Source: Elusimicrobiota bacterium (GTDB taxonomy: Bacteria > Elusimicrobiota > Elusimicrobia > UBA1565). Taken from it: a DNA stretch of 64,000 nucleotides. The notes under the pieces were generated by a model. The model ran no database searches and was not told the DNA's origin. It worked only from the letters and a program-made list of their open reading frames with translations. The first letter of the stretch is position 1. The number at the start of each line of letters is the position of its first letter. The stretch covers positions 1-64,000 of the forward strand of contig JBDREN010000083.1 of the NCBI GenBank assembly GCA_043819795.1. The letters are read 5' to 3'. Positions 1 through 64,000 of the stretch are shown one piece after another. The translations under genes were made by a program, and so were the position numbers.

Positions 1-138
1 GGCGAAATCGCCTGGAGCGAGCCGAGCCAAGGCGCGACGAGGGAGCATCCCTCGACGGGATGTGACCGAGGAGCAACGCAGGCGCAGGCCGCTTCCAGGC
101 GATTGCAGGCCCCGGAAGACTTTTGCCACGGGCTGCTA
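1..138. mobile_element. MITE-like element, family A (cut by the window start)
   Basis: Its reverse complement aligns closely with 17845-18071. It ends in ACTTTTGCCACGGGCTGC-TA, a variant of the TIR of that copy. Confidence 0.8.
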
Positions 139-154
139 GCCCGGATTCAGGCGT

Positions 155-559
155 CTACTTGTGGCTGACGGCCTTCGCGCGCGTCTTGGCTTTCGCCGCG
201 ACGGTCTTCCGGCGCTTCTTGACCGTCTTCTTGGCCTCGAGCCCGTTGGTCGGCACCTGATGGGTGATGCCCTGCCAGAAGCCCTTCACCTCGTTCACGA
301 GCCGGTTGAGCTCCTTGCGGTCCACCTTCTTGAGCGACCGGTAGCGCCGGGCGACCTGGTCGATGACCCGGTGGTAGCTATCCTTGTTGATATGCTTGAG
401 CCCCTCCAGCTTCTCGAGGATCTCGCCCTTGGCCCTGAGGGCCCAGCCCTTCACGCGCTTGCGGTTCTCGGTCCCGTGCTTGCCGTAAAGGAAGTACGTG
501 CCCGCCGCGATCGCGGCCAGTCCCACTCCGGCTCCGATGGTGCTCTTCGTCTTACCCAT
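155..559 (-). CDS. Small membrane-anchored hypothetical protein (YtxH-like N-terminus, Lys/Ala-rich tail)
   Basis: GGGAGG SD precedes ATG 559. N-terminal GAGVGLAAIAAGTYFLY helix, then a charged helical region. Confidence 0.7.
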   Translation of the reverse strand: MGKTKSTIGAGVGLAAIAAGTYFLYGKHGTENRKRVKGWALRAKGEILEKLEGLKHINKDSYHRVIDQVARRYRSLKKVDRKELNRLVNEVKGFWQGITHQVPTNGLEAKKTVKKRRKTVAAKAKTRAKAVSHK

Positions 560-698
560 GGAACATCCTCCCGTGCGATCCAGTGTTAAATTGGACCTCG
601 ATGATGCCTGCCCCTTTATCATAACAAAGTTGGAGCGGTGGCGGGTATCGATCGCATACCCCCTTGAAAATTCCCGCGATTCGGGTTAGGCTAAGAGG

Positions 699-1760
699 AT
701 GCAGCCGCCGGCCGGATCACGACTCGAGAGCCTCCTCTCGGACACCGTCGTGCGCGGGGGCTCGGACCTTCACCTGCTGCACGGCTATCCGCCGATCCAA
801 CGCCTCTCGACGGAGGTCGTGCCGGTCGGCCGCACGACGCTTGAGAGCAATCGGATATGGGAGCTGATCGAGCCCTACCTCGGAGCCCAGCACAAGATCA
901 TCTTCGAGAAGCTCAACAGCGTCAACGTCTCGTTCACCGTCAACGCGGTCGGCCGGTTCAGGATGAACGTCGCCAGAGCCCAGGGGACCGTGACCGCGTC
1001 GATCCGCGTCATCCCGAGCAAGATCTACCCCCTCTCCGCTCTCGGCCTGCCCCCGATCGTCGGCTCGCTCACGCAGACCCGAAAAGGCATCATCTTCATC
1101 ACCGGGCCGACCGGGTCCGGCAAGAGCACGACGATGGCCGCCATGCTCGACCACATCAATAAGGCGGACCGGCCGGGGAAAGTGGTCACCATCGAGGACC
1201 CGATCGAGACGCTCTTCCTGCCGCAGAAGTGCTTCTTTTTGCAGCGCGAGGTGGGCGTGGACACCCCCTCTTTCGAGCTCGGCATCGAGGACGCGCTGAG
1301 GCAGGACCCCGACATCCTGTGCGTCGGAGAGCTCCGCACCACCGAGTCGATCCGCGCGGCGCTCACGGCGGCCGAGACCGGACACCTGGTGTTGACGACG
1401 CTCCACACGCCGGACGCGGCGAAGACGGCCCAGCGCGTCATCAGCATGTTCCCCGGCAACGAGCAGGAGACGATCCGGGACCAGCTCTGCAACACCCTCG
1501 AGGCCGTCATCTCGCAGGAGCTCCTGCCGCGGGCCGACAAGACGGGGCTCATCCTCGCGATCGAAGTCCTGCTGGCCACGCCGGCCGTGCGGCAGCTGAT
1601 CAAGAAGGGCGATCTCAGCCAGATCTACGACCTCCTGCAGACCGGGACGAGCCGGGGAATGGTCTCGAAGGACGCCTCCATCAAATCCCTGTTCCAGCGG
1701 CAGACGATCACGCGCGAAGTCGCCATGACCCGCATGCGCAACCCCCAGCTGCTGGCGTGA
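699..1760 (+). CDS. pilT: PilT/PilU family type IV pilus retraction ATPase
   Basis: GSDLHL, Walker A GPTGSGKST, TIEDPIE, QREVG, ALRQDPD, AAETGHLVLTTLHT, and an AIRNLIRE-like AVRQLIKK. Confidence 0.9.
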   Translation: MQPPAGSRLESLLSDTVVRGGSDLHLLHGYPPIQRLSTEVVPVGRTTLESNRIWELIEPYLGAQHKIIFEKLNSVNVSFTVNAVGRFRMNVARAQGTVTASIRVIPSKIYPLSALGLPPIVGSLTQTRKGIIFITGPTGSGKSTTMAAMLDHINKADRPGKVVTIEDPIETLFLPQKCFFLQREVGVDTPSFELGIEDALRQDPDILCVGELRTTESIRAALTAAETGHLVLTTLHTPDAAKTAQRVISMFPGNEQETIRDQLCNTLEAVISQELLPRADKTGLILAIEVLLATPAVRQLIKKGDLSQIYDLLQTGTSRGMVSKDASIKSLFQRQTITREVAMTRMRNPQLLA

Positions 1761-2854
1761 GCGTGGGAGCGAGCATCCTCCTCGCCGCGGTCCTGGGCGG
1801 CGCGTTCCTGCCGGCGCCGCGGGCCGCGGCCAAGAGCGCCGCGCGCTGCCCCGAGGCCACGCGACCGATACGGACCGTCGATCCCCTCCACCCCTGGGCC
1901 TGCGTCCTGAACGACGAGCGCTACCGCGACGGCATCGAGTGCCCCGCCGGCAGCCGCCCCATCACGACGGTCGACACATTCGAGCCCTTCAAATGCGCGG
2001 TCAACGGCGTGGAGCTCGTCGTGCCGCGGGGGATATGCCCTCCGCGGCAGCATGCGATCCCGACGGCGGATCCGACGAAGGACTACGAATGCGAGAAGGT
2101 CGGCGACAATTTCCGGTCGGGCCCGCGCTGCCCGAAGGGGACGCGCCCGGTGCCCACTCCCGACGCGCTGCGGCCGTTCCGCTGCGTCGCCGGGAAGAAG
2201 GCCGTGGACCCGGAGCCGACGGCCGAGCCGGACTTCGGAGCCCGCGGCGCCAAACGCGACCCGAAGGGCCGCCCGGCGCGCCGCGAGCGAGCCCCCCTCC
2301 CGACGGGACCGACGCGGCCGAAGGCGGGCCGCTGTCCGGAAGGCGCCAAGAAGGTGCTCACCGAGAACCCGTTCGCCCCGGTCCAATGCCTCCCGAAGAC
2401 CTCGAAGAGGCCTCAGCGGATGCGATTCGAGAAATACCGGACCGCCCACGAGATCGCCTTCCAGTATCCGAAGGACTGGCACCTGACCGACGCCTGGCGC
2501 GACGAGGAGCCGTCGATCTACATCCTGCTGGGCAGCCAGCAGGACGGCCGGCCCGTCAGCCTCTCGATCACCCGCCATCGCCGGGGCGACGCGGGTTTCT
2601 TGACGCTGGAGTCGAGGATCTGGCGGGAGCAGGACTGGCACGGATCGAAGGAGACGGGCCGGGCGGAGATCGCCGGCCTGCCGGCCGTCCGCCTCGCCGT
2701 GGAGCGGGAATCCGAGATGGCGTTCGTCGAGACCTCGGACGGGTACTACGTGCTCGCCTACAGCGCTCCGGCGGAGCTCTTCGATCGTTACGCCCCGGCC
2801 TACCACCGCCTGCTTAAGACATTCCGCACGCTCAACGGAGGAACAAAGAAATGA
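1757..2854 (+). CDS. Exported protein with five CP-x16-C repeats and a C-terminal PsbP-like domain
   Basis: GTG start overlaps the pilT stop (GTGA). Signal-like ILLAAVLGGAFL. IAFQYPKDW and YYVLAYSAP...YAPAYHRLLKTF resemble PsbP/Mog1 folds. Confidence 0.7.
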   Translation: MSVGASILLAAVLGGAFLPAPRAAAKSAARCPEATRPIRTVDPLHPWACVLNDERYRDGIECPAGSRPITTVDTFEPFKCAVNGVELVVPRGICPPRQHAIPTADPTKDYECEKVGDNFRSGPRCPKGTRPVPTPDALRPFRCVAGKKAVDPEPTAEPDFGARGAKRDPKGRPARRERAPLPTGPTRPKAGRCPEGAKKVLTENPFAPVQCLPKTSKRPQRMRFEKYRTAHEIAFQYPKDWHLTDAWRDEEPSIYILLGSQQDGRPVSLSITRHRRGDAGFLTLESRIWREQDWHGSKETGRAEIAGLPAVRLAVERESEMAFVETSDGYYVLAYSAPAELFDRYAPAYHRLLKTFRTLNGGTKK

Positions 2855-3618
2855 TCCAAACGCACGATGAGGCGGGCGTCCGTCGCCTGGAGATGGAGCG
2901 CCCCCCCTCGAACGCGCTCTCGGAGGACCTCTTGCGCGGCCTGATCGAAGAGGTCCGAAAAGCGCAAGCCGACTCCTCGGTCCGCTGCCTGGTGCTCGGA
3001 TCCGCCTTGCCCAAGTACTTCTCTTCGGGCCTGGACCTCGATGAGTTGCTGGGTCTTCCGCCCGAGCGGCGATCGGAGCTTTTCCGCTCCCTCGTGCGCG
3101 CGCACCGGGAGCTCGCCGCCTTCCCCAGGCCCACCATCGCGGTCATCGGGGGAGCGGCCCTGGCCGGCGGCTGGATACTGGCGATGGCCTGCGACTTCCG
3201 CTGGATGTCGCGAGAGACGGGCCGCGTCGCCCTGGGCGAGGTGCGCCTCGGACTTTCGCCGACCACGGCGGTGATACGGCGCCTGTGCGCCATCGCCAAA
3301 GACCAGACGCTGGCGAAGGACCTCGTCCTGCACGGCCGGACGCTCAAGGCCGAACCGGCGCTCTCAGGAGGCTTCGTCGACCGTCTGGCGGCGGCGGGAG
3401 AGCTCCGCGAGGAGGCGCTCCGCGAGGCCCGGAACCTGGCGAAGCTCCCTCCCAAGGCGTACGGGGCGATCAAACGCGGACTGAACGCGGCCTCCGGCCT
3501 GGACGCCGACGCGCCTTGGGAGAGCACCCTCGCGGAGTTCGAGGAGCTCTTCGCCGGGGCCGAGGCCCAAGAGGGGCTGGCGGCGATGAAGGAGAAGCGC
3601 AAGCCCCGATGGGAGTAG
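2851..3618 (+). CDS. Enoyl-CoA hydratase/isomerase family protein
   Basis: NALS, FSSGLDL, PTIAVIGGAALAGG, ACDFR, EVRLGL, EKRKPRW. Confidence 0.9.
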   Translation: MIQTHDEAGVRRLEMERPPSNALSEDLLRGLIEEVRKAQADSSVRCLVLGSALPKYFSSGLDLDELLGLPPERRSELFRSLVRAHRELAAFPRPTIAVIGGAALAGGWILAMACDFRWMSRETGRVALGEVRLGLSPTTAVIRRLCAIAKDQTLAKDLVLHGRTLKAEPALSGGFVDRLAAAGELREEALREARNLAKLPPKAYGAIKRGLNAASGLDADAPWESTLAEFEELFAGAEAQEGLAAMKEKRKPRWE

Positions 3619-3634
3619 TCCTCGAAATGATATA

Positions 3635-4267
3635 GTGCCCGCGATGGATTTCAAACGGAAACTGAAGCGCTACCTGCTGACCGGCTTTCTGATCGTGGCG
3701 CCGATCAGCATCACGCTCTTTCTGCTGTGGTGGTTCGTCACGGCGGTGGACCACCTGCTCGCGCCCGTATTCTATACGACCCTCGGCCGCCATGTCCCGG
3801 GCCTGGGGATCATCGCCGCGCTCGGGCTGCTGATCGGCGCGGGATGGTTGAGCTCGAACATCATGGGCAAGCAGATCCTCGACATGATCGAGGACCTGCT
3901 CCTCCACATCCCCGTATTCAACTGGCTCTACCGGACCGTGAAGCAGCTTACCGAGGTATTCTCCCCCTCCGGGAAGGCCCAGTTCAAGAGCGTGGTGATG
4001 GTGGAGTACCCCCGCCCGGGGGTCTATCAGCTGGGCTTCGTCACCAACAAGGTGCGCTTCGAACGCGAGGGAGCCGAAGCCCGGGACCTCTTCTGCGTCT
4101 ACATCGCGACGAACCACCTCTATATCGGCGACATCATCCTCGTGCCGGAAGACAAGGTCATCCACACGACGATGACCCTCCAGGACGGCATCCGATCCTC
4201 CCTGTCGGCGGGGGCCGCCGTTCCCGATACGATCATCGGTGAAAGACACCGGGGCCCCTCCGCCTAG
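3635..4267 (+). CDS. DUF502 family membrane protein (start may be ATG 3644)
   Basis: LLTGFLIVAPISIT, IPVFNWLYRTVKQL, VVMVEYPRPGVYQLGFVT. Confidence 0.85.
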   Translation: MPAMDFKRKLKRYLLTGFLIVAPISITLFLLWWFVTAVDHLLAPVFYTTLGRHVPGLGIIAALGLLIGAGWLSSNIMGKQILDMIEDLLLHIPVFNWLYRTVKQLTEVFSPSGKAQFKSVVMVEYPRPGVYQLGFVTNKVRFEREGAEARDLFCVYIATNHLYIGDIILVPEDKVIHTTMTLQDGIRSSLSAGAAVPDTIIGERHRGPSA

Positions 4268-4279
4268 CGGAAGGGCCCC
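4251..4279. terminator. Hairpin between convergent genes, possible terminator
   Basis: GGGGCCCCTCCGC-CTA-GCGGAAGGGCCCC stem with one mismatch. No U-tract. Confidence 0.4.
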
Positions 4280-4309
4280 ATGTCTCGACGATCCGTCCCG
4301 ATGTAAGAC

Positions 4310-4585
4310 TTACGCCTCGACCGTCTCCTTCTCGCTGCCGTTGCGGACGAAGACGTCGCGCCCCGCCTTCAGGGCGCTCACGACCTTTTCCTTATGCTCG
4401 GGGAACCGATTCCGAAAGTCCGTGACGACCTTAGAGCTCTGCTCCCGCTTCTCCTTCAGCCAGTCCAGGATGATCTCGCGCGTCTCGTTGCCCGTCTTCG
4501 GGGCGAAAAGCAGGCCGACGACAACGCCGACGCTCGCGCCGAACAACAGATAGATGAATCCCTTGACGGTCCCGTTCTCAGTCAT
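4310..4585 (-). CDS. YtxH domain protein
   Basis: LLFGASVGVVVGLLFAPKTGNETRE motif. GGGAGG SD before ATG 4585. Confidence 0.85.
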   Translation of the reverse strand: MTENGTVKGFIYLLFGASVGVVVGLLFAPKTGNETREIILDWLKEKREQSSKVVTDFRNRFPEHKEKVVSALKAGRDVFVRNGSEKETVEA

Positions 4586-4691
4586 GCAATCCTCCCTGCG
4601 GCCTCTAAGCCCGGACAAGAACGCCGTCCGGACGTTATTAATCTTATATCAAGGACGAGGGCGGACTGTCAACCCGACGGACCTCCTCCGG

Positions 4692-4856
4692 TTAGGGCTC
4701 GTTACGAGATAAACGGATGAATTTTGGGCGTCGAGGCGCCCGGCTGGCAAGGAGCGAGGAGCGAGCATTCCCGTCGGTATGCGAGCGACGAGCGACGCAG
4801 CCAGACGGGATGCATCGGCGTCCAAAAACGTTCGCTTATTTCGCAACGAGCCCTTA
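4692..4856. mobile_element. MITE-like element, family B
   Basis: TIRs GGGCTCGTTACGAGATAA / TTATTTCGCAACGAGCCC (2 mismatches), flanked by TTA on both sides. Non-coding. Confidence 0.8.
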
Positions 4857-4871
4857 GAGCGGGATTTCGGC

Positions 4872-6011
4872 CTATCTCGCGAGCGCCTGCCAGCCGGTGC
4901 CCGGCGGCGGCCGCACCCTCAGGCCTCGCCCCGCGGCCGGCAAGCCCGCGGGCAGAGGCCGGTGCCGGCCGAGCTGCGCCGTGAAGATCCCCTCGCGGGC
5001 CTTGACGTACACGGACTCGCTCCAGAGCTCAGGGGCGGACGTCTCCGAACCGGCCAAGGCGAAGCTAAGCAGGTAAGTGCCGCTCTTGGGCTTGCCGTCG
5101 GCGTCCAGGAGCATCCCCCGGAATCTCCGCGTGCGCCCTTCGGGATCGCCGCCAAGGACGTGCTCGACGACGCCCGGCGCGAAGCGCACCGTCATCTCGC
5201 CGTCCTCCCAGGAGGCCGAATACCGGACGGGCTCAACCAGGTCGAAGACCACCCGCGTGATCGGCACGGGCTCCGACTCGAACTGGCCCGAGCGGACCCC
5301 CTTCAGGAAATCCCCGTCTCCCGGACGGGAGCGGTCGAGCGCCGCGTGCTCCGTCTTCATGAGGTCCACCACGAGGCGGGGCGGATCCTTCGCGACGAAG
5401 GCGCTGTACGGGACCGGCCGGTCCAGCTTGAGCCGCACCTGGTCGGCGCCGACCTCGACGCCGCGCAGCGAGGCGACCCTCGCGGGCACGGGCGGCAGGG
5501 GCGAGAGGATCCCGAGGGCCCGTCTAGCCGGGGAGCTCTCCGAAGCCGGGCCCGACAGCGGCCCCAGAGCGTCCTTCAGGTCGCCGGGGACGTCGGGCAC
5601 GAGGCGCAGCGACATCTCGGACCCGAGCCAATAAGTCCAATAGCGCGCCTCGGCGCTCAGGTCGAGTACGATCCGCGTCACCGGCACGGGATCGGTCTCG
5701 AACTGACCGCTGCGGACGGCGCGGAACGGCGCGCCCCGCCCTTCCCACAAGCGCGGCGCCGCGTCGTGGACGGTATCGAAGAGGTCGACCACAAGGCGCG
5801 GCGGGTCGTGGAGGAGGAAGGTCGCGTGCCGCGCGGGGTTGTCCAGCGAGATCTGAATCCCGTCCGAGAAGACCTGCACGCCCTGGAGGACGCTTTCCGC
5901 CAGCGCCTGCCGGGGCGGCAGCGCGGACGCGACGACGAACGCGGCCAGCAGAGCCCCGGCGGCCGTGCGGGTGCCGCACCGGCAGACGTCTAGGTTTTTC
6001 GGTTTCATCAT
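4872..6011 (-). CDS. Exported protein with two AMIN domains and a C-terminal beta-sandwich-like domain
   Basis: Signal peptide. Two copies of DPPRLVVDL...VRSGQFE..PVP.TR.V.DL. Confidence 0.85.
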   Translation of the reverse strand: MMKPKNLDVCRCGTRTAAGALLAAFVVASALPPRQALAESVLQGVQVFSDGIQISLDNPARHATFLLHDPPRLVVDLFDTVHDAAPRLWEGRGAPFRAVRSGQFETDPVPVTRIVLDLSAEARYWTYWLGSEMSLRLVPDVPGDLKDALGPLSGPASESSPARRALGILSPLPPVPARVASLRGVEVGADQVRLKLDRPVPYSAFVAKDPPRLVVDLMKTEHAALDRSRPGDGDFLKGVRSGQFESEPVPITRVVFDLVEPVRYSASWEDGEMTVRFAPGVVEHVLGGDPEGRTRRFRGMLLDADGKPKSGTYLLSFALAGSETSAPELWSESVYVKAREGIFTAQLGRHRPLPAGLPAAGRGLRVRPPPGTGWQALAR

Positions 6012-7676
6012 TTAGAACATTACCCTCAGGTTGAAGGATGTACGGTCGTCTTTGTAGTTGAACTGGCCGCTGAAGCGCGAATGGCGCTGCCGCCGGCCGT
6101 AGGCGATCCCGGTGGACAGCCAGCGCCGGACCGCGTAGTCGGCGCTCAGGGTCCCGCCGTAGAGATCGTCGCGCCGGTTGGCCGACTCCCCGGACACGGT
6201 GGACGACTCCGGGTAGCGGTCGGTCTGGAGGCTCCCGTCGATGGACACCTTCAGCTTGTGGTACGTATGGCTGGCGCCCAGGCTGGCCCCCGTCGCGACG
6301 TAATAACGGTTGCTGGAGAAGGTCGCCTCGTTGATCCTGCGGAACGCGCCGATCCGCACATTGGTGCGGCTTCCCGGGGCGTAGACCAGCTGGACGGAGG
6401 TCAGCAGATTCCGAACGTCCCTGTCGCCGCCGGCGGGGGCGTAGTCGTAGCGGCGCAGCTGCGCGTCGGCCTGGACTCGCCCCGAGAGCTTCGCCGTCAG
6501 GCGCCCGTCCACCCCCAGCCCGAAGCGGTGGGACTTCGAATGCTTCCGCGCTCCCGCGGAGTAGTGGATGATCTGGCGGCCGTAGGCGGCGAACAGGCGC
6601 GTCTTCGGCTGCAGCCGTATGCCCGCCTCGCCTTCTATCGAAAGCTCGAAGCGGTTGAGGTTAGAGGAAAGAGACGGGTCGAGGTACTTGTGCAGCACGT
6701 GCAGCCCGGAAAGCTTGTAGACGAAGCGCCGGCTGCGGGCGTGATCGACGCTCACGCCGAGATCGGCCTTCGTGCGCCGCTTCCGGGCGACGAGCTCGCT
6801 GAAGGCCGGGTCCTCCGTGTTGAGATAGGTCTCCCACGCGCGCATCGAGACGCCCCTGCGCCCCTTGTGGGCGAAAGCCACCTTGATGAGCTGATCCACG
6901 GAGTTGTTGGCCTTCGGCTGCCGGGAGTACGTGGTCAGCTTCGAGTCGTAGACCACGTCCAGGCGGTTGCGCCGGTTGAACGGGACGGCGAAGTCCGCTC
7001 CCAGGTTGTTCTGGGTGATCCAGGAGCTCCTCACTCCTCCGCCGGTGCGAGCCCCGTTCGCCCTGTCGGGCGGGACGAGATAGATGTTCGAGTCGTATGT
7101 CTGCCTCAGGCCGTAGTACGGATGCACCTCGATGACCAGGCGCAGCTCCGGCTTCTTGAAGCGCGCCATCTTGTCGAAGGCCCTGGCCAGCCCGGCGAGC
7201 GGGTCCCAGGCGGCGGGTGGAGCGGGCTCCTCGGGGAGCGGGGGCCTGAGGGGAGCGGGCAGCTCTCCGGCCTTGGGCCCGGTCAGAGGCACGAACTGCC
7301 CGGCTCCGACACCGACGGCGGCCGCGCCGCGGGGGGTGACCTCGACCTCCCCGGCGTGGACGAGCATATGCCCCTCCCCTTCCGCGATCAGGAACGTGAA
7401 CGAGTCGCCCTTGTCCGCGCGGACCAGCGTCTCCTCCACCAGCAGCAGAGCGTCACCCTCGACGATGGACGCGCGCGCGCCGGAAGGCAGAGAATAGCCG
7501 GAAGAACCGGGAGCGAGGCGGACCGGCCGCTTGTCCACCTCCAGGAGCAGCTTGTCCGAAAAACCGATGACCTGCAGCTTCAGGTCCGCCTTCGTTTGAG
7601 CCAAGCAGGTGTTCGCCGCGATGAGAAGGCCGGCAGCCGCTATACAAGCGCGGATACTCCGGTCCCAGTCAATCAT
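6012..7676 (-). CDS. Outer-membrane beta-barrel protein (BBP2/DUF2320-like) with a FecR-like N-terminal region
   Basis: Signal peptide from ATG 7676. YDSNIY motif, alternating beta-strands and terminal Phe (FNLRVMF). Confidence 0.75.
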   Translation of the reverse strand: MIDWDRSIRACIAAAGLLIAANTCLAQTKADLKLQVIGFSDKLLLEVDKRPVRLAPGSSGYSLPSGARASIVEGDALLLVEETLVRADKGDSFTFLIAEGEGHMLVHAGEVEVTPRGAAAVGVGAGQFVPLTGPKAGELPAPLRPPLPEEPAPPAAWDPLAGLARAFDKMARFKKPELRLVIEVHPYYGLRQTYDSNIYLVPPDRANGARTGGGVRSSWITQNNLGADFAVPFNRRNRLDVVYDSKLTTYSRQPKANNSVDQLIKVAFAHKGRRGVSMRAWETYLNTEDPAFSELVARKRRTKADLGVSVDHARSRRFVYKLSGLHVLHKYLDPSLSSNLNRFELSIEGEAGIRLQPKTRLFAAYGRQIIHYSAGARKHSKSHRFGLGVDGRLTAKLSGRVQADAQLRRYDYAPAGGDRDVRNLLTSVQLVYAPGSRTNVRIGAFRRINEATFSSNRYYVATGASLGASHTYHKLKVSIDGSLQTDRYPESSTVSGESANRRDDLYGGTLSADYAVRRWLSTGIAYGRRQRHSRFSGQFNYKDDRTSFNLRVMF

Positions 7677-7786
7677 CCTGGACGATGGGCGCGCCGCATC
7701 CGATAGCGATTCCTCCTTACGACGACAATCCGGCAAGAAAAACGCCGCGGCGCCCCCCGCGGGGGGGTTTGTCGCGGCGTCAATGG

Positions 7787-7813
7787 TCCTAAAGTCCTTA
7801 TAGGACTTTTGGG
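7787..7813. promoter_or_regulatory. Palindromic putative operator AAAGTCCT-tat-AGGACTTT
   Basis: Perfect 8-bp inverted repeat (7791-7809) in an AT-rich gap upstream of the beta-barrel gene. Confidence 0.55.
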
Positions 7814-7901
7814 AACATCGAAGGATAACCGAAATTACGCGATTTGTCAAGACTCTACACGCTCTTTTCGCAAAGTAGCCTTACTGTGGCGGAGCCTGCC
7901 C

Positions 7902-8675
7902 TCACCTCTTGACCACCGGCACCAGCAGCTTCTGGCCCGGCGTCAGCTCCCCTCCGCGCTGGATCCTGTCGTGATTGGCCTGATACAGCTCGATCCAGCG
8001 CTCGGCGCTCCCGTAAAGCTTGGTCGCGATGCTGCGCAGCGTGTCTCCCCGCCGGACCACGTAGATCCGCGCCCGCGACTCCTCGGAGGGAAGGCCCCCG
8101 TCGCGGAGCGTGGCCTCGATGACGTCGAGGCGCTTGCGCGACTCCTCGGCCTCGCGCTTGGCGCGGCGCGCCTCCGCCTGGGCCTCTTCGACCTCCCTCT
8201 TGAGTTTGTCGAGCTCCTCGGACGACGGAGCGGGGACCTCGACAGAATCCCCCGCCTGCCCCGGATCCGGCGCGGCGGCCGCCGGCGCCTCGACCTGGAT
8301 CACCTCCGGGGGACGCGAAGCCTTGGCCGCCCAGCCTGTTCCCGGCGGGGCCTCCACCGTCAAGCGGTAAGCCGCCGAGAGCGCCTCTTCGGGGATCGCG
8401 GAATCCTCTCCCAGGGTCGCGATGAAACGCCCCTTCTCGGCCAGAACGTAGCGGGACTCTCTCCAGACCTCCTTGCCACCGGCGAATTCGTTCCAAAGGC
8501 GGAAGTGCAGCAGGAAGGTCCCGTTCTGCGGTTGGCCTCCGGAATCGGTGAGCTCCCCGGAATATCGCAGGGTCGTCCTGCCCGCGGATGCCGGCAGACA
8601 CAGGATCATGACCGCCAGGGCCGCCAAAGCGCACGGACGAACGCCGGATGTGGATGTGTCGCGCGTCGTTCTCAT
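7902..8675 (-). CDS. Exported LysM peptidoglycan-binding protein
   Basis: ATG 8675 overlaps the upstream stop (ATGA). Signal peptide, coiled coil, and C-terminal YVVRRGDTLRSIA...LYQAN...LTPGQKLLVP. Confidence 0.9.
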   Translation of the reverse strand: MRTTRDTSTSGVRPCALAALAVMILCLPASAGRTTLRYSGELTDSGGQPQNGTFLLHFRLWNEFAGGKEVWRESRYVLAEKGRFIATLGEDSAIPEEALSAAYRLTVEAPPGTGWAAKASRPPEVIQVEAPAAAAPDPGQAGDSVEVPAPSSEELDKLKREVEEAQAEARRAKREAEESRKRLDVIEATLRDGGLPSEESRARIYVVRRGDTLRSIATKLYGSAERWIELYQANHDRIQRGGELTPGQKLLVPVVKR

Positions 8676-9922
8676 GGGATCTCCTCCCGTATTCGTTCTT
8701 CGAAGGCCGACAAGGGCCGGACATGGACGGTGCCGGAGCCGTCCCGGCCCATCCATACGTCGTCGCCCCGCAGCGTGAAGCCGGACAGCGGCGCCCCCCC
8801 CTCGTTCAAGAGCGGGAGGCTGTAGACGGCCAGGACGCCCAGCCTGGCGTCGAGCCGGTGCCTGTAGATCATCCGCGTCTCCGAGTCGGCCGACCAGAAA
8901 TACGAGCCGTCCTTGAAGATGGAGGAGGGGGCCCTGCCCGGGGCCGGATAGCTCTCGAGCACCGTCAAGCCGGCGTCGATCCCATGCTGATAGAACCGCC
9001 GCTCCGAGGCGTCGCTGGACCACAAGTAGCGACCGTCGAAATAGACCCCGGCGGGGTTCGGTCCCGGGCTCCGATAGGCGCGCACGAGAGAGAAACGCTC
9101 GTCGAGGCGGCGCTTCTGGATCTCGCGCTTCCAGGAGTCGCATACGTAGAGATGCTCGCCCGAAACGGCGATCCCCGTGATATGCGTCTCCGGCAGGTGA
9201 ACGGAGCGGACGACCTCGAGGCGGTTGCCCCGGCGCTCGTACTCGTAGACGCTCTGCGTGACCCAGTCGGCGCTCCAGAGCCGGTCCCCGCGCCAGACAA
9301 GCGCCGTGGCGTTCTCGTGGGGGATGGCGAAATCCCTGCCCGCCTGCCGTCCGTAGAGCGTCCAGAGGATCCAGGCGCAGAACGCTCCCGCGATGAGCGC
9401 GCCCGCCAGCAGCCACGGCCACCCGGACGCTTCGCGCTTCGCCGGCCCGGCGGACCGGCCGCGCGCCGGCAGAGGCGCGGGACGGGCGTCCAGCGGCGCG
9501 ATGACCCCGCGGACCTTCTCCGCGAGACGGCGTCCGAGGACTCCCATCCCTTCCGGAGCCTTGCCGCCGGTGAGAACGCGGTCCACGGTCTCCCTCAGCT
9601 CCCGGTTGCTGAAAGGCTTGGCCAGATAGTGGCTCGCGCCCAGCTGCATGACTTCCACGGCCGACTCCACGCTGCCGTAGCCGGTCACCATCACGACCGG
9701 CGTCGTCCCATCGACCTCCCGAAGCTTGCGCAGGATCTGCACGCCGTCCATCCCCGGCAGGCGCATGTCCAGCAAGACGAGGTCCGCGCCCTCGCGGGAC
9801 AAAAACTGCAGCGCGGTGGGGCCGTCCCCGGCCTCGTAGACCTGGTGACCCAGCCGGCTAAGGACGTTCGCGAGCGCCATCCGCATGTCCGCTTCGTCGT
9901 CTACCACCAGGATGCGTGCCAT
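8672..9922 (-). CDS. Response regulator receiver fused to a TM helix and an extracytoplasmic beta-propeller-like domain
   Basis: ILVVDDE, LLDMRLPGMDG, MVTG, LAKPF. TM WLLAGALIAGAFCAWILW. Repeated LWSAD/LYVCD/LWSSD/FWSAD blades. Confidence 0.85.
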   Translation of the reverse strand: MARILVVDDEADMRMALANVLSRLGHQVYEAGDGPTALQFLSREGADLVLLDMRLPGMDGVQILRKLREVDGTTPVVMVTGYGSVESAVEVMQLGASHYLAKPFSNRELRETVDRVLTGGKAPEGMGVLGRRLAEKVRGVIAPLDARPAPLPARGRSAGPAKREASGWPWLLAGALIAGAFCAWILWTLYGRQAGRDFAIPHENATALVWRGDRLWSADWVTQSVYEYERRGNRLEVVRSVHLPETHITGIAVSGEHLYVCDSWKREIQKRRLDERFSLVRAYRSPGPNPAGVYFDGRYLWSSDASERRFYQHGIDAGLTVLESYPAPGRAPSSIFKDGSYFWSADSETRMIYRHRLDARLGVLAVYSLPLLNEGGAPLSGFTLRGDDVWMGRDGSGTVHVRPLSAFEERIREEIP

Positions 9923-9923
9923 G

Positions 9924-12900
9924 TCATCCTCTCTTCGCTTCGACCGAAAGCGTCACAGTCGAGGTGCTGCCCGCGTCCTTCTTGCTCCGGAACTCGAAGG
10001 AACCGCCGTGCGCCGCGACGATCCGTTTCGCGATCGCCACGCCCAGCCCCAGGCCGCCGGCCTTCATGGTGTAGAACGGCCGGCCCACATCCTTGACGTG
10101 CTCCGGCGCCACTCCGGCGCCGGTGTCGGAGACCTCGACGCGGACGGTCCCGCGCGCCGCCTGATAGCGGGCCCTGATCGTCAGAGTGCCTCCCTCCGGC
10201 ATCGCCTCGATCGAGTTGAGCAGCAGGTGCAGCAACGCCTCCTTGAGCCGCTCCGAATCGCCGCGAAGCTCCGGGACACCCTCCGCGACATCCGCCACGA
10301 TCCTGATATGCTTCTCGTCGCACTGCCGGGCGACCTCCGCGACGGCCGAGTCGATCCACGCCTCGACCTCGAGCGCCTGCGGCTTCAGGCCCAGGGGGCG
10401 AGTGAAGTCCGTGAGCTGCTCCAGACGCTCCCGCAGGTTCCCGATCGCCCGGAGGATGGCGTCCATGGTCGCGCGCTCCTTGCCGCCGACCCACAATCCG
10501 GAGAGCCGGTCCTCCGCCAGGCTCTGGATGATGCCCAGCGGGTTGCGGATCTGATGGGCGATCCCGAAGACGAGATCGGTGAGCTCGGTCTCGAAGGCCA
10601 CCTGCGGCAGGCGCCCCGTCTCCGCCTCGGGCTTCAGCCCGGAGAGCAGCCGGTCGCGCAGCTGACGGAGCTCCCTCTGCCGCCGCTCGATGTCGACCTC
10701 CGCCCCGGCAAGCTTGTCCTCGCGCCCCTGGGACTGCCTTTCCCTGGCCGTCATCTCCTCATCGAGCTTCCGGCGACGACGCTCGAGCTCGGCCTCCTCA
10801 TTCTTGAGCCGCTCGCGCAGCTTCTTGTCCGTCCCCCGCAAGAGCTCCTCGACTTCCTCGCGGCGCCGCTCGACCTCCGCTTCCTTCTGAGCGGACTCGT
10901 CCATGAGGCGCTTCTCGCCGGACTGCTCGCGCTCCTTGAGCGCCTTATCGCGAGCGTCGAGCTCCGCCTCCCTCTTGTGAAGCTCGGACGACGCGGTTTC
11001 CTGCTGCTTCTGCAGGCGCTCGCCTTGGAGCCGCGCGGTCTGCTCGACCTGGACGGCGCTCTGCTCTTCGAGCTCCTTGCGGCGCTCATCGAACTCAGCC
11101 TCGAGCCTGGTGCGCTCCACCACGAGCCTCTTGCGGTTGGCGGCCAAGAGGGCCGACTCCTTCTCGGCCAGGACGGTCCGCATCTCGCGCTCGAGCTCCT
11201 CGCGACGCCGCGCCTGGTCCTCATCCGCCGCCCTCTGCGACTCGCGCAGCAGACGGCGCTCGTGCTCGAGCTGCGCGTCAAGGTCCCGCTCGTGCGCCAA
11301 ACGGCGCTCCTCCCCCTGCTTCTCCAGGAGGTCCTCGCGCTTGCGCAGCTGATCCTCCAGGCTCTCCGCGTGCAGGCGGAACTCCTCCTCCTTCTCCTTG
11401 AGCTGCGCGCGGAGATCGTCCTCTTTGGTCTGCAGATCCCGGTCGTAACGCGCGCGCTCCTCGCGCCGGATGCCGCGACGCGCCTCCTCGACCTTGTGCA
11501 GGAACTCCTTCTGAAGCGCGGCGCGCTCGGCGTCGAGGCCCTCCTCGCGCCTGGCCATCTCATCGCGCAGAGCGACGTGCATCTCCTCGGACGACTTGCG
11601 CAGCTCCGCGCGGTTGCGCTCCTGAGCCTCGCTGACCTCATTGAGCAGCGCCTCCTCCCGCTTCTTCCACGCGCGCTGAAGCTCCTCTTCCCTGCCCAGA
11701 TGCTCCCGCTGCAGGGCCGTCTCGCGCTCGCGGAAGTCGCGCTCGAGCTCGGCGCGGCGGGCGTCGAGCCCCGCACGGGCGCGCTCGAGCGCCTCGCGCT
11801 CCGCCGCGACGGACTGCCGCAGGTCGCTGCGCTCCCGCTCCAGCTCGGCCTCGCGTTCCTCGACCGACTCGCGCATGGCCGTCTCCTTGCGCGCGTAGGC
11901 TTCCCGCAGCTCCGTCTCCCGGGCCTTCAGCTTCCGGCGACTCTCCTCGACCTCGACCTCGAGCTCGGCCTTGGCCTTCGCCCAATCCTCCCGCAACGCC
12001 TCCCGCTGCGCATCGAGATGACCCGAGACCTCCGCCTCGGCCTCCTCGCGCGCGCGCCGCAGCTCGGCCTCCTTCTCGCTGACCGCCTTCTCCAGAGCCC
12101 GCTCCCTCTCGCGGTACTCCCGGGCCACTCCGCTCTTAAACGACTCCAGCTCCCGGGACCGCCGCACCTCCTCGGCCGCGAGCTCGGCGCGCTCCCGCTC
12201 GAGCTCCCCGTGACGCGCCTGGTAGGCGGCCTGCAACTCCTCCTGCCGGTTGCGATACTCGGCCTCCAGGCCGGCCCGGGCCTTTTCGACGTCCCGACTT
12301 CGCTCCGCCAGCGCGGCGCTCTTGCTCTCGATCTCCCGGACCTGCTCCTGCCGCTCCCGCTCGAAGCGCGCGGCCAGCTCGGTTCTCTGGTCGGCCAGCT
12401 CCTTGCGAAGCTCGGCCTCGCGATGAACGAAGGACTCCTCAAGAGCCTGCTCGCGCTTCCGGAGCGAATCCTCCACACGCTTTTGGGCCGCCCCCAGCCC
12501 CTCGGTCTGGCGTTCGAGCTCGGCCTGACGCGCGCGAACGCCCTGCTCCTGCTTCTGCTGCTCCATGGCCAGAGCATCGCGAAGCTCGGCCTCGCTCTGC
12601 GCGAACGACTCCTCAAGAGCCTGCTCGCGTTTCCGGAGCGAGTCCTCCACGCGCTTGCGGGCCGACTCCAACTCCTCGGTCTTACGTTCGAGCTCGGCCT
12701 GACGCGCGCGAACGGCCTGCTCCAGCGTCTGCTGCTCCGCGGCCAGCGTCTCGCGGTCGCGCTCGAAGCCGGCGCGCAGCTCCCGTTCGCGCAACGCCGA
12801 GGCGGAACGCACCCCCTCCTCCCGCGCCCGGAAGGCGTTCTCGAGCTGCGTCTCGCGCTCACGCAGGCTTTTCTCAACCTGTAATTTGGACGCGTCGAGT

Positions 12901-15900
12901 TCCCGCATCCGCCGCGCCAGCTCCGCCTCGAGGCGCTCGCGCTCAGCGGCGAGCTCCTCCTCTTTCTGCCGGACCGCCGATTCCACCTCGGCCGCGCGGT
13001 CGCCGTGCTCGCTCTCCAGCAGCGACCGCCGGTGCGCGAGCTCTTCTTGGAAAGCCTTGCGCTCCCGCTGCGTCCGGGCGGAAAGCTCCGCGTCCCGCTT
13101 GGCGAACCCCGCGCGCAGCTGTTCCTCCCGCGCCGAGTAGGCGCGCTGCAGATCGGCCTCACCCTCCCGCGCGCGCTCCTCGAGCGCGAGGCGAGCCTCC
13201 TCGAGCGCCTTTTCCTTGCGCGCGAGCTCGTCCTGTCGCTGCTCGGCGGCCTGATCGAGCTGCTTTTCCTTATATATGAGCTCGGCCTGGCGCTCGGCAA
13301 GGACGCGCTCGTGCTCCTCGTACGTCTCCTGAAGCCGCCGGCGCTCCTCGACGAGCGCGGCGCGCAGCTCGCTCTCTCGAGCCGCCAACGCCGAGCGCGA
13401 CTCCTCCTTCCGCTTCTCGAACTCGCGCTCGAGCCGCGCCTCGCGTTCCTGCAGCCTCTTTTCCTCGTCCATCCGGGACGTCTCCAGCTCGCGCTTCTTG
13501 CGCCCCGTCTCGTCCTCGATGCGGGTGCGCTCGCGCTCGATGGCCTCCTCCCTCCCGCGCAACACCAGGTCCATCTCACGCTGACGGTCCTCGAACGCCC
13601 GGTGCATCTCGGCGCGCTCGCTCTCCGACTCCACCTTGCGCCGCTCAAGACGCTCCATGGCCTGGGCGCGCTCGTTGTTCGCGGCGTCCTCGCGCTTCCG
13701 GAAGTCCGACTCGAGCTCCGATAGACGCTGCTGGTGGGCCTTCTCCAGATCAGCCTCCTGGGACCGGATCGCCTTCTCCAGCTCGAAACGCAGGCGGTCC
13801 AGCTCACCCTCCCTTCGGTCGTACTCGGCCTCAAGCGCGGCGCGCTGCTTCTCAAGAGCCGCCTCGAGCTTCCGTCGAGACTCGTCCTCCCAGCGGGCCT
13901 CGCGCTCGTTGAGACGCTCCGTGAAGGACCTGAGCTCGGCCGCCAGGCGGTCCTCGGCCTCGCGCTTCGAAAGATCCTGCTTATGCTCCCATTCGGCCTT
14001 CAACTCGGCCTCGAGCTGGAGGAAGTTCTTCTGAAGCGCATCTTCGCGCTCCCGGTAGAGAGCGTCGAGAGCGGCCCGCTCGCGGGACTGATTGTCCTGC
14101 ATCTCGGAGACCATCGCCTGCTCGCGCCGACGCAGATCCTCGCCAAGAGACTCGTCCTTGGACTTGTACTCAGCCTCGAGGGCCTGCCTCCGCGAGTCAA
14201 GGTCCTTGACGCGCGACTCCAGCTCGGCGGCCTGCGCCGCCATCGCCTTGCGATGCTCCTCCTGGAAGTGCTGGTACTCCTTCGCGATCTCCCTGCGCTG
14301 ATGGTCCAGCCAGGCGTCGTTGCGCTTCTTCATCTCCGCGCGGGACTCCGCGAGGCGGCGCTTGTACTCGCGCTCGAGATTGTCCTGCTGGTTCTTCAGC
14401 TCGGCTTCCCGCTGGGCGATCGCCTCGCGCATCTCGCCTGCGATGCGCTCGGTCTCGTAGCGTATGCGAGCGCGATAGCTCTCGCGCTCCTCGTCGACCT
14501 TCTGCAGCAGCTCGCTCTCACGCTGGCTCCACCGCTTCTCGAGCTCAGCCTCGCGCTCGAGATAGGACTTATCCAGCCTCGTCTCCTTCTCCCGCATCTC
14601 CTTTTGGAGCTGCGCCTGCAGCTTCTCCAGCTCCAGCTGCTTGCGCTCGTATTCCTCCTCCAGGACCGCACGTTGCGACTCGAGCTGCGCCGCCCTCTTG
14701 ACCTCGAACTCGGCCTCCGACTGGCGGACCTTGCGCTGGATCCCGTCCTCCTGCTCCTTGAGCGAGCGTTTGAGCTTCTCGGCGGACTCCTCCTCCAGGA
14801 GTTGGGCCTTGTGCGCCCGGTCATCCTTCAGCTGCTTCTCGAGGCTCACATAGTTCGAATGCAGGGTCTCCTCGCGGCTCCGGTAAAGCTCGTCGAGGGA
14901 CTGACGCTCCCGCGTCAGGACGACCTGCTGCTCCTCGATGAAGCGTCTCTCCCTGAGACGCCACTCGTCGGCGAGCTCCTCCTCCCGCTTCCGGTGGTAA
15001 GCCTGGAGGGCGTCGCGCCGCTTGGCCAGCTCACCCTCCCGCTCGTTCGACTCGGCGTTGAGCGCCTCGAGGTGGGCGCGGGCGTGCTCCTTCTGCTGCT
15101 CCCGTTCGCGGATGGTCATGCGGCGCTGGCGCTCCAGCCACTGCTCCTTCTCCTTCTCGGACTCGGCCAGGGCGTCTCTCTTCCAAGCTTCGAACCGCAC
15201 CGCCAGCTGCGAGTCCGCCTCCGCGAGGGCCGCGGCGTGCTGCTCCCGCTCCTTCTGACGCTCGGCCTCGAGCGCCTGCACGGTCTCCGCGAAGCGCTGC
15301 GCCTGCGCCTGGAGGGCTTCCTGCCGCCGCGAGAGGTATTCCCTCTCCTTGCCCGTCCATAGCTCCTGAAGGCCGCGCTCCATCTCGATGTACTTCTCCT
15401 CGCGCTGGGCTTCTCGGCGCTTCTGGGCCTCCTGAATGGAGACGCGCTCCGCCTCGTGCCGGCGCTCGCGCGACTGCAGGTCCTCCCAGAGCGCCCGCTT
15501 CTCCGCATCCAACTTCTCGAACTCTTCGCGGACGCGGCTCAGCTCCAGATCCTTCTCCGAAAGCTGCTTCTCGCGCTCCAGGAGCTCGCTCTGATGCCCT
15601 TCCTTCAGGTTCTTGACCCGAAGCTTCCACTCGGCCTCGCGCCGCTCGTACTCGGCGTCCAGGTGCCTGGCCTGCTGGAGCAGATGCCGGCCCTGCGCCT
15701 CCTTGAGCGCCCGGACCTCCGCGGCGTGAGCGTCCTTGGCTTCGGCCTCCCGGCGATCGTAGCGGTCCTCGAGGTCCCGCTCCAGGCGCGCGTAATCCTG
15801 CTTCATCTTCTCGGACCGGCCGAAGAGATCGGCCTCATCGCGCTGGCGCCGCTGGTCGTGCTCCTCCTTCGTCTTCTCCATCTCCATGCGGGCCGCGCGG

Positions 15901-17522
15901 CGCACCTGCTCCAGCGCGATCTCGTAGCGGCGCACCAGCTCGGCCTCCCGCAGGTGCCACTGCTTATCGAGGTTCTTCTCCTTCTGGATGTACTCCGAGA
16001 TCACGGTCTGCTTCCACGTCCGGAACTGCTCCTCGATCGTCTGCTGGGTCCTCTCCAGCTCGGCGACCCGGGCCTGGTAGGCCTCCTCGAGCGTCCGGTC
16101 GCGCTGCTCGAACTGCGACTTCAGGGAAGCCCGCTCGGCCTCGACGGCCTTCTCATGCTCCTCGAGGAGCTCCATCTTGCGGCGCGTCCACTCCTCGCGC
16201 AGCGCGTTCTCCTTCGCCAAGTACTGCTCCTGCATCTCCACGTGCTTGTGCTGGGAGGCCTCCTCGAGCGCCTTCTCGCGCTCTTGCACGCGGTTCTCGG
16301 CCTCCGCCCAGCGGGCGTTGAACTCGGCTTCGAGGGCGGTGCGTTGGCGGTCCCCGTCGCGCTGGACCTCGGCCTCCCGCCGCTCGAGGTCCCGGGACCG
16401 CGCCTGATACTCCTCCTCGAGGGCCTTGGCGCGCTGTCGCGCCCGCTCGGCGGCTTCCGCCTTTTCCTTCTCGAGCTCGTCCTCGACGCGCTTGAGCAGC
16501 TGCGCCTCCTTACGGATGTGGCTCTGCTGCTGCTGGGTCTCCATCTCGGCGTAACGCGTCTCCACGCTCTTCACACGCTTCTGGAAGTCCTCCTCCAGCT
16601 CCCGACGCCGGCGCTCGAGAAGCCCTTCGATCTCGCGCGAGCGGTCGGCCAGCGCGCGGGCACGCTCCTCGAACTGCTCCTGCACGGCCGTATCCAGCTT
16701 CTCACGCGCATCCTTCGCGCGCTGCCACAAGCCGTTCTCGAGCTCCGCCCAGGCGGCCTGCAGCTCGGCCTCGCGCTTGCCGTACTTCTCCTGCAGGGCG
16801 AGCTCCTTGGACCGGAACTCCCCGAAGAGCTTCTCCTCGCGCTCCTGGAGCTTGAGCTCGCCCTCCTTCGCGGCGGCGGCCAGCACCCGCTGGAACTCCT
16901 CGTTCTTGCGCCTAAGATCGAGTATCTCGCGCTCCTTGAGCTCGAGCTCCGCCTCGCGGTTCTTCAGCGTGTTGAGGATCTCCTCGTCGCGTTTCTGGCG
17001 CAGCCGCTGCACCATATCCTGGTCGCGGTGGAAACGGTTGACGAGCTCGGCCTTCTCGCGCTGGGAGGCCATCAGCTCGGCGTCGCGCTGCTCGAGAATG
17101 CGCCTGAGCTCCCGCCACTGCTCCTCCTTGGAGCGGTGCGTGCCCTTCCACTGCTGGACCTCTGCCGTCAGGCGGGACAGCTCCTCGTCCATGTGCCCGC
17201 GGTCGCGCTCCACGCGCGTCCGTTCCTCTTCGCGGACCTCGAGACGCACACGGTCGCGCCAGCGCTGCTCCTGATCCCGATGATTCTTGCGCTCCTCCTC
17301 CCAGCCTTTGGACTCGTCCTTCCATGCGGCGACCTGTCTCGTCAACTCCTCCTTCTCCTGCTGGAGCATCTGCTGTCCGTTCTGGGCTTCCTGGAGGTTC
17401 CCCTTGAGGCGCACATTCATATCCTGGAGGTCACGGATCGTGGCCACGGCCCCCCGGATCGCAAGTCGCGCAGCTTCCAGATCGGTTATCTCTCGATATG
17501 CCTCTTCATCCCATGGGTTCAT
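9924..17522 (-). CDS. Giant (2,532 aa) coiled-coil protein with C-terminal HisKA and HATPase_c domains
   Basis: About 2,300 aa of E/R/K/Q/L/A-rich heptad-like sequence. Then AHQIRNPL, LLLNSIEAM, DTGAGV, PFYTMK, GLGLG. GGGAGG SD before ATG 17522. Confidence 0.9.
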   Translation of the reverse strand: MNPWDEEAYREITDLEAARLAIRGAVATIRDLQDMNVRLKGNLQEAQNGQQMLQQEKEELTRQVAAWKDESKGWEEERKNHRDQEQRWRDRVRLEVREEERTRVERDRGHMDEELSRLTAEVQQWKGTHRSKEEQWRELRRILEQRDAELMASQREKAELVNRFHRDQDMVQRLRQKRDEEILNTLKNREAELELKEREILDLRRKNEEFQRVLAAAAKEGELKLQEREEKLFGEFRSKELALQEKYGKREAELQAAWAELENGLWQRAKDAREKLDTAVQEQFEERARALADRSREIEGLLERRRRELEEDFQKRVKSVETRYAEMETQQQQSHIRKEAQLLKRVEDELEKEKAEAAERARQRAKALEEEYQARSRDLERREAEVQRDGDRQRTALEAEFNARWAEAENRVQEREKALEEASQHKHVEMQEQYLAKENALREEWTRRKMELLEEHEKAVEAERASLKSQFEQRDRTLEEAYQARVAELERTQQTIEEQFRTWKQTVISEYIQKEKNLDKQWHLREAELVRRYEIALEQVRRAARMEMEKTKEEHDQRRQRDEADLFGRSEKMKQDYARLERDLEDRYDRREAEAKDAHAAEVRALKEAQGRHLLQQARHLDAEYERREAEWKLRVKNLKEGHQSELLEREKQLSEKDLELSRVREEFEKLDAEKRALWEDLQSRERRHEAERVSIQEAQKRREAQREEKYIEMERGLQELWTGKEREYLSRRQEALQAQAQRFAETVQALEAERQKEREQHAAALAEADSQLAVRFEAWKRDALAESEKEKEQWLERQRRMTIREREQQKEHARAHLEALNAESNEREGELAKRRDALQAYHRKREEELADEWRLRERRFIEEQQVVLTRERQSLDELYRSREETLHSNYVSLEKQLKDDRAHKAQLLEEESAEKLKRSLKEQEDGIQRKVRQSEAEFEVKRAAQLESQRAVLEEEYERKQLELEKLQAQLQKEMREKETRLDKSYLEREAELEKRWSQRESELLQKVDEERESYRARIRYETERIAGEMREAIAQREAELKNQQDNLEREYKRRLAESRAEMKKRNDAWLDHQRREIAKEYQHFQEEHRKAMAAQAAELESRVKDLDSRRQALEAEYKSKDESLGEDLRRREQAMVSEMQDNQSRERAALDALYREREDALQKNFLQLEAELKAEWEHKQDLSKREAEDRLAAELRSFTERLNEREARWEDESRRKLEAALEKQRAALEAEYDRREGELDRLRFELEKAIRSQEADLEKAHQQRLSELESDFRKREDAANNERAQAMERLERRKVESESERAEMHRAFEDRQREMDLVLRGREEAIERERTRIEDETGRKKRELETSRMDEEKRLQEREARLEREFEKRKEESRSALAARESELRAALVEERRRLQETYEEHERVLAERQAELIYKEKQLDQAAEQRQDELARKEKALEEARLALEERAREGEADLQRAYSAREEQLRAGFAKRDAELSARTQRERKAFQEELAHRRSLLESEHGDRAAEVESAVRQKEEELAAERERLEAELARRMRELDASKLQVEKSLRERETQLENAFRAREEGVRSASALRERELRAGFERDRETLAAEQQTLEQAVRARQAELERKTEELESARKRVEDSLRKREQALEESFAQSEAELRDALAMEQQKQEQGVRARQAELERQTEGLGAAQKRVEDSLRKREQALEESFVHREAELRKELADQRTELAARFERERQEQVREIESKSAALAERSRDVEKARAGLEAEYRNRQEELQAAYQARHGELERERAELAAEEVRRSRELESFKSGVAREYRERERALEKAVSEKEAELRRAREEAEAEVSGHLDAQREALREDWAKAKAELEVEVEESRRKLKARETELREAYARKETAMRESVEEREAELERERSDLRQSVAAEREALERARAGLDARRAELERDFRERETALQREHLGREEELQRAWKKREEALLNEVSEAQERNRAELRKSSEEMHVALRDEMARREEGLDAERAALQKEFLHKVEEARRGIRREERARYDRDLQTKEDDLRAQLKEKEEEFRLHAESLEDQLRKREDLLEKQGEERRLAHERDLDAQLEHERRLLRESQRAADEDQARRREELEREMRTVLAEKESALLAANRKRLVVERTRLEAEFDERRKELEEQSAVQVEQTARLQGERLQKQQETASSELHKREAELDARDKALKEREQSGEKRLMDESAQKEAEVERRREEVEELLRGTDKKLRERLKNEEAELERRRRKLDEEMTARERQSQGREDKLAGAEVDIERRQRELRQLRDRLLSGLKPEAETGRLPQVAFETELTDLVFGIAHQIRNPLGIIQSLAEDRLSGLWVGGKERATMDAILRAIGNLRERLEQLTDFTRPLGLKPQALEVEAWIDSAVAEVARQCDEKHIRIVADVAEGVPELRGDSERLKEALLHLLLNSIEAMPEGGTLTIRARYQAARGTVRVEVSDTGAGVAPEHVKDVGRPFYTMKAGGLGLGVAIAKRIVAAHGGSFEFRSKKDAGSTSTVTLSVEAKRG
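12405..12720 (-). repeat. Internal tandem duplication with 174-bp (58-aa) period in the giant kinase
   Basis: CGTTCGAGCTCGGCCTGACGCGCGCGAACG occurs at 12511 and 12685. VRARQAELER...KRVEDSLRKREQALEESF occurs twice. Confidence 0.9.
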
Positions 17523-17628
17523 GGTCGCCTCCCATGGAGATGGACGCGGCCATCCCCTGCGCGATGCTCGGTCATGGTCGCCTCCCACGGCAGTCGACGC
17601 GACCATTTCCTGCGCTATGCTCGGTCAT
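17519..17628 (-). repeat. Two tandem 53-bp mini-ORF/SD cassettes upstream of the giant kinase
   Basis: ATGs at 17628, 17575 and 17522. The units encode MTEHSAGNGRVDCRGRRP* and MTEHRAGDGRVHLHGRRP*, each ending in an ATGA overlap. Confidence 0.85.
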
Positions 17629-17844
17629 AACACTGCCTCCAGGTAGATACGTCCGCCCCCCACGATGGGGCGATGCCCTATAGCACGAACTCTCTCTTCA
17701 ACGTTAGTGTATAGCCGCAACCGGAAAAATCAAGCACTCTCAGCCATTACTTGGCCGAGCCTCGGCGGGTTCCCAGATCCGACTCCTAGCCTAGGGAAAG
17801 GATAACGGGGGGTAATTACAGATTCTTTAACGAAAATCGGGGCC

Positions 17845-18071
17845 TAACAGTCCGTGGCAAAAGTCTTCCGGGGCCTGCGATCGCCTGGATGCGGCCTGCG
17901 CCCGCGTTGCTCCTCGGTCACACCGGGCCCCGGCAGGGGCCCAGTGCCGCACGACCTCAGGAAATGCTTCGGAGCGCTGTCATCCCGTAGAGGGATGCTA
18001 CCTCGTCGCGCCTTGGCTCGGCTCGCCCCGGACGATTTCGCCATCCGAAATACTTTTGCCACGGACTGTTA
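17845..18071. mobile_element. MITE-like element, family A (complete, with a 60-bp internal insertion)
   Basis: Perfect 20-bp inverted repeat TAACAGTCCGTGGCAAAAGT, including the terminal TA. Homologous to 1-138. Its end overlaps the stop codon of the PAS kinase. Confidence 0.85.
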
Positions 18072-19136
18072 AGGCCGCGATCGAGCGGGGAAGACAACGG
18101 TGACGGCCGTCCCTCGGCCGGCCTCGCTGTCGAAGGAGATGGTCGCCTCGTGCTCGGCCAGGACGCGCTTGGCGAGATAGAGCCCCAGACCCGTGCCGTC
18201 CTCTTTGGTCGTGAAGAAGGGCGCGCTGACCTTCGCCAACACCTCGGGCGCCATCCCCGCGCCCGAGTCCCCCACGACGAGACGCGCCCCCCCCCGCTCC
18301 GGGACGTCCGTGACGACGCGCAGGCGCCCCCCTTTCGGCATGGCCTCGATCGCGTTGACCAGCAGGTTATGGACCACGGCGCGGACATGCTGCTCGTCGA
18401 GGAGCAGTCTCGGGATGTCGCCGAGCCGCACATCGAGCTCGATCCGCTGCTTCTGGCACATCTTCTCGACGAGACGGACGACGCCGCGCGCCACCTCGTT
18501 GAGCGAGCCCTCGCGCAAGAGAGACTTCCCCACCTTGGCGAAGTCCAGAAGGGCCCGTATCGAAAGCGACCCGTGCCGGGCGTTGCGGAGGATCATCTCG
18601 AGGTTCTCTTTCATCTTGGAGTCGGGGGAGAGGGACTCGAGCCCGAACTCGGCCGTGCTGGCGATGACGTGCAGCGGCGTGCGCATCTCGTGAGCGAAGG
18701 TCGCCGCCATTCGCCCGACAGCGCTGAAGCGCTCCATCCTGACCAACGCCTCCTGGACGGCCTTGTGCTCGGGGGCCGTCTCGAAGTCGGCCACGGGGGG
18801 GCTGATCATGACGAGGAAGGCCTCGGGGCCCTTCCCCAGCGAGCGGACGGTCAAGAACACCCTTTCCGGGCTCCCGTCGCGGCGCGTCATCCGCGCCTCG
18901 TAGTTTTTGAGCACCTTCACGTTGCAGGCCGCCTTGAGCAATCCGACGCATTCCTCCCGCCTCGGGAAGAACTCCGCGAAGTCGCGATCGACAGCCTCCT
19001 CGAGGGGGACGCCAAGGAGCTCGGCGGCTCCGCGGGACCACGTCCGGACCACGCGGGAACCGTCGAGCCCGACGAGCGCATCCTCGGACTCGTCGAACAT
19101 GCAGGCGAAAAGGCGGTCTTTCAACCGTTCTTCCAT
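18069..19136 (-). CDS. PAS-domain sensor histidine kinase (cytoplasmic)
   Basis: PAS (WSRGAAELLG, RRDGS), AHEMRTPL, NLLVNAIEAM, DSGAGM, PFFTTK, GTGLGL. Confidence 0.92.
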   Translation of the reverse strand: MEERLKDRLFACMFDESEDALVGLDGSRVVRTWSRGAAELLGVPLEEAVDRDFAEFFPRREECVGLLKAACNVKVLKNYEARMTRRDGSPERVFLTVRSLGKGPEAFLVMISPPVADFETAPEHKAVQEALVRMERFSAVGRMAATFAHEMRTPLHVIASTAEFGLESLSPDSKMKENLEMILRNARHGSLSIRALLDFAKVGKSLLREGSLNEVARGVVRLVEKMCQKQRIELDVRLGDIPRLLLDEQHVRAVVHNLLVNAIEAMPKGGRLRVVTDVPERGGARLVVGDSGAGMAPEVLAKVSAPFFTTKEDGTGLGLYLAKRVLAEHEATISFDSEAGRGTAVTVVFPARSRP

Positions 19137-19325
19137 AGCTTTCCAGCGCCCCGGCGACGACCCCGGGACCGCGCTTCGCCGGTCCTGGCGCCGACGACGG
19201 CAAGTATACCGCCTCCCCCGCGAAAAATCAATGACCGCTTCGCGACGTGACCGCTTCGTGACCGCCGTCGTGGGTCTTGCGAGGCTTCGACTTTTACTTT
19301 ACAATTACGGACAGGAGCCCGACGC

Positions 19326-20216
19326 ATGAAGCCCGAGTCACCAACCGCAGCGCAGAAGCCGGCCGAGATCCGCGAGGGCCTGTGGAAGATCAAGCTGCCC
19401 AATCCGAAGTCCTTCTTCAAGATCGGGGTCGGCAAGAAGCACGCCCAGGCGAACTCTCTGTTCCTGGAGATCGACGGCAAGCGCCGCTTCGAGATCGGAA
19501 ACGACTGCGACACCTGCCACTTCTGGTTCAAATGCCTGCAGGATCCTAAGATCTTCGCCCAGAAGAAAGTCGTCAACCTCCCGAAGTCCTTATCGGTGCC
19601 GCGCCCCCTCGACGCAAAGCTCATCCGCGAGATCCTCCCGGTGATCGAGCTCATGGACAAGGGGGATCACTACATATTCAACACGAAGCTCCAGCTCGCC
19701 GGACCGTACCGTTCCGACGACGAGTCCTCCTACTTCTACAACAGCGAGTTCATGGAGATATGGGACATCGAGGACCCCGCCTCCGAGGACCTCCTCTCCG
19801 GCTGGGAGCATTACGAGGGCAAGACCCCGCGCGTCTTTCGGCACGACGGTGTGATCGAAAAGCAGTTCGACTTCGTGATCCCTCTCGTCCCCCAACAACG
19901 TCTCAAGCAGGAGAACATACGCGTCTACCAGCAGATGATCGCGGGCGGGGACCGGCCGCGGGTCCTGCTGCTGGGCATGCTCCACCGCCCCGTCCCCGGG
20001 AGCGTCTCCTCCGGACAGACGAAGAACCTGCATTCGTACTTCGCGGGCTTCGTGCTCGACGGGCACCACAAGCTGGCCGCCTATCAGCGCGCCGGGGTCC
20101 CGGTGAACTCCCTCGTAGTCTTGTCCCAGAAGGCCAGCAAGTACTTCCTGCTCGAGGGCGAATCCGCCCCTCAACGGACGCGCCTCGAGGACCGCCTGGC
20201 CTCGATGGCGACCTGA
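19326..20216 (+). CDS. Hypothetical protein with CxxC and a ParB/Srx-like DGHHK motif
   Basis: Typical codon usage and composition. NDCDTCHFWFKC and GFVLDGHHKLAAY. Confidence 0.75.
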   Translation: MKPESPTAAQKPAEIREGLWKIKLPNPKSFFKIGVGKKHAQANSLFLEIDGKRRFEIGNDCDTCHFWFKCLQDPKIFAQKKVVNLPKSLSVPRPLDAKLIREILPVIELMDKGDHYIFNTKLQLAGPYRSDDESSYFYNSEFMEIWDIEDPASEDLLSGWEHYEGKTPRVFRHDGVIEKQFDFVIPLVPQQRLKQENIRVYQQMIAGGDRPRVLLLGMLHRPVPGSVSSGQTKNLHSYFAGFVLDGHHKLAAYQRAGVPVNSLVVLSQKASKYFLLEGESAPQRTRLEDRLASMAT

Positions 20217-20464
20217 CCCGCCTCTTACACGAGCCCCTGTGGCGGAGCGTGGATCGTGCTGGGCCCTCCGGCCCTTTCGATCTCGCCACCCGGGACCAAG
20301 CGGCGGTGCCGGCGGCTTGGGTCCGGGCCTCAGCCGCCTCGGCCCACGCGCTCCTCCGAAAACGCTCCCGACGGGGACCCCCGATCCGCCTTAGGCCCTA
20401 AGTCCCGAGAAAGCATGGGCCCCCCGGCACTGGCCTTCTAGGACTTTTCCCCTATCCTATCGGT

Positions 20465-23400
20465 ATGCGGCGGACCAATGGGCCCAGGTGGGTTCTACTC
20501 GCGGCCTGCGCGTTGAGCCTCCAGGGCGCCGCCCGCGCCGGGACCGGTCCCCGTCCCTCTCCGAAGAGACTCCAGGAAGAGAAGCTGCCCGGCGCCATCG
20601 TCGCGAGGCTCCCTGTTCCCGCCGCCTTCGCGTCTCCGGGGGCCCCGGCTTCGACGCTCTCCTCTCCGGCGGTCCTGCTCGCGCGGGAGATCGATGAGCT
20701 GTTCGCCGGCCTGAGCAGTGAGACCAACGACGGCACGCGGGCTCTCCGCCAGCCGGCTCCGGAAAAAGCCCCGCCCCGGGGAACCGGCTCCGGACGGCTT
20801 TCGTCGCGATCGTCTCCCGCGGCGGGAACGCGCGAGCCCGCCGAGGTTTTCGCCGCCCTGGACCGACGGCTCTCCGACATCCGCGCCCGGATCATCGATA
20901 CGATCGACGATCCCGAGGAGGTCGCGATCCTCCTGGCCCGCGTCGACCGGATCCGTGGCGTCCTGGCCAAGCTCCGGAGGGCCGGGGAAACGGGCCAAGC
21001 CCGTTCCCTGTCCGGGGCGATGGCCGGACTGGCGCGGGCCCTCGGGCGGGGGACCGATGACGAGAACCTCTCCAGGTTCGAGACCCTGGTCGACCGCCTG
21101 ATGCAAGCGCGGTCGCTGCCCCCCGACCGGCTCGGAACGATCTTCGACAACACGCCCGAGTTCCCGGACAGCGATGTTCTCGCCCCCGTCCCGGCGGAGG
21201 GCTTCAAGGCCCGGGCCCCGCGAGCAAGGGCGAGCGGAGCGGGCGTTTCGCAAGCGGCCCTGTTGGACATCGACCGCTACCCACGGCCCCTGACCGGGAT
21301 CCGTGTCGACGGCGGCGTCGTTCCGAAGCCGAGAGGGCCGGGAACCTCGGCCAAGGCCGAGCCGGAGTCCGAGGTCGGCCGCCCACAGCGACGAGCGGTC
21401 ACCGCTTCGCAGGGGCTTGAGCGCTCGGCTGTCGCGGCGCTCTCGCCCTTCGCGGGACTGAGCCCGAAAGGCCGCCAGGACCTGTTCCGAAAGGACCGGG
21501 CCGCTCTCAGGCGGGAGCTGCTCGCCGTCGGACTCCGGGCGCTCGAGGAGGGCGACGCGGAGCTCGAGCCGTATCGGGAGGATCTGGACGCCGCGGACGG
21601 AAGGCTCTCCGGGATGCGTAAAGCGCTGCTGGCCCGGCTCGGGTTCGATGCGCCCCCGCACAACGACCAGGAGCGCAGCGGGCGGTTCGCGACTCTCACG
21701 AAAGAAGCCCCCCATCTGTCTCTCTATTTCGCGCGGCGCGGGATTTACCAGATGCGCATGCGGCAGGCCCACGGCGAGCATGCCGTGCCGCCGGAGACGC
21801 GCTTCGCACCCTGGGAACTCGGCATCGAGGACGGCAGCGAGAAAGCCGTCGTCTACGCTACGGCCAAGGACGGCGACCGCACGTTCTACGGGCTGCGCCG
21901 GGAGTTCCAGGACGGCTCCTCGCGCTTCGCGGCGACCGACGGAGCGGAGGGGCTGGTCGTCGTGGTGTCCCCCTCCGATAGCCGCGAGATCCGCACGCGT
22001 ATCCGTTTCGACGACCAGGGCCGGCCGGATCGCACCCGGACCTCGATCATCGACACGGGGACCGGCAAGAGGATCCGGGAGGAGATCGCCGACATCGCGC
22101 GGGCGCTCACGCGCTTCGTCGATTACGATCAAGCCGGCGACGCGGTGAGGGTCCTGACCCTGGACAGCGGCACCGGCGAGCAGGTGGTGGAGGACCGCCG
22201 GCAGGGCCGCCGCGTCGCGACCGACAAAGACGGAAAGGTCACGATCACGCCGATCCGAGGCGGAGCCCAAGCCTGGCAGCAGCAGGGCCGGCTCGATGAG
22301 AGCGGCCGCTTCATCCTCGACCGCCTGGTGCGCGAAGACGGCAGCGTCGTCGAGCGCGTCAGCCCGCACGTCCTGAAGATATCGCGAGACGGCAAGGCGC
22401 AGGGCTATGAGATCGTCGTCGACTCCATCTTCCATGGCGCCCGGGGGCCTGAGCGCGAAGCGGAGTCCTCCAGGATCGCCCGCGAGATCATCGCGGCGCT
22501 CGGCTACCAGGACAAAGACGACCGGCGCTCGCGCCCCCTTAGCAACTGGCTCTCCGACACCTGGACGAAGGACGAGCGGACGCGCGGCGTCGCGATGACG
22601 GTCGATCCGCGCGGAAGGTTCCAGGTCGTCTACAGCTACAAAGACGGGACCAAGCGCATCGAGCGCGCCAAGTACGGCCTTTCGACCTCGTACGGCGACG
22701 GGAAGCGGGAGCTCGCGCTCGTGACGCTGAGGCCGGTCCATACCGACCGCCAGGGCCGGGCGCGGCTGGACCCCCGGCGCTACCGCGAGTACCTGGCCGG
22801 CGGCGGCTACAACCAGTGGCATTCCACTTTCGAGTTCAAGAAGGCCGGCTGGTTCTCGAACGCGAAGACGATCGAGCACGTCTCCCTCATCCGCTACGGC
22901 CGGGACGGAAGCCTTCCACGCCTGGGTCCCGGGAGCGGGGGCGAGCGGGACGGAGACTCCGGCAGCGGCCGCTGGACGGAACGCGGCCGGGAGAAGAAGG
23001 ACGAATTCGTCAATGAGGTCGGCGGGACATCGACCTTCGGCATCGTGGGGACCGCGATCCATGAGGCGCCGGTGGTCGGGGACGTCCTGCAGGCCGGCGG
23101 AGCGGTCGGAAAGACGCTCTGGACGGGCATCATGGCGGCTCCGCCCACCTTCATCTATGCGGTCACCAAGGACACGGATTACGGCCTCGCCATGTCGGGA
23201 AGCTACGCGAAGAACCCCCTGGTGAACCGTCTGGTGGGAGACCAGGGACACCTCGACCGCATGGACGGCAAGATGTGGGAGGTCGTCCTTATCGAGGCCC
23301 GCGAAAACCGCCGAAAAGACCTCGATCAGATGGGCTACACCGAGGGGAATACGGACCCGGAGGAGCATCAGCGTTTGCTCTCCCAATGGCGCGGAGACCG

Positions 23401-25705
23401 CTTCGTGTCCCCCGAGGATTGCCTCAAATCACATCCGCGCGGCTATTGCGATCGGTTCCGGTACAGCAGAGAGGAGCTCATGCGCGCGGTGCGCGGCTAC
23501 GGCGCCCTGACCTGGGGCGACCGCCTGATCGAATCGGCCGAGGGCAAGAAGGGCGCGGCCTACTGCGCCACGGCCGGCGCGGGGTGGGGGCTCAAGGTGT
23601 TCGAGAACGTGGGCGAGACGCTCTTCAATCCCGTCATCTGGGCCACTTTCGGCGTGGGCAAGGGAGTGCAGGCCATGACGGCCATGCGCGCCGCGGGCAA
23701 CAGCTCGCTCGCGGTCTCCGGCGCGCTCTCCACCGCTCGCGTCACGCACGCGCTCTTGAGCACGACGCTCTACAGCACGTGGGTCGTGGGCGGGGTGGAC
23801 AACCTCGGCCAGACCGTGGTCGCGCTCCAGGAAGGCGACAGAGAACAGGCATTGAAGAAGTCGGCCGACCTCGGCACCGATCTCTTCTTCGTCTGGATGA
23901 TGGCCCGCGAGTCTCGCAGCCACAAGCTCCGCCAGAAGGCCCGACAGGCGCTCCTAAAGGAGCAAAGGCTGATCACAAAAGAATACAAGGCCGCTTCCAA
24001 AGCGGTCCGCACTAAGTCCGCGCACGCGACGAACGGCAAAGCCCCGGTCAAGAGCGCCGAGAAGGCGCTCCAGTCCAAGGCCGCGCACGCGACGAACGGC
24101 AAAGCCCCGGTCAAGAGCGCCGAGAAGGCGCTCCAGTCCAAGGCCGCTCACGCGACGAACGGCAAAGCCCCGGTCAAGAGCGCCGAGAAGGCGATCCGTT
24201 CCAAGGCCGCGCACGCGCAGAAGCCCGCGAAGCCGGCCCCCGAGCCAAAAACGGAGGCCGCACGGGGCAAGACGACGGGCAAGGGCGAGACGCGGGCCAC
24301 GAGCGGAGCCCCCAAGAAGCCGGCGCCGAGGACGATCAGGGAGCGCATGCACGAGTGGAAGGCCCGCCTGGTGGAGAACAAGCCCAGGGTCATGGACTTT
24401 CTGAAGAAGCGTATGCCTAAGCTCAAGTCCTCTCAAGCATCCAAGGCCAAAGCGCTCAAGGCGCGCCAGACCGCAAGGCACACCAAGGCGAACCGGGCGA
24501 AGAAGACGGAATCCAAGTCCGGCAAGAATGCGAAGAGGGGAGGCGAGTCGCCGCTCCGGAATCTCGGCGAACGAGTCGTGGCGGTCGCCAAATCCTTGAT
24601 CTCGAAGGGCAAGACGACGGGAAGGAAAGCCCGCAACGCCGGCAAGCTCAAGAAGGCCGCTGTCGCGCCCCGCGCAATCCTGAGTCCCGAGCTCAACAGG
24701 TTCGCCTCCGAGACGGAGCCCGTACCCGCACCGGACCCGGCGGACTCGGACGCGCGATACACCGCCGATGAGGAGCCTGGAGAAGAGGCCGGCGTGGATC
24801 CCGGGCAGCGCGGAGAAGACGACGGCCGCGCCGCCCGGGATGCCGCGAAGCCCCGGGCCGAGCCCTTGATCGGAGCCGGCCGCGCGGCGGATTCTCCCGC
24901 CGGCGCCCCGGATTCCGGCGGGGATCAGGCGAGCCCAGGCTCAGGCGGCGATTCCGGAAGCGAAGCCGGCGGCGGCGAGACCGGTTCGGGCACGGGAAGC
25001 GGCGCTCTGGGCGGCGGAAGTCTCGCGAGCGGATCGGGGAGCGGAGGCTCGGGCGGCGGCCGCAAGGGTGCGGGGCGGAATCCCCGCGTGCATGGGCGGG
25101 CGGGACAGAAGTTCGACGGTGGACGGACTACCGTCGCTCGCCTGACCCCGACTTCCCCCCGGCCGTTGCCCTCCCTGCAACCGGAGCGGCCCCGAATCAT
25201 GCCGAGAGCCCCCGAGCCCATAGATCCTTACCGCCAAGCGCACGCTTCGCCGGAGCGCCGGTCCGTCCCGCCAGTCGAGGAGAAACCCGCGCCCCGGGTG
25301 TCCAGGAAGAGTTCGCCGCCCGGGTTCAACGCGACGGGCGGGTCGGGCGGGTCTCTAGCGCCCGGCGGCCCGGAGTTCAAACCGCGGGACCCGTTCCCCG
25401 AGGGCAGGAAGGCGGCTCCGCCGGCGACACCTTCCCCGCCCCGAACCGAGGCGCGCAGCGGCGCTCCCGCCGCCGCGGCCGCCTCTCCCGCCGCGCACGA
25501 CGGCTTCTTCGAGATCCCGCGACACCGCCTCCGCCCGGCCGGCCACCTCCCCAACGGCCGCCTTCCCGAACGGGGGCAAGAGAGCCCCTACCGCGCGCAC
25601 GCGCTCAGCCTCCTGCTGGAGCTGGCCGGGCTGGGGGCCGCGATCTACCTTTTTAGGCTCTCAAGATTCCCGTTCCTTATCGGCATCGCGCGCAAACGTC
25701 TCTGA
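20465..25705 (+). CDS. Large (1,746 aa) exported or membrane-anchored hypothetical protein
   Basis: Signal peptide, beta-hairpin-rich middle, hydrophobic helices, Lys-rich repeats, Gly/Pro-rich linker, C-terminal TM with basic tail. Confidence 0.75.
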   Translation: MRRTNGPRWVLLAACALSLQGAARAGTGPRPSPKRLQEEKLPGAIVARLPVPAAFASPGAPASTLSSPAVLLAREIDELFAGLSSETNDGTRALRQPAPEKAPPRGTGSGRLSSRSSPAAGTREPAEVFAALDRRLSDIRARIIDTIDDPEEVAILLARVDRIRGVLAKLRRAGETGQARSLSGAMAGLARALGRGTDDENLSRFETLVDRLMQARSLPPDRLGTIFDNTPEFPDSDVLAPVPAEGFKARAPRARASGAGVSQAALLDIDRYPRPLTGIRVDGGVVPKPRGPGTSAKAEPESEVGRPQRRAVTASQGLERSAVAALSPFAGLSPKGRQDLFRKDRAALRRELLAVGLRALEEGDAELEPYREDLDAADGRLSGMRKALLARLGFDAPPHNDQERSGRFATLTKEAPHLSLYFARRGIYQMRMRQAHGEHAVPPETRFAPWELGIEDGSEKAVVYATAKDGDRTFYGLRREFQDGSSRFAATDGAEGLVVVVSPSDSREIRTRIRFDDQGRPDRTRTSIIDTGTGKRIREEIADIARALTRFVDYDQAGDAVRVLTLDSGTGEQVVEDRRQGRRVATDKDGKVTITPIRGGAQAWQQQGRLDESGRFILDRLVREDGSVVERVSPHVLKISRDGKAQGYEIVVDSIFHGARGPEREAESSRIAREIIAALGYQDKDDRRSRPLSNWLSDTWTKDERTRGVAMTVDPRGRFQVVYSYKDGTKRIERAKYGLSTSYGDGKRELALVTLRPVHTDRQGRARLDPRRYREYLAGGGYNQWHSTFEFKKAGWFSNAKTIEHVSLIRYGRDGSLPRLGPGSGGERDGDSGSGRWTERGREKKDEFVNEVGGTSTFGIVGTAIHEAPVVGDVLQAGGAVGKTLWTGIMAAPPTFIYAVTKDTDYGLAMSGSYAKNPLVNRLVGDQGHLDRMDGKMWEVVLIEARENRRKDLDQMGYTEGNTDPEEHQRLLSQWRGDRFVSPEDCLKSHPRGYCDRFRYSREELMRAVRGYGALTWGDRLIESAEGKKGAAYCATAGAGWGLKVFENVGETLFNPVIWATFGVGKGVQAMTAMRAAGNSSLAVSGALSTARVTHALLSTTLYSTWVVGGVDNLGQTVVALQEGDREQALKKSADLGTDLFFVWMMARESRSHKLRQKARQALLKEQRLITKEYKAASKAVRTKSAHATNGKAPVKSAEKALQSKAAHATNGKAPVKSAEKALQSKAAHATNGKAPVKSAEKAIRSKAAHAQKPAKPAPEPKTEAARGKTTGKGETRATSGAPKKPAPRTIRERMHEWKARLVENKPRVMDFLKKRMPKLKSSQASKAKALKARQTARHTKANRAKKTESKSGKNAKRGGESPLRNLGERVVAVAKSLISKGKTTGRKARNAGKLKKAAVAPRAILSPELNRFASETEPVPAPDPADSDARYTADEEPGEEAGVDPGQRGEDDGRAARDAAKPRAEPLIGAGRAADSPAGAPDSGGDQASPGSGGDSGSEAGGGETGSGTGSGALGGGSLASGSGSGGSGGGRKGAGRNPRVHGRAGQKFDGGRTTVARLTPTSPRPLPSLQPERPRIMPRAPEPIDPYRQAHASPERRSVPPVEEKPAPRVSRKSSPPGFNATGGSGGSLAPGGPEFKPRDPFPEGRKAAPPATPSPPRTEARSGAPAAAAASPAAHDGFFEIPRHRLRPAGHLPNGRLPERGQESPYRAHALSLLLELAGLGAAIYLFRLSRFPFLIGIARKRL
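21195..21237 (+). repeat. 43-bp dispersed intragenic repeat, copy 1
   Basis: 4 mismatches to consensus CGGAAGCCTTCAACGCCTGGGCCCCGCGAGCAAGGGCGAGCGG. Read as EGFKARAPRARASG. Confidence 0.8.
22906..22948 (+). repeat. 43-bp dispersed intragenic repeat, copy 2
   Basis: CGGAAGCCTTCCACGCCTGGGTCCCGGGAGCGGGGGCGAGCGG. Read as GSLPRLGPGSGGER. Confidence 0.85.
24018..24217 (+). repeat. 63-bp (21-aa) tandem repeat, about 3.2 copies
   Basis: AHATNGKAPVKSAEKALQSKA units start at 24018, 24081, 24144 and 24207 (partial). Confidence 0.95.
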
Positions 25706-25718
25706 TGGTTCCGCAATT

Positions 25719-25727
25719 TGCTACACT
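25719..25727 (+). promoter_or_regulatory. Extended -10 promoter candidate
   Basis: AATT-TGcTACACT upstream of ATG 25748. The same AATTTGCTA string occurs at 27779 and 39658. Confidence 0.45.
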
Positions 25728-25747
25728 CGGCAGGTAAACGCCCTGCC

Positions 25748-26767
25748 ATGAAGTGCCCGAACTGCCAGTTCGACATCAAAGAGTCCGTAGAGACATGCCC
25801 CTTCTGCAGCTTCGTGCTCCCCGTCGACGAGGAAGCGGAGCAGGACAATAAACCGCCCGATCTCCCATCGAGAACCGAGCAGACGGACCCCGCCGCGCCC
25901 AGCCTGATAGACCTGGACGGCGCGGATGTGGACCCCGAGGTCGGCCGGATCCCCAAGCGTCCGGAGGACGCGGCGGGCGCCGCACCGGAGCCGGTCCAAG
26001 CCCCGGAGCCGAAGCCCTCGGCTATGAAGTCAATCCTCACGTTGCTGGTCGCCGCCGCGATAGGCTTCGGCGGCTATCATCTGGGCCTGTTCGACAACCT
26101 GCTGTCTTTGGCCGGCATCACGAGTGCGGCCCCGCAGCCCGAGGCGCAGACGGCCCGGCCCGGCCCGGACGCCCCCCGGCCCGCGCCGCCCTCTCCCGCC
26201 GCGCTCCCGACCTCATCGCCGGCCTCGGCGGGCGGCCCCATCGAGGAAGAGCCGCATCAGGGTCCGGCGGGCTCGGCGCTCGTCGACCCGCGCATGGCGG
26301 CGCTGCTGCAGGATCAGACCGCAGCGATCCAAGTCGAGCAGCCGCCTCCCCCCGAGCCCGAAGGAGACTGGGTATTCCTGGGGACGGTCTACGACATGAT
26401 CACGCTGAAGCCGATCCGCGACGCGCAGATGTTGTTCTTAAGCGGCAGCGCGCAGACCGACTACGACACGACCACGGATGCCAAGGGCCGCTACCGAATC
26501 CGCCTGCCGGCGTCGACGCGCGACGACTACCGTTTGATCATCGACCATCCGGACTATCTGGCCGATTACTTCGACGAGAAGAGCCCCAGCTACCGGACGG
26601 TCTCCCTCGCCGTCCGCCAACAGCTGCGCTCGGCCAAGCCGAAACTGGAGGCGTGGAAGGGCGTCGTGGGCAAGAACGCCCGCCGAGACATCGTCCTGTT
26701 CCCCGAGATCCCGGACCGGAACCTGCCCCCGGGAGAGTCCCACGGCGATTCCTTCCCGGCGCAATGA
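25748..26767 (+). CDS. Zinc-ribbon, TM and carboxypeptidase-regulatory-like (Ig) domain protein
   Basis: MKCPNC...CPFC. TM ILTLLVAAAIGFGGY. GTVYDMITLKPI...TTTDAKGRYRI. Confidence 0.75.
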   Translation: MKCPNCQFDIKESVETCPFCSFVLPVDEEAEQDNKPPDLPSRTEQTDPAAPSLIDLDGADVDPEVGRIPKRPEDAAGAAPEPVQAPEPKPSAMKSILTLLVAAAIGFGGYHLGLFDNLLSLAGITSAAPQPEAQTARPGPDAPRPAPPSPAALPTSSPASAGGPIEEEPHQGPAGSALVDPRMAALLQDQTAAIQVEQPPPPEPEGDWVFLGTVYDMITLKPIRDAQMLFLSGSAQTDYDTTTDAKGRYRIRLPASTRDDYRLIIDHPDYLADYFDEKSPSYRTVSLAVRQQLRSAKPKLEAWKGVVGKNARRDIVLFPEIPDRNLPPGESHGDSFPAQ

Positions 26768-27531
26768 CCGCGATGAATCTCGCGGGCTGCGCCCTGCTGA
26801 TGCCGATCCTGCTGGCCGCCGCGCCCCCAGGAGCCGCCGCTCCCGGAATCCTCCCCGCTGAAAGCGCCGAAGCCGGCCCGGGCGAAGAGACTCTCGCCAC
26901 CGGACAGTTCGGCAGCGTGCGCCGGCTCCTGGAACGGACATGGAAGATGGCCCGAGAGTGGTCGGAGGACGCCGCTCTCTACTCCGTCCTCGGGAAAACG
27001 CCGCGTAATTCGGCGCGTTGGGAGCCTGAACAGTGGCAGTTCATCTTCGGAGACTCCAACGGCAAGGACGGCGCGTTCCTGGTTGTCTATGTCGATGGGG
27101 TCCTGCACGGCCGCGAGGGGATCAAGGGACAGGTCAGACTCACCGAGTTCTTCAAAGACGGGCATTTCGTGAATCGGAGTGCCCGGATCGTGGACTGGAC
27201 GACGAACGACTACCGGGACTGCCGCCCGGTTTCGCCGAAATTCGCCGACACGCCGGTCCTCGAGGAGAAGATCCGCGACCTCAAGCTCGTCCCCAACGAG
27301 CTCAGCCAGTTCCGCGTGGCGCTATTGCACCCCAGCAACAACAACTGCGACGGGCTCGGACACTTGAGCCTGTTCCTGCCCGAAAAACCGATCCCGCGCA
27401 AGCTGCTCAAGAGAAGCCTCTGGATCGTCACCGGCTCGAAGGCGACGACTTTCTTCGACGCGCGCACCGGCAAGAAGCTTTGGCGCCGCGCTCGGGACCG
27501 ATCCGGGAACGACCCGGCTCCAACAAAATAG
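26764..27531 (+). CDS. Exported hypothetical protein
   Basis: ATG overlaps the upstream stop (ATGA). Signal-like N-terminus and globular composition. Confidence 0.65.
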   Translation: MTAMNLAGCALLMPILLAAAPPGAAAPGILPAESAEAGPGEETLATGQFGSVRRLLERTWKMAREWSEDAALYSVLGKTPRNSARWEPEQWQFIFGDSNGKDGAFLVVYVDGVLHGREGIKGQVRLTEFFKDGHFVNRSARIVDWTTNDYRDCRPVSPKFADTPVLEEKIRDLKLVPNELSQFRVALLHPSNNNCDGLGHLSLFLPEKPIPRKLLKRSLWIVTGSKATTFFDARTGKKLWRRARDRSGNDPAPTK

Positions 27532-27584
27532 CTGGCGTCATCACGCCGGAATTGTGTATACTTTTATCCCGTTGACGCCGATTT

Positions 27585-27639
27585 AGAAAGCCACCGACCC
27601 ACTCCCCGTACGGCAACTCGCAGGTGGCTTTCTTCTTTT
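27585..27639 (+). terminator. 11-bp inverted repeat followed by a U-rich tract (terminator or structured RNA)
   Basis: AGAAAGCCACC-N27-GGTGGCTTTCT-TCTTTT. Confidence 0.45.
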
Positions 27640-27840
27640 CCCCCAAACCGAAGCGCCCCTACGACCTCATCGGCTTCGACTGCTGCGAAACGCTCAATCA
27701 ATATCGAGTTCGGGCTGGAGCAGGCCGGATACCGCCCCTACCGCCGGATCGTGGCCGCCGGTCCGCCGCCCGCCGCTGAATTTGCTATATAAGGGAAGCC
27801 GGCCGGAGCGGGAGGTACCCGTCACGCCGGAGCTTCACCC

Positions 27841-28869
27841 ATGAGCCCGGATTCGCCGAAGAAAATCCTCGTGATCGTCCTGGACAATCTGGGCGACGTC
27901 GTCATGGGAAGCTCGCTGTTCGGACCTTTGCGGACGGCGTTCCCGCGAGCCGCCATCGGGATCTGGGTCAAGAAATACGCGGCCGGGGTATTCGACCTTC
28001 AGGGCTCCTCGATACGGGTGCACGCCGCCGACCTTTTCTGGGACAAGTCCCCGGGCCGCGGGAAAGGAGGCTGGAGACCGTTCCTGAGGACCCTGGGAGA
28101 GATCCGGGCGGAAGGCTACGATCTGGCTTTCGTTCTGAACGCCGAATGGAGGCGCTCGCTGGCCTGTCGGTGGGCGGGGATCCGCAACCGGGTGGGCCAC
28201 GGGAAGAGGAAAGCCGGGATATTCCTCTCCCGCGCCGTCCCCGCGACGGGCGGGCGCAAGCACGTGGTCGAGGAGCACGCCGAGCTCTTCGCCGCTTGGA
28301 CCGGCGCGCGCCTTCCGCTCTCCCGCTTCAAGCCGCAGATCGGCTTGTCCGACGGGCAGAGAAGGCGCGGAGAGGAGTGGGAATCGGGCCTGCGGTGGTC
28401 GGACAAGACCATCGTGGTGCTCCACGCCTTAACGGGCGATCCCGGGAAGGATTGGCCTCTGCGCAAGTGGACCCGGCTCGTCCGGCTCCTGTCCCGACGG
28501 TCGGATGATTTCCGCTTCGTCGTCCTCAGCTCCCCGAAAGAAGCGAGCGTCCTTAACGGCGTCTTCGAGGCGTTTCCCAAGAGCGCCCTGCGGGTCTCGG
28601 TGGGTTCCGTGTCCGAGATCAAGCCGATCGTCTCCCGGGGCGACATATTCATCGGCGGGGACTCGGGCCCGGGCCATCTGGCCGCCGCGCTGGGGGTCCC
28701 GGTCGTCTCCCTCTTCGGTCCGACCGATCCGGACCGCTACAGGCCGATCGGGGACGCCCCCATCAAGGTCATCCGCCGCGATCCTTTGAGCGAGCTCTCC
28801 GTCGACGAGGTCATTGAGACCGTACTGGCGAGCAAGGCCTCGAATTTCCTAAGCTTCGCTACTCCGTGA
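27841..28869 (+). CDS. Glycosyltransferase family 9 (heptosyltransferase-like)
   Basis: DNLGDVV, KDWP, FIGGDSGPGHLAAALGVPVVSLFGPT. Confidence 0.92.
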   Translation: MSPDSPKKILVIVLDNLGDVVMGSSLFGPLRTAFPRAAIGIWVKKYAAGVFDLQGSSIRVHAADLFWDKSPGRGKGGWRPFLRTLGEIRAEGYDLAFVLNAEWRRSLACRWAGIRNRVGHGKRKAGIFLSRAVPATGGRKHVVEEHAELFAAWTGARLPLSRFKPQIGLSDGQRRRGEEWESGLRWSDKTIVVLHALTGDPGKDWPLRKWTRLVRLLSRRSDDFRFVVLSSPKEASVLNGVFEAFPKSALRVSVGSVSEIKPIVSRGDIFIGGDSGPGHLAAALGVPVVSLFGPTDPDRYRPIGDAPIKVIRRDPLSELSVDEVIETVLASKASNFLSFATP

Positions 28870-28894
28870 AGCCGGAGGCCAAGCGAGACATCCC

Positions 28895-29590
28895 ATGAAC
28901 ACACCCGCCGCCAAGCGCGAACTTCGCGATTTCAGGTCCCCCCGAGTGATCCGAGCCCAGAGCAACGTGGTCCGCCTTTGGCACGCTCGTGAAGGGCGGA
29001 TCCGCACCTGGCAGGACGCCCGCCGGAGGATCCCGACGGCAAGGGGCCGGCTGCGCGAACTGGCGTCCTCGATCGCCAGGATCAACAGCTACCAGTGGCA
29101 CGAGGAGGACAAGGCTCGGGCCACCGGCGTCCGCGATGGCGTGATCGCCCGGATCAAGCGGAACATCGACGCGTCCAACCAGCGCCGGGTGGACGAGATC
29201 GAGAGGCTGGATTCGTGCCTGGAGACGTCTCTGAAGGAGCTGGGACTCCTTGGTGATCCGCGACTACCCTTGAGCTCCGAGACGCCGGGCAGCATCGCGG
29301 ACAGGATATCGATCCTTATCCTCAAGATCTATCACATGAGCGAGCAGCGTCGCAGGAAGGACGCCACTGCCGCCCAGAGGCGGAGGTTTTCCGGCAAGGT
29401 CCGGATATTGAAGGAACAGCTGGCCGATCTCTCATCCTGTCTGGACGCCCTGATGGAGGACATCCTCGGGAAGAGTCGGCGGTTCAAGACCTATTTCCAG
29501 CTCAAGATGTACAACGACCCGGAGACCAACCCTTACATGAGAACCGCCCGGCGAGGTCAGGGCTCGCGCAAGCCGACCGCCCATCGCTGA
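28895..29590 (+). CDS. DUF4254 family protein
   Basis: QWHEED..R, KRNIDASNQRR, SETPGSIADRISILILKIYHM, YFQLKMYNDP..NP. Confidence 0.85.
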   Translation: MNTPAAKRELRDFRSPRVIRAQSNVVRLWHAREGRIRTWQDARRRIPTARGRLRELASSIARINSYQWHEEDKARATGVRDGVIARIKRNIDASNQRRVDEIERLDSCLETSLKELGLLGDPRLPLSSETPGSIADRISILILKIYHMSEQRRRKDATAAQRRRFSGKVRILKEQLADLSSCLDALMEDILGKSRRFKTYFQLKMYNDPETNPYMRTARRGQGSRKPTAHR

Positions 29591-29602
29591 CGGTACGGCT
29601 CC

Positions 29603-31027
29603 GTGCCGAAGCCGGAACCGACACCGCGGCCGGAGACCCCGCCCATAGCGGGACGGAAGCCTTCAACGCCTGGGCCCCGCGAGCGAGGGCGAGCGGGACG
29701 GACGCGCCGGCTGCTGGCCTTCGCGTTGCTCGCCGGGGCGTTGGCGCGCTTCGCAACGGCATTCCTCTATTGGGAAGCGCCGCTCAGCCCGGGCGGCGAT
29801 GACCTCCAGTACCATGAGCTGGCCTCCGGGATCGCTTCCGGGCGGGGATACCTCCTGCAGGACGAGCCGAGCGCCTACCGCGGCCCTCTCTACCCCCTCT
29901 TTCTGGCGGCGGCCATGCGGGTGACGGCCAGCGACGCGCCCGGCGTCCTCCGGCTCATCCAGGCGATCCTGGGCCTGCTGGCCCTCTGGCTCGTCTACCG
30001 TCTAGGCGCGGCCATCCATTCCCCCGAGGCGGGCGCCTGGGCGGCGATGCTCATGGCTCTCTATCCGGAGCAAGTCCTGCTCCCGACGTCGCTCTACACC
30101 GAATGCTTCTACGCCTTGATCCTGCTCGTCGTGGCGTGGGCGCTCGCATGCTGGCGGCAAGACCCCCGGCCGGCGCGGCTCGCGGGGCTCGGCGCCGCGA
30201 TCGGCCTGAGCCTGCTGACGCGTTCGACGCTGGCGGCCTTGCCCGTCCTGCTCGCGGCTTGGCGGCTCGCGGAGCTCCGCGCCGGACGACGGTGGCTGCG
30301 GGAAACCGCCCTTCTCGCCGTGACCGTTCTGCTGCCGCTCACGCCCTGGATCGTCCGCAACTACGCGCGTTTCGGCAGGGTCATCCCCATGGAGACCGGC
30401 GTCGCCGGTCCCGCGTTATGGTACGCCTCCAAGGGCTGGGTCACGGCGCCCTCGGACATGTCCAGCGTGGAGCCGATGAGGACGATGTACCGGAGGCTTC
30501 CGCATACCGAGTGGGACCGCTTCGCGACGCCGCGAGCCCTGCGCAACATGCGGGCCCGCCCGATGGCGTATCTTCTCGGATGCGCGAAGAGGGCTCTCTA
30601 CCTTTGGACCACCGCATACACCCCCTACCTGCTCTACTACCACCACCGCCTCTCGGCGTGGATGCAGAGCGGCGGCCGCTGGAGCTGGATCGCCCTGGGC
30701 GACTGGCTCCTTCGGCTCTGCCTGATCCTGCCGGGGGCCTGGGTACTGCTCCGCAGCGCGCGAAAACGCGGCGGAAGCCTTCAGCGCCTGGGCCCCGCAC
30801 CGGCCTCCAACGCAAATCCAAAGGGAGGCCGGCACGGCGCCCCTACCGGGGTGGACGCCGCGAGCACGGGCGAGCGGGGGCTTTGGGCGGTGGCCGGTTT
30901 GGTCCTATACTTCCACATCCACGTCTTCGCGACGGTCTTCGTCCGCTACATGGCGCCGGTGACGCCCCTGCTGTGCGTCCTGGCCGGGGCGGGGTGGGCC
31001 GAGTGGCGAGCCTCGCGCCGAGGCTAA
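29603..31027 (+). CDS. GT-C (ArnT/PMT-like) membrane glycosyltransferase; start uncertain
   Basis: DDLQY, AYRGPLYPLFLA, LYTE, PWIVRNY, RY. Many TM helices. Confidence 0.8.
   Translation: MPKPEPTPRPETPPIAGRKPSTPGPRERGRAGRTRRLLAFALLAGALARFATAFLYWEAPLSPGGDDLQYHELASGIASGRGYLLQDEPSAYRGPLYPLFLAAAMRVTASDAPGVLRLIQAILGLLALWLVYRLGAAIHSPEAGAWAAMLMALYPEQVLLPTSLYTECFYALILLVVAWALACWRQDPRPARLAGLGAAIGLSLLTRSTLAALPVLLAAWRLAELRAGRRWLRETALLAVTVLLPLTPWIVRNYARFGRVIPMETGVAGPALWYASKGWVTAPSDMSSVEPMRTMYRRLPHTEWDRFATPRALRNMRARPMAYLLGCAKRALYLWTTAYTPYLLYYHHRLSAWMQSGGRWSWIALGDWLLRLCLILPGAWVLLRSARKRGGSLQRLGPAPASNANPKGGRHGAPTGVDAASTGERGLWAVAGLVLYFHIHVFATVFVRYMAPVTPLLCVLAGAGWAEWRASRRG
29654..29696 (+). repeat. 43-bp dispersed repeat, copy 3
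   Basis: CGGAAGCCTTCAACGCCTGGGCCCCGCGAGCGAGGGCGAGCGG. Read as RKPSTPGPRERGRA. Confidence 0.9.
30772..30877 (+). repeat. 43-bp dispersed repeat, copy 4, split by a 63-bp insertion
   Basis: 5' part 30772-30798 and 3' part 30862-30877. CCGC occurs at both junctions. Confidence 0.75.
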
Positions 31028-31860
31028 TAATAGACGCTTCGCGTGTCGGGCTGACGCTCCGATACGCCCCGGCGCCAGAGAAGGACGCCCGCGACCAGCA
31101 GTCCCGCCGACGAAAACCACTGGGAGGGAGAAAGGGCCGGCCACAAGAAAACGCCGCGGTCGTCGCCGCGAAAGAACTCGATAACGAAGCGCATCAATGA
31201 ATACAAGAATATGTAGCCGAGGAACGACGTGCCGTGGGTGAAACGCTTGCGCTCGATGTTCGGCAGCACGTAGTAGAGGAGAAAGAGCAGCAAAGCCAGC
31301 TCCCCCGCAGCCTCGTAGAGCTGGGTCGGATGAAGCGGCACCCCCATCAGCCCTTCGGACACGCTGCAGCCGGGATGGCTGAACGTCACGCCCCACGGCA
31401 GCGCCGTCGGCCGTCCGTGACAGCAACCCTGAGCGAAGCATCCGAGCCTGCCGAAAACATGCCCCATGGGAAGCGCGACGATCAGATAGTCGGCCAGGGG
31501 TAGGTACCGCCGCTTCTCCCGGCGTCCGCGGTTGAACACCCGCTGGAACGCCCAGCCGGCCAGCATCGCCCCGCCCAAGGAGGTCCAGAACACCCAGCCG
31601 ATCTTCCAGCTCGACAGCATCTCCCGGGGCTCGGCGAGAAAGTCGCGCCATTCGACGACGAGGAACCCGATCTTCCCCCCCGCCAACCCCCCGAGAACGA
31701 GGCTGTAGATCAGGGCCCAGAACTGGCCGGGGGTCTCTCCCGGAGCCTTTCCCCGAGGCCGCTCGACCCAGAGCCAGAGGATCCCCAGAGCGGCGCCGAA
31801 GACGACGAGCAGGCCGTAGAGCTCGAGGCGAAAAGGACCGGCGGTGAAGAAAGGCAGCAT
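31024..31860 (-). CDS. lgt: Prolipoprotein diacylglyceryl transferase
   Basis: YG motif, GRLGCFAQGCCHG, HPTQLYE, RFVIEFFRGD, SQW. Confidence 0.92.
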   Translation of the reverse strand: MLPFFTAGPFRLELYGLLVVFGAALGILWLWVERPRGKAPGETPGQFWALIYSLVLGGLAGGKIGFLVVEWRDFLAEPREMLSSWKIGWVFWTSLGGAMLAGWAFQRVFNRGRREKRRYLPLADYLIVALPMGHVFGRLGCFAQGCCHGRPTALPWGVTFSHPGCSVSEGLMGVPLHPTQLYEAAGELALLLFLLYYVLPNIERKRFTHGTSFLGYIFLYSLMRFVIEFFRGDDRGVFLWPALSPSQWFSSAGLLVAGVLLWRRGVSERQPDTRSVYY

Positions 31861-31873
31861 AAAACGAGACGCG

Positions 31874-32413
31874 TCAGTCCATCATGCGCAGGACCCCCAG
31901 CTTGGGCTGGGGAATCAGAGACTTGCTGAGGGAGCTGACCCCCTGCTGCATGAACATGGCGACGATGAGGATCACTGCCCCCATGATGAGCGCGACGCCC
32001 GTATTGCCCCTGCCGATCTCGACCTCCTCGTCGAGGTCGCGGGTCAGCACCTGGAAGAGCTTCAGCGCGATCTGGACGCACCCGACCGAGAGCAGGAAGC
32101 CCAAGACCAGGTGGCCGAGAGCGTAAGCGGCCAGCGCGAGCACTCCGTGCTCGGCCCCTCCGCGCCCCATGACGCCGACGGTGATGATGCTGACGACGGG
32201 ATAGATCGATTGGCGCATGATCAGCGCGGCGCCGGCCATCAGCGAGGCCATCAGCACCGAGACGGCGACGTTCCCCTTCCGGATCTCGGCCTCGGCGTCG
32301 AAGGCCGTGTTGAACCGGACGAAACTCTTGTAGCTCCAGAATACGATGAAGACCGACAGGACGATCGAGAGACCGAATTCCGCCAGACTAATCAAAAGAC
32401 GCGTCCAGAACAT
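31874..32413 (-). CDS. DUF350 domain membrane protein
   Basis: Two repeats (EIRKGNVAV / EIGRGNTGVA) and four TM segments. GGAGG SD before ATG 32413. Confidence 0.75.
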   Translation of the reverse strand: MFWTRLLISLAEFGLSIVLSVFIVFWSYKSFVRFNTAFDAEAEIRKGNVAVSVLMASLMAGAALIMRQSIYPVVSIITVGVMGRGGAEHGVLALAAYALGHLVLGFLLSVGCVQIALKLFQVLTRDLDEEVEIGRGNTGVALIMGAVILIVAMFMQQGVSSLSKSLIPQPKLGVLRMMD

Positions 32414-32427
32414 CGAACCTCCCGTGT

Positions 32428-33519
32428 CTAAAGGTCGAGCGGCTGGATCCCGAACGAGTTGCCCGCCTCGAGATAGGCCCTCGTCGTGTCCCCGACCCGG
32501 CCCGGCGGCAGCCAAGCCGGACCCGCCGATTCGATCATCACGAAGGGGAACCCCTCGTGCTCGATGAATACGTCTCCGCTGCGCGGCACGCGCTGGACGG
32601 CCATCAGGTAATGCCCGGGGATGGACAGTCCCACCATGCGCAGATTGGGCCAGCTCATGAGGATGCTCGCCAGGACCGCGGTCTTCGTGTCGCAGTCGCC
32701 CTGCCCGAGGGCCAGGGCCTTGGGCGGCGGCAGCATGCCCGCGATGACGCGGGAGCCTTCGCTCCTCCCGGGGACCTCGTAGCGCATGGCGGTCTGCACC
32801 ATGGCGGACGCCGCCCCCACGAGGTCCTCGGCGTCGTACCCGCGGCGACGCGAGAGGTCCGCGAAGCTCAAGGCCACGGGCCGCACCCGTTTCCAGTTGC
32901 GCCGCACCATGGCCGGGATATCCACCTCGAGGATGCCCTTTCCCTTCAAGCGGAAACCGGAGCGATCGAAGACCTCCAGCCGCCGCCGGCGGTACTCGCG
33001 GGCGAGGTCGGCGATCGTCCGATCCAGCTCCTGCTCGATCCGCGCGTTCTGGGCCTTGAGCCTCTCCATCTTGCGGGCGAGCTCCGCCCGGGTCTTGGCC
33101 GTCACCTTTCCGCTGACGTATCTCCCCTTGGCGGCGGCGATCGCGCTCTCCTGCGACCTTTTGTACCAAGCGTCGAGATCATCGAGCTCGTCCTGGCTGT
33201 AGCCGAACTCGCGGACCGAATCGGAGACCGTCCCGGAGTCCAGGCTCGCCTTGACCGACAGGACGTCCCCGTTGAAGTTCTTGAAACCGAACTCGAGGGA
33301 ATAGCCATCCGGACCCTGGAGGATCCGGCGGTACGGGGGCGTCCTTTGGCGCGCGTCGCCGGAACCCATCGGCTCGAAGGGCCCGAAGCGGCGGGGCTCG
33401 AGCCGCTCGGCCGCGTGCGCTCCTCCCTGGTGGATCACCCAGGTAAAGCCCGCCAGATAGAGATATACCGACAGGGCCGAGAGGGCCCACCAACGCCCGC
33501 CGCGGGCTAGGCCGAGCAT
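32428..33519 (-). CDS. Membrane-anchored transglutaminase-like protein
   Basis: VQTAMRY, GDCDTKTAVLASIL, PGHYLMAV, IES. N-terminal TM. Confidence 0.7.
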   Translation of the reverse strand: MLGLARGGRWWALSALSVYLYLAGFTWVIHQGGAHAAERLEPRRFGPFEPMGSGDARQRTPPYRRILQGPDGYSLEFGFKNFNGDVLSVKASLDSGTVSDSVREFGYSQDELDDLDAWYKRSQESAIAAAKGRYVSGKVTAKTRAELARKMERLKAQNARIEQELDRTIADLAREYRRRRLEVFDRSGFRLKGKGILEVDIPAMVRRNWKRVRPVALSFADLSRRRGYDAEDLVGAASAMVQTAMRYEVPGRSEGSRVIAGMLPPPKALALGQGDCDTKTAVLASILMSWPNLRMVGLSIPGHYLMAVQRVPRSGDVFIEHEGFPFVMIESAGPAWLPPGRVGDTTRAYLEAGNSFGIQPLDL

Positions 33520-33555
33520 GTCCGGATTGTATTCGCATTGGGAGCCCCTGGCAAG

Positions 33556-33581
33556 GGGTAGAACGCGAGGGTAGAACGCGA
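33556..33581. repeat. 13-bp direct tandem repeat in an intergenic region
   Basis: GGGTAGAACGCGA occurs twice. Confidence 0.8.
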
Positions 33582-33637
33582 GGATGGGGATTCGCGACGC
33601 GAATCTTCAGCCTTGCGCGACCTCACCGGTCCTTTAA

Positions 33638-33658
33638 GTCGGGCGCAAAGCGCCCGAC
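33638..33658. terminator. Perfect 9-bp hairpin downstream of the PorV-like gene
   Basis: GTCGGGCGC-AAA-GCGCCCGAC. Confidence 0.45.
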
Positions 33659-33729
33659 GTCTCAAGTATCTTTGCGGAGCTAGGCGGCGATCGCGTAGAA
33701 ATTCCGGTTCAGGACCTGGCTCATGCCGG

Positions 33730-34920
33730 TCAGTAGATCCATCCGGGAGCGGTGCGTCGCTTCTCCGGGACCCGGCGTCGGGGACGCCGCGCAGGCTCGA
33801 GGGTGCGAGGGACCTCCTCCTCGATATCCTCGAGCTCCTCCCTCTCGGGCATGCTCTCGATGAAGGGACGCCGCCGGGACTCCCGCTGCCGCGCCGAGAC
33901 CCAACCGAACCGGTAGGTGAATCCGATGCGGTGGGTGTCGCTGAAGGTCTCCGTCATCCCCCAGGCGTAGTCGATGCCGATACCCCGCCAGGAAGCCCCG
34001 AATCCTATGGTCAGCCCCACCACGTCGCGGTTGAGCCGGTAGCCGAGCCGGAGCGCGTGCTGCTGGAGCACGGAGTACTCCATGCCGAGATTCACGTACC
34101 ACTGCCGCTCGAAGGTGAGGTACTCCCCGTCTGCGGCGAGCAGCAAGGCCCTGCTCTCTCCCAGCGTCACCGCGCCCGGGAGGGCCGGCCTGTAGGCGAA
34201 CCCGCCGCGCACGGTCAGCGGCAGGGGATCGCCCTCCTCGATGAACCGCATATCGCTGCCCAGGTTCAGGACGGAGGCCCCCGCGGTGACGCCCACGTCG
34301 GGAACGTCGAGGAAATAGCCGATGTCGCTGGCGAAAGCGGTGGCCGAGTACGTCTGCGCCAAAGTCGACCGGACGAGCTTGCCGCTGACACCCAGGAAAT
34401 GGTGCAGGCCGACGGGGCCGCGCTTGGTGTCGATATCGAAGCGCCCGAGACGCTCGGAGTAGCCCACGGAGAGGACCAGATCCCCCCCGGCGCTGAGGGA
34501 CTCCGATCCCAGGAAAGAGCCGTCGGAAGCCGTCCGGTTGACCTCGATGGAGCCGTGCTGCGCGAAGAGCAGGCTCGCTCCCAGCGAGGCGTATCCGGAG
34601 CCGATGATCCCGGGCAGCGCAAGCGGAGTGCCGGCCGAGATATGCTCGATGGTCTGGTCCTCGATGCCCTTGAGGTACATGAAGCTGACCTCGCTGTGGT
34701 CGAGGTTGCTCAAGCCCGCGGGGTTGTAGAAGAGGGCCGACGCGTCCGAGGCGACGCCCGTGAACGCCCCGCCCATTCCCACCGCCCGCGCGCCCACCGG
34801 CAGCTGCAGCACCGGCGCGGCCGTCACCCCGGGGTTCTCCGCTGCGAAGCACGGCGCCCCCGCGGCGGCTCCCGCCGCCCAGGCCGCCGCGAAAAGAACC
34901 GTCGGCCGCATTCTCAGCAT
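33730..34920 (-). CDS. PorV/PorQ (UPF0164) family outer-membrane protein
   Basis: LQLPVGARAVGMGGAFTGVASDASALFYNPAGL, DPLPLTVRGG, LRLGY, IDYA, THRIGF. Confidence 0.88.
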   Translation of the reverse strand: MLRMRPTVLFAAAWAAGAAAGAPCFAAENPGVTAAPVLQLPVGARAVGMGGAFTGVASDASALFYNPAGLSNLDHSEVSFMYLKGIEDQTIEHISAGTPLALPGIIGSGYASLGASLLFAQHGSIEVNRTASDGSFLGSESLSAGGDLVLSVGYSERLGRFDIDTKRGPVGLHHFLGVSGKLVRSTLAQTYSATAFASDIGYFLDVPDVGVTAGASVLNLGSDMRFIEEGDPLPLTVRGGFAYRPALPGAVTLGESRALLLAADGEYLTFERQWYVNLGMEYSVLQQHALRLGYRLNRDVVGLTIGFGASWRGIGIDYAWGMTETFSDTHRIGFTYRFGWVSARQRESRRRPFIESMPEREELEDIEEEVPRTLEPARRPRRRVPEKRRTAPGWIY

Positions 34921-34933
34921 CGCGTTCAGGCGT

Positions 34934-37900
34934 CTACTTGACGACGATCACCTTCTTCGTCTCCCGGATACCCGGAGCCTCCAGGTTCAGCAGATAGATG
35001 CCGCTCGCCACGCGGCTGCCCAGCCGGTTCGCCCCGGACCAGTCGACCGAGCCCTTCCCGGCCGGCTTGAACTCGTCGATGAGCGTCAGCACGTGCCGTC
35101 CCGTGCGCGTGAACAGGCGCAGGCGCACGTGGCCCGCGCTCTGGATCTCGTAGCGGATGGTCGTGAACTCGCCCCGACTCGGATTGAAGACGTTGTTGAA
35201 CGGCGTCAGCGCCGTCCTGTCGGCCGTCAGGTTGATCGCCGGCGAGAACCCGAGAGACTGCACGTGTCCGAGCGGGTTCCCCCCGAAGACCTCGAGGTGG
35301 ACCGTCCCGACGGCCCGGAAGCGCTCGTTGAAGCCCGAAGCGAGCGCCAACGTCCCGCTGACCCTCCCGAGCCCGTTGCTCGAGGAGACGAACGTCAAGA
35401 AGGGAGAGGCTCCGTCGGTCGCCGTCCCCGGCAACACCCGGAGCGCATGGTCGCGCAGTCGCGCATGATGGAACATGTAGTTCTGCGACGTCACGAAGGT
35501 GGCCACGCGGACCTCGAAGCTTATGACGTCGTTGTCGAACGACGCCGCGACGATGCTCGACGCGACCGGGCCGGCCCGGCTGTACTCGGCCTCCAGCCCG
35601 TAGAACTCGGTGGAGTTGTTGTTCGTGACCAGAGCGTACTCGTCCCCCTCCGGCGCCGAGACCACGAGGAAGTACTGATCGGAGCGGGGGCTGACGTACT
35701 CGAGCACGACCTTCCGGCTGCTCGTCCGGCAGCCCGTGTCGGGACAATAGCCCCCGAGCGTCGGATTGATATCGATCACGGGCCCGGCCTTCCGCACGAT
35801 CTCGTAGCGCGAGTCGATGAGCGACATCGAGTAGGCGCGGTAGGTCCCCGGAAAGCCCGGGTCCTGGGGGAGCGTCAGCGTGAGCCGGATGAGCCCCTCG
35901 GCGGCTCCGAAGGCGTAATAATCCAGATCGGCCGCCGGATAGATGCGGGCGCTGATGACCGGCGCGGTCGTGATGTCCGTCGCGGACTGGATCCCGTTGT
36001 TCGGCTCGTAGACGTCCTCGTCCGGCGGGTTGAGCACGATGTTGTGCAGCGCGAAGGCGTTCACGATGTCGCCGCCGCGGAGGTTGTCCCCCCCGCAGGC
36101 CGCCACGAGGGCCGCGGCGCGCTTATCGACCTCCAGCATCGCCTCCAGGAAATCCTCAAAACTGTCCGGAAAGAAGAACAGCGCCTGGAACACGAGCCCG
36201 TCGGCGCAGGCCTGGCCGTTGGCCGCGCCCAGCTGGGTCATGAGCTGTCCGCGCAGCCCCCACACAGCCTGGCTGATCATGCGGCTGTCGTCGTGGATCG
36301 CGCCGGTCCAGTGGGCCGGGAAGATCACACAGGCCGTCTCAGACGGGCAGTCCAGCTCGCGCAGGGCTCCCTCGCTCTGGAACCCGACGTTGGCGTACGT
36401 TCCTATGGCGCTGTTCCCCAGCGAGCTCGCGGCGAAGTAGTCGGCGAGGGCCTCCGAGATCGCTCCGAACTGGCCGAAGTTGATGATCGGATAGATCTGG
36501 TCCACGACGAAGTGGACGTACTCGTGTCGCACCACGCTCGCGTCCAGCGCCAGGCTGTTGCCGACGTCCCCGAACATGAGGTTCTCGTGCAGCGGGTCGT
36601 AGAAAGCGTTGGAAAGCCCCGGCCCCGCTCGAGCCATGACGGGCACCGGCTTGTCGATATCGGCGCCATCCGCGCTGTTCGGCCCGTCGGCGAAATAGTC
36701 GTGCATCCTATTGATGTGGTAGAAGAGGTTTATCTCGTCTTCGGTCCCGTCGAAAGTGCGGGCCGTGGTCCACGTGAAGGTCGCCGTCGCGTTGTCGCTG
36801 GAGCCGGGGCTGTTCGTCAGATAAAGGTAGCTGGAGTGGCTGATGTCGAAGCCGTTGCGCGTGCCGCTCTCGTTGGACTTCAGCCGCAGGCGCAGCTGCG
36901 TGCCCGCCACGGCCGCGCCGTTGAACGGGCCCCGATTGCCCAGGTAGCCGGCCACCGGGTAGCCGTCGGCGTCCAGGATGGCGACTTGGTCGTCGTCGGT
37001 GATTTCGAGATCACCCGCGAAAAACTCGATGCCTCCCACGTCGAAAGAGCTGAATACCGGCAGGAGCTTCACGGCTCCGGGGGCATCCTGCGGCGTCGCG
37101 TTGATCGTCGAGATGAGGACGGCGTCGTTCGAGTAGGGGTGCGGCGAGGACAGCGGCGTGGAGAAGGTCTTCCATTTCCCCCCGCCGTTGTCGTAGTGGG
37201 CGTTGGGGACGTTGAAGTTGGCCACATGGACGTACGGTCCCTGAAGGGAGGTGAAGATCTTCCCCGCGGTCTGGCTGCAGAAGAACCCGTTCGCGTCGGT
37301 CAGGGCGAAGGTGCTCGAATCGACCACGTAGACGCGCTGGTTCTTGAACGGCCGGACGGACAACGGCGAGGTGCCCGCGTCTATGTCGTAAACGTTCCCG
37401 GTCACGGTCCCCGAGCTCGCGCACGCGGCCTGGAACCGGAGGTCGTTGTAGCGCAAGAGGATCTCGCCCGAGCCCGCGTCCACGTAGTAGATCCAGCCGC
37501 CGCCGCGGCCCGAAACGCGGAACCTCCACGCCAGACGCACGGCATCGGAGCCGCGCAGAGGGAAGAACACCAGACGCCCTCCCCGAGGCCGCGGCGCCGC
37601 GCCGCCCAGGTCCGCCGCGGCGCGCAGCGCGGCCGCGGCCTCGTCGAGGCGAGGCACGGGGGATTCCCGGACGCCCGGGCGGTAGCTCGACTGGAGGCTC
37701 AGGATGGCGCCGGCCTCGTCGAGGTGCACCTTGACCCGCGAGAACTCGACGGGGACTCCCTCGACCACCTGCTCGAACAGAAGGTGATGGATCCCGCCCG
37801 CGGTGCGCCCCAGCTCCAGGCGAAGCTCGTCGGCGCGCAGACCCAGCTCCGGGCCGTATTCCCGCAGGAAGGCCACCGCCACCTCGCGCGCCTCCACTCG

Positions 37901-38224
37901 GGCCCGCGGCGTCCCCCCGGGACCGACGCCCTTCGGACCGAAGCGCAGGCTGTGACGCCCCCGGCGGGCGCCGTTGAAGCGCCGTACCGCGGCGCGCGCC
38001 CGCCGAGACCTCCCCACCGCGCGCGTGCGGGGCGGCTCGGGCCGGTCCAGGCCGAAGCGTCCGGCGTCGTCGCGATGATGCGGCTCCGGACGCACGGCGA
38101 ACGCGGCGCGGGCGCCGCCCGCCATGAGCAGCGCGGCCAACGCCCCGGAAGTCATCAACACACGGGCCCCGCGAGCCGGGGCTCGCGGGGAGACCGCCGG
38201 AGGCCTGGATACCCGGCGCATCAC
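34934..38224 (-). CDS. Secreted M4/M36-like zinc metallopeptidase with FTP/PepSY propeptide, CUB-like and PPC-like modules and a T9SS-type/FlgD-Ig C-terminal domain (start may be ATG 38155)
   Basis: FEQVVEGVPV, YYVDAGSGEIL, NAFY, HEYVH...EALADYF, H-D-D-S. C-terminal TTIRY...VASGIYL...KKVIVVK. Confidence 0.85.
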   Translation of the reverse strand: MMRRVSRPPAVSPRAPARGARVLMTSGALAALLMAGGARAAFAVRPEPHHRDDAGRFGLDRPEPPRTRAVGRSRRARAAVRRFNGARRGRHSLRFGPKGVGPGGTPRARVEAREVAVAFLREYGPELGLRADELRLELGRTAGGIHHLLFEQVVEGVPVEFSRVKVHLDEAGAILSLQSSYRPGVRESPVPRLDEAAAALRAAADLGGAAPRPRGGRLVFFPLRGSDAVRLAWRFRVSGRGGGWIYYVDAGSGEILLRYNDLRFQAACASSGTVTGNVYDIDAGTSPLSVRPFKNQRVYVVDSSTFALTDANGFFCSQTAGKIFTSLQGPYVHVANFNVPNAHYDNGGGKWKTFSTPLSSPHPYSNDAVLISTINATPQDAPGAVKLLPVFSSFDVGGIEFFAGDLEITDDDQVAILDADGYPVAGYLGNRGPFNGAAVAGTQLRLRLKSNESGTRNGFDISHSSYLYLTNSPGSSDNATATFTWTTARTFDGTEDEINLFYHINRMHDYFADGPNSADGADIDKPVPVMARAGPGLSNAFYDPLHENLMFGDVGNSLALDASVVRHEYVHFVVDQIYPIINFGQFGAISEALADYFAASSLGNSAIGTYANVGFQSEGALRELDCPSETACVIFPAHWTGAIHDDSRMISQAVWGLRGQLMTQLGAANGQACADGLVFQALFFFPDSFEDFLEAMLEVDKRAAALVAACGGDNLRGGDIVNAFALHNIVLNPPDEDVYEPNNGIQSATDITTAPVISARIYPAADLDYYAFGAAEGLIRLTLTLPQDPGFPGTYRAYSMSLIDSRYEIVRKAGPVIDINPTLGGYCPDTGCRTSSRKVVLEYVSPRSDQYFLVVSAPEGDEYALVTNNNSTEFYGLEAEYSRAGPVASSIVAASFDNDVISFEVRVATFVTSQNYMFHHARLRDHALRVLPGTATDGASPFLTFVSSSNGLGRVSGTLALASGFNERFRAVGTVHLEVFGGNPLGHVQSLGFSPAINLTADRTALTPFNNVFNPSRGEFTTIRYEIQSAGHVRLRLFTRTGRHVLTLIDEFKPAGKGSVDWSGANRLGSRVASGIYLLNLEAPGIRETKKVIVVK
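38146..38188 (+). repeat. 43-bp dispersed repeat, degenerate copy 5 (antisense to its host gene)
   Basis: CGGAAGTCATCAACACACGGGCCCCGCGAGCCGGGGCTCGCGG, an ungapped match with about 9 mismatches. Confidence 0.6.
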
Positions 38225-39483
38225 TTCTTCCTGGACCCCCCCGCCCGCTGCAGGAGGTTCACAAGGGCCGCGGCCGCCCGCACCCGCACGCGCATCTCGC
38301 GGTCATCGAGCGCGCTCTCGAGCTCCTCGATCGCCGCGTCCCCCCCGACCGTCTCGAGCACCTCGACGGCGAGCACGCGGGTGTCGACGTCATGCTGATA
38401 GAGGGCACGCCGGGCGGCGGAAAGGTCCACCTTCTCGCCCGCGCGCGCCAGGCCGGCGATCGCGAGAAGCTCGATGAAGACGTTCGCGGAGGTCCGCCGC
38501 GCCTTCTCCAGATGCTGCACGGCGCCTCCGGCCCCGAGACGCCCCATCGCCGCCACGGCCTTCGAACGCACGAGCTCGTTCTGATCCTCGGCGCCGGCGG
38601 ACAGCTCCTCGATGCCCAGGACGCTGCCGGACTCGCCCAGCGCCTCCATCGCGGCCGCGCGGACCTGGTGGCTCGGGTCCTTGGCCAGCGCCTTGAGATA
38701 CCGGACCGCCTCCGGCGCCGCCGAGACCGACGCGACCTCTCCTAGAGCGCGCGCGGCCTTCACCCGGATCTGGGTATTGTCGCTGCCGACGGCATCCATG
38801 ATACTGCCCATCTCCCGGTCGCTTCCGAGCCTCGCCAGCGCGACCGCGGCCGCGTCCCGCACCGCTCCGTCCCGGTCGGAAAGCGCGCCCTCCAAGACCT
38901 TCACCGACGACGGCTCGGCCATGCGCCCCAGCGCCCGCGAGGCGACGACGCGGACCTTGTTGCGGGCGATGTAGCGCAACTCCTGAACCGCGCTGAGGGA
39001 CGCGCCCTCCTCGGGGGGGTCCGGAGCCGCCTCGACGATCTTCTCCACCTCGACCACGCCGCTCTTGTCCCCCAGCTGATACAGGCTCCCCGCGGCCGCG
39101 ATCCGCACGTTGGCGTTCCGGTCCTTCAAGGCGCGCTTGAGGACCCGCGCGGAGGCCCGGTTGCCGATCGGCCCCCATTGCTCGGCGGCCAGCACCCGGA
39201 TATCGGAATCATCGTTCAGCATCGCCGAATAGAGGATCTCGAGGGCCTTCGCCCCGAGGGCGGCCTTCGGGTCCTTCCCGCCCGCGGGCCCGGCCAGCGG
39301 CGCGCGGGGAAGAGCCCCGACAAGGACGCCCACCATAAAGGTTACGACGACGCATTTAGGAAAAGATTGCGCGGATGTTGCCGGAAGATGAACAACCGGG
39401 GCCCGGCGGCCGGCCTCCCGGACCGGGGCCTCGCGGCGCGGGAGCTTTTTGGCGGGGCGCCGATGCGGGATAGGGGTGAGCAT
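38221..39483 (-). CDS. HEAT-repeat protein
   Basis: Repeated ALxD.D..VR.AAA.AL motifs and an N-terminal hydrophobic segment. Confidence 0.88.
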   Translation of the reverse strand: MLTPIPHRRPAKKLPRREAPVREAGRRAPVVHLPATSAQSFPKCVVVTFMVGVLVGALPRAPLAGPAGGKDPKAALGAKALEILYSAMLNDDSDIRVLAAEQWGPIGNRASARVLKRALKDRNANVRIAAAGSLYQLGDKSGVVEVEKIVEAAPDPPEEGASLSAVQELRYIARNKVRVVASRALGRMAEPSSVKVLEGALSDRDGAVRDAAAVALARLGSDREMGSIMDAVGSDNTQIRVKAARALGEVASVSAAPEAVRYLKALAKDPSHQVRAAAMEALGESGSVLGIEELSAGAEDQNELVRSKAVAAMGRLGAGGAVQHLEKARRTSANVFIELLAIAGLARAGEKVDLSAARRALYQHDVDTRVLAVEVLETVGGDAAIEELESALDDREMRVRVRAAAALVNLLQRAGGSRKK

Positions 39484-39493
39484 GGCCAAGAAG

Positions 39494-39565
39494 TGCGCCC
39501 GGCAGGAATCGAACCTGCACCAGCGGTTCCGAAGACCGCTACTCTATCCGTTGAGCTACGGGCGC
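39494..39565 (-). tRNA. tRNA-Arg (anticodon TCG), CCA not encoded
   Basis: Cloverleaf: acceptor GCGCCCG/CGGGCGC, anticodon arm GCGGT-CT TCG GA-ACCGC, T-arm GCAGG-TTCGATT-CCTGC, A20 in the D-loop. Confidence 0.95.
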
Positions 39566-39661
39566 CAGCCCTAAGTTTAAGAGGCCTCCGTCATACTGTC
39601 AATACCAAGAAAAACCCGCGGCCGCGGCGAGCCGGCGAACTTCCCCGCGCCGTCGATAATT

Positions 39662-39670
39662 TGCTAGAAT
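39662..39670 (+). promoter_or_regulatory. Extended -10 promoter of the yebC-ruv operon
   Basis: TGcTAGAAT about 30 bp upstream of ATG 39700. Confidence 0.55.
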
Positions 39671-39699
39671 ATCTCAACATTATTTCGGAGGGGCGAGAA

Positions 39700-40452
39700 A
39701 TGTCCGGGCATTCGAAATGGGCCAGCATCAAGCACAAAAAAGCGGTCGTGGACGCCAAGAAAGGCAAGGTGTGGACCAAACTCGTGCGCGAAATAACGAT
39801 CGCCGCCAAGCTCGGGGGCGGCAACCCGGACAATAACCCCCGCCTGCGCAAGGCCATCGACGACGGCCGCGCCTCGAACATGCCCGCCGACAACGTCAAG
39901 CGCGCGATCCAGAAAGGGACGGGGGAGCTCCCGGGCGCCCTCTACGAGGAGCTGACGTTCGAAGGGTACGCCCCGGGCGGCGTCGCGGTCTATTGCGAGG
40001 GCAGCACCGATAATCGCAACCGGACCACCAACCAAGTCCGCAAGATATACGAGGACAACGGCGGGAACATGGGCAGCACCGGCTGCGTCTCCTTCCTGTT
40101 CGAGCGCAAGGGCTACCTGAGGGTCAAGAAGGAGCGGACCTCCGAGGAAGCGCTCATGGACATGGTCCTGGAGCTCGGCGCCGACGACCTCAAGGCGGAT
40201 AGCGCCGACGATTTCGAGGTGCTCACCGCCCCGGAAAGCTTCGAGAAAGTCCGCGACGGCCTCAAGGAGAAAGGAATCCCGTTCGAGTCGGCGGAGATCA
40301 CGATGATGCCGAAGACCACGGTCGTCCTCGACGAGGCCAAAGCCGCCAAGAACCTGAAGCTGATCGAGGCCCTCGAGGAACACGACGACATCTCGCACGT
40401 CTACGCGAACTTCGACATCCCCGACGAGATTTTTGCCGCCCTTGAGAAATAA
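39700..40452 (+). CDS. yebC: YebC/PmpR family protein
   Basis: MSGHSKWASIKHKK, NPRLR, EGYAPGG, TDNRNRT, LEEHDD...YAN. GGAGG SD. Confidence 0.97.
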   Translation: MSGHSKWASIKHKKAVVDAKKGKVWTKLVREITIAAKLGGGNPDNNPRLRKAIDDGRASNMPADNVKRAIQKGTGELPGALYEELTFEGYAPGGVAVYCEGSTDNRNRTTNQVRKIYEDNGGNMGSTGCVSFLFERKGYLRVKKERTSEEALMDMVLELGADDLKADSADDFEVLTAPESFEKVRDGLKEKGIPFESAEITMMPKTTVVLDEAKAAKNLKLIEALEEHDDISHVYANFDIPDEIFAALEK

Positions 40453-40524
40453 CCGGCCTGGACAAGGCGACCCCGGCGTGAACCGCGTCCTGGGGGCGGT
40501 CCCCCCGGCGGCGGAGCCGCGTCA

Positions 40525-41064
40525 ATGAAGAAAGACCCCGGAATGGACCGTGTTCTTGGAGTCGACCCCGGGCTCTCCGAGACGGGCTGGGCGGTGCTGG
40601 AAGGGCCGGGGAGCCGGCAGGCCCGTCTGGTCGCAAGCGGCTGCATCCGCACCTCGCCCCGGACCCCCCTGCCGCTGCGCCTGCGGGAGATCCACGGAGA
40701 GGTCGCCCGCCTCCTGCGGGCGCACCGGCCCGGCCACATGGCGGTCGAAGAGATGTTCTTCCTCAAGGCCGCGCACACGATCCGCGCGACGCTGCAGGCC
40801 CGCGGCGTGGTCCTGCTCGCGGCCTCCCAGTCCGGCACGCCCGTCACGGAGTACAACCCGCGCCAGGTGAAGATATCGCTCACCGGCTCCGGCAACGCGG
40901 CGAAACCCCAGATGCAGCGCATGGTCCAGGCGGCGCTTGGCCTGGCCGACAGGCTGACACCCGACGACGTGGCCGACGCGGCCGCGATCGCCCTGTGCCA
41001 ACTGCGCTCGAGCCGCCTGAAGAGCCTCGTCGTCCTCGACCGCGTCGGCGGGAGGAAGGCATGA
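40525..41064 (+). CDS. ruvC: Holliday junction resolvase
   Basis: VLGVDPG, AVEE, QARG, EYNP..VK...TGSGNA.K, DD.ADA.A.A. Confidence 0.95.
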
Positions 41065-41681
41065 TCGCCAGCCTCCGCGGGACCATCCTCGAGAACGACG
41101 CCGGTCACGTGATCATCGAGTCCAACGGAGTCGGCTACGAGCTCGTCGTCAACCCTTCCACGGCCGCGCGGCTGCCCGGCGAGTCCCACGAGGCCGTGCT
41201 TTACGTGTCCGAGTCGTTCGGCATGTACGGGGGAGGCACGACGCTGTACGGATTCGCGAGCCGCGAGGACAAGCAGATGTTCCTCTGCTTCAAGGACCTC
41301 CCCTCCACCGGAGCCAAGAAGGCCCTCGATCATCTCGAGAAGGCCTCCCGCTCGCTGCCCGATTTCCGCCGCGCGATCATCGACGGGGACGCGCGCATCC
41401 TGACCGCCATGTTCGGCTTCACGCGCAAGACGGCCGAAAGGCTGATCAGCGGCCTCAAGGACAAGCTCGGCGCCGTATCGGTCGCGGCGGGAGGCGGGCG
41501 CATCCGGCACGACGCCGGCCGGGCGACCGCCGGCCCCTTGTCCCAAGCGCTGGAGGCGCTCTCCGCGCTCGGGTACCGCCCCGCCGAGACCCGCTCGGCG
41601 CTCGATGCCGTCCGGCACGACCTGGAGGGACGCGAGGCGGCCGTGGAAGAGATCGTCCGCATGGCCCTGCGCAAGCTTTGA
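41061..41681 (+). CDS. ruvA: Holliday junction DNA-binding subunit
   Basis: MIASLRG, NGVGYE, LYGF, KTAERL...LKDK, ALSALGY. Confidence 0.93.
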
Positions 41682-41683
41682 TC

Positions 41684-42712
41684 ATGAGCGAAGCCGGGGA
41701 TTCCATCACCACCAACGAAGCGCTCAAGGAAGATGAGCGCTTCGACCGGGCTTTGCGCCCGAAGACCCTGGACGAGTTCATCGGCCAGGAAAAGCTTAAG
41801 GACAACCTCCGGGTATTCATCGAGGCCGCGCGAAACCGCCGGGAACCCCTGGATCATTCCCTCTTTTACTCCCCGCCGGGCCTGGGCAAGACGACGCTCG
41901 CCTCGATCCTGGCCCGCGAGATGGGCGTCAACCTGCGCACGACCTCGGGCCCCATCCTCGAGCGCGTCGGCGACCTGGCGGCCATCCTGACGGACCTGAG
42001 CGAGGGCGACGTCCTGTTCATCGACGAGATCCACCGGCTGAGCAGGCTCGTCGAGGAAGCGCTCTATCCGGTGATGGAGGACTCCACCTTCTACATCTCG
42101 ACAGGCAAGGGGCCGATGGCGGCGACCGTCAAGCTGGCGATCCCGGGGTTCACCCTCGTGGGCGCCACGACGCGCGCCGGACTCCTGACGGGGCCGCTCC
42201 GCAACCGCTTCGGCATCGTCGGGCACCTGGGATTCTACGACGAGGCGGACCTCCGCCGGATCGTCAAGCGCTCGGCCGGTCTCCTCGGGGTAGAGACGAA
42301 GCCGGCCGGCGCGGCGGAGATCGCGCGACGCAGCCGCGGCACGCCCCGTATAGCCAACCGCCTCTTGCGCCGGGTGCGGGATTTCGCCGAGGTCAAGGCC
42401 GACGGGACCATCACCGAATCCGTCGCCAAGGGAGCGCTCGAGGCGCTCGAGGTCGACGGGCTCGGGCTAGACCACATGGACCGGAAGTTCCTGCGCGCCC
42501 TCATCGAGAAGTTCTCGGGCGGGCCGGTCGGCATCGACACCCTGGCTATGGCCGTGTCGGAGGAGGTGGACACGATCACCGAGGTCCTCGAGCCCTACCT
42601 GATCCAGGCGGGCCTTCTCCAGCATACCCCCCGCGGGCGCATGGCGACCCGCTTGGGCTTCGAGCACATGGGCGTCAAGCCCCCTCCCAAGCGCGGCGAG
42701 CTTTTCCCATGA
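41684..42712 (+). CDS. ruvB: Holliday junction branch-migration helicase
   Basis: [55 protein letters not shown]. Confidence 0.97.
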
Positions 42713-44070
42713 GCCGCGGCGTCCTGCTCGCGGCGTCGTGCGCCTTGGCCGCCGTGGCCGCCGCGGCGCCCCTATCGGGGAGCCGCCCGGAGGGCCCGCC
42801 GGCACGCTCACGCGCTTTTGTGGCAAGCGCGGTACTGCACACTCCGGCGCCGGAAACACCCTCGGCACCGGCCGGTCCCGGCGTCGTTCCGGGGCCGGGT
42901 CCTGTGCCGGGCTCGCCGCCGCGCGCGGCCGCGGCGGAGTCCCTCACCCCCGCGAGCCCGTCGGAACCGATCATCGCGGTGGGCATCGCCCACAGGGTCC
43001 CGAAGATCACGGTGCGTCCGGAGGGCCGATTCTCGGTCATAGACGAGACGACCGGCGAGATGAAGCGGCTCGAGCGCGGACGCGCCTACACGGTCGAAGC
43101 CGACGAGGGAGAGCGCCTCATCCTGGGGCCCTTCCTCTTCTTCGGCCCGACGCGGCTCCTGCCCGGCCGGCCCGAGGAGTATGTCCTGATCGGGGAGCGC
43201 AAGTACCGCGGGAATCTGGTTTTCCGCCCGAATAAAGACGAGACGATCACCGTCATCGATGAGTTGGGCCTCGAAGAATACCTCTACGGGGTCCTGCCGA
43301 CGGAGATGAGTCCCGAATGGCCGCTCGAGGCTCTCAAGGCCCAGGCCGTCGTCGCGCGCACCTTCGCGCTCAACAACCTCGGCAAGTACTCTTCCTCGGG
43401 CTACGACCTGACCGACGACTCCCGCAGCCAGATCTACACCGGGATCACGATCGAATCCGTCCGGGTCCGGCGAGCGGTGAAGGAGACGGCCGGCCAAGTG
43501 ATCTATTGGCGCGGGAAACGCCTCCCGGTCCACTTTCATTCCTGCTGCGGAGGCCGCACGACCGATCCGGCCTCGGTCTGGGGCCCGTTGCGGACCGCCG
43601 ACGCCGGAGAGCGGGGCGCGGCCGAGAGCCCGCGCCCCCTGCGCGGCGTGCGCGATCGCTACTGCCAGGACACGCCGCACTACGGCTGGACGGCGTACTT
43701 CAGGAAAGACGACATGCTCCGGGCGCTCCAGCGCGGCGGCCACAACGTGGCCACCCTCACGGCGATCAAGCCCGGGCGCCGGACCTCTTCGGGCTACCTC
43801 CGGTACCTCCGCCTCAAGCTCGACGGCGCCTGGAGACGCGTGGCGGCCAACGACCTGAGGATGTGGCTCGGCCCCGCCGAGCTAAAGAGCACGCGGATAC
43901 GACGGGTGACCCGCCGGCGCAAGGGCTTCGAGTTCGCCGGGCGCGGCTACGGGCACGGCGTCGGCCTGTGCCAGTGGGGAGCCCGCGTCCAGGCCGAGCG
44001 AGGCGGCGGATACCGCGATATCCTGGGATTCTATTTCCCCGGAGCGGAAATCGGCCCGCGGGAGCGCTAG
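42709..44070 (+). CDS. SpoIID/LytB domain lytic transglycosylase
   Basis: [48 protein letters not shown]. Confidence 0.93.
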
Positions 44071-44073
44071 CCA

Positions 44074-44173
44074 CGGAAACCTTCAACGAGCGGACCCCGC
44101 GAGCGAAGGCCGGCGAGACGGAGGCCGGGACGGAAGCCTTCAACGCCTGGGTCCCGCGAGCAAGGGCCAGCGA
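44074..44173 (+). repeat. Two tandem copies (6 and 7) of the 43-bp dispersed repeat, 57-bp period
   Basis: 44074-44116 is degenerate and 44131-44173 is near consensus. Confidence 0.85.
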
Positions 44174-44216
44174 AGCGCGGTCCCGGTATGGGGAATCCGT
44201 TCCCGGGGCGAGCGGT

Positions 44217-45257
44217 TTTCGCCTCGAAGACTACGAATTCGCCTATCCCCGATCACTCATCGCCACGGCTCCCGCGACCCCGCGCGACGCGGCGCGCATG
44301 CTGGTGCTCGACCGGACGACGGGCCGGATCGAGCATCGCCGCTTCCTCGACCTGCCCCAATACCTGCGGCCCGGGGACTGCCTCGTCCTCAATCGCAGCA
44401 AGGTCCTCCCCGCCCGCCTGGTAGGGCGCAAACCGACCGGCGGCAAGGTCGAGCTCAACCTCGTCCGCCGGCTCGCGCCGGACCGCTGGACCGCGCTCTC
44501 GGCGAACCTCAAGCCCGGCGTCGAGGTGCTCTTCCCCGGCGGGATCCGCGCCTCCGTCGAGAGCCTCGACCCCGAAGGCGAGTGGATACTCAGGTTCTCG
44601 GTCGGGGAGGTGGAGCTCCTCATGCTCCGCCACGGTCACGCGCCGCTTCCCCCCTATATCCAGAAGCGGCGCAAGCGGCTGCCGCCGGCCGCGGTCGAGG
44701 ACCGGGACCGCTACCAGACCGTCTATGCCCGCGAGGAAGGCTCGGTCGCGGCGCCGACGGCCGGCCTGCACTTCACTCCCGAGCTGCTCGAAGCGCTGCG
44801 GCGGCAGGGCGTGCGCGTCGCGGAGGTGGTGCTCCATGTGGGCCGCGGCACGTTCCGGCCGGTCACCGCCCGCGACATCCGGGCTCATCGCATGCTGCCC
44901 GAGAGGTTCTACATCCCGGACGGGACGGCCGCCGCGCTCCGAGAGGCCCGCCGCGACGGAGGCCGCGTCATCGCGGTCGGAACGAGCAGCGTCCGCACCC
45001 TGGAGACGATAGCCCGCCGCGGAGGCGGGGCCAACGGGGCGCACTCCCCCATCGAGGAGACCGAGCTCTTCATCCTGCCCGGCCACCGCTTCCTTTCCGT
45101 CGACGCCTTGATCACCAACTTCCATCAGCCGGCCTCCACGCCCCTTCTGCTGACATCCTCCTTCGCCGGACGCGAGCGTCTGCTCGAAGCCTACCACGCG
45201 GCCATCGCCCGGGAGTACCGCCTCTTCTCCTACGGCGACTCGATGCTCATCGTTTGA
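44217..45257 (+). CDS. queA: S-adenosylmethionine:tRNA ribosyltransferase-isomerase; start codon not identifiable, start given is the beginning of homology
   Basis: RLEDYEF.YP..LIA, PLPPYI, RYQTVYA, GSVAAPTAGLHF, LHVG.GTF, TNFHQP, YRLFSYGD. Confidence 0.93.
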   Translation, partial: FRLEDYEFAYPRSLIATAPATPRDAARMLVLDRTTGRIEHRRFLDLPQYLRPGDCLVLNRSKVLPARLVGRKPTGGKVELNLVRRLAPDRWTALSANLKPGVEVLFPGGIRASVESLDPEGEWILRFSVGEVELLMLRHGHAPLPPYIQKRRKRLPPAAVEDRDRYQTVYAREEGSVAAPTAGLHFTPELLEALRRQGVRVAEVVLHVGRGTFRPVTARDIRAHRMLPERFYIPDGTAAALREARRDGGRVIAVGTSSVRTLETIARRGGGANGAHSPIEETELFILPGHRFLSVDALITNFHQPASTPLLLTSSFAGRERLLEAYHAAIAREYRLFSYGDSMLIV

Positions 45258-45264
45258 GGCTCCC

Positions 45265-46428
45265 ATGAGCGGACAGCCCGCCTTCGAGGTGACCGCCAAG
45301 GACCGCGCCAGCCGGGCGCGGACCGGGACGCTCCGCACGGAGCATGGCCGCGTCGAAACGCCGGTGTTCATGCCGGTCGCGACGCAGGGATCCGTGAAGG
45401 CCCTCAGCTCCCAGGACCTTTCGGATCTCGGCATCCATGCGATCCTCTCCAACGCCTACCACCTCGCCTTGCGCCCCGGCGCCGACGTGATCGAGGCGGC
45501 GGGGGGCCTCAACGCCTTCATGGACTATCCGGGGACGATCCTGACCGACTCGGGCGGCTACCAGATATTCAGCCTGGCGGACCTCAGACGCCTCAGCGAC
45601 GACGGCGTGACCTTCCAGTCGCATATCGACGGCTCGCTCCATACGCTGACGCCGGAGGGCGTGATCGGCCTGCAGGCCCGGCTCGGCTCCGACATCTGGA
45701 CCTCGCTCGACGAGTGCCCCGCGTATCCCTGCACCGAGGCGGAGGCCCGCCGCGCGCTCGAGCGAACGATGCGCTGGACCGAACGTTCCCATCGCGCGTT
45801 CACGCAAGAGAACGGCAAAAAGGCCCTGTTCTTTCCCGTCATCCAAGGCTCGGTCTACCCCGAGCTGCGCCGCCGCGCATGCGAGCACCTGCTGGAGATC
45901 CGGCCCGACGGGGTCAGCCTCGGCGGATTCTCCGTCGGCGAGCCCAAGGAGAAGACGTGGGAGGCCCTGGAAAGGACCGTGGAGCGCCTCCCGGACGGCA
46001 TGCCCCGCTACCTGATGGGGATGGGCGCGCCCGACGATCTGTGGGAGGCGGTCCGTCTCGGCGTGGACATGCTGGACTGCGTCTGGCCGACGCGCACCGC
46101 GCGCAACGGGGTCGTCATGACGGCGGCCGGGCGCTTGAACATCAAGAACGCGCCGATGCGCAAGGACTTTTCCCCCCTCGATAAGGAGTGCGACTGCGCG
46201 ACCTGCGGCCGCTACAGCCGGGCGTACCTGTCCCACCTCTTCCGCGCGCGCGAGCTCTCGGCCTACCGGCTGCTGAGCGTCCACAACCTGCACTTCAGCC
46301 TGCGGATCATGCGGAGGATCCGCGCGGCCATCCGCGAGGGCAGGTTCCTCGAGGAGCGAAAGCTGTTCCTGGAGCGGTATAGGGGAGATGCGCGCGTCCC
46401 TCCCCCGCGGGGAGGGACGCGGAAGTAG
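45265..46428 (+). CDS. tgt: tRNA-guanine transglycosylase
   Basis: TPVFMPVAT, TDSGGYQIFSL, PRYLMG, DCVWPTR, CDC..C and HN zinc site. Confidence 0.97.
   Translation: MSGQPAFEVTAKDRASRARTGTLRTEHGRVETPVFMPVATQGSVKALSSQDLSDLGIHAILSNAYHLALRPGADVIEAAGGLNAFMDYPGTILTDSGGYQIFSLADLRRLSDDGVTFQSHIDGSLHTLTPEGVIGLQARLGSDIWTSLDECPAYPCTEAEARRALERTMRWTERSHRAFTQENGKKALFFPVIQGSVYPELRRRACEHLLEIRPDGVSLGGFSVGEPKEKTWEALERTVERLPDGMPRYLMGMGAPDDLWEAVRLGVDMLDCVWPTRTARNGVVMTAAGRLNIKNAPMRKDFSPLDKECDCATCGRYSRAYLSHLFRARELSAYRLLSVHNLHFSLRIMRRIRAAIREGRFLEERKLFLERYRGDARVPPPRGGTRK
46393..46421. repeat. Perfect 13-bp GC hairpin inside the tgt 3' end
   Basis: CGCGTCCCTCCCC-CGC-GGGGAGGGACGCG. Confidence 0.7.
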
Positions 46429-46565
46429 GAGGGGGACAGATGCCGTGTCGCCCCCCCCCGCAGGGGGGCCGCATACTCCAGCGCTTGAGGGGCTGACGCG
46501 TTATTTAGTAGGATTATCCGACTTTATCTGCATAAGTCCGCAAGTTCCGCGCACAGGAGCAGAAC

Positions 46566-46877
46566 ATGAACGGGGCATCGCCGTCTCCTCTCGCCGGGTT
46601 CATCCCGATCCTCTTCATCATCGGGATCTTCTACTTCCTCGTCATCCGCCCCCAGCAGAAGCAGATGAAGGAACAGCGCAGGATGCTGGAGCTCTTAAAG
46701 AAGGGAGACCGCATCCTGACCGGCGGCGGCGTCTACGGCACGATCGTCTCCCTCCGGGGCCCGGACCTCGAGCTCAAGATCGCCGACAACGTCAAAGTGC
46801 TCGTCACTCGCTCGTCGGTCAGCAAGCTGGCGAACCACCCGGAACTGGCTTCGGACGGCGGCCCCAAGGACGGATAA
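46566..46877 (+). CDS. yajC: Preprotein translocase subunit YajC
   Basis: FYFLVIRPQQKQ, LKKGD.ILT.GG.YG. Confidence 0.95.
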   Translation: MNGASPSPLAGFIPILFIIGIFYFLVIRPQQKQMKEQRRMLELLKKGDRILTGGGVYGTIVSLRGPDLELKIADNVKVLVTRSSVSKLANHPELASDGGPKDG

Positions 46878-46923
46878 GAGGCCTGCGCGGATCCATCGCG
46901 GGGCCCGGAAACAGGCTGACAAC

Positions 46924-48372
46924 ATGACGAAACTGCAGATGAAATGGGCGGGAGTCGGCGTGCTGATCGCGCTGGCCCTGCTGTTGCTCTATCCCACGGT
47001 CGACTGGTACACCAAGGAGGCCGGCCAGCGCCAGCGCCTGGAGGCCAGCCGCATGCGCCCGAAACGGCTGCTCAACCTCGGCCTCGACCTCAAGGGCGGG
47101 ACCCACCTGCTCATGCAGCTCGACATCGAGCGCCTGCCGCCCGACGCCGATGTCTTGGACGCGCTGAGCCGGGCCATCGAGATCATCCGCAACCGGGTGG
47201 ACCAGCTCGGCGTCGCCGAGCCCCTGATCGCCCGTCAGGGCGAGCGCTGGATCGTCGTCCAACTGCCCGGGATCCGGAACTCGCGCCTGGCCAAGGAGGT
47301 GATCGGCCAGACGGCGATGCTCGAGTTCCGCATGGTGGATTCCTCCGAAGCGGCTCAGGAGGCGTCCCAGAAGATGTACGAGCTCGGCGAACCGTTCCTC
47401 AAAGACGACAACGGGCAGTACGTCAAGATGGACGACGGCAAGTTCGCTATCTCGACCGCCGCCGCCGCCCTGCTTCCCAAGGGCGACTGGATCTTCCCGG
47501 CTCGTGAGGGTGGGTACTACATCGTCCGCGACACCGTGCCGGTGACCGGGGCCCAGCTGGACTCGGCCCGCGTCGAGACCGGCAACAACGGGCTTCCGAT
47601 CGTGGCGTTCAAGTTCAAACCCGAAGGCGGAAAGATCTTCGGCGATCTCACGTCGGCCAACGTCGGCAAGAACCTGGCCGTCGTGCTGGACGGGCTGGTC
47701 CAGTCCGCCCCGGTCATCCGCAGCGCCATCCGCGGCGGCAGCGGGATCATCGAGGGGAACTTCCAGATGGAGGAGGCGCGCAAGCTGGCCATCGTCCTGC
47801 GGGCCGGCGCGCTGCCGGCGCCGCTGCGGATCATCGAGGAGAGGACCGTGGGCGCGACGCTCGGCGAGGACTCGATCCGCAAGGGCCTGCGGGCCTGTCT
47901 CGTCGGCGGGCTGCTCGTGCTCCTTTTTATTGCCGTCTACTACAAGATGGCCGGCGTATTCGCCGACGCCGCGATGATCCTCAACCTCTTGTTCGTCCTG
48001 GCGATGATGTCCTATTTCGGGGCGACTTTGACGCTGCCCGGCATCGCCGGCATCGTGCTGGTCGTGGGCATGGCCATCGACGCGAACGTACTCATCTTCG
48101 AGCGCATCCGCGAAGAACTGCAACTGGGCAAACCCACGCGCATCGCCGTGGACACCGGCTACGACAAGGCCTTCTCGGCGATCCTGGACGCGAACGTGAC
48201 GACGCTGGTGGCGGCGCTCTTCCTGTTCCAGTTCGGGACCGGGCCGATCAAGGGATTCGCCCTGACCCTGACGCTCGGCATCCTCTGCAGCATGTTCACG
48301 GCGATCGTCGTGACCCGGCTCATGTTCCAGGCGTACCTCTCGGCCGGCCCGGTGGATCGGCTGAGCATCTGA
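46924..48372 (+). CDS. secD: Protein translocase subunit SecD
   Basis: LGLDLKGG, RNRVDQLGVAEP, GALPAPL, TLPGIAG, DANVLIFERIREE, KGFA. Confidence 0.97.
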   Translation: MTKLQMKWAGVGVLIALALLLLYPTVDWYTKEAGQRQRLEASRMRPKRLLNLGLDLKGGTHLLMQLDIERLPPDADVLDALSRAIEIIRNRVDQLGVAEPLIARQGERWIVVQLPGIRNSRLAKEVIGQTAMLEFRMVDSSEAAQEASQKMYELGEPFLKDDNGQYVKMDDGKFAISTAAAALLPKGDWIFPAREGGYYIVRDTVPVTGAQLDSARVETGNNGLPIVAFKFKPEGGKIFGDLTSANVGKNLAVVLDGLVQSAPVIRSAIRGGSGIIEGNFQMEEARKLAIVLRAGALPAPLRIIEERTVGATLGEDSIRKGLRACLVGGLLVLLFIAVYYKMAGVFADAAMILNLLFVLAMMSYFGATLTLPGIAGIVLVVGMAIDANVLIFERIREELQLGKPTRIAVDTGYDKAFSAILDANVTTLVAALFLFQFGTGPIKGFALTLTLGILCSMFTAIVVTRLMFQAYLSAGPVDRLSI

Positions 48373-48405
48373 ATCTCATGAACGACAACACTTAACGAGA
48401 CCCGC

Positions 48406-49386
48406 ATGAAAATATTCAAAAAGACCCCGACGATCGAATTCGTCGACAAACGCGCCCTCTACTTCGCCTTCTCCGGCGTCCTCCTGGCCGCGAGCCTCGC
48501 CCTGATCGTCACGCGGGGACTCAACTTCGGGATCGACTTCACCGGCGGCAGCCTCGTCCAGATCACCTTCGAGCAGCCTGTCGAGCTGGCCGAGCTGCGG
48601 GAGATGACGACGCGGGCCGGCTATCCCGACGCCATCCCACAGCACTTCAGCGGCACGGACTCATTCGCGATCCGCGTCAAGTCCCAGGGCGGCGCCGATG
48701 AGTCGGCGGACACCGCCGAGAAGTTCCTCGGCGCCCTCGAGAAGGCCGATCCCGGGCGGCCCTTCACCGTGGACCAGAAGGAGTTCGTCGGCCCCACCGT
48801 GGGGCGCCATCTCTACAAGCAGGCGCTCTTCGCGGTCGTCTTCTCGCTTTTGGGCATCGTCGGCTACGTGGCGTTCCGCTTCTCCAACCCCCTTTGGGGC
48901 TTCGCGGGCGTGTTCGCGCTGGCGCATGACGTCCTCGCCACCCTCGGCCTCTTCGCGGCCCTGCAGTTGGAGGTGGACCTCGTCCTCGTGGCCGCCGTCC
49001 TGACGATCGCCGGCTACTCTATCAACGACTCGATCGTCGTATTCGACCGCCTGCGCGAGAAGATGCGCGTCATGCGCCGCGAGAGCTTCGACACGGTCGC
49101 CAACACCAGCATCAACGAGACCCTGTCCCGGACGCTGATCACGTCCATGACGACGCTGTTCACGGTCGTCGTGCTGCAGCTCCTCGGCGGGACCGTCATC
49201 CACGATTTCGCCGTGACGCTCACGTTCGGCATCGTCGTGGGGACATACTCCAGCATCGCGATCGCCGTCCCGGTCGTCTGCCAGTGGGAGGCCTCGCGAA
49301 CCCGGAGAGTCGAGAAGGGCCGGACCGCGGCCGCTCCGGAGGCGACTCCCGAGAGCGCCCGCGGCGCCCGCCGCCGCAGGAGGTAG
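48406..49386 (+). CDS. secF: Protein translocase subunit SecF
   Basis: GIDFTGG, VGPTVG, HD, GYSINDSIVVFDRLRE, SINETLSRT, GTYSS. Confidence 0.97.
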   Translation: MKIFKKTPTIEFVDKRALYFAFSGVLLAASLALIVTRGLNFGIDFTGGSLVQITFEQPVELAELREMTTRAGYPDAIPQHFSGTDSFAIRVKSQGGADESADTAEKFLGALEKADPGRPFTVDQKEFVGPTVGRHLYKQALFAVVFSLLGIVGYVAFRFSNPLWGFAGVFALAHDVLATLGLFAALQLEVDLVLVAAVLTIAGYSINDSIVVFDRLREKMRVMRRESFDTVANTSINETLSRTLITSMTTLFTVVVLQLLGGTVIHDFAVTLTFGIVVGTYSSIAIAVPVVCQWEASRTRRVEKGRTAAAPEATPESARGARRRRR

Positions 49387-49389
49387 CCG

Positions 49390-49989
49390 ATGAGGAAGAT
49401 CCGCGAATTCAACCTCCGTCTCCCGTTCAAGGAGATCCGGCGCCGCGCCCGGCAGGCGGCCGACCTGAACGCCATGGGCCTCGATGACCCGAAGCTGCAG
49501 CTGCTCATCGAGGTCGTCCAGCGCCGCCTGCGGCCGGCCGTGATCTTCGCCTCCTTCGGCCCCGAATCCCGCGAGACGGCCGCCCTCGCCCCGATACCCG
49601 GTCTCGCCCACACGCTGGGGCTGGCGACCCTCGGCCCCGACATCGCGCCCCTGATCGCCGAAACACGGACCGAGAACGAGCAGCGCGGCGGCCTCCTCGA
49701 GCTGGTCGCCGCGGTCGCCCTGGAGCGCGCCGTCCAGTTCGTCACCGGGCTGCTCCGAGACGAGGTGGAGTCCGAGCGGTGCGAGCTCAGCCCGATCCAG
49801 CATCTCGACGAGGCGGAGGCCGTCTCGGCCGTGCTCGAACGCCTCGGGGGCGGGAAGATCGGCCTCAAGCTCGAGGCCGGACGCCTCTCCCCCGAGCATT
49901 CGACGGCATTCTGCCTCAGCTGGATCGCCAGGAAGGGCCGCCGGAGAAAGTCCAAGACCAGGGCTTCGTCGGGAAGCCGCGACAGATAG
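49390..49989 (+). CDS. Hypothetical protein, weak resemblance to the methionine synthase activation domain
   Basis: In operon. LATLGP and IGLKL....LSPEHST resemble MetH-activation-like proteins. Confidence 0.5.
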   Translation: MRKIREFNLRLPFKEIRRRARQAADLNAMGLDDPKLQLLIEVVQRRLRPAVIFASFGPESRETAALAPIPGLAHTLGLATLGPDIAPLIAETRTENEQRGGLLELVAAVALERAVQFVTGLLRDEVESERCELSPIQHLDEAEAVSAVLERLGGGKIGLKLEAGRLSPEHSTAFCLSWIARKGRRRKSKTRASSGSRDR

Positions 49990-49991
49990 CG

Positions 49992-50627
49992 TTGGACGTC
50001 CTGCGCGCCGCGGCCCCCTATCTCGCCTACGGCTTCGCCACGATAGTCGGGGGGACCTCCAGGATCCGCTGGGAAGGCGCCGAACACCTGCGCGCCGTCA
50101 AGAAGGGGGGCAAGGGCTTCATTTACGCCTTCTGGCACCAGCGGCAGATACTGTTCACCTACACCCACCGGAGCCAAGGCGCCCACGTGATGGTCAGCCG
50201 CAGCCGCGACGGAGAGATCATCGCCCGGACCATGCGCCTTTCGGGGATCGGAGCCGTCCGCGGCTCTTCGTCCCGGGGAGCGTCCGCGGCCACGCGGGAG
50301 ATGCTGGATCTGCTCGCCCGCGGCCGGCCCATCGGGATCACTCCCGACGGGCCCCGCGGGCCCGCGCGCACCGTCAAGACGGGCGTGTTGTACCTCGCGC
50401 TCAAATCCGGCTGCCCCATCCTCCCGATCACCAATGCCGTGAGCCGCCGCATCGTATTCCGCAAGGCATGGGACGATTGCCATCTGCCTCTCCCGTTAAG
50501 CACGGCATGCGTGGCGCACGGCGCCCCCATGAGGGTCCGAGCCGGCGACGATATCCAAAGGAAGGCAGCCGAGCTCAAGGAAACCCTCGACCGGATCACC
50601 GCGGAAGCGGACCGGCTCGTCTCGTGA
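49992..50627 (+). CDS. DUF374 / lysophospholipid acyltransferase family protein (TTG start assumed)
   Basis: IYAFWH, VSRSRDGE, VRGSSSRG, ITPDGPRGP, WD...PLP. Confidence 0.88.
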   Translation: MDVLRAAAPYLAYGFATIVGGTSRIRWEGAEHLRAVKKGGKGFIYAFWHQRQILFTYTHRSQGAHVMVSRSRDGEIIARTMRLSGIGAVRGSSSRGASAATREMLDLLARGRPIGITPDGPRGPARTVKTGVLYLALKSGCPILPITNAVSRRIVFRKAWDDCHLPLPLSTACVAHGAPMRVRAGDDIQRKAAELKETLDRITAEADRLVS

Positions 50628-50634
50628 ACGGACC

Positions 50635-51939
50635 ATGAGCCTGCTGCTCTACCAGATCGTATTCCCGCTGATCGGGCTCATGATCCTCGCGAGGATGCTG
50701 CTGGCGGGCAGAGGCGGCGCCATCAGGGAAGGGGCTCCGGACATCCGCCAGCGCCTCGGCCTGCTCTCGCCCGAGGAGCGGGCCCGCCTGGGCGACGGCC
50801 CCGTCGCGTGGTTCCACGCCGCCTCCGTCGGAGAGGTCCGGGCCGCGGCCCCCCTCCTGCGGATGCTCGCCGCGGCCGCGGACCGTCCCCGCATACTCGT
50901 GACGACGTCGACCGTCTCCGGGCGCGAGCACGCCCGGAAGCTCCCGGAGGTGGACCTCGCGGTCCTGGCGCCGATGGACTTTTTCCCCGCGGTGTCCGCC
51001 TTCCTGCGCCGCGCGCGGCCGCGCTCGCTCGTCCTCATCGAGACGGAGCTCTGGCCGATGACGCTGTGGGCCGCGCGCCGTCGCGGCATCCGCCTCGGCA
51101 TCGCCAACGGACGCATCACGGAGCGGGCGTTCTCCCGCTACCGATGGATACGGGGCATCATGGCCCGCCTGCTCTCCGGTTTCGAGCGCGCCGCCGTGCA
51201 GACCGGCGCGGACGCCGAGCGCTACAAGGCCCTGGGATTGCCGCCGGCGGCGACGAAGCGGACCGGAAACTTGAAATACGACCAGCAGCTTCCCTCCGAA
51301 GAGGCCGTCGCCAAAGCCCGAGAGCGGCTCGCGGGCCTCGGCTGGGCCGAGGACCCGTGCTGGGTCGCCGGCAGCACGCGCCGCGGCGAGGAGGCCATCG
51401 TGCTCGAGGCGCACAAGAAGGCCGTTCGCGAGATCCCCCGCCTGCGCCTCATCCTCGCCCCGCGGCATCCCGAACGCAGCCAGGAGGTCGAGAGCCTGCT
51501 GCGCGCCGGAGGCCTGCGCTGCGTGCGTTGGTCGCAGCTGCTCCCCTTCCAGGCGGACCCGGAATGCATCCTCATCGACGCCCTGGGCGTCCTCGGATCC
51601 CTGTATCCGGTGGGGCGGGCGGCCTTCGTCGGCGGCACGCTGGTCCCGGTGGGCGGCCACAACCTGCTCGAGCCGGCCCTCGCGGGCGTCCCGGTCCTCT
51701 TCGGGCCCCACACCGCGTCCGTCCGAAAGGTCGCCCAGGAACTGGAGCGGTCCGGCGGCGGCCGGGTGGCCCAAGACGCCGCGGGGCTCGCGACGGCCCT
51801 CACGGACCTGCTCTTGAACGAGTCGGACCGCCGCGTCGCGGGAACGCGGGCCCGGCGGGCGGCCATGCGCTTCAGCGGGGCCACGGAGCGGACTTTCGAG
51901 CACCTCCGTCCCCTCCTCCTGCCGGAGAAAATGGTATAA
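50635..51939 (+). CDS. waaA: Kdo transferase
   Basis: WFHAASVGE, ETELWP, GNLKYD, AGST..GEE, LAPRHPER, GGHNLLEPA. Confidence 0.95.
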   Translation: MSLLLYQIVFPLIGLMILARMLLAGRGGAIREGAPDIRQRLGLLSPEERARLGDGPVAWFHAASVGEVRAAAPLLRMLAAAADRPRILVTTSTVSGREHARKLPEVDLAVLAPMDFFPAVSAFLRRARPRSLVLIETELWPMTLWAARRRGIRLGIANGRITERAFSRYRWIRGIMARLLSGFERAAVQTGADAERYKALGLPPAATKRTGNLKYDQQLPSEEAVAKARERLAGLGWAEDPCWVAGSTRRGEEAIVLEAHKKAVREIPRLRLILAPRHPERSQEVESLLRAGGLRCVRWSQLLPFQADPECILIDALGVLGSLYPVGRAAFVGGTLVPVGGHNLLEPALAGVPVLFGPHTASVRKVAQELERSGGGRVAQDAAGLATALTDLLLNESDRRVAGTRARRAAMRFSGATERTFEHLRPLLLPEKMV

Positions 51940-51940
51940 T
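51932..51940 (+). promoter_or_regulatory. Extended -10 promoter overlapping the waaA stop
   Basis: Consensus TGgTATAAT. Confidence 0.55.
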
Positions 51941-52006
51941 TCATCAGGTTTCTCCGTACGCGCGCCCGTACGCGAGCGTAGCGGCGGGGAATCTCGGCAG
52001 AAATCG

Positions 52007-53653
52007 ATGGCACGCCGCATCCTGGTCCTGCGTCTTTCCTCGCTGGGAGACGTGGTCCTTACCGCTCCGGTATACAAGAACCTCAAGGCGCACTGGCCGG
52101 AGGCACGCGTCTGCGTCCTCGTCAAGCCGCAGTTCGCTCCCGTCCTCGAGAACAACCCCTGCATCGACGAGGTTCTTCCGTATCGCGGCCTGCTGAAGAC
52201 CCTGCGCGAGATCCGCCGCCGGGGATTCACCCATCTGCTCGACCTGCACGCCACGTGGCGCACTTTCTGGATCCGCCATCTGAGCGGCATCGCGAACGTC
52301 TCGGTCTACCGCAAGAACGCGCTGGCCCGACGGCTCTACGTCCTTTTCCGCCGCTCCTCTCCCGTCCTCTTCAAGCACTCGCTCGACCGCTACCTCGAGA
52401 GCCTCGCGGCGTGGGGCGTCCCCGTCCGCCACCGCGACCTGGCCCTCGGCGATTACGGGAGCGTCCATGCGGGCAACGGAGCGCGCCCGAAGCCCGACGC
52501 ACAGCCCGAGACGCCCGGGGAAACGACTGAACGGCAAGAAAGAACACCCCCAGAAACAGAAACACGGACCCCCCGATCCCTCGCGCCCCCCCGCGGGGGG
52601 GGCGCGTATCGTGTCCTCATCGTGCAGACTTCGTTCCTCGGCGACGCCCTGTTGACGCTGCCCTTGGCGCGCCGCGTGGCCGAGATCATCGGCGGGTGCC
52701 GCATCAGCGTCCTGACCCGGCCCGAGACGGTCTCCGTCTTCCAGCGATCCCCCTGGATCGACGAGGTCATCGAAGACGACAAGCGCGGCGCCAGCGCGAG
52801 CGCGGCCGGACTGCTGAGGCTTGCGAGAGACCTGCGCGGGCGCGGGTTCGATCTGGCCCTCGTCGCCCACCGGAGCTTCCGCAGCGCGCTCCTGGCGTGG
52901 CTCGCCGGCATCCCCCACCGCATCGGCTTCACCTCCAGCGCGGGCTCGTTCCTTTTTCACCAGAAGGTGTTCTTCCCCTGGGGCATGCCGGATCTGGAGC
53001 GCAACCTCGCGCTGCTCCTTCCGCTCAAACCGGACCTGCGCGCCGACCGAGAGGATTCCCTCTACCTCGCCTCCGCGAAAAACTCTCGGGCCATCGCCGC
53101 CCGTCTGGCCGAGAGCGGCATCGGCCCCGGAGACCGGCTCGTCGGCATCCACCCCGGCTCGGTATGGCCGACGAAACGGTGGCTGCCCGAGCGCTACGCT
53201 CTCCTCGTCAATCGTCTGGTCAGGGAGGCCGGCGTCCGCGTCGTCATCGTGGGGGGCCCCGGAGACCGTGAGCTCGCCGGGCGCATCGCCCGAGCGGCGG
53301 ACGTCGCGGCCCTCGACTGGACCGGAAAGACGACGCTGCCCGAGCTGCTCGAGCTGGCCGGACGCCTGAGCCTGCTCGTGACCAACGACTCCGGTCCGAT
53401 GCATATCACGGCCGCCCACGGCGTTGCGACCCTCGCGATCTTCGGACCGACGACCCGCGAGCTCGGGTTCTTCCCGTACGGGGAAGGGCACCGCGTCCTG
53501 GAGGCCGACCTCGCGTGCCGCCCCTGCGGCCTGCACGGCAGCCGCGCCTGCCCCGAGGGGCATTTCCTCTGCATGGGCCTGATCAGCGTGGACGAAGCCT
53601 ATCGCAACGCCGTCGAGCTCCTCGAAGGCGTCGCGGCGAAAGAACCGGCATGA
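52007..53653 (+). CDS. waaF: WaaF-like heptosyltransferase with an extra N-terminal partial GT9 domain
   Basis: Two GT9 N-terminal motifs (RLSSLGDVV and QTSFLGDAL). One C-terminal domain (TKRW, TNDSGPMH, FGPT, CRPC). Confidence 0.8.
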   Translation: MARRILVLRLSSLGDVVLTAPVYKNLKAHWPEARVCVLVKPQFAPVLENNPCIDEVLPYRGLLKTLREIRRRGFTHLLDLHATWRTFWIRHLSGIANVSVYRKNALARRLYVLFRRSSPVLFKHSLDRYLESLAAWGVPVRHRDLALGDYGSVHAGNGARPKPDAQPETPGETTERQERTPPETETRTPRSLAPPRGGGAYRVLIVQTSFLGDALLTLPLARRVAEIIGGCRISVLTRPETVSVFQRSPWIDEVIEDDKRGASASAAGLLRLARDLRGRGFDLALVAHRSFRSALLAWLAGIPHRIGFTSSAGSFLFHQKVFFPWGMPDLERNLALLLPLKPDLRADREDSLYLASAKNSRAIAARLAESGIGPGDRLVGIHPGSVWPTKRWLPERYALLVNRLVREAGVRVVIVGGPGDRELAGRIARAADVAALDWTGKTTLPELLELAGRLSLLVTNDSGPMHITAAHGVATLAIFGPTTRELGFFPYGEGHRVLEADLACRPCGLHGSRACPEGHFLCMGLISVDEAYRNAVELLEGVAAKEPA

Positions 53654-54792
53654 GGATCCTGCACATCATCGACGAACCCTACGATAGCGGGATCGTGCAG
53701 TACGCGCTCAAGGCCGCCGAGGGCCTGATGCGGCGGGGCCACGCCTGCCGCGTCTGGGGCCTGAAGGGATGCTATCCGCTTCTGGAAGCGCGGCGTCGCG
53801 GCATAGGGGCCGACGGCTACTCGCACCCCTGGCTGAACCTGGCGGTCCTGCGCCGGTCGCTCCGCATCCAGGGGCTGGACCTCGTCGTCGCGCATACGGG
53901 CTCCGCCCACACGCTGGCCGTCGCGGCGGCCGCCTGGCACCGGGGCCCCGGGACGCGCCGGAGCTCCGCCGCCTCGTCCTCGGCGAGCGGACCGGTCCCG
54001 GCGGACGGAGGCGGAGGCTACCTCCCCGTCGTACGCACGCGCGGTGACGCCCGGCCGCAGAGCAGGCGTCCCGGTGGGCGCCTGCTCTGGAGCCGGACAT
54101 CCGGGTTCGTGGCGGCCAACCGCCGCATCCTCGATGAGCACTCCCGGCTCTACGGACGCCCGGACCTGCACGCGGCCGTCGTGTACGAGGGGCGCGAGGA
54201 TCCCGGCCCGCCACGCCCGCCGGCGCGGGGCGCGCCGACCGTCGGCATCGTGGCCCGGCTCGACCCCGTCAAGGGCCACCGCTGCTTTCTCGAGGCGGCA
54301 GCCCGCGTCCTCAGGGAGTGCCCCGACGCGCGGTTCCTCGTCGTCGGGCGCCAGGAGAACGTGCGCGCGGCGGACCTGCTCGGCCACGCCCGGCGCCTCG
54401 GGCTCGCGGACCGCCTGGACCTGACCGGACACGTCCCCGACGCGCTCGAATTCATGCGGCGCTGCCACGTGGGGGTCGTGGCCTCGACCGGCTCCGAAGC
54501 CGTCTCTCGCTCCGCCGTCGAGTGGATGGCGGTGGGGAGGCCGCTGGTCGCGACGAAGGTCGGCTGCCTTCCCGAATACGTGATCGAAGGCGAGACCGGC
54601 TTTCTCGTGCCGCCGGGGGACGCGCCGGCGCTGGCGCGCGCGACCGGCCGTCTGGTGCGCGACGCGTTCCTGCGCGAGCGCATGGGACAGGCCGGGCGCC
54701 GGCGCTACGAGTCCCGCTTCACGCTGGAGCGATTCCTGGATGAGACGGAGCGCCTCTATGGCGAAACGATTCACGCTGTTCCATCTCGATAG
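53650..54792 (+). CDS. Glycosyltransferase family 4
   Basis: VARLDPVKG, EAVSRSAVE.MA.G.P.VAT.VG, ETGFLVPPGD. Confidence 0.9.
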   Translation: MRILHIIDEPYDSGIVQYALKAAEGLMRRGHACRVWGLKGCYPLLEARRRGIGADGYSHPWLNLAVLRRSLRIQGLDLVVAHTGSAHTLAVAAAAWHRGPGTRRSSAASSSASGPVPADGGGGYLPVVRTRGDARPQSRRPGGRLLWSRTSGFVAANRRILDEHSRLYGRPDLHAAVVYEGREDPGPPRPPARGAPTVGIVARLDPVKGHRCFLEAAARVLRECPDARFLVVGRQENVRAADLLGHARRLGLADRLDLTGHVPDALEFMRRCHVGVVASTGSEAVSRSAVEWMAVGRPLVATKVGCLPEYVIEGETGFLVPPGDAPALARATGRLVRDAFLRERMGQAGRRRYESRFTLERFLDETERLYGETIHAVPSR

Positions 54793-55906
54793 CGAACGCG
54801 GCTTCCGCGGCGGCGAGCGCCAGCTCCTGTATCTGGCCGCTCATCTGCGCGCCCGGGGTCACGAGAACGTCGTGGTCTGCCGGGGACGCGAGGCCCTCGA
54901 GGCCGAGGCCCGCCGCCAGCGCTTCCGAACGATGCGCCTACCCTTCCTCGGCGAATGGGACCCGGTCTCCGCGTGGCGGCTCCGGAGGGCGTCCCGGTCG
55001 GCGCGGCACGCCCCCGTGCTCCACGCCCACACCGCTCACGCCGCCGCCCTCGCCTACCTGGCGTCGCGCTTCGGAGGTCCCCCGTGGGTGGCGCACCGCC
55101 GCGTCGACTTCCACCTCAACGGCTCGCTCAGCCGCCGTCTCAAATACGACACCGCGCCCCGCGTGATCGCCGTCTCCGAGAGCATCCGCCGCATCCTGGT
55201 CGCCGACGGAATGGAGGGCTCGCGCATCACGGTCGTCCCGGACTGCATTCCTCTCACTGACGATGAGGCGCGCCTCGCGGGTCTCGACGCCGGTCCGATG
55301 CGCCGGGCCACCCGCTCGGAAACCGCCGCCATACGCCGTCCCCTCGCCGAGAACCTGGGCCTTCCCGAGACCGGGCCCTGGATCGGCAACCTGGCGGCCC
55401 ACGTTCCGCACAAGGACCAGGCGACCCTGATACGAAGCCTGCCTTCTGTGCTGAAGGCGCTGCCGAAAGCGCGCCTGCTGCTCGTGGGCGACGGCCCTCT
55501 CCGGACGGAGCTCGAGGCGCTGGCTCGGTCGCTGGGCGTCGAATCGGCCGTCCGCTTCGCCGGCCACCAGAGCGATCCGGCGCCGTGGCTGAGCTGCCTC
55601 GACGTCTACGTCCAGTCGTCCTGGGGAGAGGGGATGGGATCGGTGCTTCTCGAGGCGATGGCCTGCGGCGTCCCGATCGTCGCGACGACGGCGGGAGGGA
55701 TACCCGAGGTGATCGAGCACGGGCGCAGCGGGCTCCTCGTGCCCCCGCGCGATCCGGAGCGAATGGCGGGTGCGATCGTCGACTCCTTGCTCGATCCCGA
55801 AAGCGCCCGGCGCAGGGCGGACGCGGCGGCCGAGGATCTGAAGTCTTTCGGCCTCAGCCGCGTCGGTGACCGCATGATCGCGCTCTATCGCGAGGTGACG
55901 GAGTGA
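54758..55906 (+). CDS. Glycosyltransferase family 4
   Basis: RGGERQ, HRRVDF, HKDQ, EGMGSVLLEAMACG, GGIPE. Confidence 0.92.
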   Translation: MAKRFTLFHLDSERGFRGGERQLLYLAAHLRARGHENVVVCRGREALEAEARRQRFRTMRLPFLGEWDPVSAWRLRRASRSARHAPVLHAHTAHAAALAYLASRFGGPPWVAHRRVDFHLNGSLSRRLKYDTAPRVIAVSESIRRILVADGMEGSRITVVPDCIPLTDDEARLAGLDAGPMRRATRSETAAIRRPLAENLGLPETGPWIGNLAAHVPHKDQATLIRSLPSVLKALPKARLLLVGDGPLRTELEALARSLGVESAVRFAGHQSDPAPWLSCLDVYVQSSWGEGMGSVLLEAMACGVPIVATTAGGIPEVIEHGRSGLLVPPRDPERMAGAIVDSLLDPESARRRADAAAEDLKSFGLSRVGDRMIALYREVTE

Positions 55907-56016
55907 CCGAGCATAGCGCGGTTTCGGCTGCGTGCCTCAGCCATTCCCTCGCGTTTGGCCGCAAACGCTTCGGTCACAGGAATGGTCGCGTCGATCGCCG
56001 CGGGAGGCGACCATGA
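55903..56016 (+). repeat. Third copy of the mini-ORF/SD cassette, with a net +57-bp in-frame insertion
   Basis: GTGACCGAGCATAGCGC...AGGAATGGTCGCGTCGATCGCCGCGGGAGGCGACCATGA. Encodes a 37-aa ORF MTEHSA...NGRVDRRGRRP*. Confidence 0.85.
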
Positions 56017-56816
56017 AGCCGAAGCTGAGCGTCATCGTCATCGCCCGCGACGAGGAGCGAGACCTGCCGGCCTGCCTCGAGAGCGTGCGGGGCCTCGACG
56101 CCGAGATCATCGTCCTGGACAGCGGCTCGACCGACCGCACGCGCGAGATCGCCCGCCGGTTCACGCCCCATGTCTTCCAGCAGCCCTTCCGGGACTTCGG
56201 CTCCCAGAAACAGTCGGCCTTGGAACGCGCCTCGGGCGAATGGGTCCTCTCTATCGACGCCGACGAACGCCTGAGCGGCGAGCTGCGCCTGGAGATCGCC
56301 CGCCTGATCGAGTCCCCCCCGGGCGGCGTCTCCGGCTACGACATCCCTTTCGAGGTCCACTTCATGGGCCGCCGCCTCCGGTTCGGCGGCCTGGGCCGGG
56401 AGCGGCACCTGCGCCTGTTCCGGCGCGGGGCCGGGGTCTTCACCGGAAACCACCTTCACGAGGGCGTCTCCGTCACGGGGGCGACGGCGCGCGCGGGCGC
56501 GCCGATCCGGCACATCCCCTACCGGGACCTCGACGACTATCTGGGGAAGCTGCGCGTCTACACGACCCGGGCCGCCCGCAAGAGATTCGACCAGGGGCGG
56601 AGGTTCCACCCGCTCCACCACCTGCTGCCGCTTTGGGAGTTCTTCCTGCGCGTCGTGGTGAGGCTCGGGATGCTGGACGGGACCCCCGGCCTGCTTTGGG
56701 CGGGGCTCTCTTCGTTCCATACGTGGATCAAATACGTGAAGCTGCGCGAGATCGCGGAGGAGCCCGGAAGCCTTCCACGCCTGGGTCCCGCGAGCAAGGG
56801 CGAGAGGAAGCGGTGA
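56013..56816 (+). CDS. Glycosyltransferase family 2 (WaaE/KdtX-like)
   Basis: LSVIVIARDEE, DSGSTDRT, WVLSIDADE, RLFRR, HE. Confidence 0.92.
   Translation: MKPKLSVIVIARDEERDLPACLESVRGLDAEIIVLDSGSTDRTREIARRFTPHVFQQPFRDFGSQKQSALERASGEWVLSIDADERLSGELRLEIARLIESPPGGVSGYDIPFEVHFMGRRLRFGGLGRERHLRLFRRGAGVFTGNHLHEGVSVTGATARAGAPIRHIPYRDLDDYLGKLRVYTTRAARKRFDQGRRFHPLHHLLPLWEFFLRVVVRLGMLDGTPGLLWAGLSSFHTWIKYVKLREIAEEPGSLPRLGPASKGERKR
56765..56807 (+). repeat. 43-bp dispersed repeat, copy 8 (forms the GT2 C-terminus)
   Basis: CGGAAGCCTTCCACGCCTGGGTCCCGCGAGCAAGGGCGAGAGG. Read as GSLPRLGPASKGER. Confidence 0.9.
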
Positions 56817-57631
56817 CCGGCCTTTATCTGGTGGCCGGCGGCATCGGAGCCATCTCGGCGGCGGCGGTCTCGGCCCGCTGGAACTGGTGGCGGCCGCGCG
56901 CGCACGGCCTTCCGGTGCTGATGTACCATAGGATCGGAGACCCCCCCGCGGGCAGCCGGCTGAAGAAGCTCTGGGTCCGCCTCGCGGATTTCCGCTGGCA
57001 GATGGAGCACCTGCTTCGCGACGGCTACACGCCGCTGCTCTTCTCCGAGCTGGAGGCCCTGGAGGCCGGGAAGAGCCCGAAGCCGCCCCGGCCGGTCATC
57101 ATCACCTTCGACGACGGCACGGCCGACAACTACGAGCTCGCCTTTCCGGCGCTGCGGGAGCTCGACGTCAAGGCGAACATCTTCCTGGTCTGCGACGCGG
57201 TCGGCGGACACAACTCCTGGGAGGACCCGGCCGTGGGCCCTTGGCAGCGGATGCTGAGCTGGGGACGGGTCCTGGAGATGCAGGAGTCGGGACTCGTCGA
57301 GTTCGGCTCCCATACCATGAGCCACCGCGACCTGGCGCGGCTGCCTGTGGAGGAAGCCCGCTGGGAGGTCCGTGAATCGAAAAAGCGGCTGGAGGACCGG
57401 CTCGGCCGGCCGGTGACGGCGTTCGCTTATCCCTACGGCTCCGGCGCCCGCGTCCCGGAGCTGCGCGCCGCGGTCCGCGAGGCCGGCTATCGCTACGACT
57501 ACGGGATCCGGCAGGGGATATCCCCATGGCCCGACGGCCGGGATGAGGCCGCCAAACGCCTGCTGATCCGCGGCGACGATCTCCGGATCGACTTCCGCCT
57601 CAACCTGACCCGCGGGAGGGCACGCCTCTGA
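56813..57631 (+). CDS. Polysaccharide deacetylase family protein
   Basis: GTG overlaps the upstream stop. PVLMYH, ITFDDG, GSHTMSH, FAYPYG. Confidence 0.92.
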   Translation: MTGLYLVAGGIGAISAAAVSARWNWWRPRAHGLPVLMYHRIGDPPAGSRLKKLWVRLADFRWQMEHLLRDGYTPLLFSELEALEAGKSPKPPRPVIITFDDGTADNYELAFPALRELDVKANIFLVCDAVGGHNSWEDPAVGPWQRMLSWGRVLEMQESGLVEFGSHTMSHRDLARLPVEEARWEVRESKKRLEDRLGRPVTAFAYPYGSGARVPELRAAVREAGYRYDYGIRQGISPWPDGRDEAAKRLLIRGDDLRIDFRLNLTRGRARL

Positions 57632-58710
57632 TGCATCCTCCCCGCAGGATACTCGTCATCATGCTTCGCCGCATCGGCGACGTGATCCTCACGACCCCCG
57701 CGGTCCGCGCCCTGCGCCGGCTTTATCCCGACGCCGTCATCGACTTCCTCGTCGAGCCCCCCGCGCACGAGCTGCTGGCCGGCGATCCGGACATCTCGAA
57801 CGTCCTCGTCTACGGAGGCGCGGATCTTCCGTTAAGGAGAGGGCTTCCTCGCACGCTGCGTGCGCTTTGGGATTACGTATACTGGCCGTGGCGCGTATTC
57901 CGCTCGCGATACGACTGGGTCATCGATTTCATGGGCAATCCCCGCACCGCGGTGCTGACGTTCCTGAGCCGGGCCGGGGTCCGGGCCGGGCCGGGGCGCG
58001 TCTCGCACCGATGGGCGTACACTCATCGGCTCCGGCAGCCCTCCGAAGCGTGCTACGGCGCCCTCGAGAAGATCCGCATGCTGCGCTCGCTCGGGCTCGA
58101 CCCGGACGAGTCGGACGCCCTTCCGCGCCTGAGCCCGGACCCGAGTTCCGAGGAGTTCGCGCGCGCCACGCTCAACCGCCTGCCGGAACCCGCGGGGCCG
58201 CTGATCGGCGTCGTCCCCGCCTCCCGCCGCGTCACCCGCCGGTGGCCGGCCGAATCCTTCGCGCGGCTCGGCCGGATGCTGCGCGACCGGCACGGGGCGA
58301 GCCTGCTGGTATTCTGGGGGCCCGGCGAGCGGGAGCTCGCGCGCAGGGTCCGCGACGGGATCGGCGAGGGGGCGCACCTTTCCCCGGAGACGAAGAGCCT
58401 GCGGGAGCTCGCCGCGCTCGTCGGACGTTGCCGGTTGGTGGTGACGAACTGCAACGGCCCCAAGCACATCGCGGTCGGCCGCGGCGTGCCCACGCTCACG
58501 ATCCACGGATCCAGCGACCCCGTGTCCTGGACGCCCATGGGCGATGTCCGCCATCGCGCGTCCCGGCTCGACCTGCTCCACTGCATCGGCTGCAGGCGCA
58601 ACCGCTGCCCGTATTCGCTTGAATGCATGACGGAGCTGACGGCCGAGCAGGTCTGCACGACCGCCGAGAATCTCCTGAGATTGACCGGCAACGGAAGGCT
58701 GCCCGGATGA
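57631..58710 (+). CDS. Glycosyltransferase family 9
   Basis: RRIGDVILTTP, RRWP, TNCNGPKH, terminal C-x2-C cluster. Confidence 0.9.
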   Translation: MHPPRRILVIMLRRIGDVILTTPAVRALRRLYPDAVIDFLVEPPAHELLAGDPDISNVLVYGGADLPLRRGLPRTLRALWDYVYWPWRVFRSRYDWVIDFMGNPRTAVLTFLSRAGVRAGPGRVSHRWAYTHRLRQPSEACYGALEKIRMLRSLGLDPDESDALPRLSPDPSSEEFARATLNRLPEPAGPLIGVVPASRRVTRRWPAESFARLGRMLRDRHGASLLVFWGPGERELARRVRDGIGEGAHLSPETKSLRELAALVGRCRLVVTNCNGPKHIAVGRGVPTLTIHGSSDPVSWTPMGDVRHRASRLDLLHCIGCRRNRCPYSLECMTELTAEQVCTTAENLLRLTGNGRLPG

Positions 58711-59855
58711 GGCCCGAGGCGCTCCGCAATCGGATCCAGGCCCACGCCGCGGGAAGGCTATTGCTCGGCGCGCTCGCGCTCCTCTACGGCGCGGCGGTCC
58801 TGCTGCGCAACATCCTGTACTGGCTCCGCCTGCTTCCGAGCAGGAAGCTGCCGGTCAGGACGGTCTGCGTCGGCAACCTGACGACCGGCGGGACCGGGAA
58901 GACGAGCGCCGTGCTCCTGGCGGCGCAGACGCTGCACAAGAAACAGGTGAGTACGGCCATCCTCAGCCGGGGCTACGGCCGCCGGCGCAAGGCGCGCGAC
59001 GTCCAGGTCCTGCTCAACACGCAAAGCGCGCGCTGGGAGGAGACCGGGGACGAGCCCTGGATGATGCACCGCGCCCTGAAGGGCACCGCCATCCCGATCC
59101 TCATCTCGTCGGACCGCTGTCGCGCCGGCGACACGGCCCTGACCTACTACAAGCCGCAGGTGCTCCTGCTCGACGACGGCTTCCAGCACCGCAAGCTGCG
59201 GCGGGACCTCGACATCGTCCTCATCAACGCCATCAACCCCTTCGGGGGAGGCAAGCTGCTGCCGGCCGGGAACCTGCGCGAACCCCTGCGCGCCCTGCGG
59301 CGCGCCGGGCTGGCCGTCATCACCCACGCGGATCAGGTCCCGTCGCGGCGTCTCGCCGAGATCCGCGAGACGATCAATGGGTACAATCCCAAGCTCCCGG
59401 TGCTCGAGGCGATCCACCGCGCCGACTTCCTTCTCGACCTGAAGCGCGACCGCAGACGGCGGCTCTCCCACATCAAGAAGAAGGCGGTGGCCTGTTTCTC
59501 CGGGATCGGGGACCCCCGCCCCTTCGAGGAACAGCTGCGCCGTATCGGGTCCCGCCTGATCCAGACATGGCGCTATCCCGACCACCACCCGTACACCCTC
59601 GACGAGCTTCGCTCGATCGAGAGCCTCCGCCGCGGGCTCCCGGTCCTCACCACGTTCAAGGACTTCCCCCGGCTGCCGCCCGGCTGGCAGGAGATCCTGC
59701 GCGGAGAGGTCCTGGCGCTGGGCATACGCATGGAGATCACGAAGGGGCGGCCCTTGTGGGAGGAGGCCCTCTGGCCCCCCCCCGCGAGCGCGAAGCGCCC
59801 GCAAGATCACAAGCCCGCTAGCGAAAAAGGCCGGGAAAAGGATAAGACATCATGA
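58707..59855 (+). CDS. lpxK: Tetraacyldisaccharide 4'-kinase
   Basis: VGNLTTGGTGKT, LSRGYG, GDEP, LDDGFQH, LPAGNLRE, PDHH, TT.KD. Confidence 0.95.
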   Translation: MRPEALRNRIQAHAAGRLLLGALALLYGAAVLLRNILYWLRLLPSRKLPVRTVCVGNLTTGGTGKTSAVLLAAQTLHKKQVSTAILSRGYGRRRKARDVQVLLNTQSARWEETGDEPWMMHRALKGTAIPILISSDRCRAGDTALTYYKPQVLLLDDGFQHRKLRRDLDIVLINAINPFGGGKLLPAGNLREPLRALRRAGLAVITHADQVPSRRLAEIRETINGYNPKLPVLEAIHRADFLLDLKRDRRRRLSHIKKKAVACFSGIGDPRPFEEQLRRIGSRLIQTWRYPDHHPYTLDELRSIESLRRGLPVLTTFKDFPRLPPGWQEILRGEVLALGIRMEITKGRPLWEEALWPPPASAKRPQDHKPASEKGREKDKTS

Positions 59856-60466
59856 GACCCAGATCACCCCGAAAGCCGTCCCCCCGTACCGGGGCCGCGC
59901 CCCGCTCGCCCGTGGTATTCCTGGACCGCGACGGCACAATCATCCACGACCGGCCGGGGTTCTACCTCAAGCGGCCGGAGCAGTTGCGCCTCTACGCCAG
60001 CACCCCGCCGGCGCTGCGACTGCTTCGCGACGCCGGTTACCGCCTCGTCGTGCTCTCCAATCAGAGCGGCATCGGCCGCGGCTTCCTCGACCACGCGACG
60101 CTGGCGCGCATCCATCGCCGGTTGCTGAGCGCGTTGCGCCGCCGCGGAGCGGACCTCGACGCGATCTACTTCTGCCCGCACCATCCCGCCGACGGGTGCC
60201 GCTGCCGCAAGCCCTCGCCGGTGCTGGCCCGACGGGCCCTCCGGGAGAACCACATCACGCTCAGGGGTTCCGTCGTCGTCGGCGACAAGAAGGCGGACAT
60301 CGACCTGGCGCGCGCGATCGGCATCCCGTCGGTGCTGCTCAAGACCGGCCACGGCCGGGAGCAGCGCGCCATGTTCGGGCGAAGACTGAGGCCGACCCAC
60401 GTGGCGCGCGACATCCTAGGCGCCGCTCGATGGATATTGAAGTCCGTGCCGAGGCCCCCGCGGTGA
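59852..60466 (+). CDS. gmhB: D-glycero-manno-heptose 1,7-bisphosphate phosphatase
   Basis: FLDRDGT, SNQSGIGRG, CPHHP...C.CRKP, VGDK..D. Confidence 0.92.
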   Translation: MRPRSPRKPSPRTGAAPRSPVVFLDRDGTIIHDRPGFYLKRPEQLRLYASTPPALRLLRDAGYRLVVLSNQSGIGRGFLDHATLARIHRRLLSALRRRGADLDAIYFCPHHPADGCRCRKPSPVLARRALRENHITLRGSVVVGDKKADIDLARAIGIPSVLLKTGHGREQRAMFGRRLRPTHVARDILGAARWILKSVPRPPR

Positions 60467-60494
60467 CGCCCCGCATTCGAACGGTCCGCCCGCG

Positions 60495-61334
60495 ATGAGG
60501 CTTGGCTGGCTGGGACTGGCTCTGCTGATCCCCTCGGCGGCCGGGGCCGAGCCCTCATTGCCCCACGGCGAGCCGGTGCGGATCACGAGCGACACGGTCC
60601 CGTCCCCATACGCCCTCATCGCCGGCACCCTGCCCTACTCGTCGGAGTACGCCCAGGTCCCCTGGTTCCCCGAGTCCCTCGAGTTCGAGGTCAAATGGGG
60701 CGTGTTCTCCATGGGGTTCGCGACCATGGAGTCCAAGAGGATCGTGGATTTCGGGGGCCAGCCCGCCTTCGAGATCGTGTCCACGGCGAGATCGAACCGG
60801 TTCGCGGACAGCTTCTACCAGGTCCGCGACATCAACGAATCCTGGATCCGAGCACGCGACCTGAGCTCTCTGGGATACTCGAAGAAGCTGCGCGAAGGGA
60901 AGTTCTTCCGCGACGAGTGGGTCCTCTTCGACTACGGCCGCAAGAGCTTCCTGTCCAAGCGCGTCAACCGCGACGGCAGCTTCAGCCATAGCGCGGGGGA
61001 CATACCCGGCACGGTCCAGGACATCCTTTCGAGCATGTACTATATCCGCCCCCGCCGCCTCGAAGTGGGCGATGAGATCACGCTGGACGTCAACACGAAG
61101 GAGAACTGGCCGCTGGTGATCAAGGTCCTGCGCAAGGCCACGGTCCAGGTCCCGGCCGGACGCTTCCGGACTGTCGTCGTCGAGCCGTTCCTCCGGAAGG
61201 AGGGCATCTTCATCCAGAAGGGCAAGAGGATGCGCGTCTGGGTCACCGACGACGAGCGCCACATCCCGGTCCTCCTGAAGGTGGAGATCGTCTTCGGCCA
61301 CATCTCCGCTTATCTCACCAAGATCGACCGCTGA
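60495..61334 (+). CDS. DUF3108 family exported protein
   Basis: Signal peptide, QDILSSMYYIR, VPAGRF, VWVTDDERHIPV. Confidence 0.8.
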   Translation: MRLGWLGLALLIPSAAGAEPSLPHGEPVRITSDTVPSPYALIAGTLPYSSEYAQVPWFPESLEFEVKWGVFSMGFATMESKRIVDFGGQPAFEIVSTARSNRFADSFYQVRDINESWIRARDLSSLGYSKKLREGKFFRDEWVLFDYGRKSFLSKRVNRDGSFSHSAGDIPGTVQDILSSMYYIRPRRLEVGDEITLDVNTKENWPLVIKVLRKATVQVPAGRFRTVVVEPFLRKEGIFIQKGKRMRVWVTDDERHIPVLLKVEIVFGHISAYLTKIDR

Positions 61335-63391
61335 TGCCGCCCGCGGCCCTCCGGCGCCTGAAAGAGCCGGCGATCGTGCTCCTGATCCTGGCGGCGGCGA
61401 TCGCCGTCGTCTACGCCGTCGTCCTGGGAGCGCCCGTCGTATACGACGACGACGTCCTGGTCCGGGGGAACCCGGCGTTCCTCCTCCCGCCGGCGGAGTT
61501 CTGGAGCCGCCTTTGGTCGCTCGACTATTTCGCGTTCACGCAGGAGCGCTCTTACCAGCCGCTCGTGACGCTGCTGCACTACCCGCTCTTCCGGCTGCCC
61601 TGGGCGTACCGGAGCCTGGGACTGGCTCTGCACGCGGCCAACGGCCTGCTCGTCTACGCGATCGGCCGCCGGCTCGCGTTCGGCTCCGGCCAAGCGCTGG
61701 CCGCGGCGCTCCTGTTCGCGCTGTTCCCGGCGTCCACTGAGGCCCTCAACATCTCGTCGTTCAAGGGCCACCCGCTCGCGCTCGCGTTCTCCCTGAGCAC
61801 GCTGCTCGCCTGGATGCGAACCGGCGAACGGCCTTCGGCCCCGGCCCCGCTCGCCCCCGCTCGCGGGGCCCAGAAATTGAAGGCTTCCGCCCCGCTTCTC
61901 CTCGCCCATCTTTCGCTCGTCTTCGCCCTGCTGTCCAAAGAGACCGGGCTCATCGCCCCGGCGCTCGTCGTCGTCCACGCGCTGTGCTATCTGCGCGGGC
62001 GGCCGCGGGCGGCTCTCTGGCGCGCTTCGGGCCTGCTGGCGCTCAGCGCCCTCTATCTTTGGTTCCGCTTCGGGCTGCTCCCGCCGCCCCCTTCCCTGGC
62101 GCCCGGGGAACGTGCCGTCGCGACGCTCTGGCTCCCCTGGGAGTCCTTCGGCTGGTACTTAAAGACCCTGATCGCGCCGCTGCCCCTCTGCCTGGAGCAT
62201 TCCCTGGACCACGGGCCCTCGGCGACGGCCCGTGCCGGGGCCGCCTTCCGCATGCTCTTGCCCGCGCTCTACGCCTTGCTGCTGTGGCGCTGGCGGCGCC
62301 GGTCCGACAGGCTCTTTTTGCTGCTCTGGATACTCGCCGCCACGCTCCCCTTCCTGCACCTGATCCCGTTCTCCAACTACAGCCCGGTCGCCGACCGCTA
62401 CCTCTACGCGGCCTCGGCCGGTCTCTCGCTTCTGGCGGTCCGCGGTCTCTGGGACACGCGCATGAGGGCCGCCCTCCTGGCCGTCGCGCTCGCCTGGGGC
62501 GCGCTTTCCATCGCCCGCAACGCCCTGTATAGGGACACCCGCGCCCTCTACGAGCAGACCGCCGCGTGCGCTCCCGGCAACCCGCGCGCGCACGCCCTGC
62601 TGGCGGGCTGGCACTACAGCGCGGGGCGCGATTATCCCGCGGCGCTCGAGGGCTTCCGCCGGGCCTTCGCCTTGGCCCCGGAGCTCTTGTCCCACTTCCG
62701 CGACCCGGGACTCGTGCATGCGCAGCGCCCCTCGTATATCCTCGGGCTGATCCATCACCGGATGGGCGACGAAGACCGGGCCGCCGAGCTGCTCGAGCGG
62801 GCGCTGGGAGCCGAAAGCCGGCCCCTCGCCCGCGCCGCCCTCCATGAGAAGCTGGGCGACGTCCACGGGGCGCGGGGGGACCTCTCCCGGGCGCTGGCCG
62901 AATACCGGGCCGCGCGCGCCATCCTGCCGCACTGGGGATTGCCGTACCTCAAAGAGGGCCTCGCGCTCCAGACGAGCCAGCCCGCGCGTGCTCTGGCTCT
63001 CATGGAGCGCTCCCGCGCCCTGACCCCGGACCACGACGAGCCCCACCGCCGCCTGCAGGCCAGGATCGACCGGCTGCTCGGGGACGCCTATCTGGCGCAA
63101 GGGATGCCCGAGAGGGCCGTTCGCGCCTGGGAGTCGGCCGAAGCCAAGGTCCCGGGCCGACTGGACCTCCTGCTCCACCTAGCCGACACCTACCGGAGCA
63201 TCGGGGATCGATCGGCTTCCGCTTCGGCCTACCGCCGCGCCCTGGCCGCGGCGGACCGGACCCTCGCCCGGCTTCGCCGGCTTCCGGAGGCCGGCGCCGG
63301 CACGGCTGAGTCGGAGAGGCTCATCTCCTCCGTGCGCCGGCAGGCGCGGAAGGCGGAGGCGGCGCTCCGAGAGCTCGAATCGGCCCCCTGA
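61334..63391 (+). CDS. TMTC-like GT-C membrane glycosyltransferase with TPR repeats
   Basis: YDD, YQPL, LH..N..L, ALLSKE, ADRYLY, then TPR helices. Confidence 0.8.
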   Translation: MPPAALRRLKEPAIVLLILAAAIAVVYAVVLGAPVVYDDDVLVRGNPAFLLPPAEFWSRLWSLDYFAFTQERSYQPLVTLLHYPLFRLPWAYRSLGLALHAANGLLVYAIGRRLAFGSGQALAAALLFALFPASTEALNISSFKGHPLALAFSLSTLLAWMRTGERPSAPAPLAPARGAQKLKASAPLLLAHLSLVFALLSKETGLIAPALVVVHALCYLRGRPRAALWRASGLLALSALYLWFRFGLLPPPPSLAPGERAVATLWLPWESFGWYLKTLIAPLPLCLEHSLDHGPSATARAGAAFRMLLPALYALLLWRWRRRSDRLFLLLWILAATLPFLHLIPFSNYSPVADRYLYAASAGLSLLAVRGLWDTRMRAALLAVALAWGALSIARNALYRDTRALYEQTAACAPGNPRAHALLAGWHYSAGRDYPAALEGFRRAFALAPELLSHFRDPGLVHAQRPSYILGLIHHRMGDEDRAAELLERALGAESRPLARAALHEKLGDVHGARGDLSRALAEYRAARAILPHWGLPYLKEGLALQTSQPARALALMERSRALTPDHDEPHRRLQARIDRLLGDAYLAQGMPERAVRAWESAEAKVPGRLDLLLHLADTYRSIGDRSASASAYRRALAAADRTLARLRRLPEAGAGTAESERLISSVRRQARKAEAALRELESAP
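61847..61889 (-). repeat. 43-bp dispersed repeat, copy 9 (inverted, in a loop between TM helices)
   Basis: Reverse complement is CGGAAGCCTTCAATTTCTGGGCCCCGCGAGCGGGGGCGAGCGG. Read as PLAPARGAQKLKAS. Confidence 0.88.
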
Positions 63392-63402
63392 TGATTCCTA
63401 TT

Positions 63403-63411
63403 TGATATAAT
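63403..63411 (+). promoter_or_regulatory. Extended -10 promoter
   Basis: Consensus TGaTATAAT, 17 bp upstream of ATG 63428. Confidence 0.6.
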
Positions 63412-63427
63412 TTTGCTGGAAAACACG

Positions 63428-64000
63428 ATGAAACCCTCCCGCCCGTCGCTCAAACGCCTGCTTTCCATCCTGGCGCGATTCCGCCGGAGACGAGTGCTCG
63501 TTCTCGGCGATCTGATGCTCGACCATTTCGTTCGGGGACGCGTGAACCGCCTCTCGCCCGAGGCGCCGGTGCCGGTCGTCGCCGTCGACGAGGAGACCCA
63601 TATGCCGGGAGGGGCCGGCAACGTCTGCAGCAACCTTAGCGCCCTCGGCGCGGCCGTCTCGGTGTTCGGCGTGCTCGGCGACGACGCGGCCGGCGGCCAG
63701 CTGATCCGGGACCTCCAGGCCAGAGGCGTGGACACCGGAGGCGTCGTGCTCGACGCCTTGCGCGTGACGACGCAGAAGTGCCGCATCGTCGCGGAGCACC
63801 AGCAGGTGGTCCGGTTCGACCGGGAGACCCCTCGCGTGCTCTCCGCGCAGACGCAGTCGAAGCTCCTCCGGAAGCTGAGCGAGGCGATGAGCGGGGCCGA
63901 CGCGGTGGTGGTTTCCGATTACGGAAAAGGCGTCGTCACGGCGAACGCCGTGCGTAAGGCGCTGCGGGCGGCGCACCGCGCCCGGCTGCCGGTCGTCGTC
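63428..64000 (+). CDS. rfaE1: D-glycero-manno-heptose-7-phosphate kinase (HldE/RfaE domain I), runs off the window
   Basis: Translated by hand: VLVLGDLMLDHF..G.V.RLSPEAPVPVV, PGGAGNV, TTQKCR, QQVVRFDRE, SDYGKG. Confidence 0.92.
   Translation, partial: MKPSRPSLKRLLSILARFRRRRVLVLGDLMLDHFVRGRVNRLSPEAPVPVVAVDEETHMPGGAGNVCSNLSALGAAVSVFGVLGDDAAGGQLIRDLQARGVDTGGVVLDALRVTTQKCRIVAEHQQVVRFDRETPRVLSAQTQSKLLRKLSEAMSGADAVVVSDYGKGVVTANAVRKALRAAHRARLPVVV

Follow-up and report, generated by a model that had tools for sequence, protein, structure and literature searches.

The question raised by this locus is whether six neighbouring genes of an Elusimicrobiota bacterium, the largest of which encodes a giant coiled-coil protein with a histidine-kinase-like end, constitute a single system, and if so, what that system might do. 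The window (the whole 64-kb stretch of DNA analysed) holds the six ORFs, all on the minus strand, at 4872-19136; they have the domain contents that an initial annotation ascribed to six co-directional genes. Its placement of the products in cytoplasm, inner membrane, peptidoglycan and outer membrane agrees with the locations predicted from domain evidence, and the tight junctions it listed are exact (a 1-bp gap at 9922/9924, an ATGA overlap at 8672-8675 and abutment at 6011/6012). The run is not unbroken, however: two gaps that went unmentioned, of 546 bp and 225 bp, divide it. The features, with the evidence for each, are as follows.

18069..19136, minus strand: PAS-HisKA-HATPase kinase, 355 aa, with a canonical H-E-x-x-T box (Pfam, H-box alignment)
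17836..18081, no strand: inverted-repeat element within the 546-bp gap, dispersed over about 39 genomic sites; lies outside the system
17515..17630, no strand: another dispersed repeat (about 14 genomic sites), upstream of and close to the start of the giant
9924..17522, minus strand: giant 2,532-aa protein with N-terminal motif, coiled coil and HisKA/HATPase core (ORF, Pfam)
17379..17522, minus strand: N-terminal motif of the giant, also in three other coiled-coil proteins of the genome
10653..17465, minus strand: coiled-coil rod with 3.67-residue (hendecad) periodicity (periodicity against shuffles)
9927..10592, minus strand: HisKA/HATPase core with an H-Q-[IV]-R-N box, a phosphatase-type signature (alignment of 15 orthologues)
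8672..9922, minus strand: receiver-linker-single transmembrane-propeller protein, 416 aa (Pfam, hydropathy)
9569..9922, minus strand: receiver domain (family alignment, 80% mean column identity)
9356..9412, minus strand: single transmembrane segment, aa 171-189 (hydropathy)
8693..9346, minus strand: beta-propeller, predicted periplasmic (AF2 pLDDT 92.5, Foldseek)
7902..8675, minus strand: exported protein with signal peptide, 'YG' domain, coiled coil and LysM (Pfam, sequence analysis)
8319..8570, minus strand: fibre-type 'YG' domain (PF30789-like) of the LysM protein (homology to the genome's fibre proteins)
7917..8063, minus strand: LysM domain (Pfam), closest to the LysM of a phylum-wide barrel-LysM gene
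7822..7850, minus strand: sigma-70-like site preceding the barrel gene, by consensus alone (10/12)
6012..7676, minus strand: signal peptide, FecR-like domain, Pro-rich linker and 18-stranded BBP2_2 barrel of EpsX/EpsL type (Pfam, AF2)
7287..7577, minus strand: FecR-like beta domain (ESM Atlas, TM 0.64-0.74)
6018..7130, minus strand: 18-stranded barrel (AF2 and structural search)
4872..6011, minus strand: exported accessory protein with signal peptide, two AMIN domains and C-terminal 'YG' domain (Pfam)
4878..5129, minus strand: second 'YG' domain, in the AMIN protein (85-aa alignment with the LysM protein's copy, 43.5% identity)

The 546-bp gap lies between the PAS kinase and the giant and holds both dispersed repeats, the second of which accounts for a false longer start of the giant at 17606; orthologues of the giant begin at the same Met. 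The LysM and barrel genes stand 225 bp apart, compared with 0-170 bp in relatives, and this interval contains the region's best sigma-70-like site (7850-7822). A PilT-like ATPase gene adjoins the locus across the order. The repeats and promoter-like site in the two long gaps, together with the absence of the AMIN gene from five family loci, would fit an ordinary kinase-regulator pair lying by chance among unrelated envelope genes. This explanation, which we hold to be extremely improbable, is largely refuted by the retention of gene order across the phylum and by the joint loss of the parts even where they are unlinked.

The initial annotation named scattered homologues as evidence against its proposal; instead, the giant, receiver-propeller, YG-LysM and FecR-barrel genes follow in order in 13 of 16 family genomes (whole or cut by a contig end), and a three-gene core extends across the phylum. 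Among 60 relatives the YG-LysM and fused barrel genes are found in the same 16 genomes, 15 of which have the receiver-propeller orthologue, and all 14 giant cores lie in receiver-propeller genomes; thresholds for these sets were fixed after gaps in the E-values had been seen, and the genomes are kin rather than independent samples. In family f2 all four parts occur in just two genomes of 38 (G034 and G052), with the barrel gene unlinked in both. One genome, 97% complete (G007), has no part of the module while its sister (G013) has them; another (G022) has kinase and receiver with no barrel found. On a tree of 31 genomes, module presence changes at least three, probably five, times.

Of 20 distant loci chosen by propeller match, 14 keep the order of the phylum core (outer-membrane barrel-LysM, coiled-coil HisKA protein and receiver-transmembrane-five-bladed propeller), as does G124. 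The locus is an expanded form of this Elusimicrobiota-wide module, in which the phylum-wide third gene, a barrel fused to LysM, is replaced by the YG-LysM and FecR-barrel genes. The PAS kinase (an order- or family-level addition) and the AMIN gene (a family-level addition) are accessory and lie outside the core. No description of a module with such composition was found in the literature searched. Across many lineages of a little-studied phylum it joins a cytoplasmic rod, an anchored receiver, and wall and outer-membrane anchors, and a conserved multi-layer envelope assembly is the probable explanation.

The giant's coiled coil, about 2,270 aa long, has hendecad periodicity (z=10.1 at 3.67 residues and z=-1.7 at 3.5; 100 shuffles); the first 2,320 aa contain three prolines, and as one continuous helix (0.148 nm per residue) the rod would measure about 340 nm. 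Myxococcus AglZ and Caulobacter PodJ and TipN are long coiled coils proposed to organise a cell site. The polar scaffold Scy of Streptomyces is described likewise as a very long non-canonical coiled coil and proposed organiser (PMC3718342); the likeness drawn is one of architecture, and unlike Scy the giant has a HisKA end and belongs to a diderm envelope module. The N-terminal part of the rod persists in at least 13 relatives as a kinase-free protein of 400-2,300 aa with no receiver partner, which points to a separate function of the rod itself.

The description of the giant as a histidine kinase stands with respect to its HisKA/HATPase core and its length, but the H+1 acid needed for autophosphorylation in tested kinases is missing. 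The phospho-accepting His and the N, G1, F and G2 boxes are invariant in 15/15 orthologues, and in all 15 the acidic residue required of a canonical autokinase is replaced by Q at H+1, followed by Asn at H+4 (H-Q-x-x-N). In 20 further module cores H+1 is Q, R or K, or the His is lost, and is acidic in none; H+4 Asn is kept in 18. Within this genome E or D occupies H+1 in 52 of 57 aligned H-boxes, and Q in the giant only. Caulobacter DivL and PleC reportedly offer a kinase-dead or pseudokinase comparison. A HisKA core likely not autophosphorylating and linked to a coiled-coil scaffold is the point of likeness with kinase-dead CrdS E372Q and NtrB E140Q (PMC3510030) and with Streptomyces PsmA (PMC12963549). 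CrdS E372Q is described as phosphatase-competent, and N375 as needed for that activity (PMC3510030). Unlike these variants, the giant keeps the His, loses the H+1 acid and keeps the H+4 Asn naturally and phylum-wide, the rod attached to module cores reaches about 3,100 residues in length, and the partner is a membrane-anchored receiver. Judged by these residues, there is a good chance that the giant has no working autokinase; most likely its HisKA end dephosphorylates the receiver or docks on it, rather than phosphorylating it. A preprint cautions that the H+1 rule may fail for some HisKA types, and the PAS kinases of two relatives (G012 and G006) carry H-Q beside an intact, adjoining NtrC gene, so H-Q may not always mean kinase-dead. 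No hydrophobic segment is present in the giant or the PAS kinase (hydropathy over 19 residues reaches 1.16 at most), and both are predicted to be cytoplasmic.

The receiver has D8, D9, phospho-Asp52 and Lys102 invariant in the family alignment, with T or S at 80; these residues (acidic pocket, phospho-Asp, Ser/Thr and Lys) suggest that it is phosphorylatable. The architecture claimed for this protein is upheld by an AF2-supported propeller and one hydrophobic segment, and a hydrophobic maximum lies 221-233 aa before the C-terminus in 17/17 family members, although it is weak (<1.6) in three. The propeller has no Pfam match. Its closest Foldseek structures are 3mbr, 3nok and 2iwa, and its nearest solved fold is the five-bladed type I glutaminyl cyclase (TM 0.70-0.72, 12-16% identity), a comparison by fold alone, with glutaminyl cyclase absent from its PDB sequence matches. 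Classical transcriptional output is absent: the receiver is followed by a transmembrane segment and propeller and no DNA-binding domain, and Pfam gives Response_reg only, with no GGDEF-EAL input domains.

Tol-Pal and OmpA-type tethers bring together a periplasmic propeller, a wall-binding outer-membrane partner and an inner-membrane anchor. The locus resembles them in these three elements (PMC12204202), but has no TolQR/ExbBD motor or TonB/TolA gene, and its five-bladed-type propeller is itself membrane-anchored and receiver-bearing; no MotA/TolQ/ExbB motor or TonB-like transducer was found among the annotated window genes. LapD, as described in PMC3032553, is similarly an inner-membrane protein with cytoplasmic input and periplasmic output; the degenerate GGDEF-EAL domains that serve as its input have no counterpart in the locus protein. 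Here, in contrast, the input would be REC Asp phosphorylation instead of c-di-GMP and the output a propeller, and no LapG or LapA gene was seen at this locus. Within the same genomes, paralogues combine N-motif, coiled coil, transmembrane segment and propeller in a single chain, and the HisKA/REC pair may thus be a phosphorylation-controlled coupling inserted into a rod-to-membrane anchor.

In this order the adjacent PAS kinase, with its H-E-x-x-T box, is by sequence the likely phosphodonor. Its orthologues occur in 11 of 60 relatives, all 11 module-bearing, and H+1 is acidic in 11 of the 13 PAS kinases compared. The full kinase is missing from several module genomes (none at the G013 locus; PAS-less forms in G010, G052 and G008), and in distant lineages without it other donors must serve. 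At this locus there is, as previously claimed, no DNA-binding regulator; this does not extend to relatives, three of which carry an NtrC-type sigma-54 activator (REC-AAA-HTH) between PAS kinase and giant, in the place occupied here by the 546-bp gap element. Orthologues of this NtrC above the E-value gap lie beside the PAS kinase in five of 60 relatives; tblastn found no NtrC remnant in the gap. A tree of receivers gave no tie between the propeller receiver and the NtrC of the PAS kinase, which counts against the scheme preferred here.

This adjacency raises the possibility that signalling runs from outside in, the propeller sensing the envelope while receiver and phosphatase drain phosphate from the PAS kinase or other kinases, tuning the sigma-54 regulator, with transcription as output. 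The two receivers are alike in their first helices and beta5-alpha5 loops (42% identity), and FecR domains pass outer-membrane signals inward in known systems. We nevertheless consider such a phosphate sink unlikely: neither this genome nor most of the module genomes yielded an NtrC orthologue, most distant core loci show no DNA-binding regulator in the matches examined, and the receiver-free rod-transmembrane-propellers suggest a structural output.

The FecR-like outer-membrane barrel was correctly recognised, with ESM Atlas matches backing the N-terminal domain and AF2 the 18 strands. FecIRA cell-surface signalling (TonB-dependent receptor, membrane anti-sigma, ECF sigma) was considered and rejected: the barrel is 18-stranded, the FecR-like domain is on an exported protein and the locus has no sigma gene. 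AlgE is the joint best structural match (Z 21.6, rmsd 4.1, 320 aligned), level with the OccAB4 porin; EpsX is likewise reported as 18-stranded and AlgE-like (PMC9601211). The TIGR03014 EpsL match is below cut-off. The barrel is 41% identical to a paralogue adjoining a Poly_export gene, and at the genome's other export locus (C177) the FecR-like domain is a separate gene preceding an unfused barrel paralogue. As modelled, the barrel appears to be of polysaccharide-export type.

A second conserved locus (contig C10) has a short OPX-Wzc pair, without a barrel, ahead of a paralogous rod-transmembrane-propeller whose rod shares the giant's N-terminal motif. The OPX has 233 aa (criterion <=280), its SLBB ends at aa 228 with no membrane-spanning C-terminal domain, and it matches the EpsY model below cut-off. 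Such a pair precedes a rod-transmembrane-propeller, with no barrel, in 9/9 loci of sufficient length, and the fused barrel is present in all 13 relatives with a C10-type pair, the fused gene being the sole such barrel found in eight relatives; G034 and G052 have the fused barrel with no C10-type OPX above threshold. In G028 a LysM-fused barrel, OPX and Wzc are consecutive, the latter two 63% and 60% identical to the C10 pair; neither this genome nor the 13 stretches examined from the family show barrel and OPX genes adjoining in this way. In G101, which belongs to another class, an OPX-Wzc pair again stands first in a series of genes for coiled-coil, REC, LysM and transmembrane-propeller proteins. 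No Wzx, Wzy or glycosyltransferase genes were seen in the window locus or the OPX-Wzc stretch. The pair may work with the locus barrel in trans, and on balance we lean slightly towards the barrel serving it. A short-OPX/beta-barrel polysaccharide exporter is a candidate for the unnamed 'envelope structure' of the initial annotation. The Myxococcus EpsY/EpsX and Vibrio VpsN/VpsM translocons, as described, share the 18-stranded AlgE-like barrel with signal peptide and a short Poly_export-SLBB OPX (233 aa here) with a Wzc-type partner in the same genome (PMC9601211); here, unlike there, the barrel is fused to a FecR-like domain and sits apart from the OPX in a signalling locus with wall anchors, and OPX-Wzc precedes a rod-transmembrane-propeller.

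Taken to its full extent, the proposal is an envelope-spanning phospho-switch: the kinase-like end of the long cytoplasmic rod, a predicted phosphatase, would control the membrane-anchored receiver, and the propeller, predicted periplasmic, would locate or gate a barrel that is tethered to the wall and likely serves polysaccharide export, the gating signal coming from inside the cell. We advance this whole chain, from rod through receiver and propeller to exporting barrel, tentatively, as somewhat short of an even chance. The core barrel of the phylum is PorV-like and fused to LysM, export genes are absent from most core loci, and no BBP2 barrel was found in four of five distant module genomes tested, which rules out polysaccharide export as the general function. 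The module could instead be a general envelope tether or landmark joining membranes and wall at a single place, be it pole, septum or pilus base, its phospho-switch serving assembly. The PorV-like core speaks for this, as do the PilT-like neighbour, the failure to find the module in the two largest families sampled (0/88 and 0/89), and a paralogous module (C131) with a dead receiver, which implies that the scaffold can persist without signalling. We judge a general tether somewhat unlikely; under it, an export-type barrel would have taken over the anchoring role of the PorV-like one and would export nothing. It leaves unexplained why OPX-Wzc stands at a locus with no barrel and co-occurs with the fused barrel, as well as the G028 arrangement.

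Under the phospho-switch proposal, the wall tether would be supplied by the LysM and AMIN proteins. Their LysM and double AMIN domains had been noted, but the YG domain of about 85 aa that they share was overlooked; it may dock both wall anchors onto the barrel protein. Homologues of the YG domain form the N-terminal domain of collagen, fibrinogen and S74 fibre proteins encoded by this same genome, in all the N-termini of nine fibre-like ORFs, and the YG profile recovers the genome's fibres at E 1e-10 to 1e-3. Both fibre-like ORFs tested (2/2) match the NCBIfam model Bdello_MAT_N (NF053851) below cut-off, a related family whose Bdellovibrio members form MAT fibres and for which binding of the N-domain to an unknown surface element has been proposed (PMC10769870). 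The barrel might then export or anchor MAT-like adhesive fibres by this domain, with YG-LysM and AMIN-YG tying the fibre base to the wall. Fibre display is very unlikely in our estimation: the locus YG domains are a diverged subgroup, of which one in 22 touches Bdello_MAT_N (E 0.07), weaker fibre-type matches occur also in genomes without the fused barrel, and the fibre genes sit elsewhere, beside PorV-like and sorting-signal genes. Unlike the MAT fibres described (PMC10769870), the locus domain is attached to wall-binding LysM or AMIN domains, in one case at a C-terminus, and no trimeric fibre shaft or tip is present. In G034 and G052 the YG-LysM gene occupies the barrel-LysM position, directly before the giant, and its LysM scores 102-162 with module barrel-LysMs against 92-108 with most C131-type paralogues.

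All six open reading frames, with the domains that the initial annotation had assigned to them, are present on the minus strand:

18069-19136, minus strand, PAS kinase
9924-17522, minus strand, giant 2,532-aa coiled-coil protein with a C-terminal HisKA/HATPase core
8672-9922, minus strand, receiver (REC)-TM-propeller protein
7902-8675, minus strand, YG-LysM protein (YG being a fibre-type domain, PF30789-like, absent from the initial annotation)
6012-7676, minus strand, FecR-barrel protein, a FecR-like domain fused to a BBP2_2 barrel
4872-6011, minus strand, AMIN-YG protein

The three tight junctions lie exactly where they had been placed. The description of a tight run holds at these three and fails elsewhere: the PAS kinase and giant genes are separated by 546 bp, and the LysM and barrel genes by 225 bp. 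Within the latter gap lies the strongest sigma-70-like match in this region; in relatives the LysM-barrel spacing is 0-170 bp. The former gap contains two repeats, one of them (17836-18081) found at about 39 and the other (17515-17630) at about 14 places of the source genome. Together with a third dispersed family (4620-4871, about 11 places) they are MITE- or REP-like and frequent at contig ends. A start at 17606 for the giant and one at 7850 for the barrel, each giving a longer protein, were ruled out by orthologue starts and the coding model.

The His, N, G1, F and G2 boxes of the giant's kinase core are intact; in all 15 orthologues, however, the residue following the histidine (H+1) is Gln, and H+4 is Asn. 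Among the 57 H-boxes of the source genome with an aligned histidine (a further 12 rows without one were left out) 52 carry Glu or Asp at H+1, and Gln occurs in the giant only. We compared 20 further cores of the module, that is, of the set formed by a barrel-LysM protein, a coiled-coil HisKA protein and a REC-TM-propeller protein: 17 from distant genomes, one from G124 (a genome outside the order) and two from paralogous modules. Here H+1 is Gln in 11, Arg in six and Lys in one, the histidine being lost in the remaining two, and Asn stands at H+4 in 18. In CrdS the same Glu-to-Gln change is reported to abolish kinase activity while phosphatase activity is retained, the Asn is required for the phosphatase, and NtrB E140Q is cited as a similar case (PMC3510030). 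Because the H-box state matches that of the CrdS variant, the residues suggest a phosphatase or docking role for the giant's core. Two counterpoints bear on this rule: Gln also follows the histidine in two PAS-kinase orthologues, and a preprint cautions that the H+1 rule may not extend to every HisKA type. Those two PAS kinases (L025:3271-4518 and L032:16669-17730, both loci of relatives) have an intact NtrC-type regulator alongside.

The latter arrangement raises the question of whether the locus is a phosphate sink for a sigma-54 regulator. PAS-kinase orthologues occur in 11 relatives, all with the module, and an NtrC-type activator in five relatives above the E-value gap. A tree of REC domains did not tie the propeller receiver to the NtrC of the PAS kinase. 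No such activator was found in the source genome, nor a remnant of one in the 546-bp gap; G010 and G052 have PAS-less forms in the position of the PAS kinase, and the locus of G013 has no PAS kinase. We regard a sink as unlikely.

The giant lacks hydrophobic segments, and its first 2,320 residues include just three prolines. Hydrophobic residues recur with a period of 3.67 (z 10.1 relative to 100 shuffles), whereas 3.5 is unsupported (z -1.7); the protein is thus a coiled coil of hendecad type, about 340 nm long if continuous. Its named relatives are Elusimicrobia MAGs. Residues 1-200, which carry a conserved N-terminal motif, have a single strong match in 45 of 60 relatives, and beyond the order in one of about 235 genomes (G124, with a giant of about 3,370 aa). 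Examination of 30 of the matched loci revealed seven complete rod-kinase fusions (1,797-2,859 aa) and, in at least 13, a kinase-free protein of 400-2,300 aa in the giant's place. Conversely, three distant genomes encode a rod-free HisKA core (217-231 aa), and in two genomes the motif-bearing rod and a rod-kinase are separate adjacent genes. A shortened giant in G007 (L054:12395-16255) has the ATPase domain and no recognisable H-box; that genome has no other module genes.

The N-terminal motif also occurs on three further coiled-coil proteins of the source genome. On contig C190 (40899-44618) a 1,239-aa pure coiled coil with the motif follows sugar-nucleotide and glycosyltransferase-like genes, and similar N-termini stand at the module head in G227 and G178. 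On C131 (40150-43323) three adjacent genes encode two coiled coils, the first with the motif, and a short TM-propeller. Contig C218 (1-36813) holds a reading frame that stays open for at least 12,270 aa; genes that we take to be FlbD-, MotA- and MotB-like lie nearby.

The REC domain retains all phosphorylation residues. All 17 family members compared have a hydrophobic stretch 221-233 aa ahead of the C-terminus, which is weak in three of them. The C-terminal domain is modelled as a propeller (pLDDT 92.5), whose nearest folds are the five-bladed propellers of type I glutaminyl cyclases (12-16% identity); against PDB sequences its profile gave weak LDL-receptor-family matches only. Given a cytoplasmic REC and a single TM segment, the propeller would be periplasmic. 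To our knowledge, it is rare for a response regulator to act outside the cytoplasm. A 50%-cluster search with a limit of E 1e-10 gave 2,206 relatives of the propeller; among 53 homologues 13 bear Elusimicrobia names and one a Planctomycetota name. The family occurs in 80 of 301 genomes of the phylum and 25 of 34 families; the two largest families sampled yielded no match (0/88 and 0/89 genomes). Both are presumably host-associated; listed genomes of the first measure 1.2-1.7 Mb.

Paralogues of the propeller protein are either single rod-TM-propeller chains or carry a dead receiver. As a reading of the locus, a plain envelope tether seems to us rather doubtful. One paralogous module of the source genome (C131:12346-15065) pairs a PorV-like barrel-coiled coil-LysM protein with a degenerate REC-TM-propeller; this pair is present in nine of nine relatives' loci extracted for it.

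With thresholds placed after the fact at E-value gaps, YG-LysM and the fused barrel mark an identical set of 16 genomes among the 60 relatives, 15 of which have a REC-propeller orthologue; every one of 14 giant cores lies in a REC-propeller genome. The AMIN-YG gene follows the barrel in five contiguous loci, and probably two more, and is missing in five. A tree of 31 giant N-termini needs five changes of label, three forced by strong branches; G024 may be mislabelled as without the module, since that genome is 79% complete. Farther afield, 20 distant loci were picked by best propeller match, and 14 have the order barrel-LysM, (coiled-coil) HisKA, propeller protein, with the receiver replaced by TPRs in one and degenerate in another; a further three consist of HisKA and REC-propeller alone, and two of these lie near contig ends. 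G124 combines barrel-LysM, its 3,370-aa giant and REC-propeller. The barrel of this phylum-wide core is PorV-like. In the face of such recurrence, a chance neighbourhood is very improbable, and we think a conserved envelope-spanning assembly likely. G005 (C65) and G008 (C34) contain additional paralogous modules, in which two barrel-LysM genes are combined with a coiled-coil HisKA of 570-610 aa and a pair of propeller proteins.

An 85-aa YG domain (43.5% identical) is common to the LysM and AMIN proteins. In predicted structure it matches the N-termini, labelled PF30789, of collagen, fibrinogen and collar proteins (TM 0.71-0.77); by sequence, its profile had no match among solved structures (best E 0.11). 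The profile finds 12 ORFs in the source genome: the two of the locus, one AMIN-YG paralogue and nine fibre-like N-termini. Both fibres tested match Bdello_MAT_N below the cut-off, and the locus copies hardly match it. The MAT N-terminal domain is described as having no PDB homologue and as presumably binding an unidentified surface element (PMC10769870). Display of fibres as the function of the locus, to which this kinship might point, seems to us quite improbable. In G034 and G052 YG-LysM lies directly ahead of the giant, the position of barrel-LysM, and its LysM is closest to those of module barrels; on these grounds, the barrel may have been swapped for YG, with the FecR-barrel gene as new outer-membrane partner. 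The nine MAT-like N-termini lie on contigs C15, C37, C69, C81, C82 and C96, with S74 chaperone, collagen and fibrinogen tips; several adjoin PorV-like barrels and proteins whose C-terminal domain is T9SS-like. A predatory or adhesive lifestyle is possible.

The barrel model has 18 strands, and a VIA-align fold search with the barrel part only placed AlgE and OccAB4 level (Z 21.6); AlgE is also the closest structure reported for EpsX (PMC9601211). A paralogue 41% identical lies in another export locus of the source genome (C177), with a separate FecR-like gene on one side and a Poly_export gene on the other. On contig C10 a 233-aa Poly_export protein (short OPX) and Wzc precede a motif-bearing rod that runs off the contig. 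In relatives this rod and a TM-propeller like that of C221 form one chain of 950-1,200 aa, so the two contigs probably split one gene; the order OPX-Wzc-rod-TM-propeller holds in nine of nine loci long enough. No barrel gene was found in the 13 OPX-Wzc stretches of the family examined. In G028, however, LysM, fused barrel, OPX and Wzc stand in a row, the latter two sharing 63% and 60% identity with the C10 pair; in this genome one YG-LysM gene has a lone FecR-like gene after it. The C10-type OPX occurs in 13 relatives, every one of which has the fused barrel; three more have the barrel without that OPX at the threshold used, one at a contig edge. In G101, of another class, OPX-Wzc heads a run of coiled-coil, REC, LysM and TM-propeller genes. 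Such a barrel was not found in four of five distant module genomes tested, and export is therefore at most the source family's use of the module. Ahead of the OPX, the C10 locus (7847-12814) also encodes SpoIID-TPR, RpiB-like and KdsC-like proteins, in this order; the C221 TM-propeller (12511-13400) starts at the contig end, a TM-CBM48 gene being next.

Observed are the order of the genes, their domains, the H-box residues and the joint presence; in the mechanism that we propose, enzymatic activity, signal direction, every contact and the export role are putative. Phosphorylation of the membrane-anchored receiver would most likely come from the PAS kinase or from another donor. The rod end would strip the phosphate or bind one receiver state, and the rod would in this way become linked to the membrane anchor, a link that is permanent in the single-chain paralogues. 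Next, the propeller would contact the wall-tethered barrel assembly; in the source family this assembly would likely complete a short-OPX exporter. We advance the whole chain tentatively. Bolder, and doubtful though possible, is that Elusimicrobiota hold an undescribed two-component class without transcriptional output: a HisKA phosphatase on a rod of up to about half a micrometre would clutch a transmembrane receiver; phosphorylation would couple or uncouple a cytoplasmic skeleton and a wall-tethered outer-membrane barrel; the switch would have captured a split polysaccharide translocon in the source family, and the MAT fibre N-terminal domain would be a docking module on the barrel.

On the tests that define each, the locus is neither a classical transcriptional two-component pair nor a LapD, FecIRA or Tol-Pal system; in structure it agrees with a short-OPX barrel translocon, gene adjacency excepted. 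A Myxococcus receiver controls polysaccharide synthesis after translation by a different route (PMC12802240). Each domain family is already known; judged by domain composition, the combination appears to match no system in the literature covered (mostly open-access), where we found no description of such a system, nor anything on one in passages of 10.1101/2023.11.21.568195 and PMC12204202. If true, the mechanism would be a new two-component wiring: a receiver with its sole output beyond the membrane, and a phylum-wide partner kinase that lost its catalytic acid in several ways and kept the phosphatase Asn. The module is a candidate envelope organiser, of which the two largest families sampled gave no example.

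Three neighbouring regions of the window deserve mention. An exported-looking protein of about 1,730 aa (20465-25705), without a match in Pfam, has a hydrophobic middle part and Lys/Ala-rich repeats. A 296-aa protein (19326-20216), without a match in Pfam or NCBIfam, is 55-75% identical across the order, and its gene is almost always in divergent orientation to that of the giant or of the kinase-free form. An exported Cys-repeat protein for which no family match was found comes after a PilT-like ATPase (699-2854), and both are kept beside the locus across the order.

Follow-up and report, generated by a model that had tools for sequence, protein, structure and literature searches.

A hendecad coiled-coil rod ending in a histidine kinase module with likely phosphatase bias in an Elusimicrobiota bacterium

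The window, a stretch of 64,000 nucleotides from an Elusimicrobiota bacterium, encodes on its minus strand (9924..17522) a protein of 2,532 residues in which a very long coiled-coil rod carries a histidine kinase module at its C-terminus. Including this one, 12 complete genes of the kind were found. The kinase tip has a glutamine in place of the acidic residue that follows the phospho-accepting histidine (position H+1) and, to judge from its sequence and from analogous kinases, it is likely biased toward phosphatase activity. The system is real and unusual, and it is built from known parts. The first-pass annotation of this DNA had recognized the rod and the tip, but it missed the coupled protein made up of a receiver domain (REC), a transmembrane (TM) helix and a beta-propeller, as well as the paralogs in which a rod is directly fused to a TM-propeller.

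The rod and its gene

The rod (10635..17252, minus strand) is dominated by Glu (22%), Arg (16%), Ala (12%) and Leu (11%) and has no Pro. Prolines occur in the full protein at residue 3 and then from residue 2298 onward, leaving residues 4 to 2297 free of them. The highest hydropathy reached over 19 residues is 1.16, for which reason the protein is considered to lack TM segments, and no Pfam sensor domain was found in it either. A hydrophobic period of 3.58-3.70 characterizes 32 of the 35 windows taken along the rod (median 3.66), whereas 200 shuffled sequences averaged 5.3 such windows and never exceeded 13. The rod is a coiled coil of the hendecad type, and the earlier description of a coiled coil of ~2,300 residues with practically no Pro, no TM segment and no sensor is borne out. 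According to the available part of PMC9858780, coils of this type have little supercoil. The rod of G104 is an exception among the orthologs, with a median period of 3.56. A reading of the rod as a single alpha-helix was rejected, as 20% of its residues are large hydrophobics with a strong period.

If the rod is unbroken and does not fold back on itself, its 2,296 residues would measure 344 nm at 0.15 nm per residue, in agreement with the ~340 nm that had been estimated at first. Under the same assumption of straightness, the 12 complete tipped genes would encode rods of 231-469 nm. This length varies among homologs approximately twofold (1,540-3,125 residues), and even within one genus two rods (G006 and G012) differ by 374 residues. 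A fixed-length ruler, one of the two functions initially put forward for this protein, is made unlikely by this spread, whereas the other, a cytoskeleton-like role, fits the existence of tipless rods and membrane-anchored paralogs. Small offsets in the alignments with relatives often amount to 4, 11, 18 or 22 residues; together with an in-frame tandem duplication of 58 residues (174 nt, 86% identical; 12393..12740, minus strand), they fit a growth of the rod by units of 7 and 11 residues.

The rod is preceded by an N-terminal head of ~90 residues (17253..17522, minus strand) with a heptad-like period of ~3.43 and the motif A[RK][LM][AT][LI]R[GW]A, which a head-motif profile search found to be common to four rods of the same genome. 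A weak likeness of the head to ZapB was considered and not adopted: 16 of the 37 heads matched PF06005 at E <= 0.1 (best 7e-6), but all the scores listed fall below the cut-off of 31.5 bits, and FtsB and coronin coils do equally well or better. The ZapB structure 2JEE matched the head at E 0.021 amid generic coils, and the genome has a separate ZapB-like gene that reaches the PF06005 cut-off. DivIVA is not among the best 25 of 75 Pfam families for the heads, and the DivIVA-like motif GYDxxEVD is absent from the consensus of the head alignment. The closest likeness in build is to Scy and FilP from Streptomyces, which, in the portion of PMC9858780 available to us, combine a short heptad N-terminus with a long alanine-rich hendecad rod, have paralogs and vary in length; the protein studied here likewise starts with heptads and continues as a long hendecad rod. 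Nevertheless, the Scy rod, with >1,000 residues, is about half as long, no kinase tip or TM-propeller end is described for Scy or FilP in that same portion, and the likeness does not imply homology.

Since a gene of this size and composition could result from an assembly fusion or be inflated by repeats, its reality was evaluated. It is true that many assemblies are broken within the rod gene and that none of the public contigs compared spans it entirely; read mapping yielded short, low-depth contigs from four runs, of which none spans it either. Yet the 12 complete genes, which come from two orders, are each read in a single frame. In comparisons with the closest relatives, the best diagonal had zero offset in all the windows sampled over the first 600-1,350 residues for four relatives out of five, and the 174-nt duplication is the sole near-identical internal repeat. 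Judging by these ortholog sequences, an origin by assembly artefact is excluded, and the suspicion can be set aside with hardly any residual doubt. The fusion of rod and tip is genuine and conserved. The translation start at 17522 is preceded by a GGAGG site 7 nt upstream and agrees with the starts of the orthologs. An RNA run contained four pieces of ~200 nt inside the rod gene (0-1 mismatch) and one upstream, compared with two records for a control stretch of 19 kb; as the run had been found with this same stretch, these pieces are not taken as evidence of expression. The Atlas clusters of the neighboring genes are mostly from Elusimicrobiota. In their assemblies, two further rod genes are interrupted, one by a frame change (G330, locus L177) and the other by a stop codon (G035, locus L131).

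The kinase tip and its coupled genes

In a Pfam scan of the full protein, the only match was HATPase_c (residues 2421-2527, E 1.6e-21). The isolated tip scored 20.6 bits against HisKA (PF00512), below the cut-off of 26.9 that 5 of the 10 scanned kinase-tipped representatives exceed. NCBIfam models place the tip closest to AtoS (E 1e-43) and ZraS (3e-42), and the best fold match of its AlphaFold model is ZraS (9JFJ, TM-score 0.76). The rod is joined to the tip by a Pro/Gly hinge (10605..10634, minus strand): a Pro is found 35 to 13 residues before the His in 23 of 23 tips and the model shows the hinge as a coil with pLDDT < 50. This sequence and model evidence argues against a continuous signalling helix, and the rod probably does not act as one. 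The hinge is followed by the DHp domain (10401..10604, minus strand; helices 31-64 and 71-98 in the tip model), with the H-box VFGxAHQ[IVM]RNP, and by the HATPase_c domain (9942..10262, minus strand). In the protein studied here the H-box reads AHQIRNP, with His2323 encoded at 10554-10556 and Gln2324 at 10551-10553, and the translation agrees with the HQ pair first noticed there.

The conservation of the tip was evaluated over 23 intact tips, corresponding to 21 orthologs and two short-rod paralogs. The phospho-accepting His, the Gln at H+1 and the Asn at H+4 are each present in 23/23, as are the second N-box Asn, DxGxG (G1) and the GLG of G2, while the Thr of G2 is replaced in all of them and retained in 19 of 35 control kinases. 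These controls, the other kinases of the same genome, have an acidic H+1 in 34 cases and Gln in none; among 83 kinases from the loci of other bacteria, H+1 is acidic in 76, non-acidic in 7 and never Gln. The first N-box position is more variable, with Asn in 11 tips, His in 6, Arg in 4 and Gln in 2, compared with Asn in 31 and His in 3 of the 35 controls. The His reported at this position by the first-pass annotation is therefore real in this protein (HLLLNS, from residue 2432) but does not hold as a conserved sign of the family.

In HisKA kinases, the acidic H+1 residue is the general base for autophosphorylation and the Thr or Asn at H+4 supports phosphatase activity, although PhoQ is an active kinase despite having Ser at H+1. 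The tip thus resembles HisKA-type kinases in its DHp His, its HATPase_c boxes and its H+4 residue and departs from them in its H+1 residue. It does not correspond to a sensor kinase, because the protein has neither sensor nor TM segment and the Pro hinge breaks the link to the DHp; nor is it a pseudokinase in the sense of having lost the His, whose absence is limited to outliers (P0107 and G007, for example). Substitutions comparable to that of the tip have been studied elsewhere. The available text of PMC3510030 describes the E372Q mutant of CrdS as kinase-dead but phosphatase-competent and reports a matching phenotype for NtrB E140Q; in DrBphP, a natural phosphatase, the non-acidic H+1 is accompanied by loss of conservation of the N-box Asn, as stated in the accessible part of PMC8292422. 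Like these proteins, the tip has no acidic residue at H+1, keeps its H+4 residue and shows a relaxed N-box Asn. The CrdS and NtrB cases, in contrast, are engineered, and DrBphP is a photoreceptor with His at H+1, according to the same partial sources, whereas the Gln of the tip, known here from sequence, is natural and fixed throughout a clade. The fixed HQ pair, the CrdS and NtrB mutants and the relaxed N-box of DrBphP make a phosphatase bias of the tip likely.

The tips form a single clade in a quick-version kinase tree (support 97), and this clade groups with that of the partner kinases described below (support 90), a grouping not starred in that tree. When the tip was used as query in a word-indexed search of proteins 1,392-4,431 residues long, 97 generic kinases of at most 34% identity and no ortholog came up; a scan of genome contigs found one ortholog among 80 loci, and the family was recovered by whole-genome searches.

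The intact tip is followed in 23/23 cases, at a spacing of -13 to +16 nt, by a gene for a REC-TM-propeller protein. Here this gene (8672..9922, minus strand; 416 residues) starts 1 nt past the rod stop codon, and its product is the likely partner of the tip. Its REC domain is closest to AtoC among NCBIfam models and keeps Asp52, Lys102 and the helix-1 residues D12, M13, R14 and A16 invariant. A hydrophobic segment (residues 150-190, weak in G104) precedes a C-terminal domain that resembles propellers of the SGL and glutamine-cyclotransferase types and is predicted to be periplasmic; a comparison of this propeller with the sequences of solved structures gave no match. Both genomes in which the H-box has been lost or degraded while the ATPase domain is kept (G007 and G004) have neither an adjacent REC gene nor a close propeller match, G004 being a fragmented assembly. 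The pairing of tip and REC is thus well supported, at the level of sequence, by gene coupling and joint loss.

On the other side of the rod gene, a PAS-HisKA-HATPase kinase of 355 residues (18069..19136, minus strand) carries the motif HEMRTP. This partner kinase adjoins the rod gene in 15 of the 17 tipped loci with readable upstream DNA and in none of 19 tipless loci. In G104 it lies ~4 kb beyond the REC gene, no ortholog of it was found in G013 (97% complete), which keeps the tip and REC, and it was not seen at the two short-rod paralog loci. Its H+1 residue is Glu in 6, Asp in 8 and Gln in 3 of 17 copies; in these last three genomes (G006, G012 and G104) neither kinase is canonical. Several copies are only ~260 residues long and apparently lack the PAS domain. 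The idea that the tip is universally opposed by a canonical PAS kinase is therefore not supported. This variability weakens a simple push-pull arrangement and leaves room for an active HQ kinase. In four loci (G006, G012, G014 and G024), a gene for an NtrC-type regulator is found between the partner kinase and the rod, and this regulator may be the real substrate of the kinase there.

The rod family

Of 401 genomes sampled across the phylum, 56 were matched by a profile built on the N-terminal region. The matches comprise 49 of the 59 other genomes of the same order and six in two other families; two large families gave none in 118 and 89 genomes, respectively. The tip profile matched 21 of 101 genomes of the order. 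Tipless loci read to their stop codon (n = 19) encode rods of ~390-2,320 residues, mostly 600-970, one of them with an internal stop, so the rod exists without signalling. Among 114 head-bearing representatives, 10 end in a kinase: seven have the HQ pair, one has Gly instead of His (P0107) and two have only the ATPase domain (P0167 and P0171); one further weak, partial kinase match falls outside these 10. The distribution of tipped and tipless rods requires five changes on the head tree, in which four of the tipped labels rely on a tip from another contig of the same genome. A single gain of the tip with repeated loss is the simplest reading of these sequences.

Besides the bare end and the kinase tip, a third ending was observed. 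In 12 genomes, including some whose main rod lacks an intact tip, 12 of 19 propeller ORFs are single chains of head, rod, TM segment and propeller; the 19 ORFs were chosen for their long frames and the proportion is not a frequency in the family. P0204 has this same structure, and P0205 has a head, a TM segment and a propeller with only a short coil. In our genome, a rod-TM-propeller on contig C209 has a propeller 65% identical to that of the REC protein, although the head profile did not match it. The two contigs of this genome that best match the two ends of P0204, namely C10 (head and rod) and C221 (TM-propeller), were compared at their ends, which do not overlap and share a match of only 14 nt; they are treated as separate pieces. 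The two short-rod paralogs have no head, which indicates that coils of other kinds carry the kinase-REC module as well.

These paralogs belong to an operon (L179 in G008 and L180 in G005) that includes the short-rod HQ kinase, a REC-TM-propeller, a REC-less coil-TM-propeller and barrel-LysM proteins with what we take to be a PorV-like start, and that is surrounded by very large, likely secreted proteins. In the genome of the window (G000), additional long coiled coils, several of which carry the head motif or end in a TM-propeller, are found on contigs C10, C131, C190, C209, C62, C155 and C218; on C131 there is, in addition, another REC-TM-propeller-like gene, whose receiver is divergent.

Possible roles of the tip

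Different scenarios may account for a kinase tip with these properties. The one that we prefer, although it falls somewhat short of being probable, is that the hinged tip of the hendecad rod has little autokinase activity and both dephosphorylates the adjacent REC and offers it a place to dock, so that phosphorylation would govern the attachment of the rod end to the inner membrane. The rod would be the structural part, assembled as a parallel dimer or in some larger bundle of low supercoil, and its tip would bind the adjacent REC with a preference for REC~P. In most genomes the partner kinase would produce this REC~P, and another donor would do so where the partner is missing. By binding REC~P, dephosphorylating it and releasing it, the tip would make and break the link that the paralogs build as a continuous chain. 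Since the rod family is also found bare or fused to a TM-propeller, the tip-REC pair may be a detachable, phosphorylation-gated membrane anchor; this fusion logic suggests a shared role and is not proof of binding. The first N-box Asn, kept in fewer than half of the tips and in most of the controls, is in favor of this interpretation. Against it, the invariant His, second N-box Asn and G1 are equally needed by an active kinase.

Indeed, the tip might autophosphorylate, perhaps slowly, and serve the REC-TM-propeller as its kinase, the Gln being tolerated in this lineage and the rod positioning the kinase or relaying a mechanical or assembly signal. The invariance of the catalytic motifs, including the GLG of G2, the three loci in which both kinases have Gln, the missing partner in G013 and at the two paralog loci, and the non-acidic H+1 of some unrelated kinases (7/83) would all be congruent with this hypothesis. 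Yet the same substitution kills the kinase activity of CrdS, at least in the available text on that mutant; conservation is relaxed at the N-box Asn with which H+1 pairs, another residue stands in for the G2 Thr, the hinge interrupts the helix from rod to DHp, and P0107 has lost the His but kept the module. We consider an active autokinase unlikely, though worth retaining.

Alternatively, in an extension of the model of the first-pass annotation, the tip could be a positioned phosphatase opposed by a diffusible partner kinase, in which case the propeller in the periplasm would receive REC phosphorylation as a signal passed outward by the TM helix, and the rod would only set position or distance. 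The preference of the partner kinase for tipped loci (adjacent in 15/17, near in one and absent in one), the grouping of the two kinase clades and the precedent of DivJ and PleC for a spatial push-pull, as presented in the available portion of PMC4211667, support this possibility. It is at odds with the twofold variation in rod length and with the fusion of the same propeller to REC-less rods, for which an anchor fits better than a signal output; moreover, the NtrC-type regulator beside the partner kinase in four loci may be its real substrate. This scenario appears rather improbable.

Finally, that the tip is a pseudokinase like DivL or PsmA, with neither activity and only binding REC or REC~P, is quite unlikely: the His and the H+4 Asn are fixed in all the tips with a REC neighbor, whereas DivL and PsmA themselves lack the His in what we have of their descriptions, and what agrees with it is that P0107 has Gly for His, that P0167, P0171, G007 and G004 have lost or degraded H-boxes but kept ATPase domains, and that the G2 Thr is absent from DivL too.

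Several known systems share some features with this protein and differ from it in others. The AtoS, ZraS and NtrB kinases resemble the tip in NCBIfam and fold matches, and the REC nearest to AtoC points to the same group; in contrast to them, the protein has no sensor or TM segment, has a rod of 2,300 residues, has Gln at H+1 and a replaced G2 Thr, and its putative regulator has a TM helix and a propeller instead of AAA+ and HTH domains. DivL from Caulobacter and PsmA from Streptomyces are the nearest cases of a kinase module recruited as a binding element in cell polarity (PMC4211667, PMC12963549); as far as the available parts of these papers go, they have no His and, as shown or inferred, no phosphatase activity, whereas in the tip, which is fused to the rod itself, both the His and the Asn at H+4 persist. 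AglZ and FrzS from Myxococcus, in the partial sources at our disposal, also have a two-component domain on a long coiled coil and use it for localization. Their receiver is N-terminal. In the system studied here, by contrast, the coil ends C-terminally in a kinase module, and it is a membrane protein that bears the receiver. In the mostly open-access literature covered (coiled coils and kinases in Elusimicrobia, HQ motifs, hendecad kinases and inside-out receivers), no description of such a system was found, and the rod protein is not covered in the available parts of PMC11573180, PMC12748827 and PMC11164954.

A broader hypothesis, which we regard as conceivable but doubtful, is that a single head-plus-rod family makes up an undescribed coiled-coil cytoskeleton of the Elusimicrobiota, whose members end bare, in a fixed TM-propeller anchor or in a kinase-receiver pair acting as a phosphorylation-gated clutch. 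In that case, two-component chemistry would mechanically couple a rod of ~340 nm to the envelope instead of relaying a signal to genes, and two-component parts would serve as a switchable mechanical joint in a lineage-wide rod system of a barely cultured phylum. The tips are also a natural clade that has fixed the Glu-to-Gln exchange at H+1 known from kinase-dead mutants, so that a pair of small soluble domains produced in E. coli would suffice to check the rule of H+1 for kinase and H+4 for phosphatase activity.

The locus includes several other genes and repeats. Downstream of the REC gene, on the same strand, are found a likely secreted protein of 257 residues (7902..8675, overlapping the REC stop codon) that combines a short coiled coil with a LysM domain at its C-terminus, a predicted outer-membrane beta-barrel (BBP2_2; 6012..7850, start uncertain) and a protein with two AMIN domains (4872..6011). 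Upstream, a divergent gene of 296 residues (19326..20216, plus strand) is conserved at 54-77% identity across the order and is transcribed away from the rod gene in 24 of 29 and 8 of 14 loci. It has a CxxC-like motif and a DGHHK motif in a weakly ParB- or sulfiredoxin-like subdomain; no Pfam or NCBIfam match and no fold match at E <= 0.001 were found, its confident model (pLDDT 84) only weakly resembling sulfiredoxin, SerK, ParB and Noc (E 0.05-0.65). A repeated element (~17840-18068) with many copies in the genome separates the two kinase genes, the whole intergenic stretch giving 98 BLAST pieces. A second short repeat (17523-17628), also present on other contigs, contains the ribosome-binding site of the rod gene. 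Further along, a protein of 1,746 residues (20465-25705, plus strand) has tandem repeats and a low-complexity tail and gave no Pfam match, and toward the start of the window a frame at ~690-1760 (plus strand) presumably encodes a PilT-type twitching-motility ATPase.

Follow-up and report, generated by a model that had tools for sequence, protein, structure and literature searches.

The window analysed here is a stretch of 64,000 nucleotides from the genome of an Elusimicrobiota bacterium. On its minus strand, a gene at 9924..17522, conserved in the order, encodes a 2532-aa coiled-coil-like protein whose C terminus carries a histidine-kinase domain. A preliminary description had placed its start at the ATG at 17522, which agrees with the 2532-codon open reading frame carrying the kinase domain and with the orthologues of relatives, which start at the same Met. 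Immediately upstream, on the same strand, lie two 53-nt units, each containing an 18-codon mini-ORF: unit 1 (17628-17576; with its mini-ORF, 17572..17628), whose stop (17574-17572) shares bases with the unit 2 ATG, and unit 2 (17575-17523; with its mini-ORF, 17519..17575), a diverged copy whose stop overlaps the kinase ATG. The units are identical at 44 of 53 positions and differ at nine. Each TGA shares four nucleotides with the next ATG, and the three ATGs lie in three different frames. The first mini-ORF ATG (17628) is preceded, at a spacing of 7 nt, by a Shine-Dalgarno-like (SD) GGAGG (17636..17640, minus strand) that is native to the kinase gene; in fact, in relative G005, where the site is empty, the kinase ATG follows the same CCTGGAGGC context. 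The coordinates of this arrangement all match those first described. No sigma-70 promoter or terminator was called at 17500-18100, and the array was not bridged by DNA contigs of three runs. An ORF finder places the kinase start at 17606, inside unit 1, an example of how these units displace predicted gene starts.

Each unit has two structural parts. The left module of unit 1 (17609..17624, minus strand) reads CC-GA-GC-loop-GC-GCA-GG, a modified form of the CC-GA-GC-loop-GC-GA-GG motif of the family; among 63 distinct left modules the inner pairs vary as GC/GC, GT/AC and GG/CC, and the module is predicted to form a small hairpin with tandem G-A mismatches. The right stem-loop of unit 1 (17574..17606, minus strand), in which ATGGTCGC pairs with GCGACCAT, takes in the spacer and the first two bases of the following AUG; that of unit 2 (17521..17553, minus strand) has one C-A mismatch and is weakly predicted. 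It had been suggested that this stem occludes both the SD and the start: the pairing and the single mismatch are present, and the fold predicted in context pairs the spacer and AU, but the SD (GGGAGG at 17586-17581 in unit 1 and 17533-17528 in unit 2) only partly, as predicted for unit 1. The folding energies of the two units do not differ significantly from shuffles (z -1.18 and -0.07) and the unit 2 stem is absent from the centroid structure; covariation was therefore used as evidence for structure, and the right stem covaries across the family, with 25 double-change cells versus 7.2 after shuffling. The SD is found in 70 of 109 right halves, hence GGGAGG in every unit does not hold as a family rule. 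Searches with Rfam covariance models (5 loci, E<=1) matched nothing but the end of a group II intron, which lies 1.2 kb away from one array.

A third copy had been reported at 55903..56016 on the plus strand. It is there, between a GT4 gene, whose stop is its first TGA, and a GT2 gene that begins at 56013, but it is a 110-nt long form with a 37-codon mini-ORF rather than a plain unit, and it contains a nested inverted copy of 57 nt (55920..55976, minus strand) from a related 59-nt subfamily. Nested copies are inverted, whereas those that stand free invariably run in the direction of the gene. Basic units in the source genome measure 53-59 nt and composites reach 218 nt.

The family comprises 28 units at 18 loci on 14 contigs of the source genome, where 19 full units match at E<=4e-13, far beyond chance. 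A strict pattern found no match in 40 relatives; a looser one then recovered the family, which is present in 29 of 401 Elusimicrobiota genomes, in many independent assemblies, and is patchy within the order (23 of 59 other genomes). Viral contigs gave no match to the element, and the best plasmid matches were just 26-29 nt (E 0.9). Because copies are mutually related, all counts overstate the number of independent events.

Start codons adjoin the element at 18/18 loci of the source genome. With a crude gene model of this one genome, 1783 RTGA sites lie at starts and 5617 in non-coding DNA; although the latter outnumber start sites by about 3:1, they hold none of the 18 loci. Stop/start overlaps of the -4 type hold 13 of 17, against a background of 30% from the same model; the preferred targets are these overlaps and leaderless-looking starts. 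Moreover, 106/112 foreign arrays precede an ORF of >=60 codons, and in a metagenome search that left the right end free all 24 complete distinct copies (two of them read by eye) end on a start codon, 21 being -4 coupled. The flanking junctions are housekeeping ones, such as murA|folC, recN|gltX, dxr|rseP, nuoB|nuoC, ribE|ribBA and hldE|kdsB. There is a weak flank preference for CC after ATGA (28/114 versus 34/337). The RNA-polymerase pause consensus, reportedly described by Larson in 2014, was not supported as a targeting cue: the frequency of G at -10/-11 does not exceed that of ordinary overlaps.

The reading frame is maintained throughout the family. As many as 24 of the 28 own units have an open frame that closes in a -4 overlap, in agreement, at the sequence level, with the expectation, set beforehand, that copies genome-wide should abut start codons with ATGA overlaps; among foreign units 93/118 are -4 coupled, and the remaining 4 and 25, respectively, are in-frame fusions or have early stops. 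Of 95 mini-ORF frames, 4 contain a stop, versus 21 and 81 in the other two frames, the reverse of the internal stops that would have spoken against the proposal. The lengths observed (47, 53, 56, 59, 107, 110, 113, 215 and 218) are all 2 mod 3, and two peptides, MTEHSAGNG.. and MTEHSEEMV.., occur with compensating half-lengths. A function of the peptide was rejected because the core is used in two frames; what is conserved is the frame. Six copies end in ATGG or ATGC; in three of them an internal stop precedes the ATG by 2-9 nt. ATGA on both flanks is common; with the right end left free, a left GTGA goes with a right ATGA in 8 of 9 cases, and one copy (L343) has GTGA at both sides. What is repeated at the junction thus usually appears to be TG(A) alone; the idea of a mobile element at RTGA starts is upheld as to the start sites and the empty sites of relatives, but its target does not appear to be cleanly duplicated over four bases.

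In relatives the orthologous sites are indeed largely empty. None of 19 relatives has the element at the focal kinase start; the dxr|rseP site is filled in 0/29, and where dxr is adjacent 13/20 have a -4 overlap; the nuoA site is filled in 0/28 and nuoB|C in 1/29, by another subfamily. The 107 genes downstream of the element in other genomes form 97 clusters, and 40 of 43 orthologous sites are empty in the source genome. A handful of sites (nuoC, HPr, secA, gltX, hddA) are used again in other genomes, by different subfamilies.

Related repeats accompany the element. A 54-nt sister subfamily, which shares the element's left end, has in-frame insertions within genes (a PBP2 tail, ferrochelatase-like, PlsX-like and IS91-like genes), is also inserted, without duplication, in a MITE, and persists in non-coding DNA. 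That MITE, of 161 bp and with true terminal inverted repeats (TIRs), is a separate entity in the genome. A 45-nt in-frame repeat also occurs there. Regarding a mobilising gene, the genome (90% complete) has matches to Y1/RAYT (7), IS91-like Y2 (3), IS110 (2) and reverse transcriptase (RT; 4, with 3 full RVT_1 matches), and none of these genes is flanked by the element. Five long Y1 ORFs are flanked by other, unrelated inverted repeats, and one IS91-like ORF contains an inverted copy of the 54-nt sister, which we read as a passenger. Y1 is found in 62 of 71 genomes of the order and is missing in 3 element-positive ones; its presence does not track the element and co-occurrence is uninformative.

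Position, frame, stop depletion, empty sites and stem covariation are directly observed, and they describe a repeat dispersed at start codons. It is likely a non-autonomous selfish element, whose presence would be tolerated because ribosomes translate the mini-ORF and then start again at the overlapping ATG of the gene. That the mini-ORF is kept open indicates that ribosomes likely pass through to the gene; the ribosome ending the mini-ORF would open the stem over the spacer and AUG, and the peptide itself would have no function. Spread by insertion, a frame kept by selection for translational coupling and a stem opened in this way very probably hold together, as judged from the sequences. More tentatively, with somewhat less than an even chance for the whole, the element would be 5'-TGACC...ACCA-3', inserted just 5' of a target TG(A) with no genuine duplication of the target, by way of a single-stranded DNA intermediate whose tandem-GA hairpin may be recognised by a HUH-type nuclease acting in trans; head-to-tail arrays might arise by insertion at the element's own junction or by unequal recombination.

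Other explanations were weighed against this relay model. The covarying stem, the housekeeping targets and the recurrence of nuoC, HPr, secA, gltX and hddA with different subfamilies would suit a regulatory cassette selected by the host, in which the hairpin blocks independent initiation, the gene relies on upstream translation and copy number tunes output; this appears very improbable, given that sites are mostly genome-specific (97 clusters for 107 genes, 40/43 orthologous sites empty) and show no functional theme, that the element is patchy among genomes of the order (23/59), and that the SD is optional. Tandem duplication or an assembly artefact could account for identical units within some arrays (C103, C231, C10), and slippage may be a source of copy number within arrays, but as a full explanation it is refuted by the nine differences between the focal units and by a family on 14 contigs and in many independent assemblies, which leaves it next to no probability.

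The remaining two alternatives concern how the sites are reached. Insertion might hit any TG(A) irrespective of gene starts, and purifying selection together with deletion bias would then spare the start copies alone; this bears on targeting alone and is compatible with the ribosome relay. Insertions in coding DNA would be lethal or purged, start copies, as carriers of the gene's ATG, would be shielded from decay, and the flank preference is weak; yet the threefold excess of non-coding RTGA sites holds 0/18 loci, copies of the 54-nt sister have survived in non-coding DNA and 106/112 foreign arrays lie before an ORF of >=60 codons, so we regard it as somewhat unlikely. Spread through RNA, with a reverse transcriptase or reverse splicing copying the unit into ribosome-defined positions of mRNA, is quite improbable: nested copies are inverted, the element does not flank the RT loci and it has no RNA family match, even if the constant co-orientation of free-standing copies, the bias to -4 overlaps and leaderless-looking starts, and the three full RVT_1 matches and group II intron end would agree with it.

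The element was also compared with known systems. Like REP/BIME/REPIN sequences, it has small imperfect hairpins, mosaic arrays and genome-specific subfamilies; unlike REPs, which lie in extragenic space, its copies sit on start codons, and element alignments contain no GTAG/GTGG-headed palindrome. HUH enzymes of REP/RAYT and IS200/IS605 read stems with conserved mismatches on single-stranded DNA, in the relevant passages of PMC8266576, and RAYT genes are flanked by their own REPs, in those of PMC2817692, unlike the five long Y1 genes here. Rickettsia palindromic elements, likened by description only, resemble the 54-nt sister, in frame inside genes, rather than the 53-nt form, which is 2 mod 3 and between genes. 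As in MITEs, the copies are short, non-autonomous and dispersed; unlike TIR MITEs, their ends (TGACC../..ACCA) are not mutual inverted repeats, the stem is internal and target duplication does not appear faithful.

The closest likeness is to mycobacterial MIRUs, known since 1997. In passages of PMC12548453 and PMC3184786, which summarise Supply et al. 1997, these are repeats of 40-100 bp, dispersed and in tandem, that insert at start codons with a mini-ORF coupled at -4 and filled and empty sites, and the ribosome-relay idea is already in print for them; a passage of PMC4213456 gives the basic unit as 53 bp. The present element likewise has tens of dispersed or tandem units with a basic size of 53-59 nt, a mini-ORF co-oriented with flanking genes and -4 coupled to the downstream one, and start-codon insertion with filled and empty sites. 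It differs in its phylum, its nested and composite forms of up to 218 nt and its in-frame 54-nt sister.

When a relaxed motif was run against 301 Actinomycetes, counts were mostly at background level (0-7 per genome); following up five genomes, MIRU-type units, picked by requiring TGA..TGA in frame, were found in two (G644, G546), where they begin xTGA, measure 50-101 nt and carry CA-GA-GC-NNN-GC-GA-TG, then AGG. One of these sites is at a sensor-kinase|regulator junction that we take to be senX3|regX3. The first base of the flanking tetranucleotide differs in several of these units too. At the sequence level the two groups share only the TGAC start and the GA-GC-NNN-GC-GA motif. Reciprocal profile searches found no whole-length homology (E>=0.44 in one direction and >=0.098 in the other), and pairwise scores fall within the shuffled range. 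In MIRUs the GA motif is part of a single long stem, whereas in the Elusimicrobiota element it precedes, on the 5' side, a distinct terminal stem. By the features of its sequence, the element appears to be built like MIRUs, as a variant of their design in another phylum, and the strategy of hiding at start codons with ribosome relay would not be confined to mycobacteria.

It is a rather unlikely extension that MIRUs, the element, its 54-nt sister and the 45-nt repeat form one minimal mobile class with a stem-GA-GC-loop-GC-GA-stem hairpin, moved in trans by a single-strand nuclease whose insertions fall 5' of a YG step and leave no duplication; the niche would be set by length mod 3 (2 for start codons, 0 for the inside of genes), the coupling form being aimed at SD-independent starts (stop/start overlaps, leaderless genes). 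If true, this would give a handle on MIRU movement. Concrete leads to the mobiliser come from the GA-hairpin motif that the element has in common with MIRUs and from the apparently non-duplicating junction, and the family offers natural variants by the hundred, with sites both filled and empty, that MIRUs lack, pointing to selection on frame and stem, not on the peptide.

The 53-nt repeat in front of the kinase gene is real, mobile and MIRU-like (MIRU, mycobacterial interspersed repetitive unit). All sequence features claimed in the preliminary description for the 53-bp cassette at 17519..17640 are present in the sequence; its two minus-strand units (17628-17576 and 17575-17523) lead into ATG 17522, which opens a 2532-codon ORF with a histidine-kinase domain at the C-terminus, and kinase orthologues of relatives begin at the same Met. 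The product (9924-17522; 2532 aa) is charged and coiled-coil-like besides its C-terminal histidine-kinase domain, and its N-terminus was matched in 29 of 40 relatives, in open frames of about 400 to 2860 aa. The proposed hairpin hiding SD and start holds in part: in context, the spacer and the AU of the next AUG are predicted to be paired, but GGGAGG only partly, and the folding energy of the focal units is not better than that of shuffles (z -1.18 and -0.07). The third copy (55903-56016, plus strand) does belong to the family but is not a plain unit, being a 110-nt long form with a nested inverted 57-nt relative. A palindrome-like motif, GCCCCATCGTGGGGG, is conserved 25-45 nt upstream of the kinase start here and in several relatives (window 17671-17656; loci L293, L294, L296, L297, L300 and L302) and is possibly a regulatory site or hairpin. 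Further upstream lies a TIR MITE (17848-18068) of 221 bp, including a 60-bp extra hairpin insert that is skipped in other contigs; its family typically measures 161 bp, with 15 complete copies flanked mostly by CTAG, and the core of this copy also carries a GG-GA-GC-stem-GT-GA-CC motif.

BLAST and profile searches found 28 units at 18 loci in the source genome. In 24 the mini-ORF is open and its TGA overlaps the next ATG by 4 nt (-4 coupled), with lengths of 53, 56, 59, 110, 113, 215 and 218 nt, all 2 mod 3; the remaining four are three units of 54 nt, which share the frame of the next ATG, and one of 37 nt (contigs C177 and C190). That copies abut start codons was borne out at 18/18 arrays, and a crude, single-genome hexamer gene model chose the same ATG at 17 of them, moving the focal gene to an in-frame downstream ATG. 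In the crude model RTGA occurs 1783 times at a start and 5617 times in non-coding sequence, which makes a random choice among tolerated sites very improbable (about 1e-11, assuming independent sites). The first TGA of the element is the stop of the upstream gene at 13 of 17 loci (one locus at a contig edge is left out), against 30-31% of RTGA starts; the focal locus, which keeps its native SD, is among the four without upstream overlap. Flanking gene pairs include murA/folC, recN/gltX, dxr/rseP, nuoB/nuoC, ribE/ribBA, hldE/kdsB, gmhB/hddA-like and mrpD/mrpD. Group II intron 3' domains lie at a contig end (L010:3352-3450, contig C122), 1.2 kb upstream of an array.

Mobility follows from orthologous sites that are mostly empty and from site sets that differ between genomes, a few insertion sites recurring across them. 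Empty sites, which the preliminary description had proposed to seek in relatives, are abundant: the element occurs in 0/29 relatives at dxr/rseP (30 of 39 best hits fetched), where dxr is adjacent in 20, 13 of these with a -4 RTGA overlap, in 0/28 at nuoA, and in 1/29 at nuoB/nuoC, where another subfamily fills the site. The focal kinase start is empty in 19/19 relatives fetched, of 29 matching, and in one relative's genome, G005, the same SD context lies immediately 5' of the kinase ATG at the empty site. In the reverse comparison, 43 of the 107 genes behind foreign copies (97 clusters) map to the source genome, at 40 empty and 3 filled sites; the script had counted 41 empty, among them nuoC, a mis-called start at a filled site.

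The proposed duplication of RTGA start sites has to be narrowed. The base 5' of the left TGA is A in 96 cases, G in 18, T in 3 and C in 1, and with the right end not fixed GTGA on the left pairs with ATGA on the right in 8/9 cases; this leaves TG(A) as the repeated core, the A apparently coming from the element in most cases and converting GTG to ATG. A sister subfamily of 54 nt (CGACCGAG..GCGGC), whose left end is identical, is inserted in frame in genes and in the 161-bp MITE; empty and filled copies of the MITE differ by 54 nt, the junction being ambiguous by 1 nt and showing no duplication. Such in-frame insertions, composites included (C30:45875, C30:14796, C190:23806, C138:3859 and C85:1232 of the source genome), are hosted by a PBP2 tail, a ferrochelatase-like gene, a PlsX-like gene, an unnamed ORF (3 copies) and an IS91-like transposase. 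On the simplest reading, the element would insert 5' of a YG step that is similar to its own 5' end. A CC following ATGA is enriched (28/114 vs 34/337), though some of this excess may come from tandem copies that have decayed.

Among 49 foreign first units without upstream overlap, TAnnnT stands 4-9 nt before the start in 24 (peak 6), all of which lack an SD, against 2/49 in a shifted control window; an SD is found at 12/49, four of these probably coming from a preceding decayed unit. With 102 TAnnnT against 393 SD starts as background (source genome only, crude starts), these and the overlap counts indicate that the element favours overlaps and leaderless-looking starts, by targeting or tolerance. 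TAnnnT about 6 nt upstream, without SD, is seen at many starts in this order (L053, L071, L113, L127, L140, L143 and others), which suggests that leaderless genes are common in Elusimicrobiota.

To judge from the sequences, selection acts on frame and stem, not on the peptide. De-duplicated foreign units (n=118) comprise 93 that are -4 coupled, 18 with a stop within about 30 nt of the ATG, 6 in-frame fusions and 1 other. Left and right half-lengths compensate, 11/17 classes of unit length being 2 mod 3 (p 0.008; classes not independent), and so yield two different mini-ORF peptides. As the mini-ORF claim implied, an internal stop interrupts the mini-ORF frame in 4 of the 95 distinct 2-mod-3 units, and the other two frames in 21 and 81; distinct kinds of stop number 4 vs 14 and 13, and the mutational opportunity is similar in the three frames. 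In a metagenome scan that constrained just the left half, 25 distinct sites turned up, of which one is truncated at the end of its contig; the 24 complete copies all end on a start codon, 21 being -4 coupled (two judged by visual inspection) and 3 stopping early. Six copies end in ATGG or ATGC: in three the frame closes 2-9 nt short of the ATG, in one it closes at +10, and two stay in frame. The right stem covaries (95% paired against 27-52% in slid controls; 25 double-change cells vs 7.2 shuffled, a figure inflated by relatedness), and an SD-like duplex is present in only 70/109 right halves.

Ribosomes coming from the upstream gene, from the native SD or from a leaderless start would translate the mini-ORF, melt the stem and then reinitiate at the overlapping ATG, which would keep the cost of insertion low. 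More tentatively, the analogy with IS200/IS605 and TnpA-REP, whose enzymes, in the available text of PMC8266576, read mismatched hairpins, would suggest that a single-strand HUH-type enzyme moves the element in trans. Among the Y1/RAYT-like, IS91-like, IS110 and RT genes of the source genome, no HUH-type or other mobiliser gene tied to the element was found. This genome holds five Y1 (RAYT-like) ORFs of 290-330 codons (contigs C72, C102, C198, C96 and C140), several of which are flanked by short inverted repeats of their own that start with GTCAGGC, and an IS91-like Y2 transposase (C91:1207-2919) that immediately follows a tyrosine-recombinase-like gene on a contig of 3.3 kb. Membership in REP/RAYT, palindromic repeats with a Y1-type transposase, fails on comparison with the descriptions in the available text of PMC2817692 and PMC8266576.

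At least 112 loci match the element in a GTDB scan; the matches listed carry 90 titles of Elusimicrobia or Elusimicrobiota, 8 of 'bacterium' only and 1 of Pseudomonadota, 13 listed loci of other taxa having been dropped as chance matches. In a phylum sample 29/401 genomes match, with 23/59 others in the same order and 5 elsewhere in the class, and the controls gave 0 matches. Each genome has its own variants, and the element was not found in the viral contigs or plasmids searched. Members in records titled Pseudomonadota and Endomicrobium (L162, L064) may represent transfer, or contigs that were misbinned or given the wrong label.

A literature search, with subscription papers and supplements outside its scope, found no published description of this repeat family in Elusimicrobiota. 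A 45-nt GC-rich in-frame repeat with 58 BLAST hits in the source genome (window 29650-29703, 22902-22954, 44127-44172, 56765-56807, 61846-61893 and others) has a tandem-GA motif of the element's type, CCGC-GA-GC-NNN-GGC-GA-GCGG. As far as the available texts go, MIRUs seem to be mobile, are inserted at start codons and carry an internal ORF with -4 coupling (PMC12548453), measure 40-100 bp in 40-50 copies, with filled and empty sites and tetranucleotide direct repeats (PMC3184786), and form 77- and 53-bp units at senX3-regX3 (PMC4213456). We searched 301 Actinomycetes with a motif from the Elusimicrobiota unit plus a free spacer, picked with MIRUs in mind and not blind, and found MIRU-type units of 50-101 nt in 2/5 genomes followed up. 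One lies at a PhoR-like/PhoB-like junction, which we take to be senX3/regX3. Like the element, these units have an xTGAC start (DTGA is a term of the MIRU literature) and stem-GA-GC-NNN-GC-GA-stem followed by AGG, the focal copies having a GCA variant in place of the second GA; whole-length homology was not detected. The present analysis contributes the test for stop depletion, the junction without duplication, the bias towards leaderless-looking starts and the motif that the element has in common with real MIRUs. The element appears to work like a MIRU, but by sequence it is not one.
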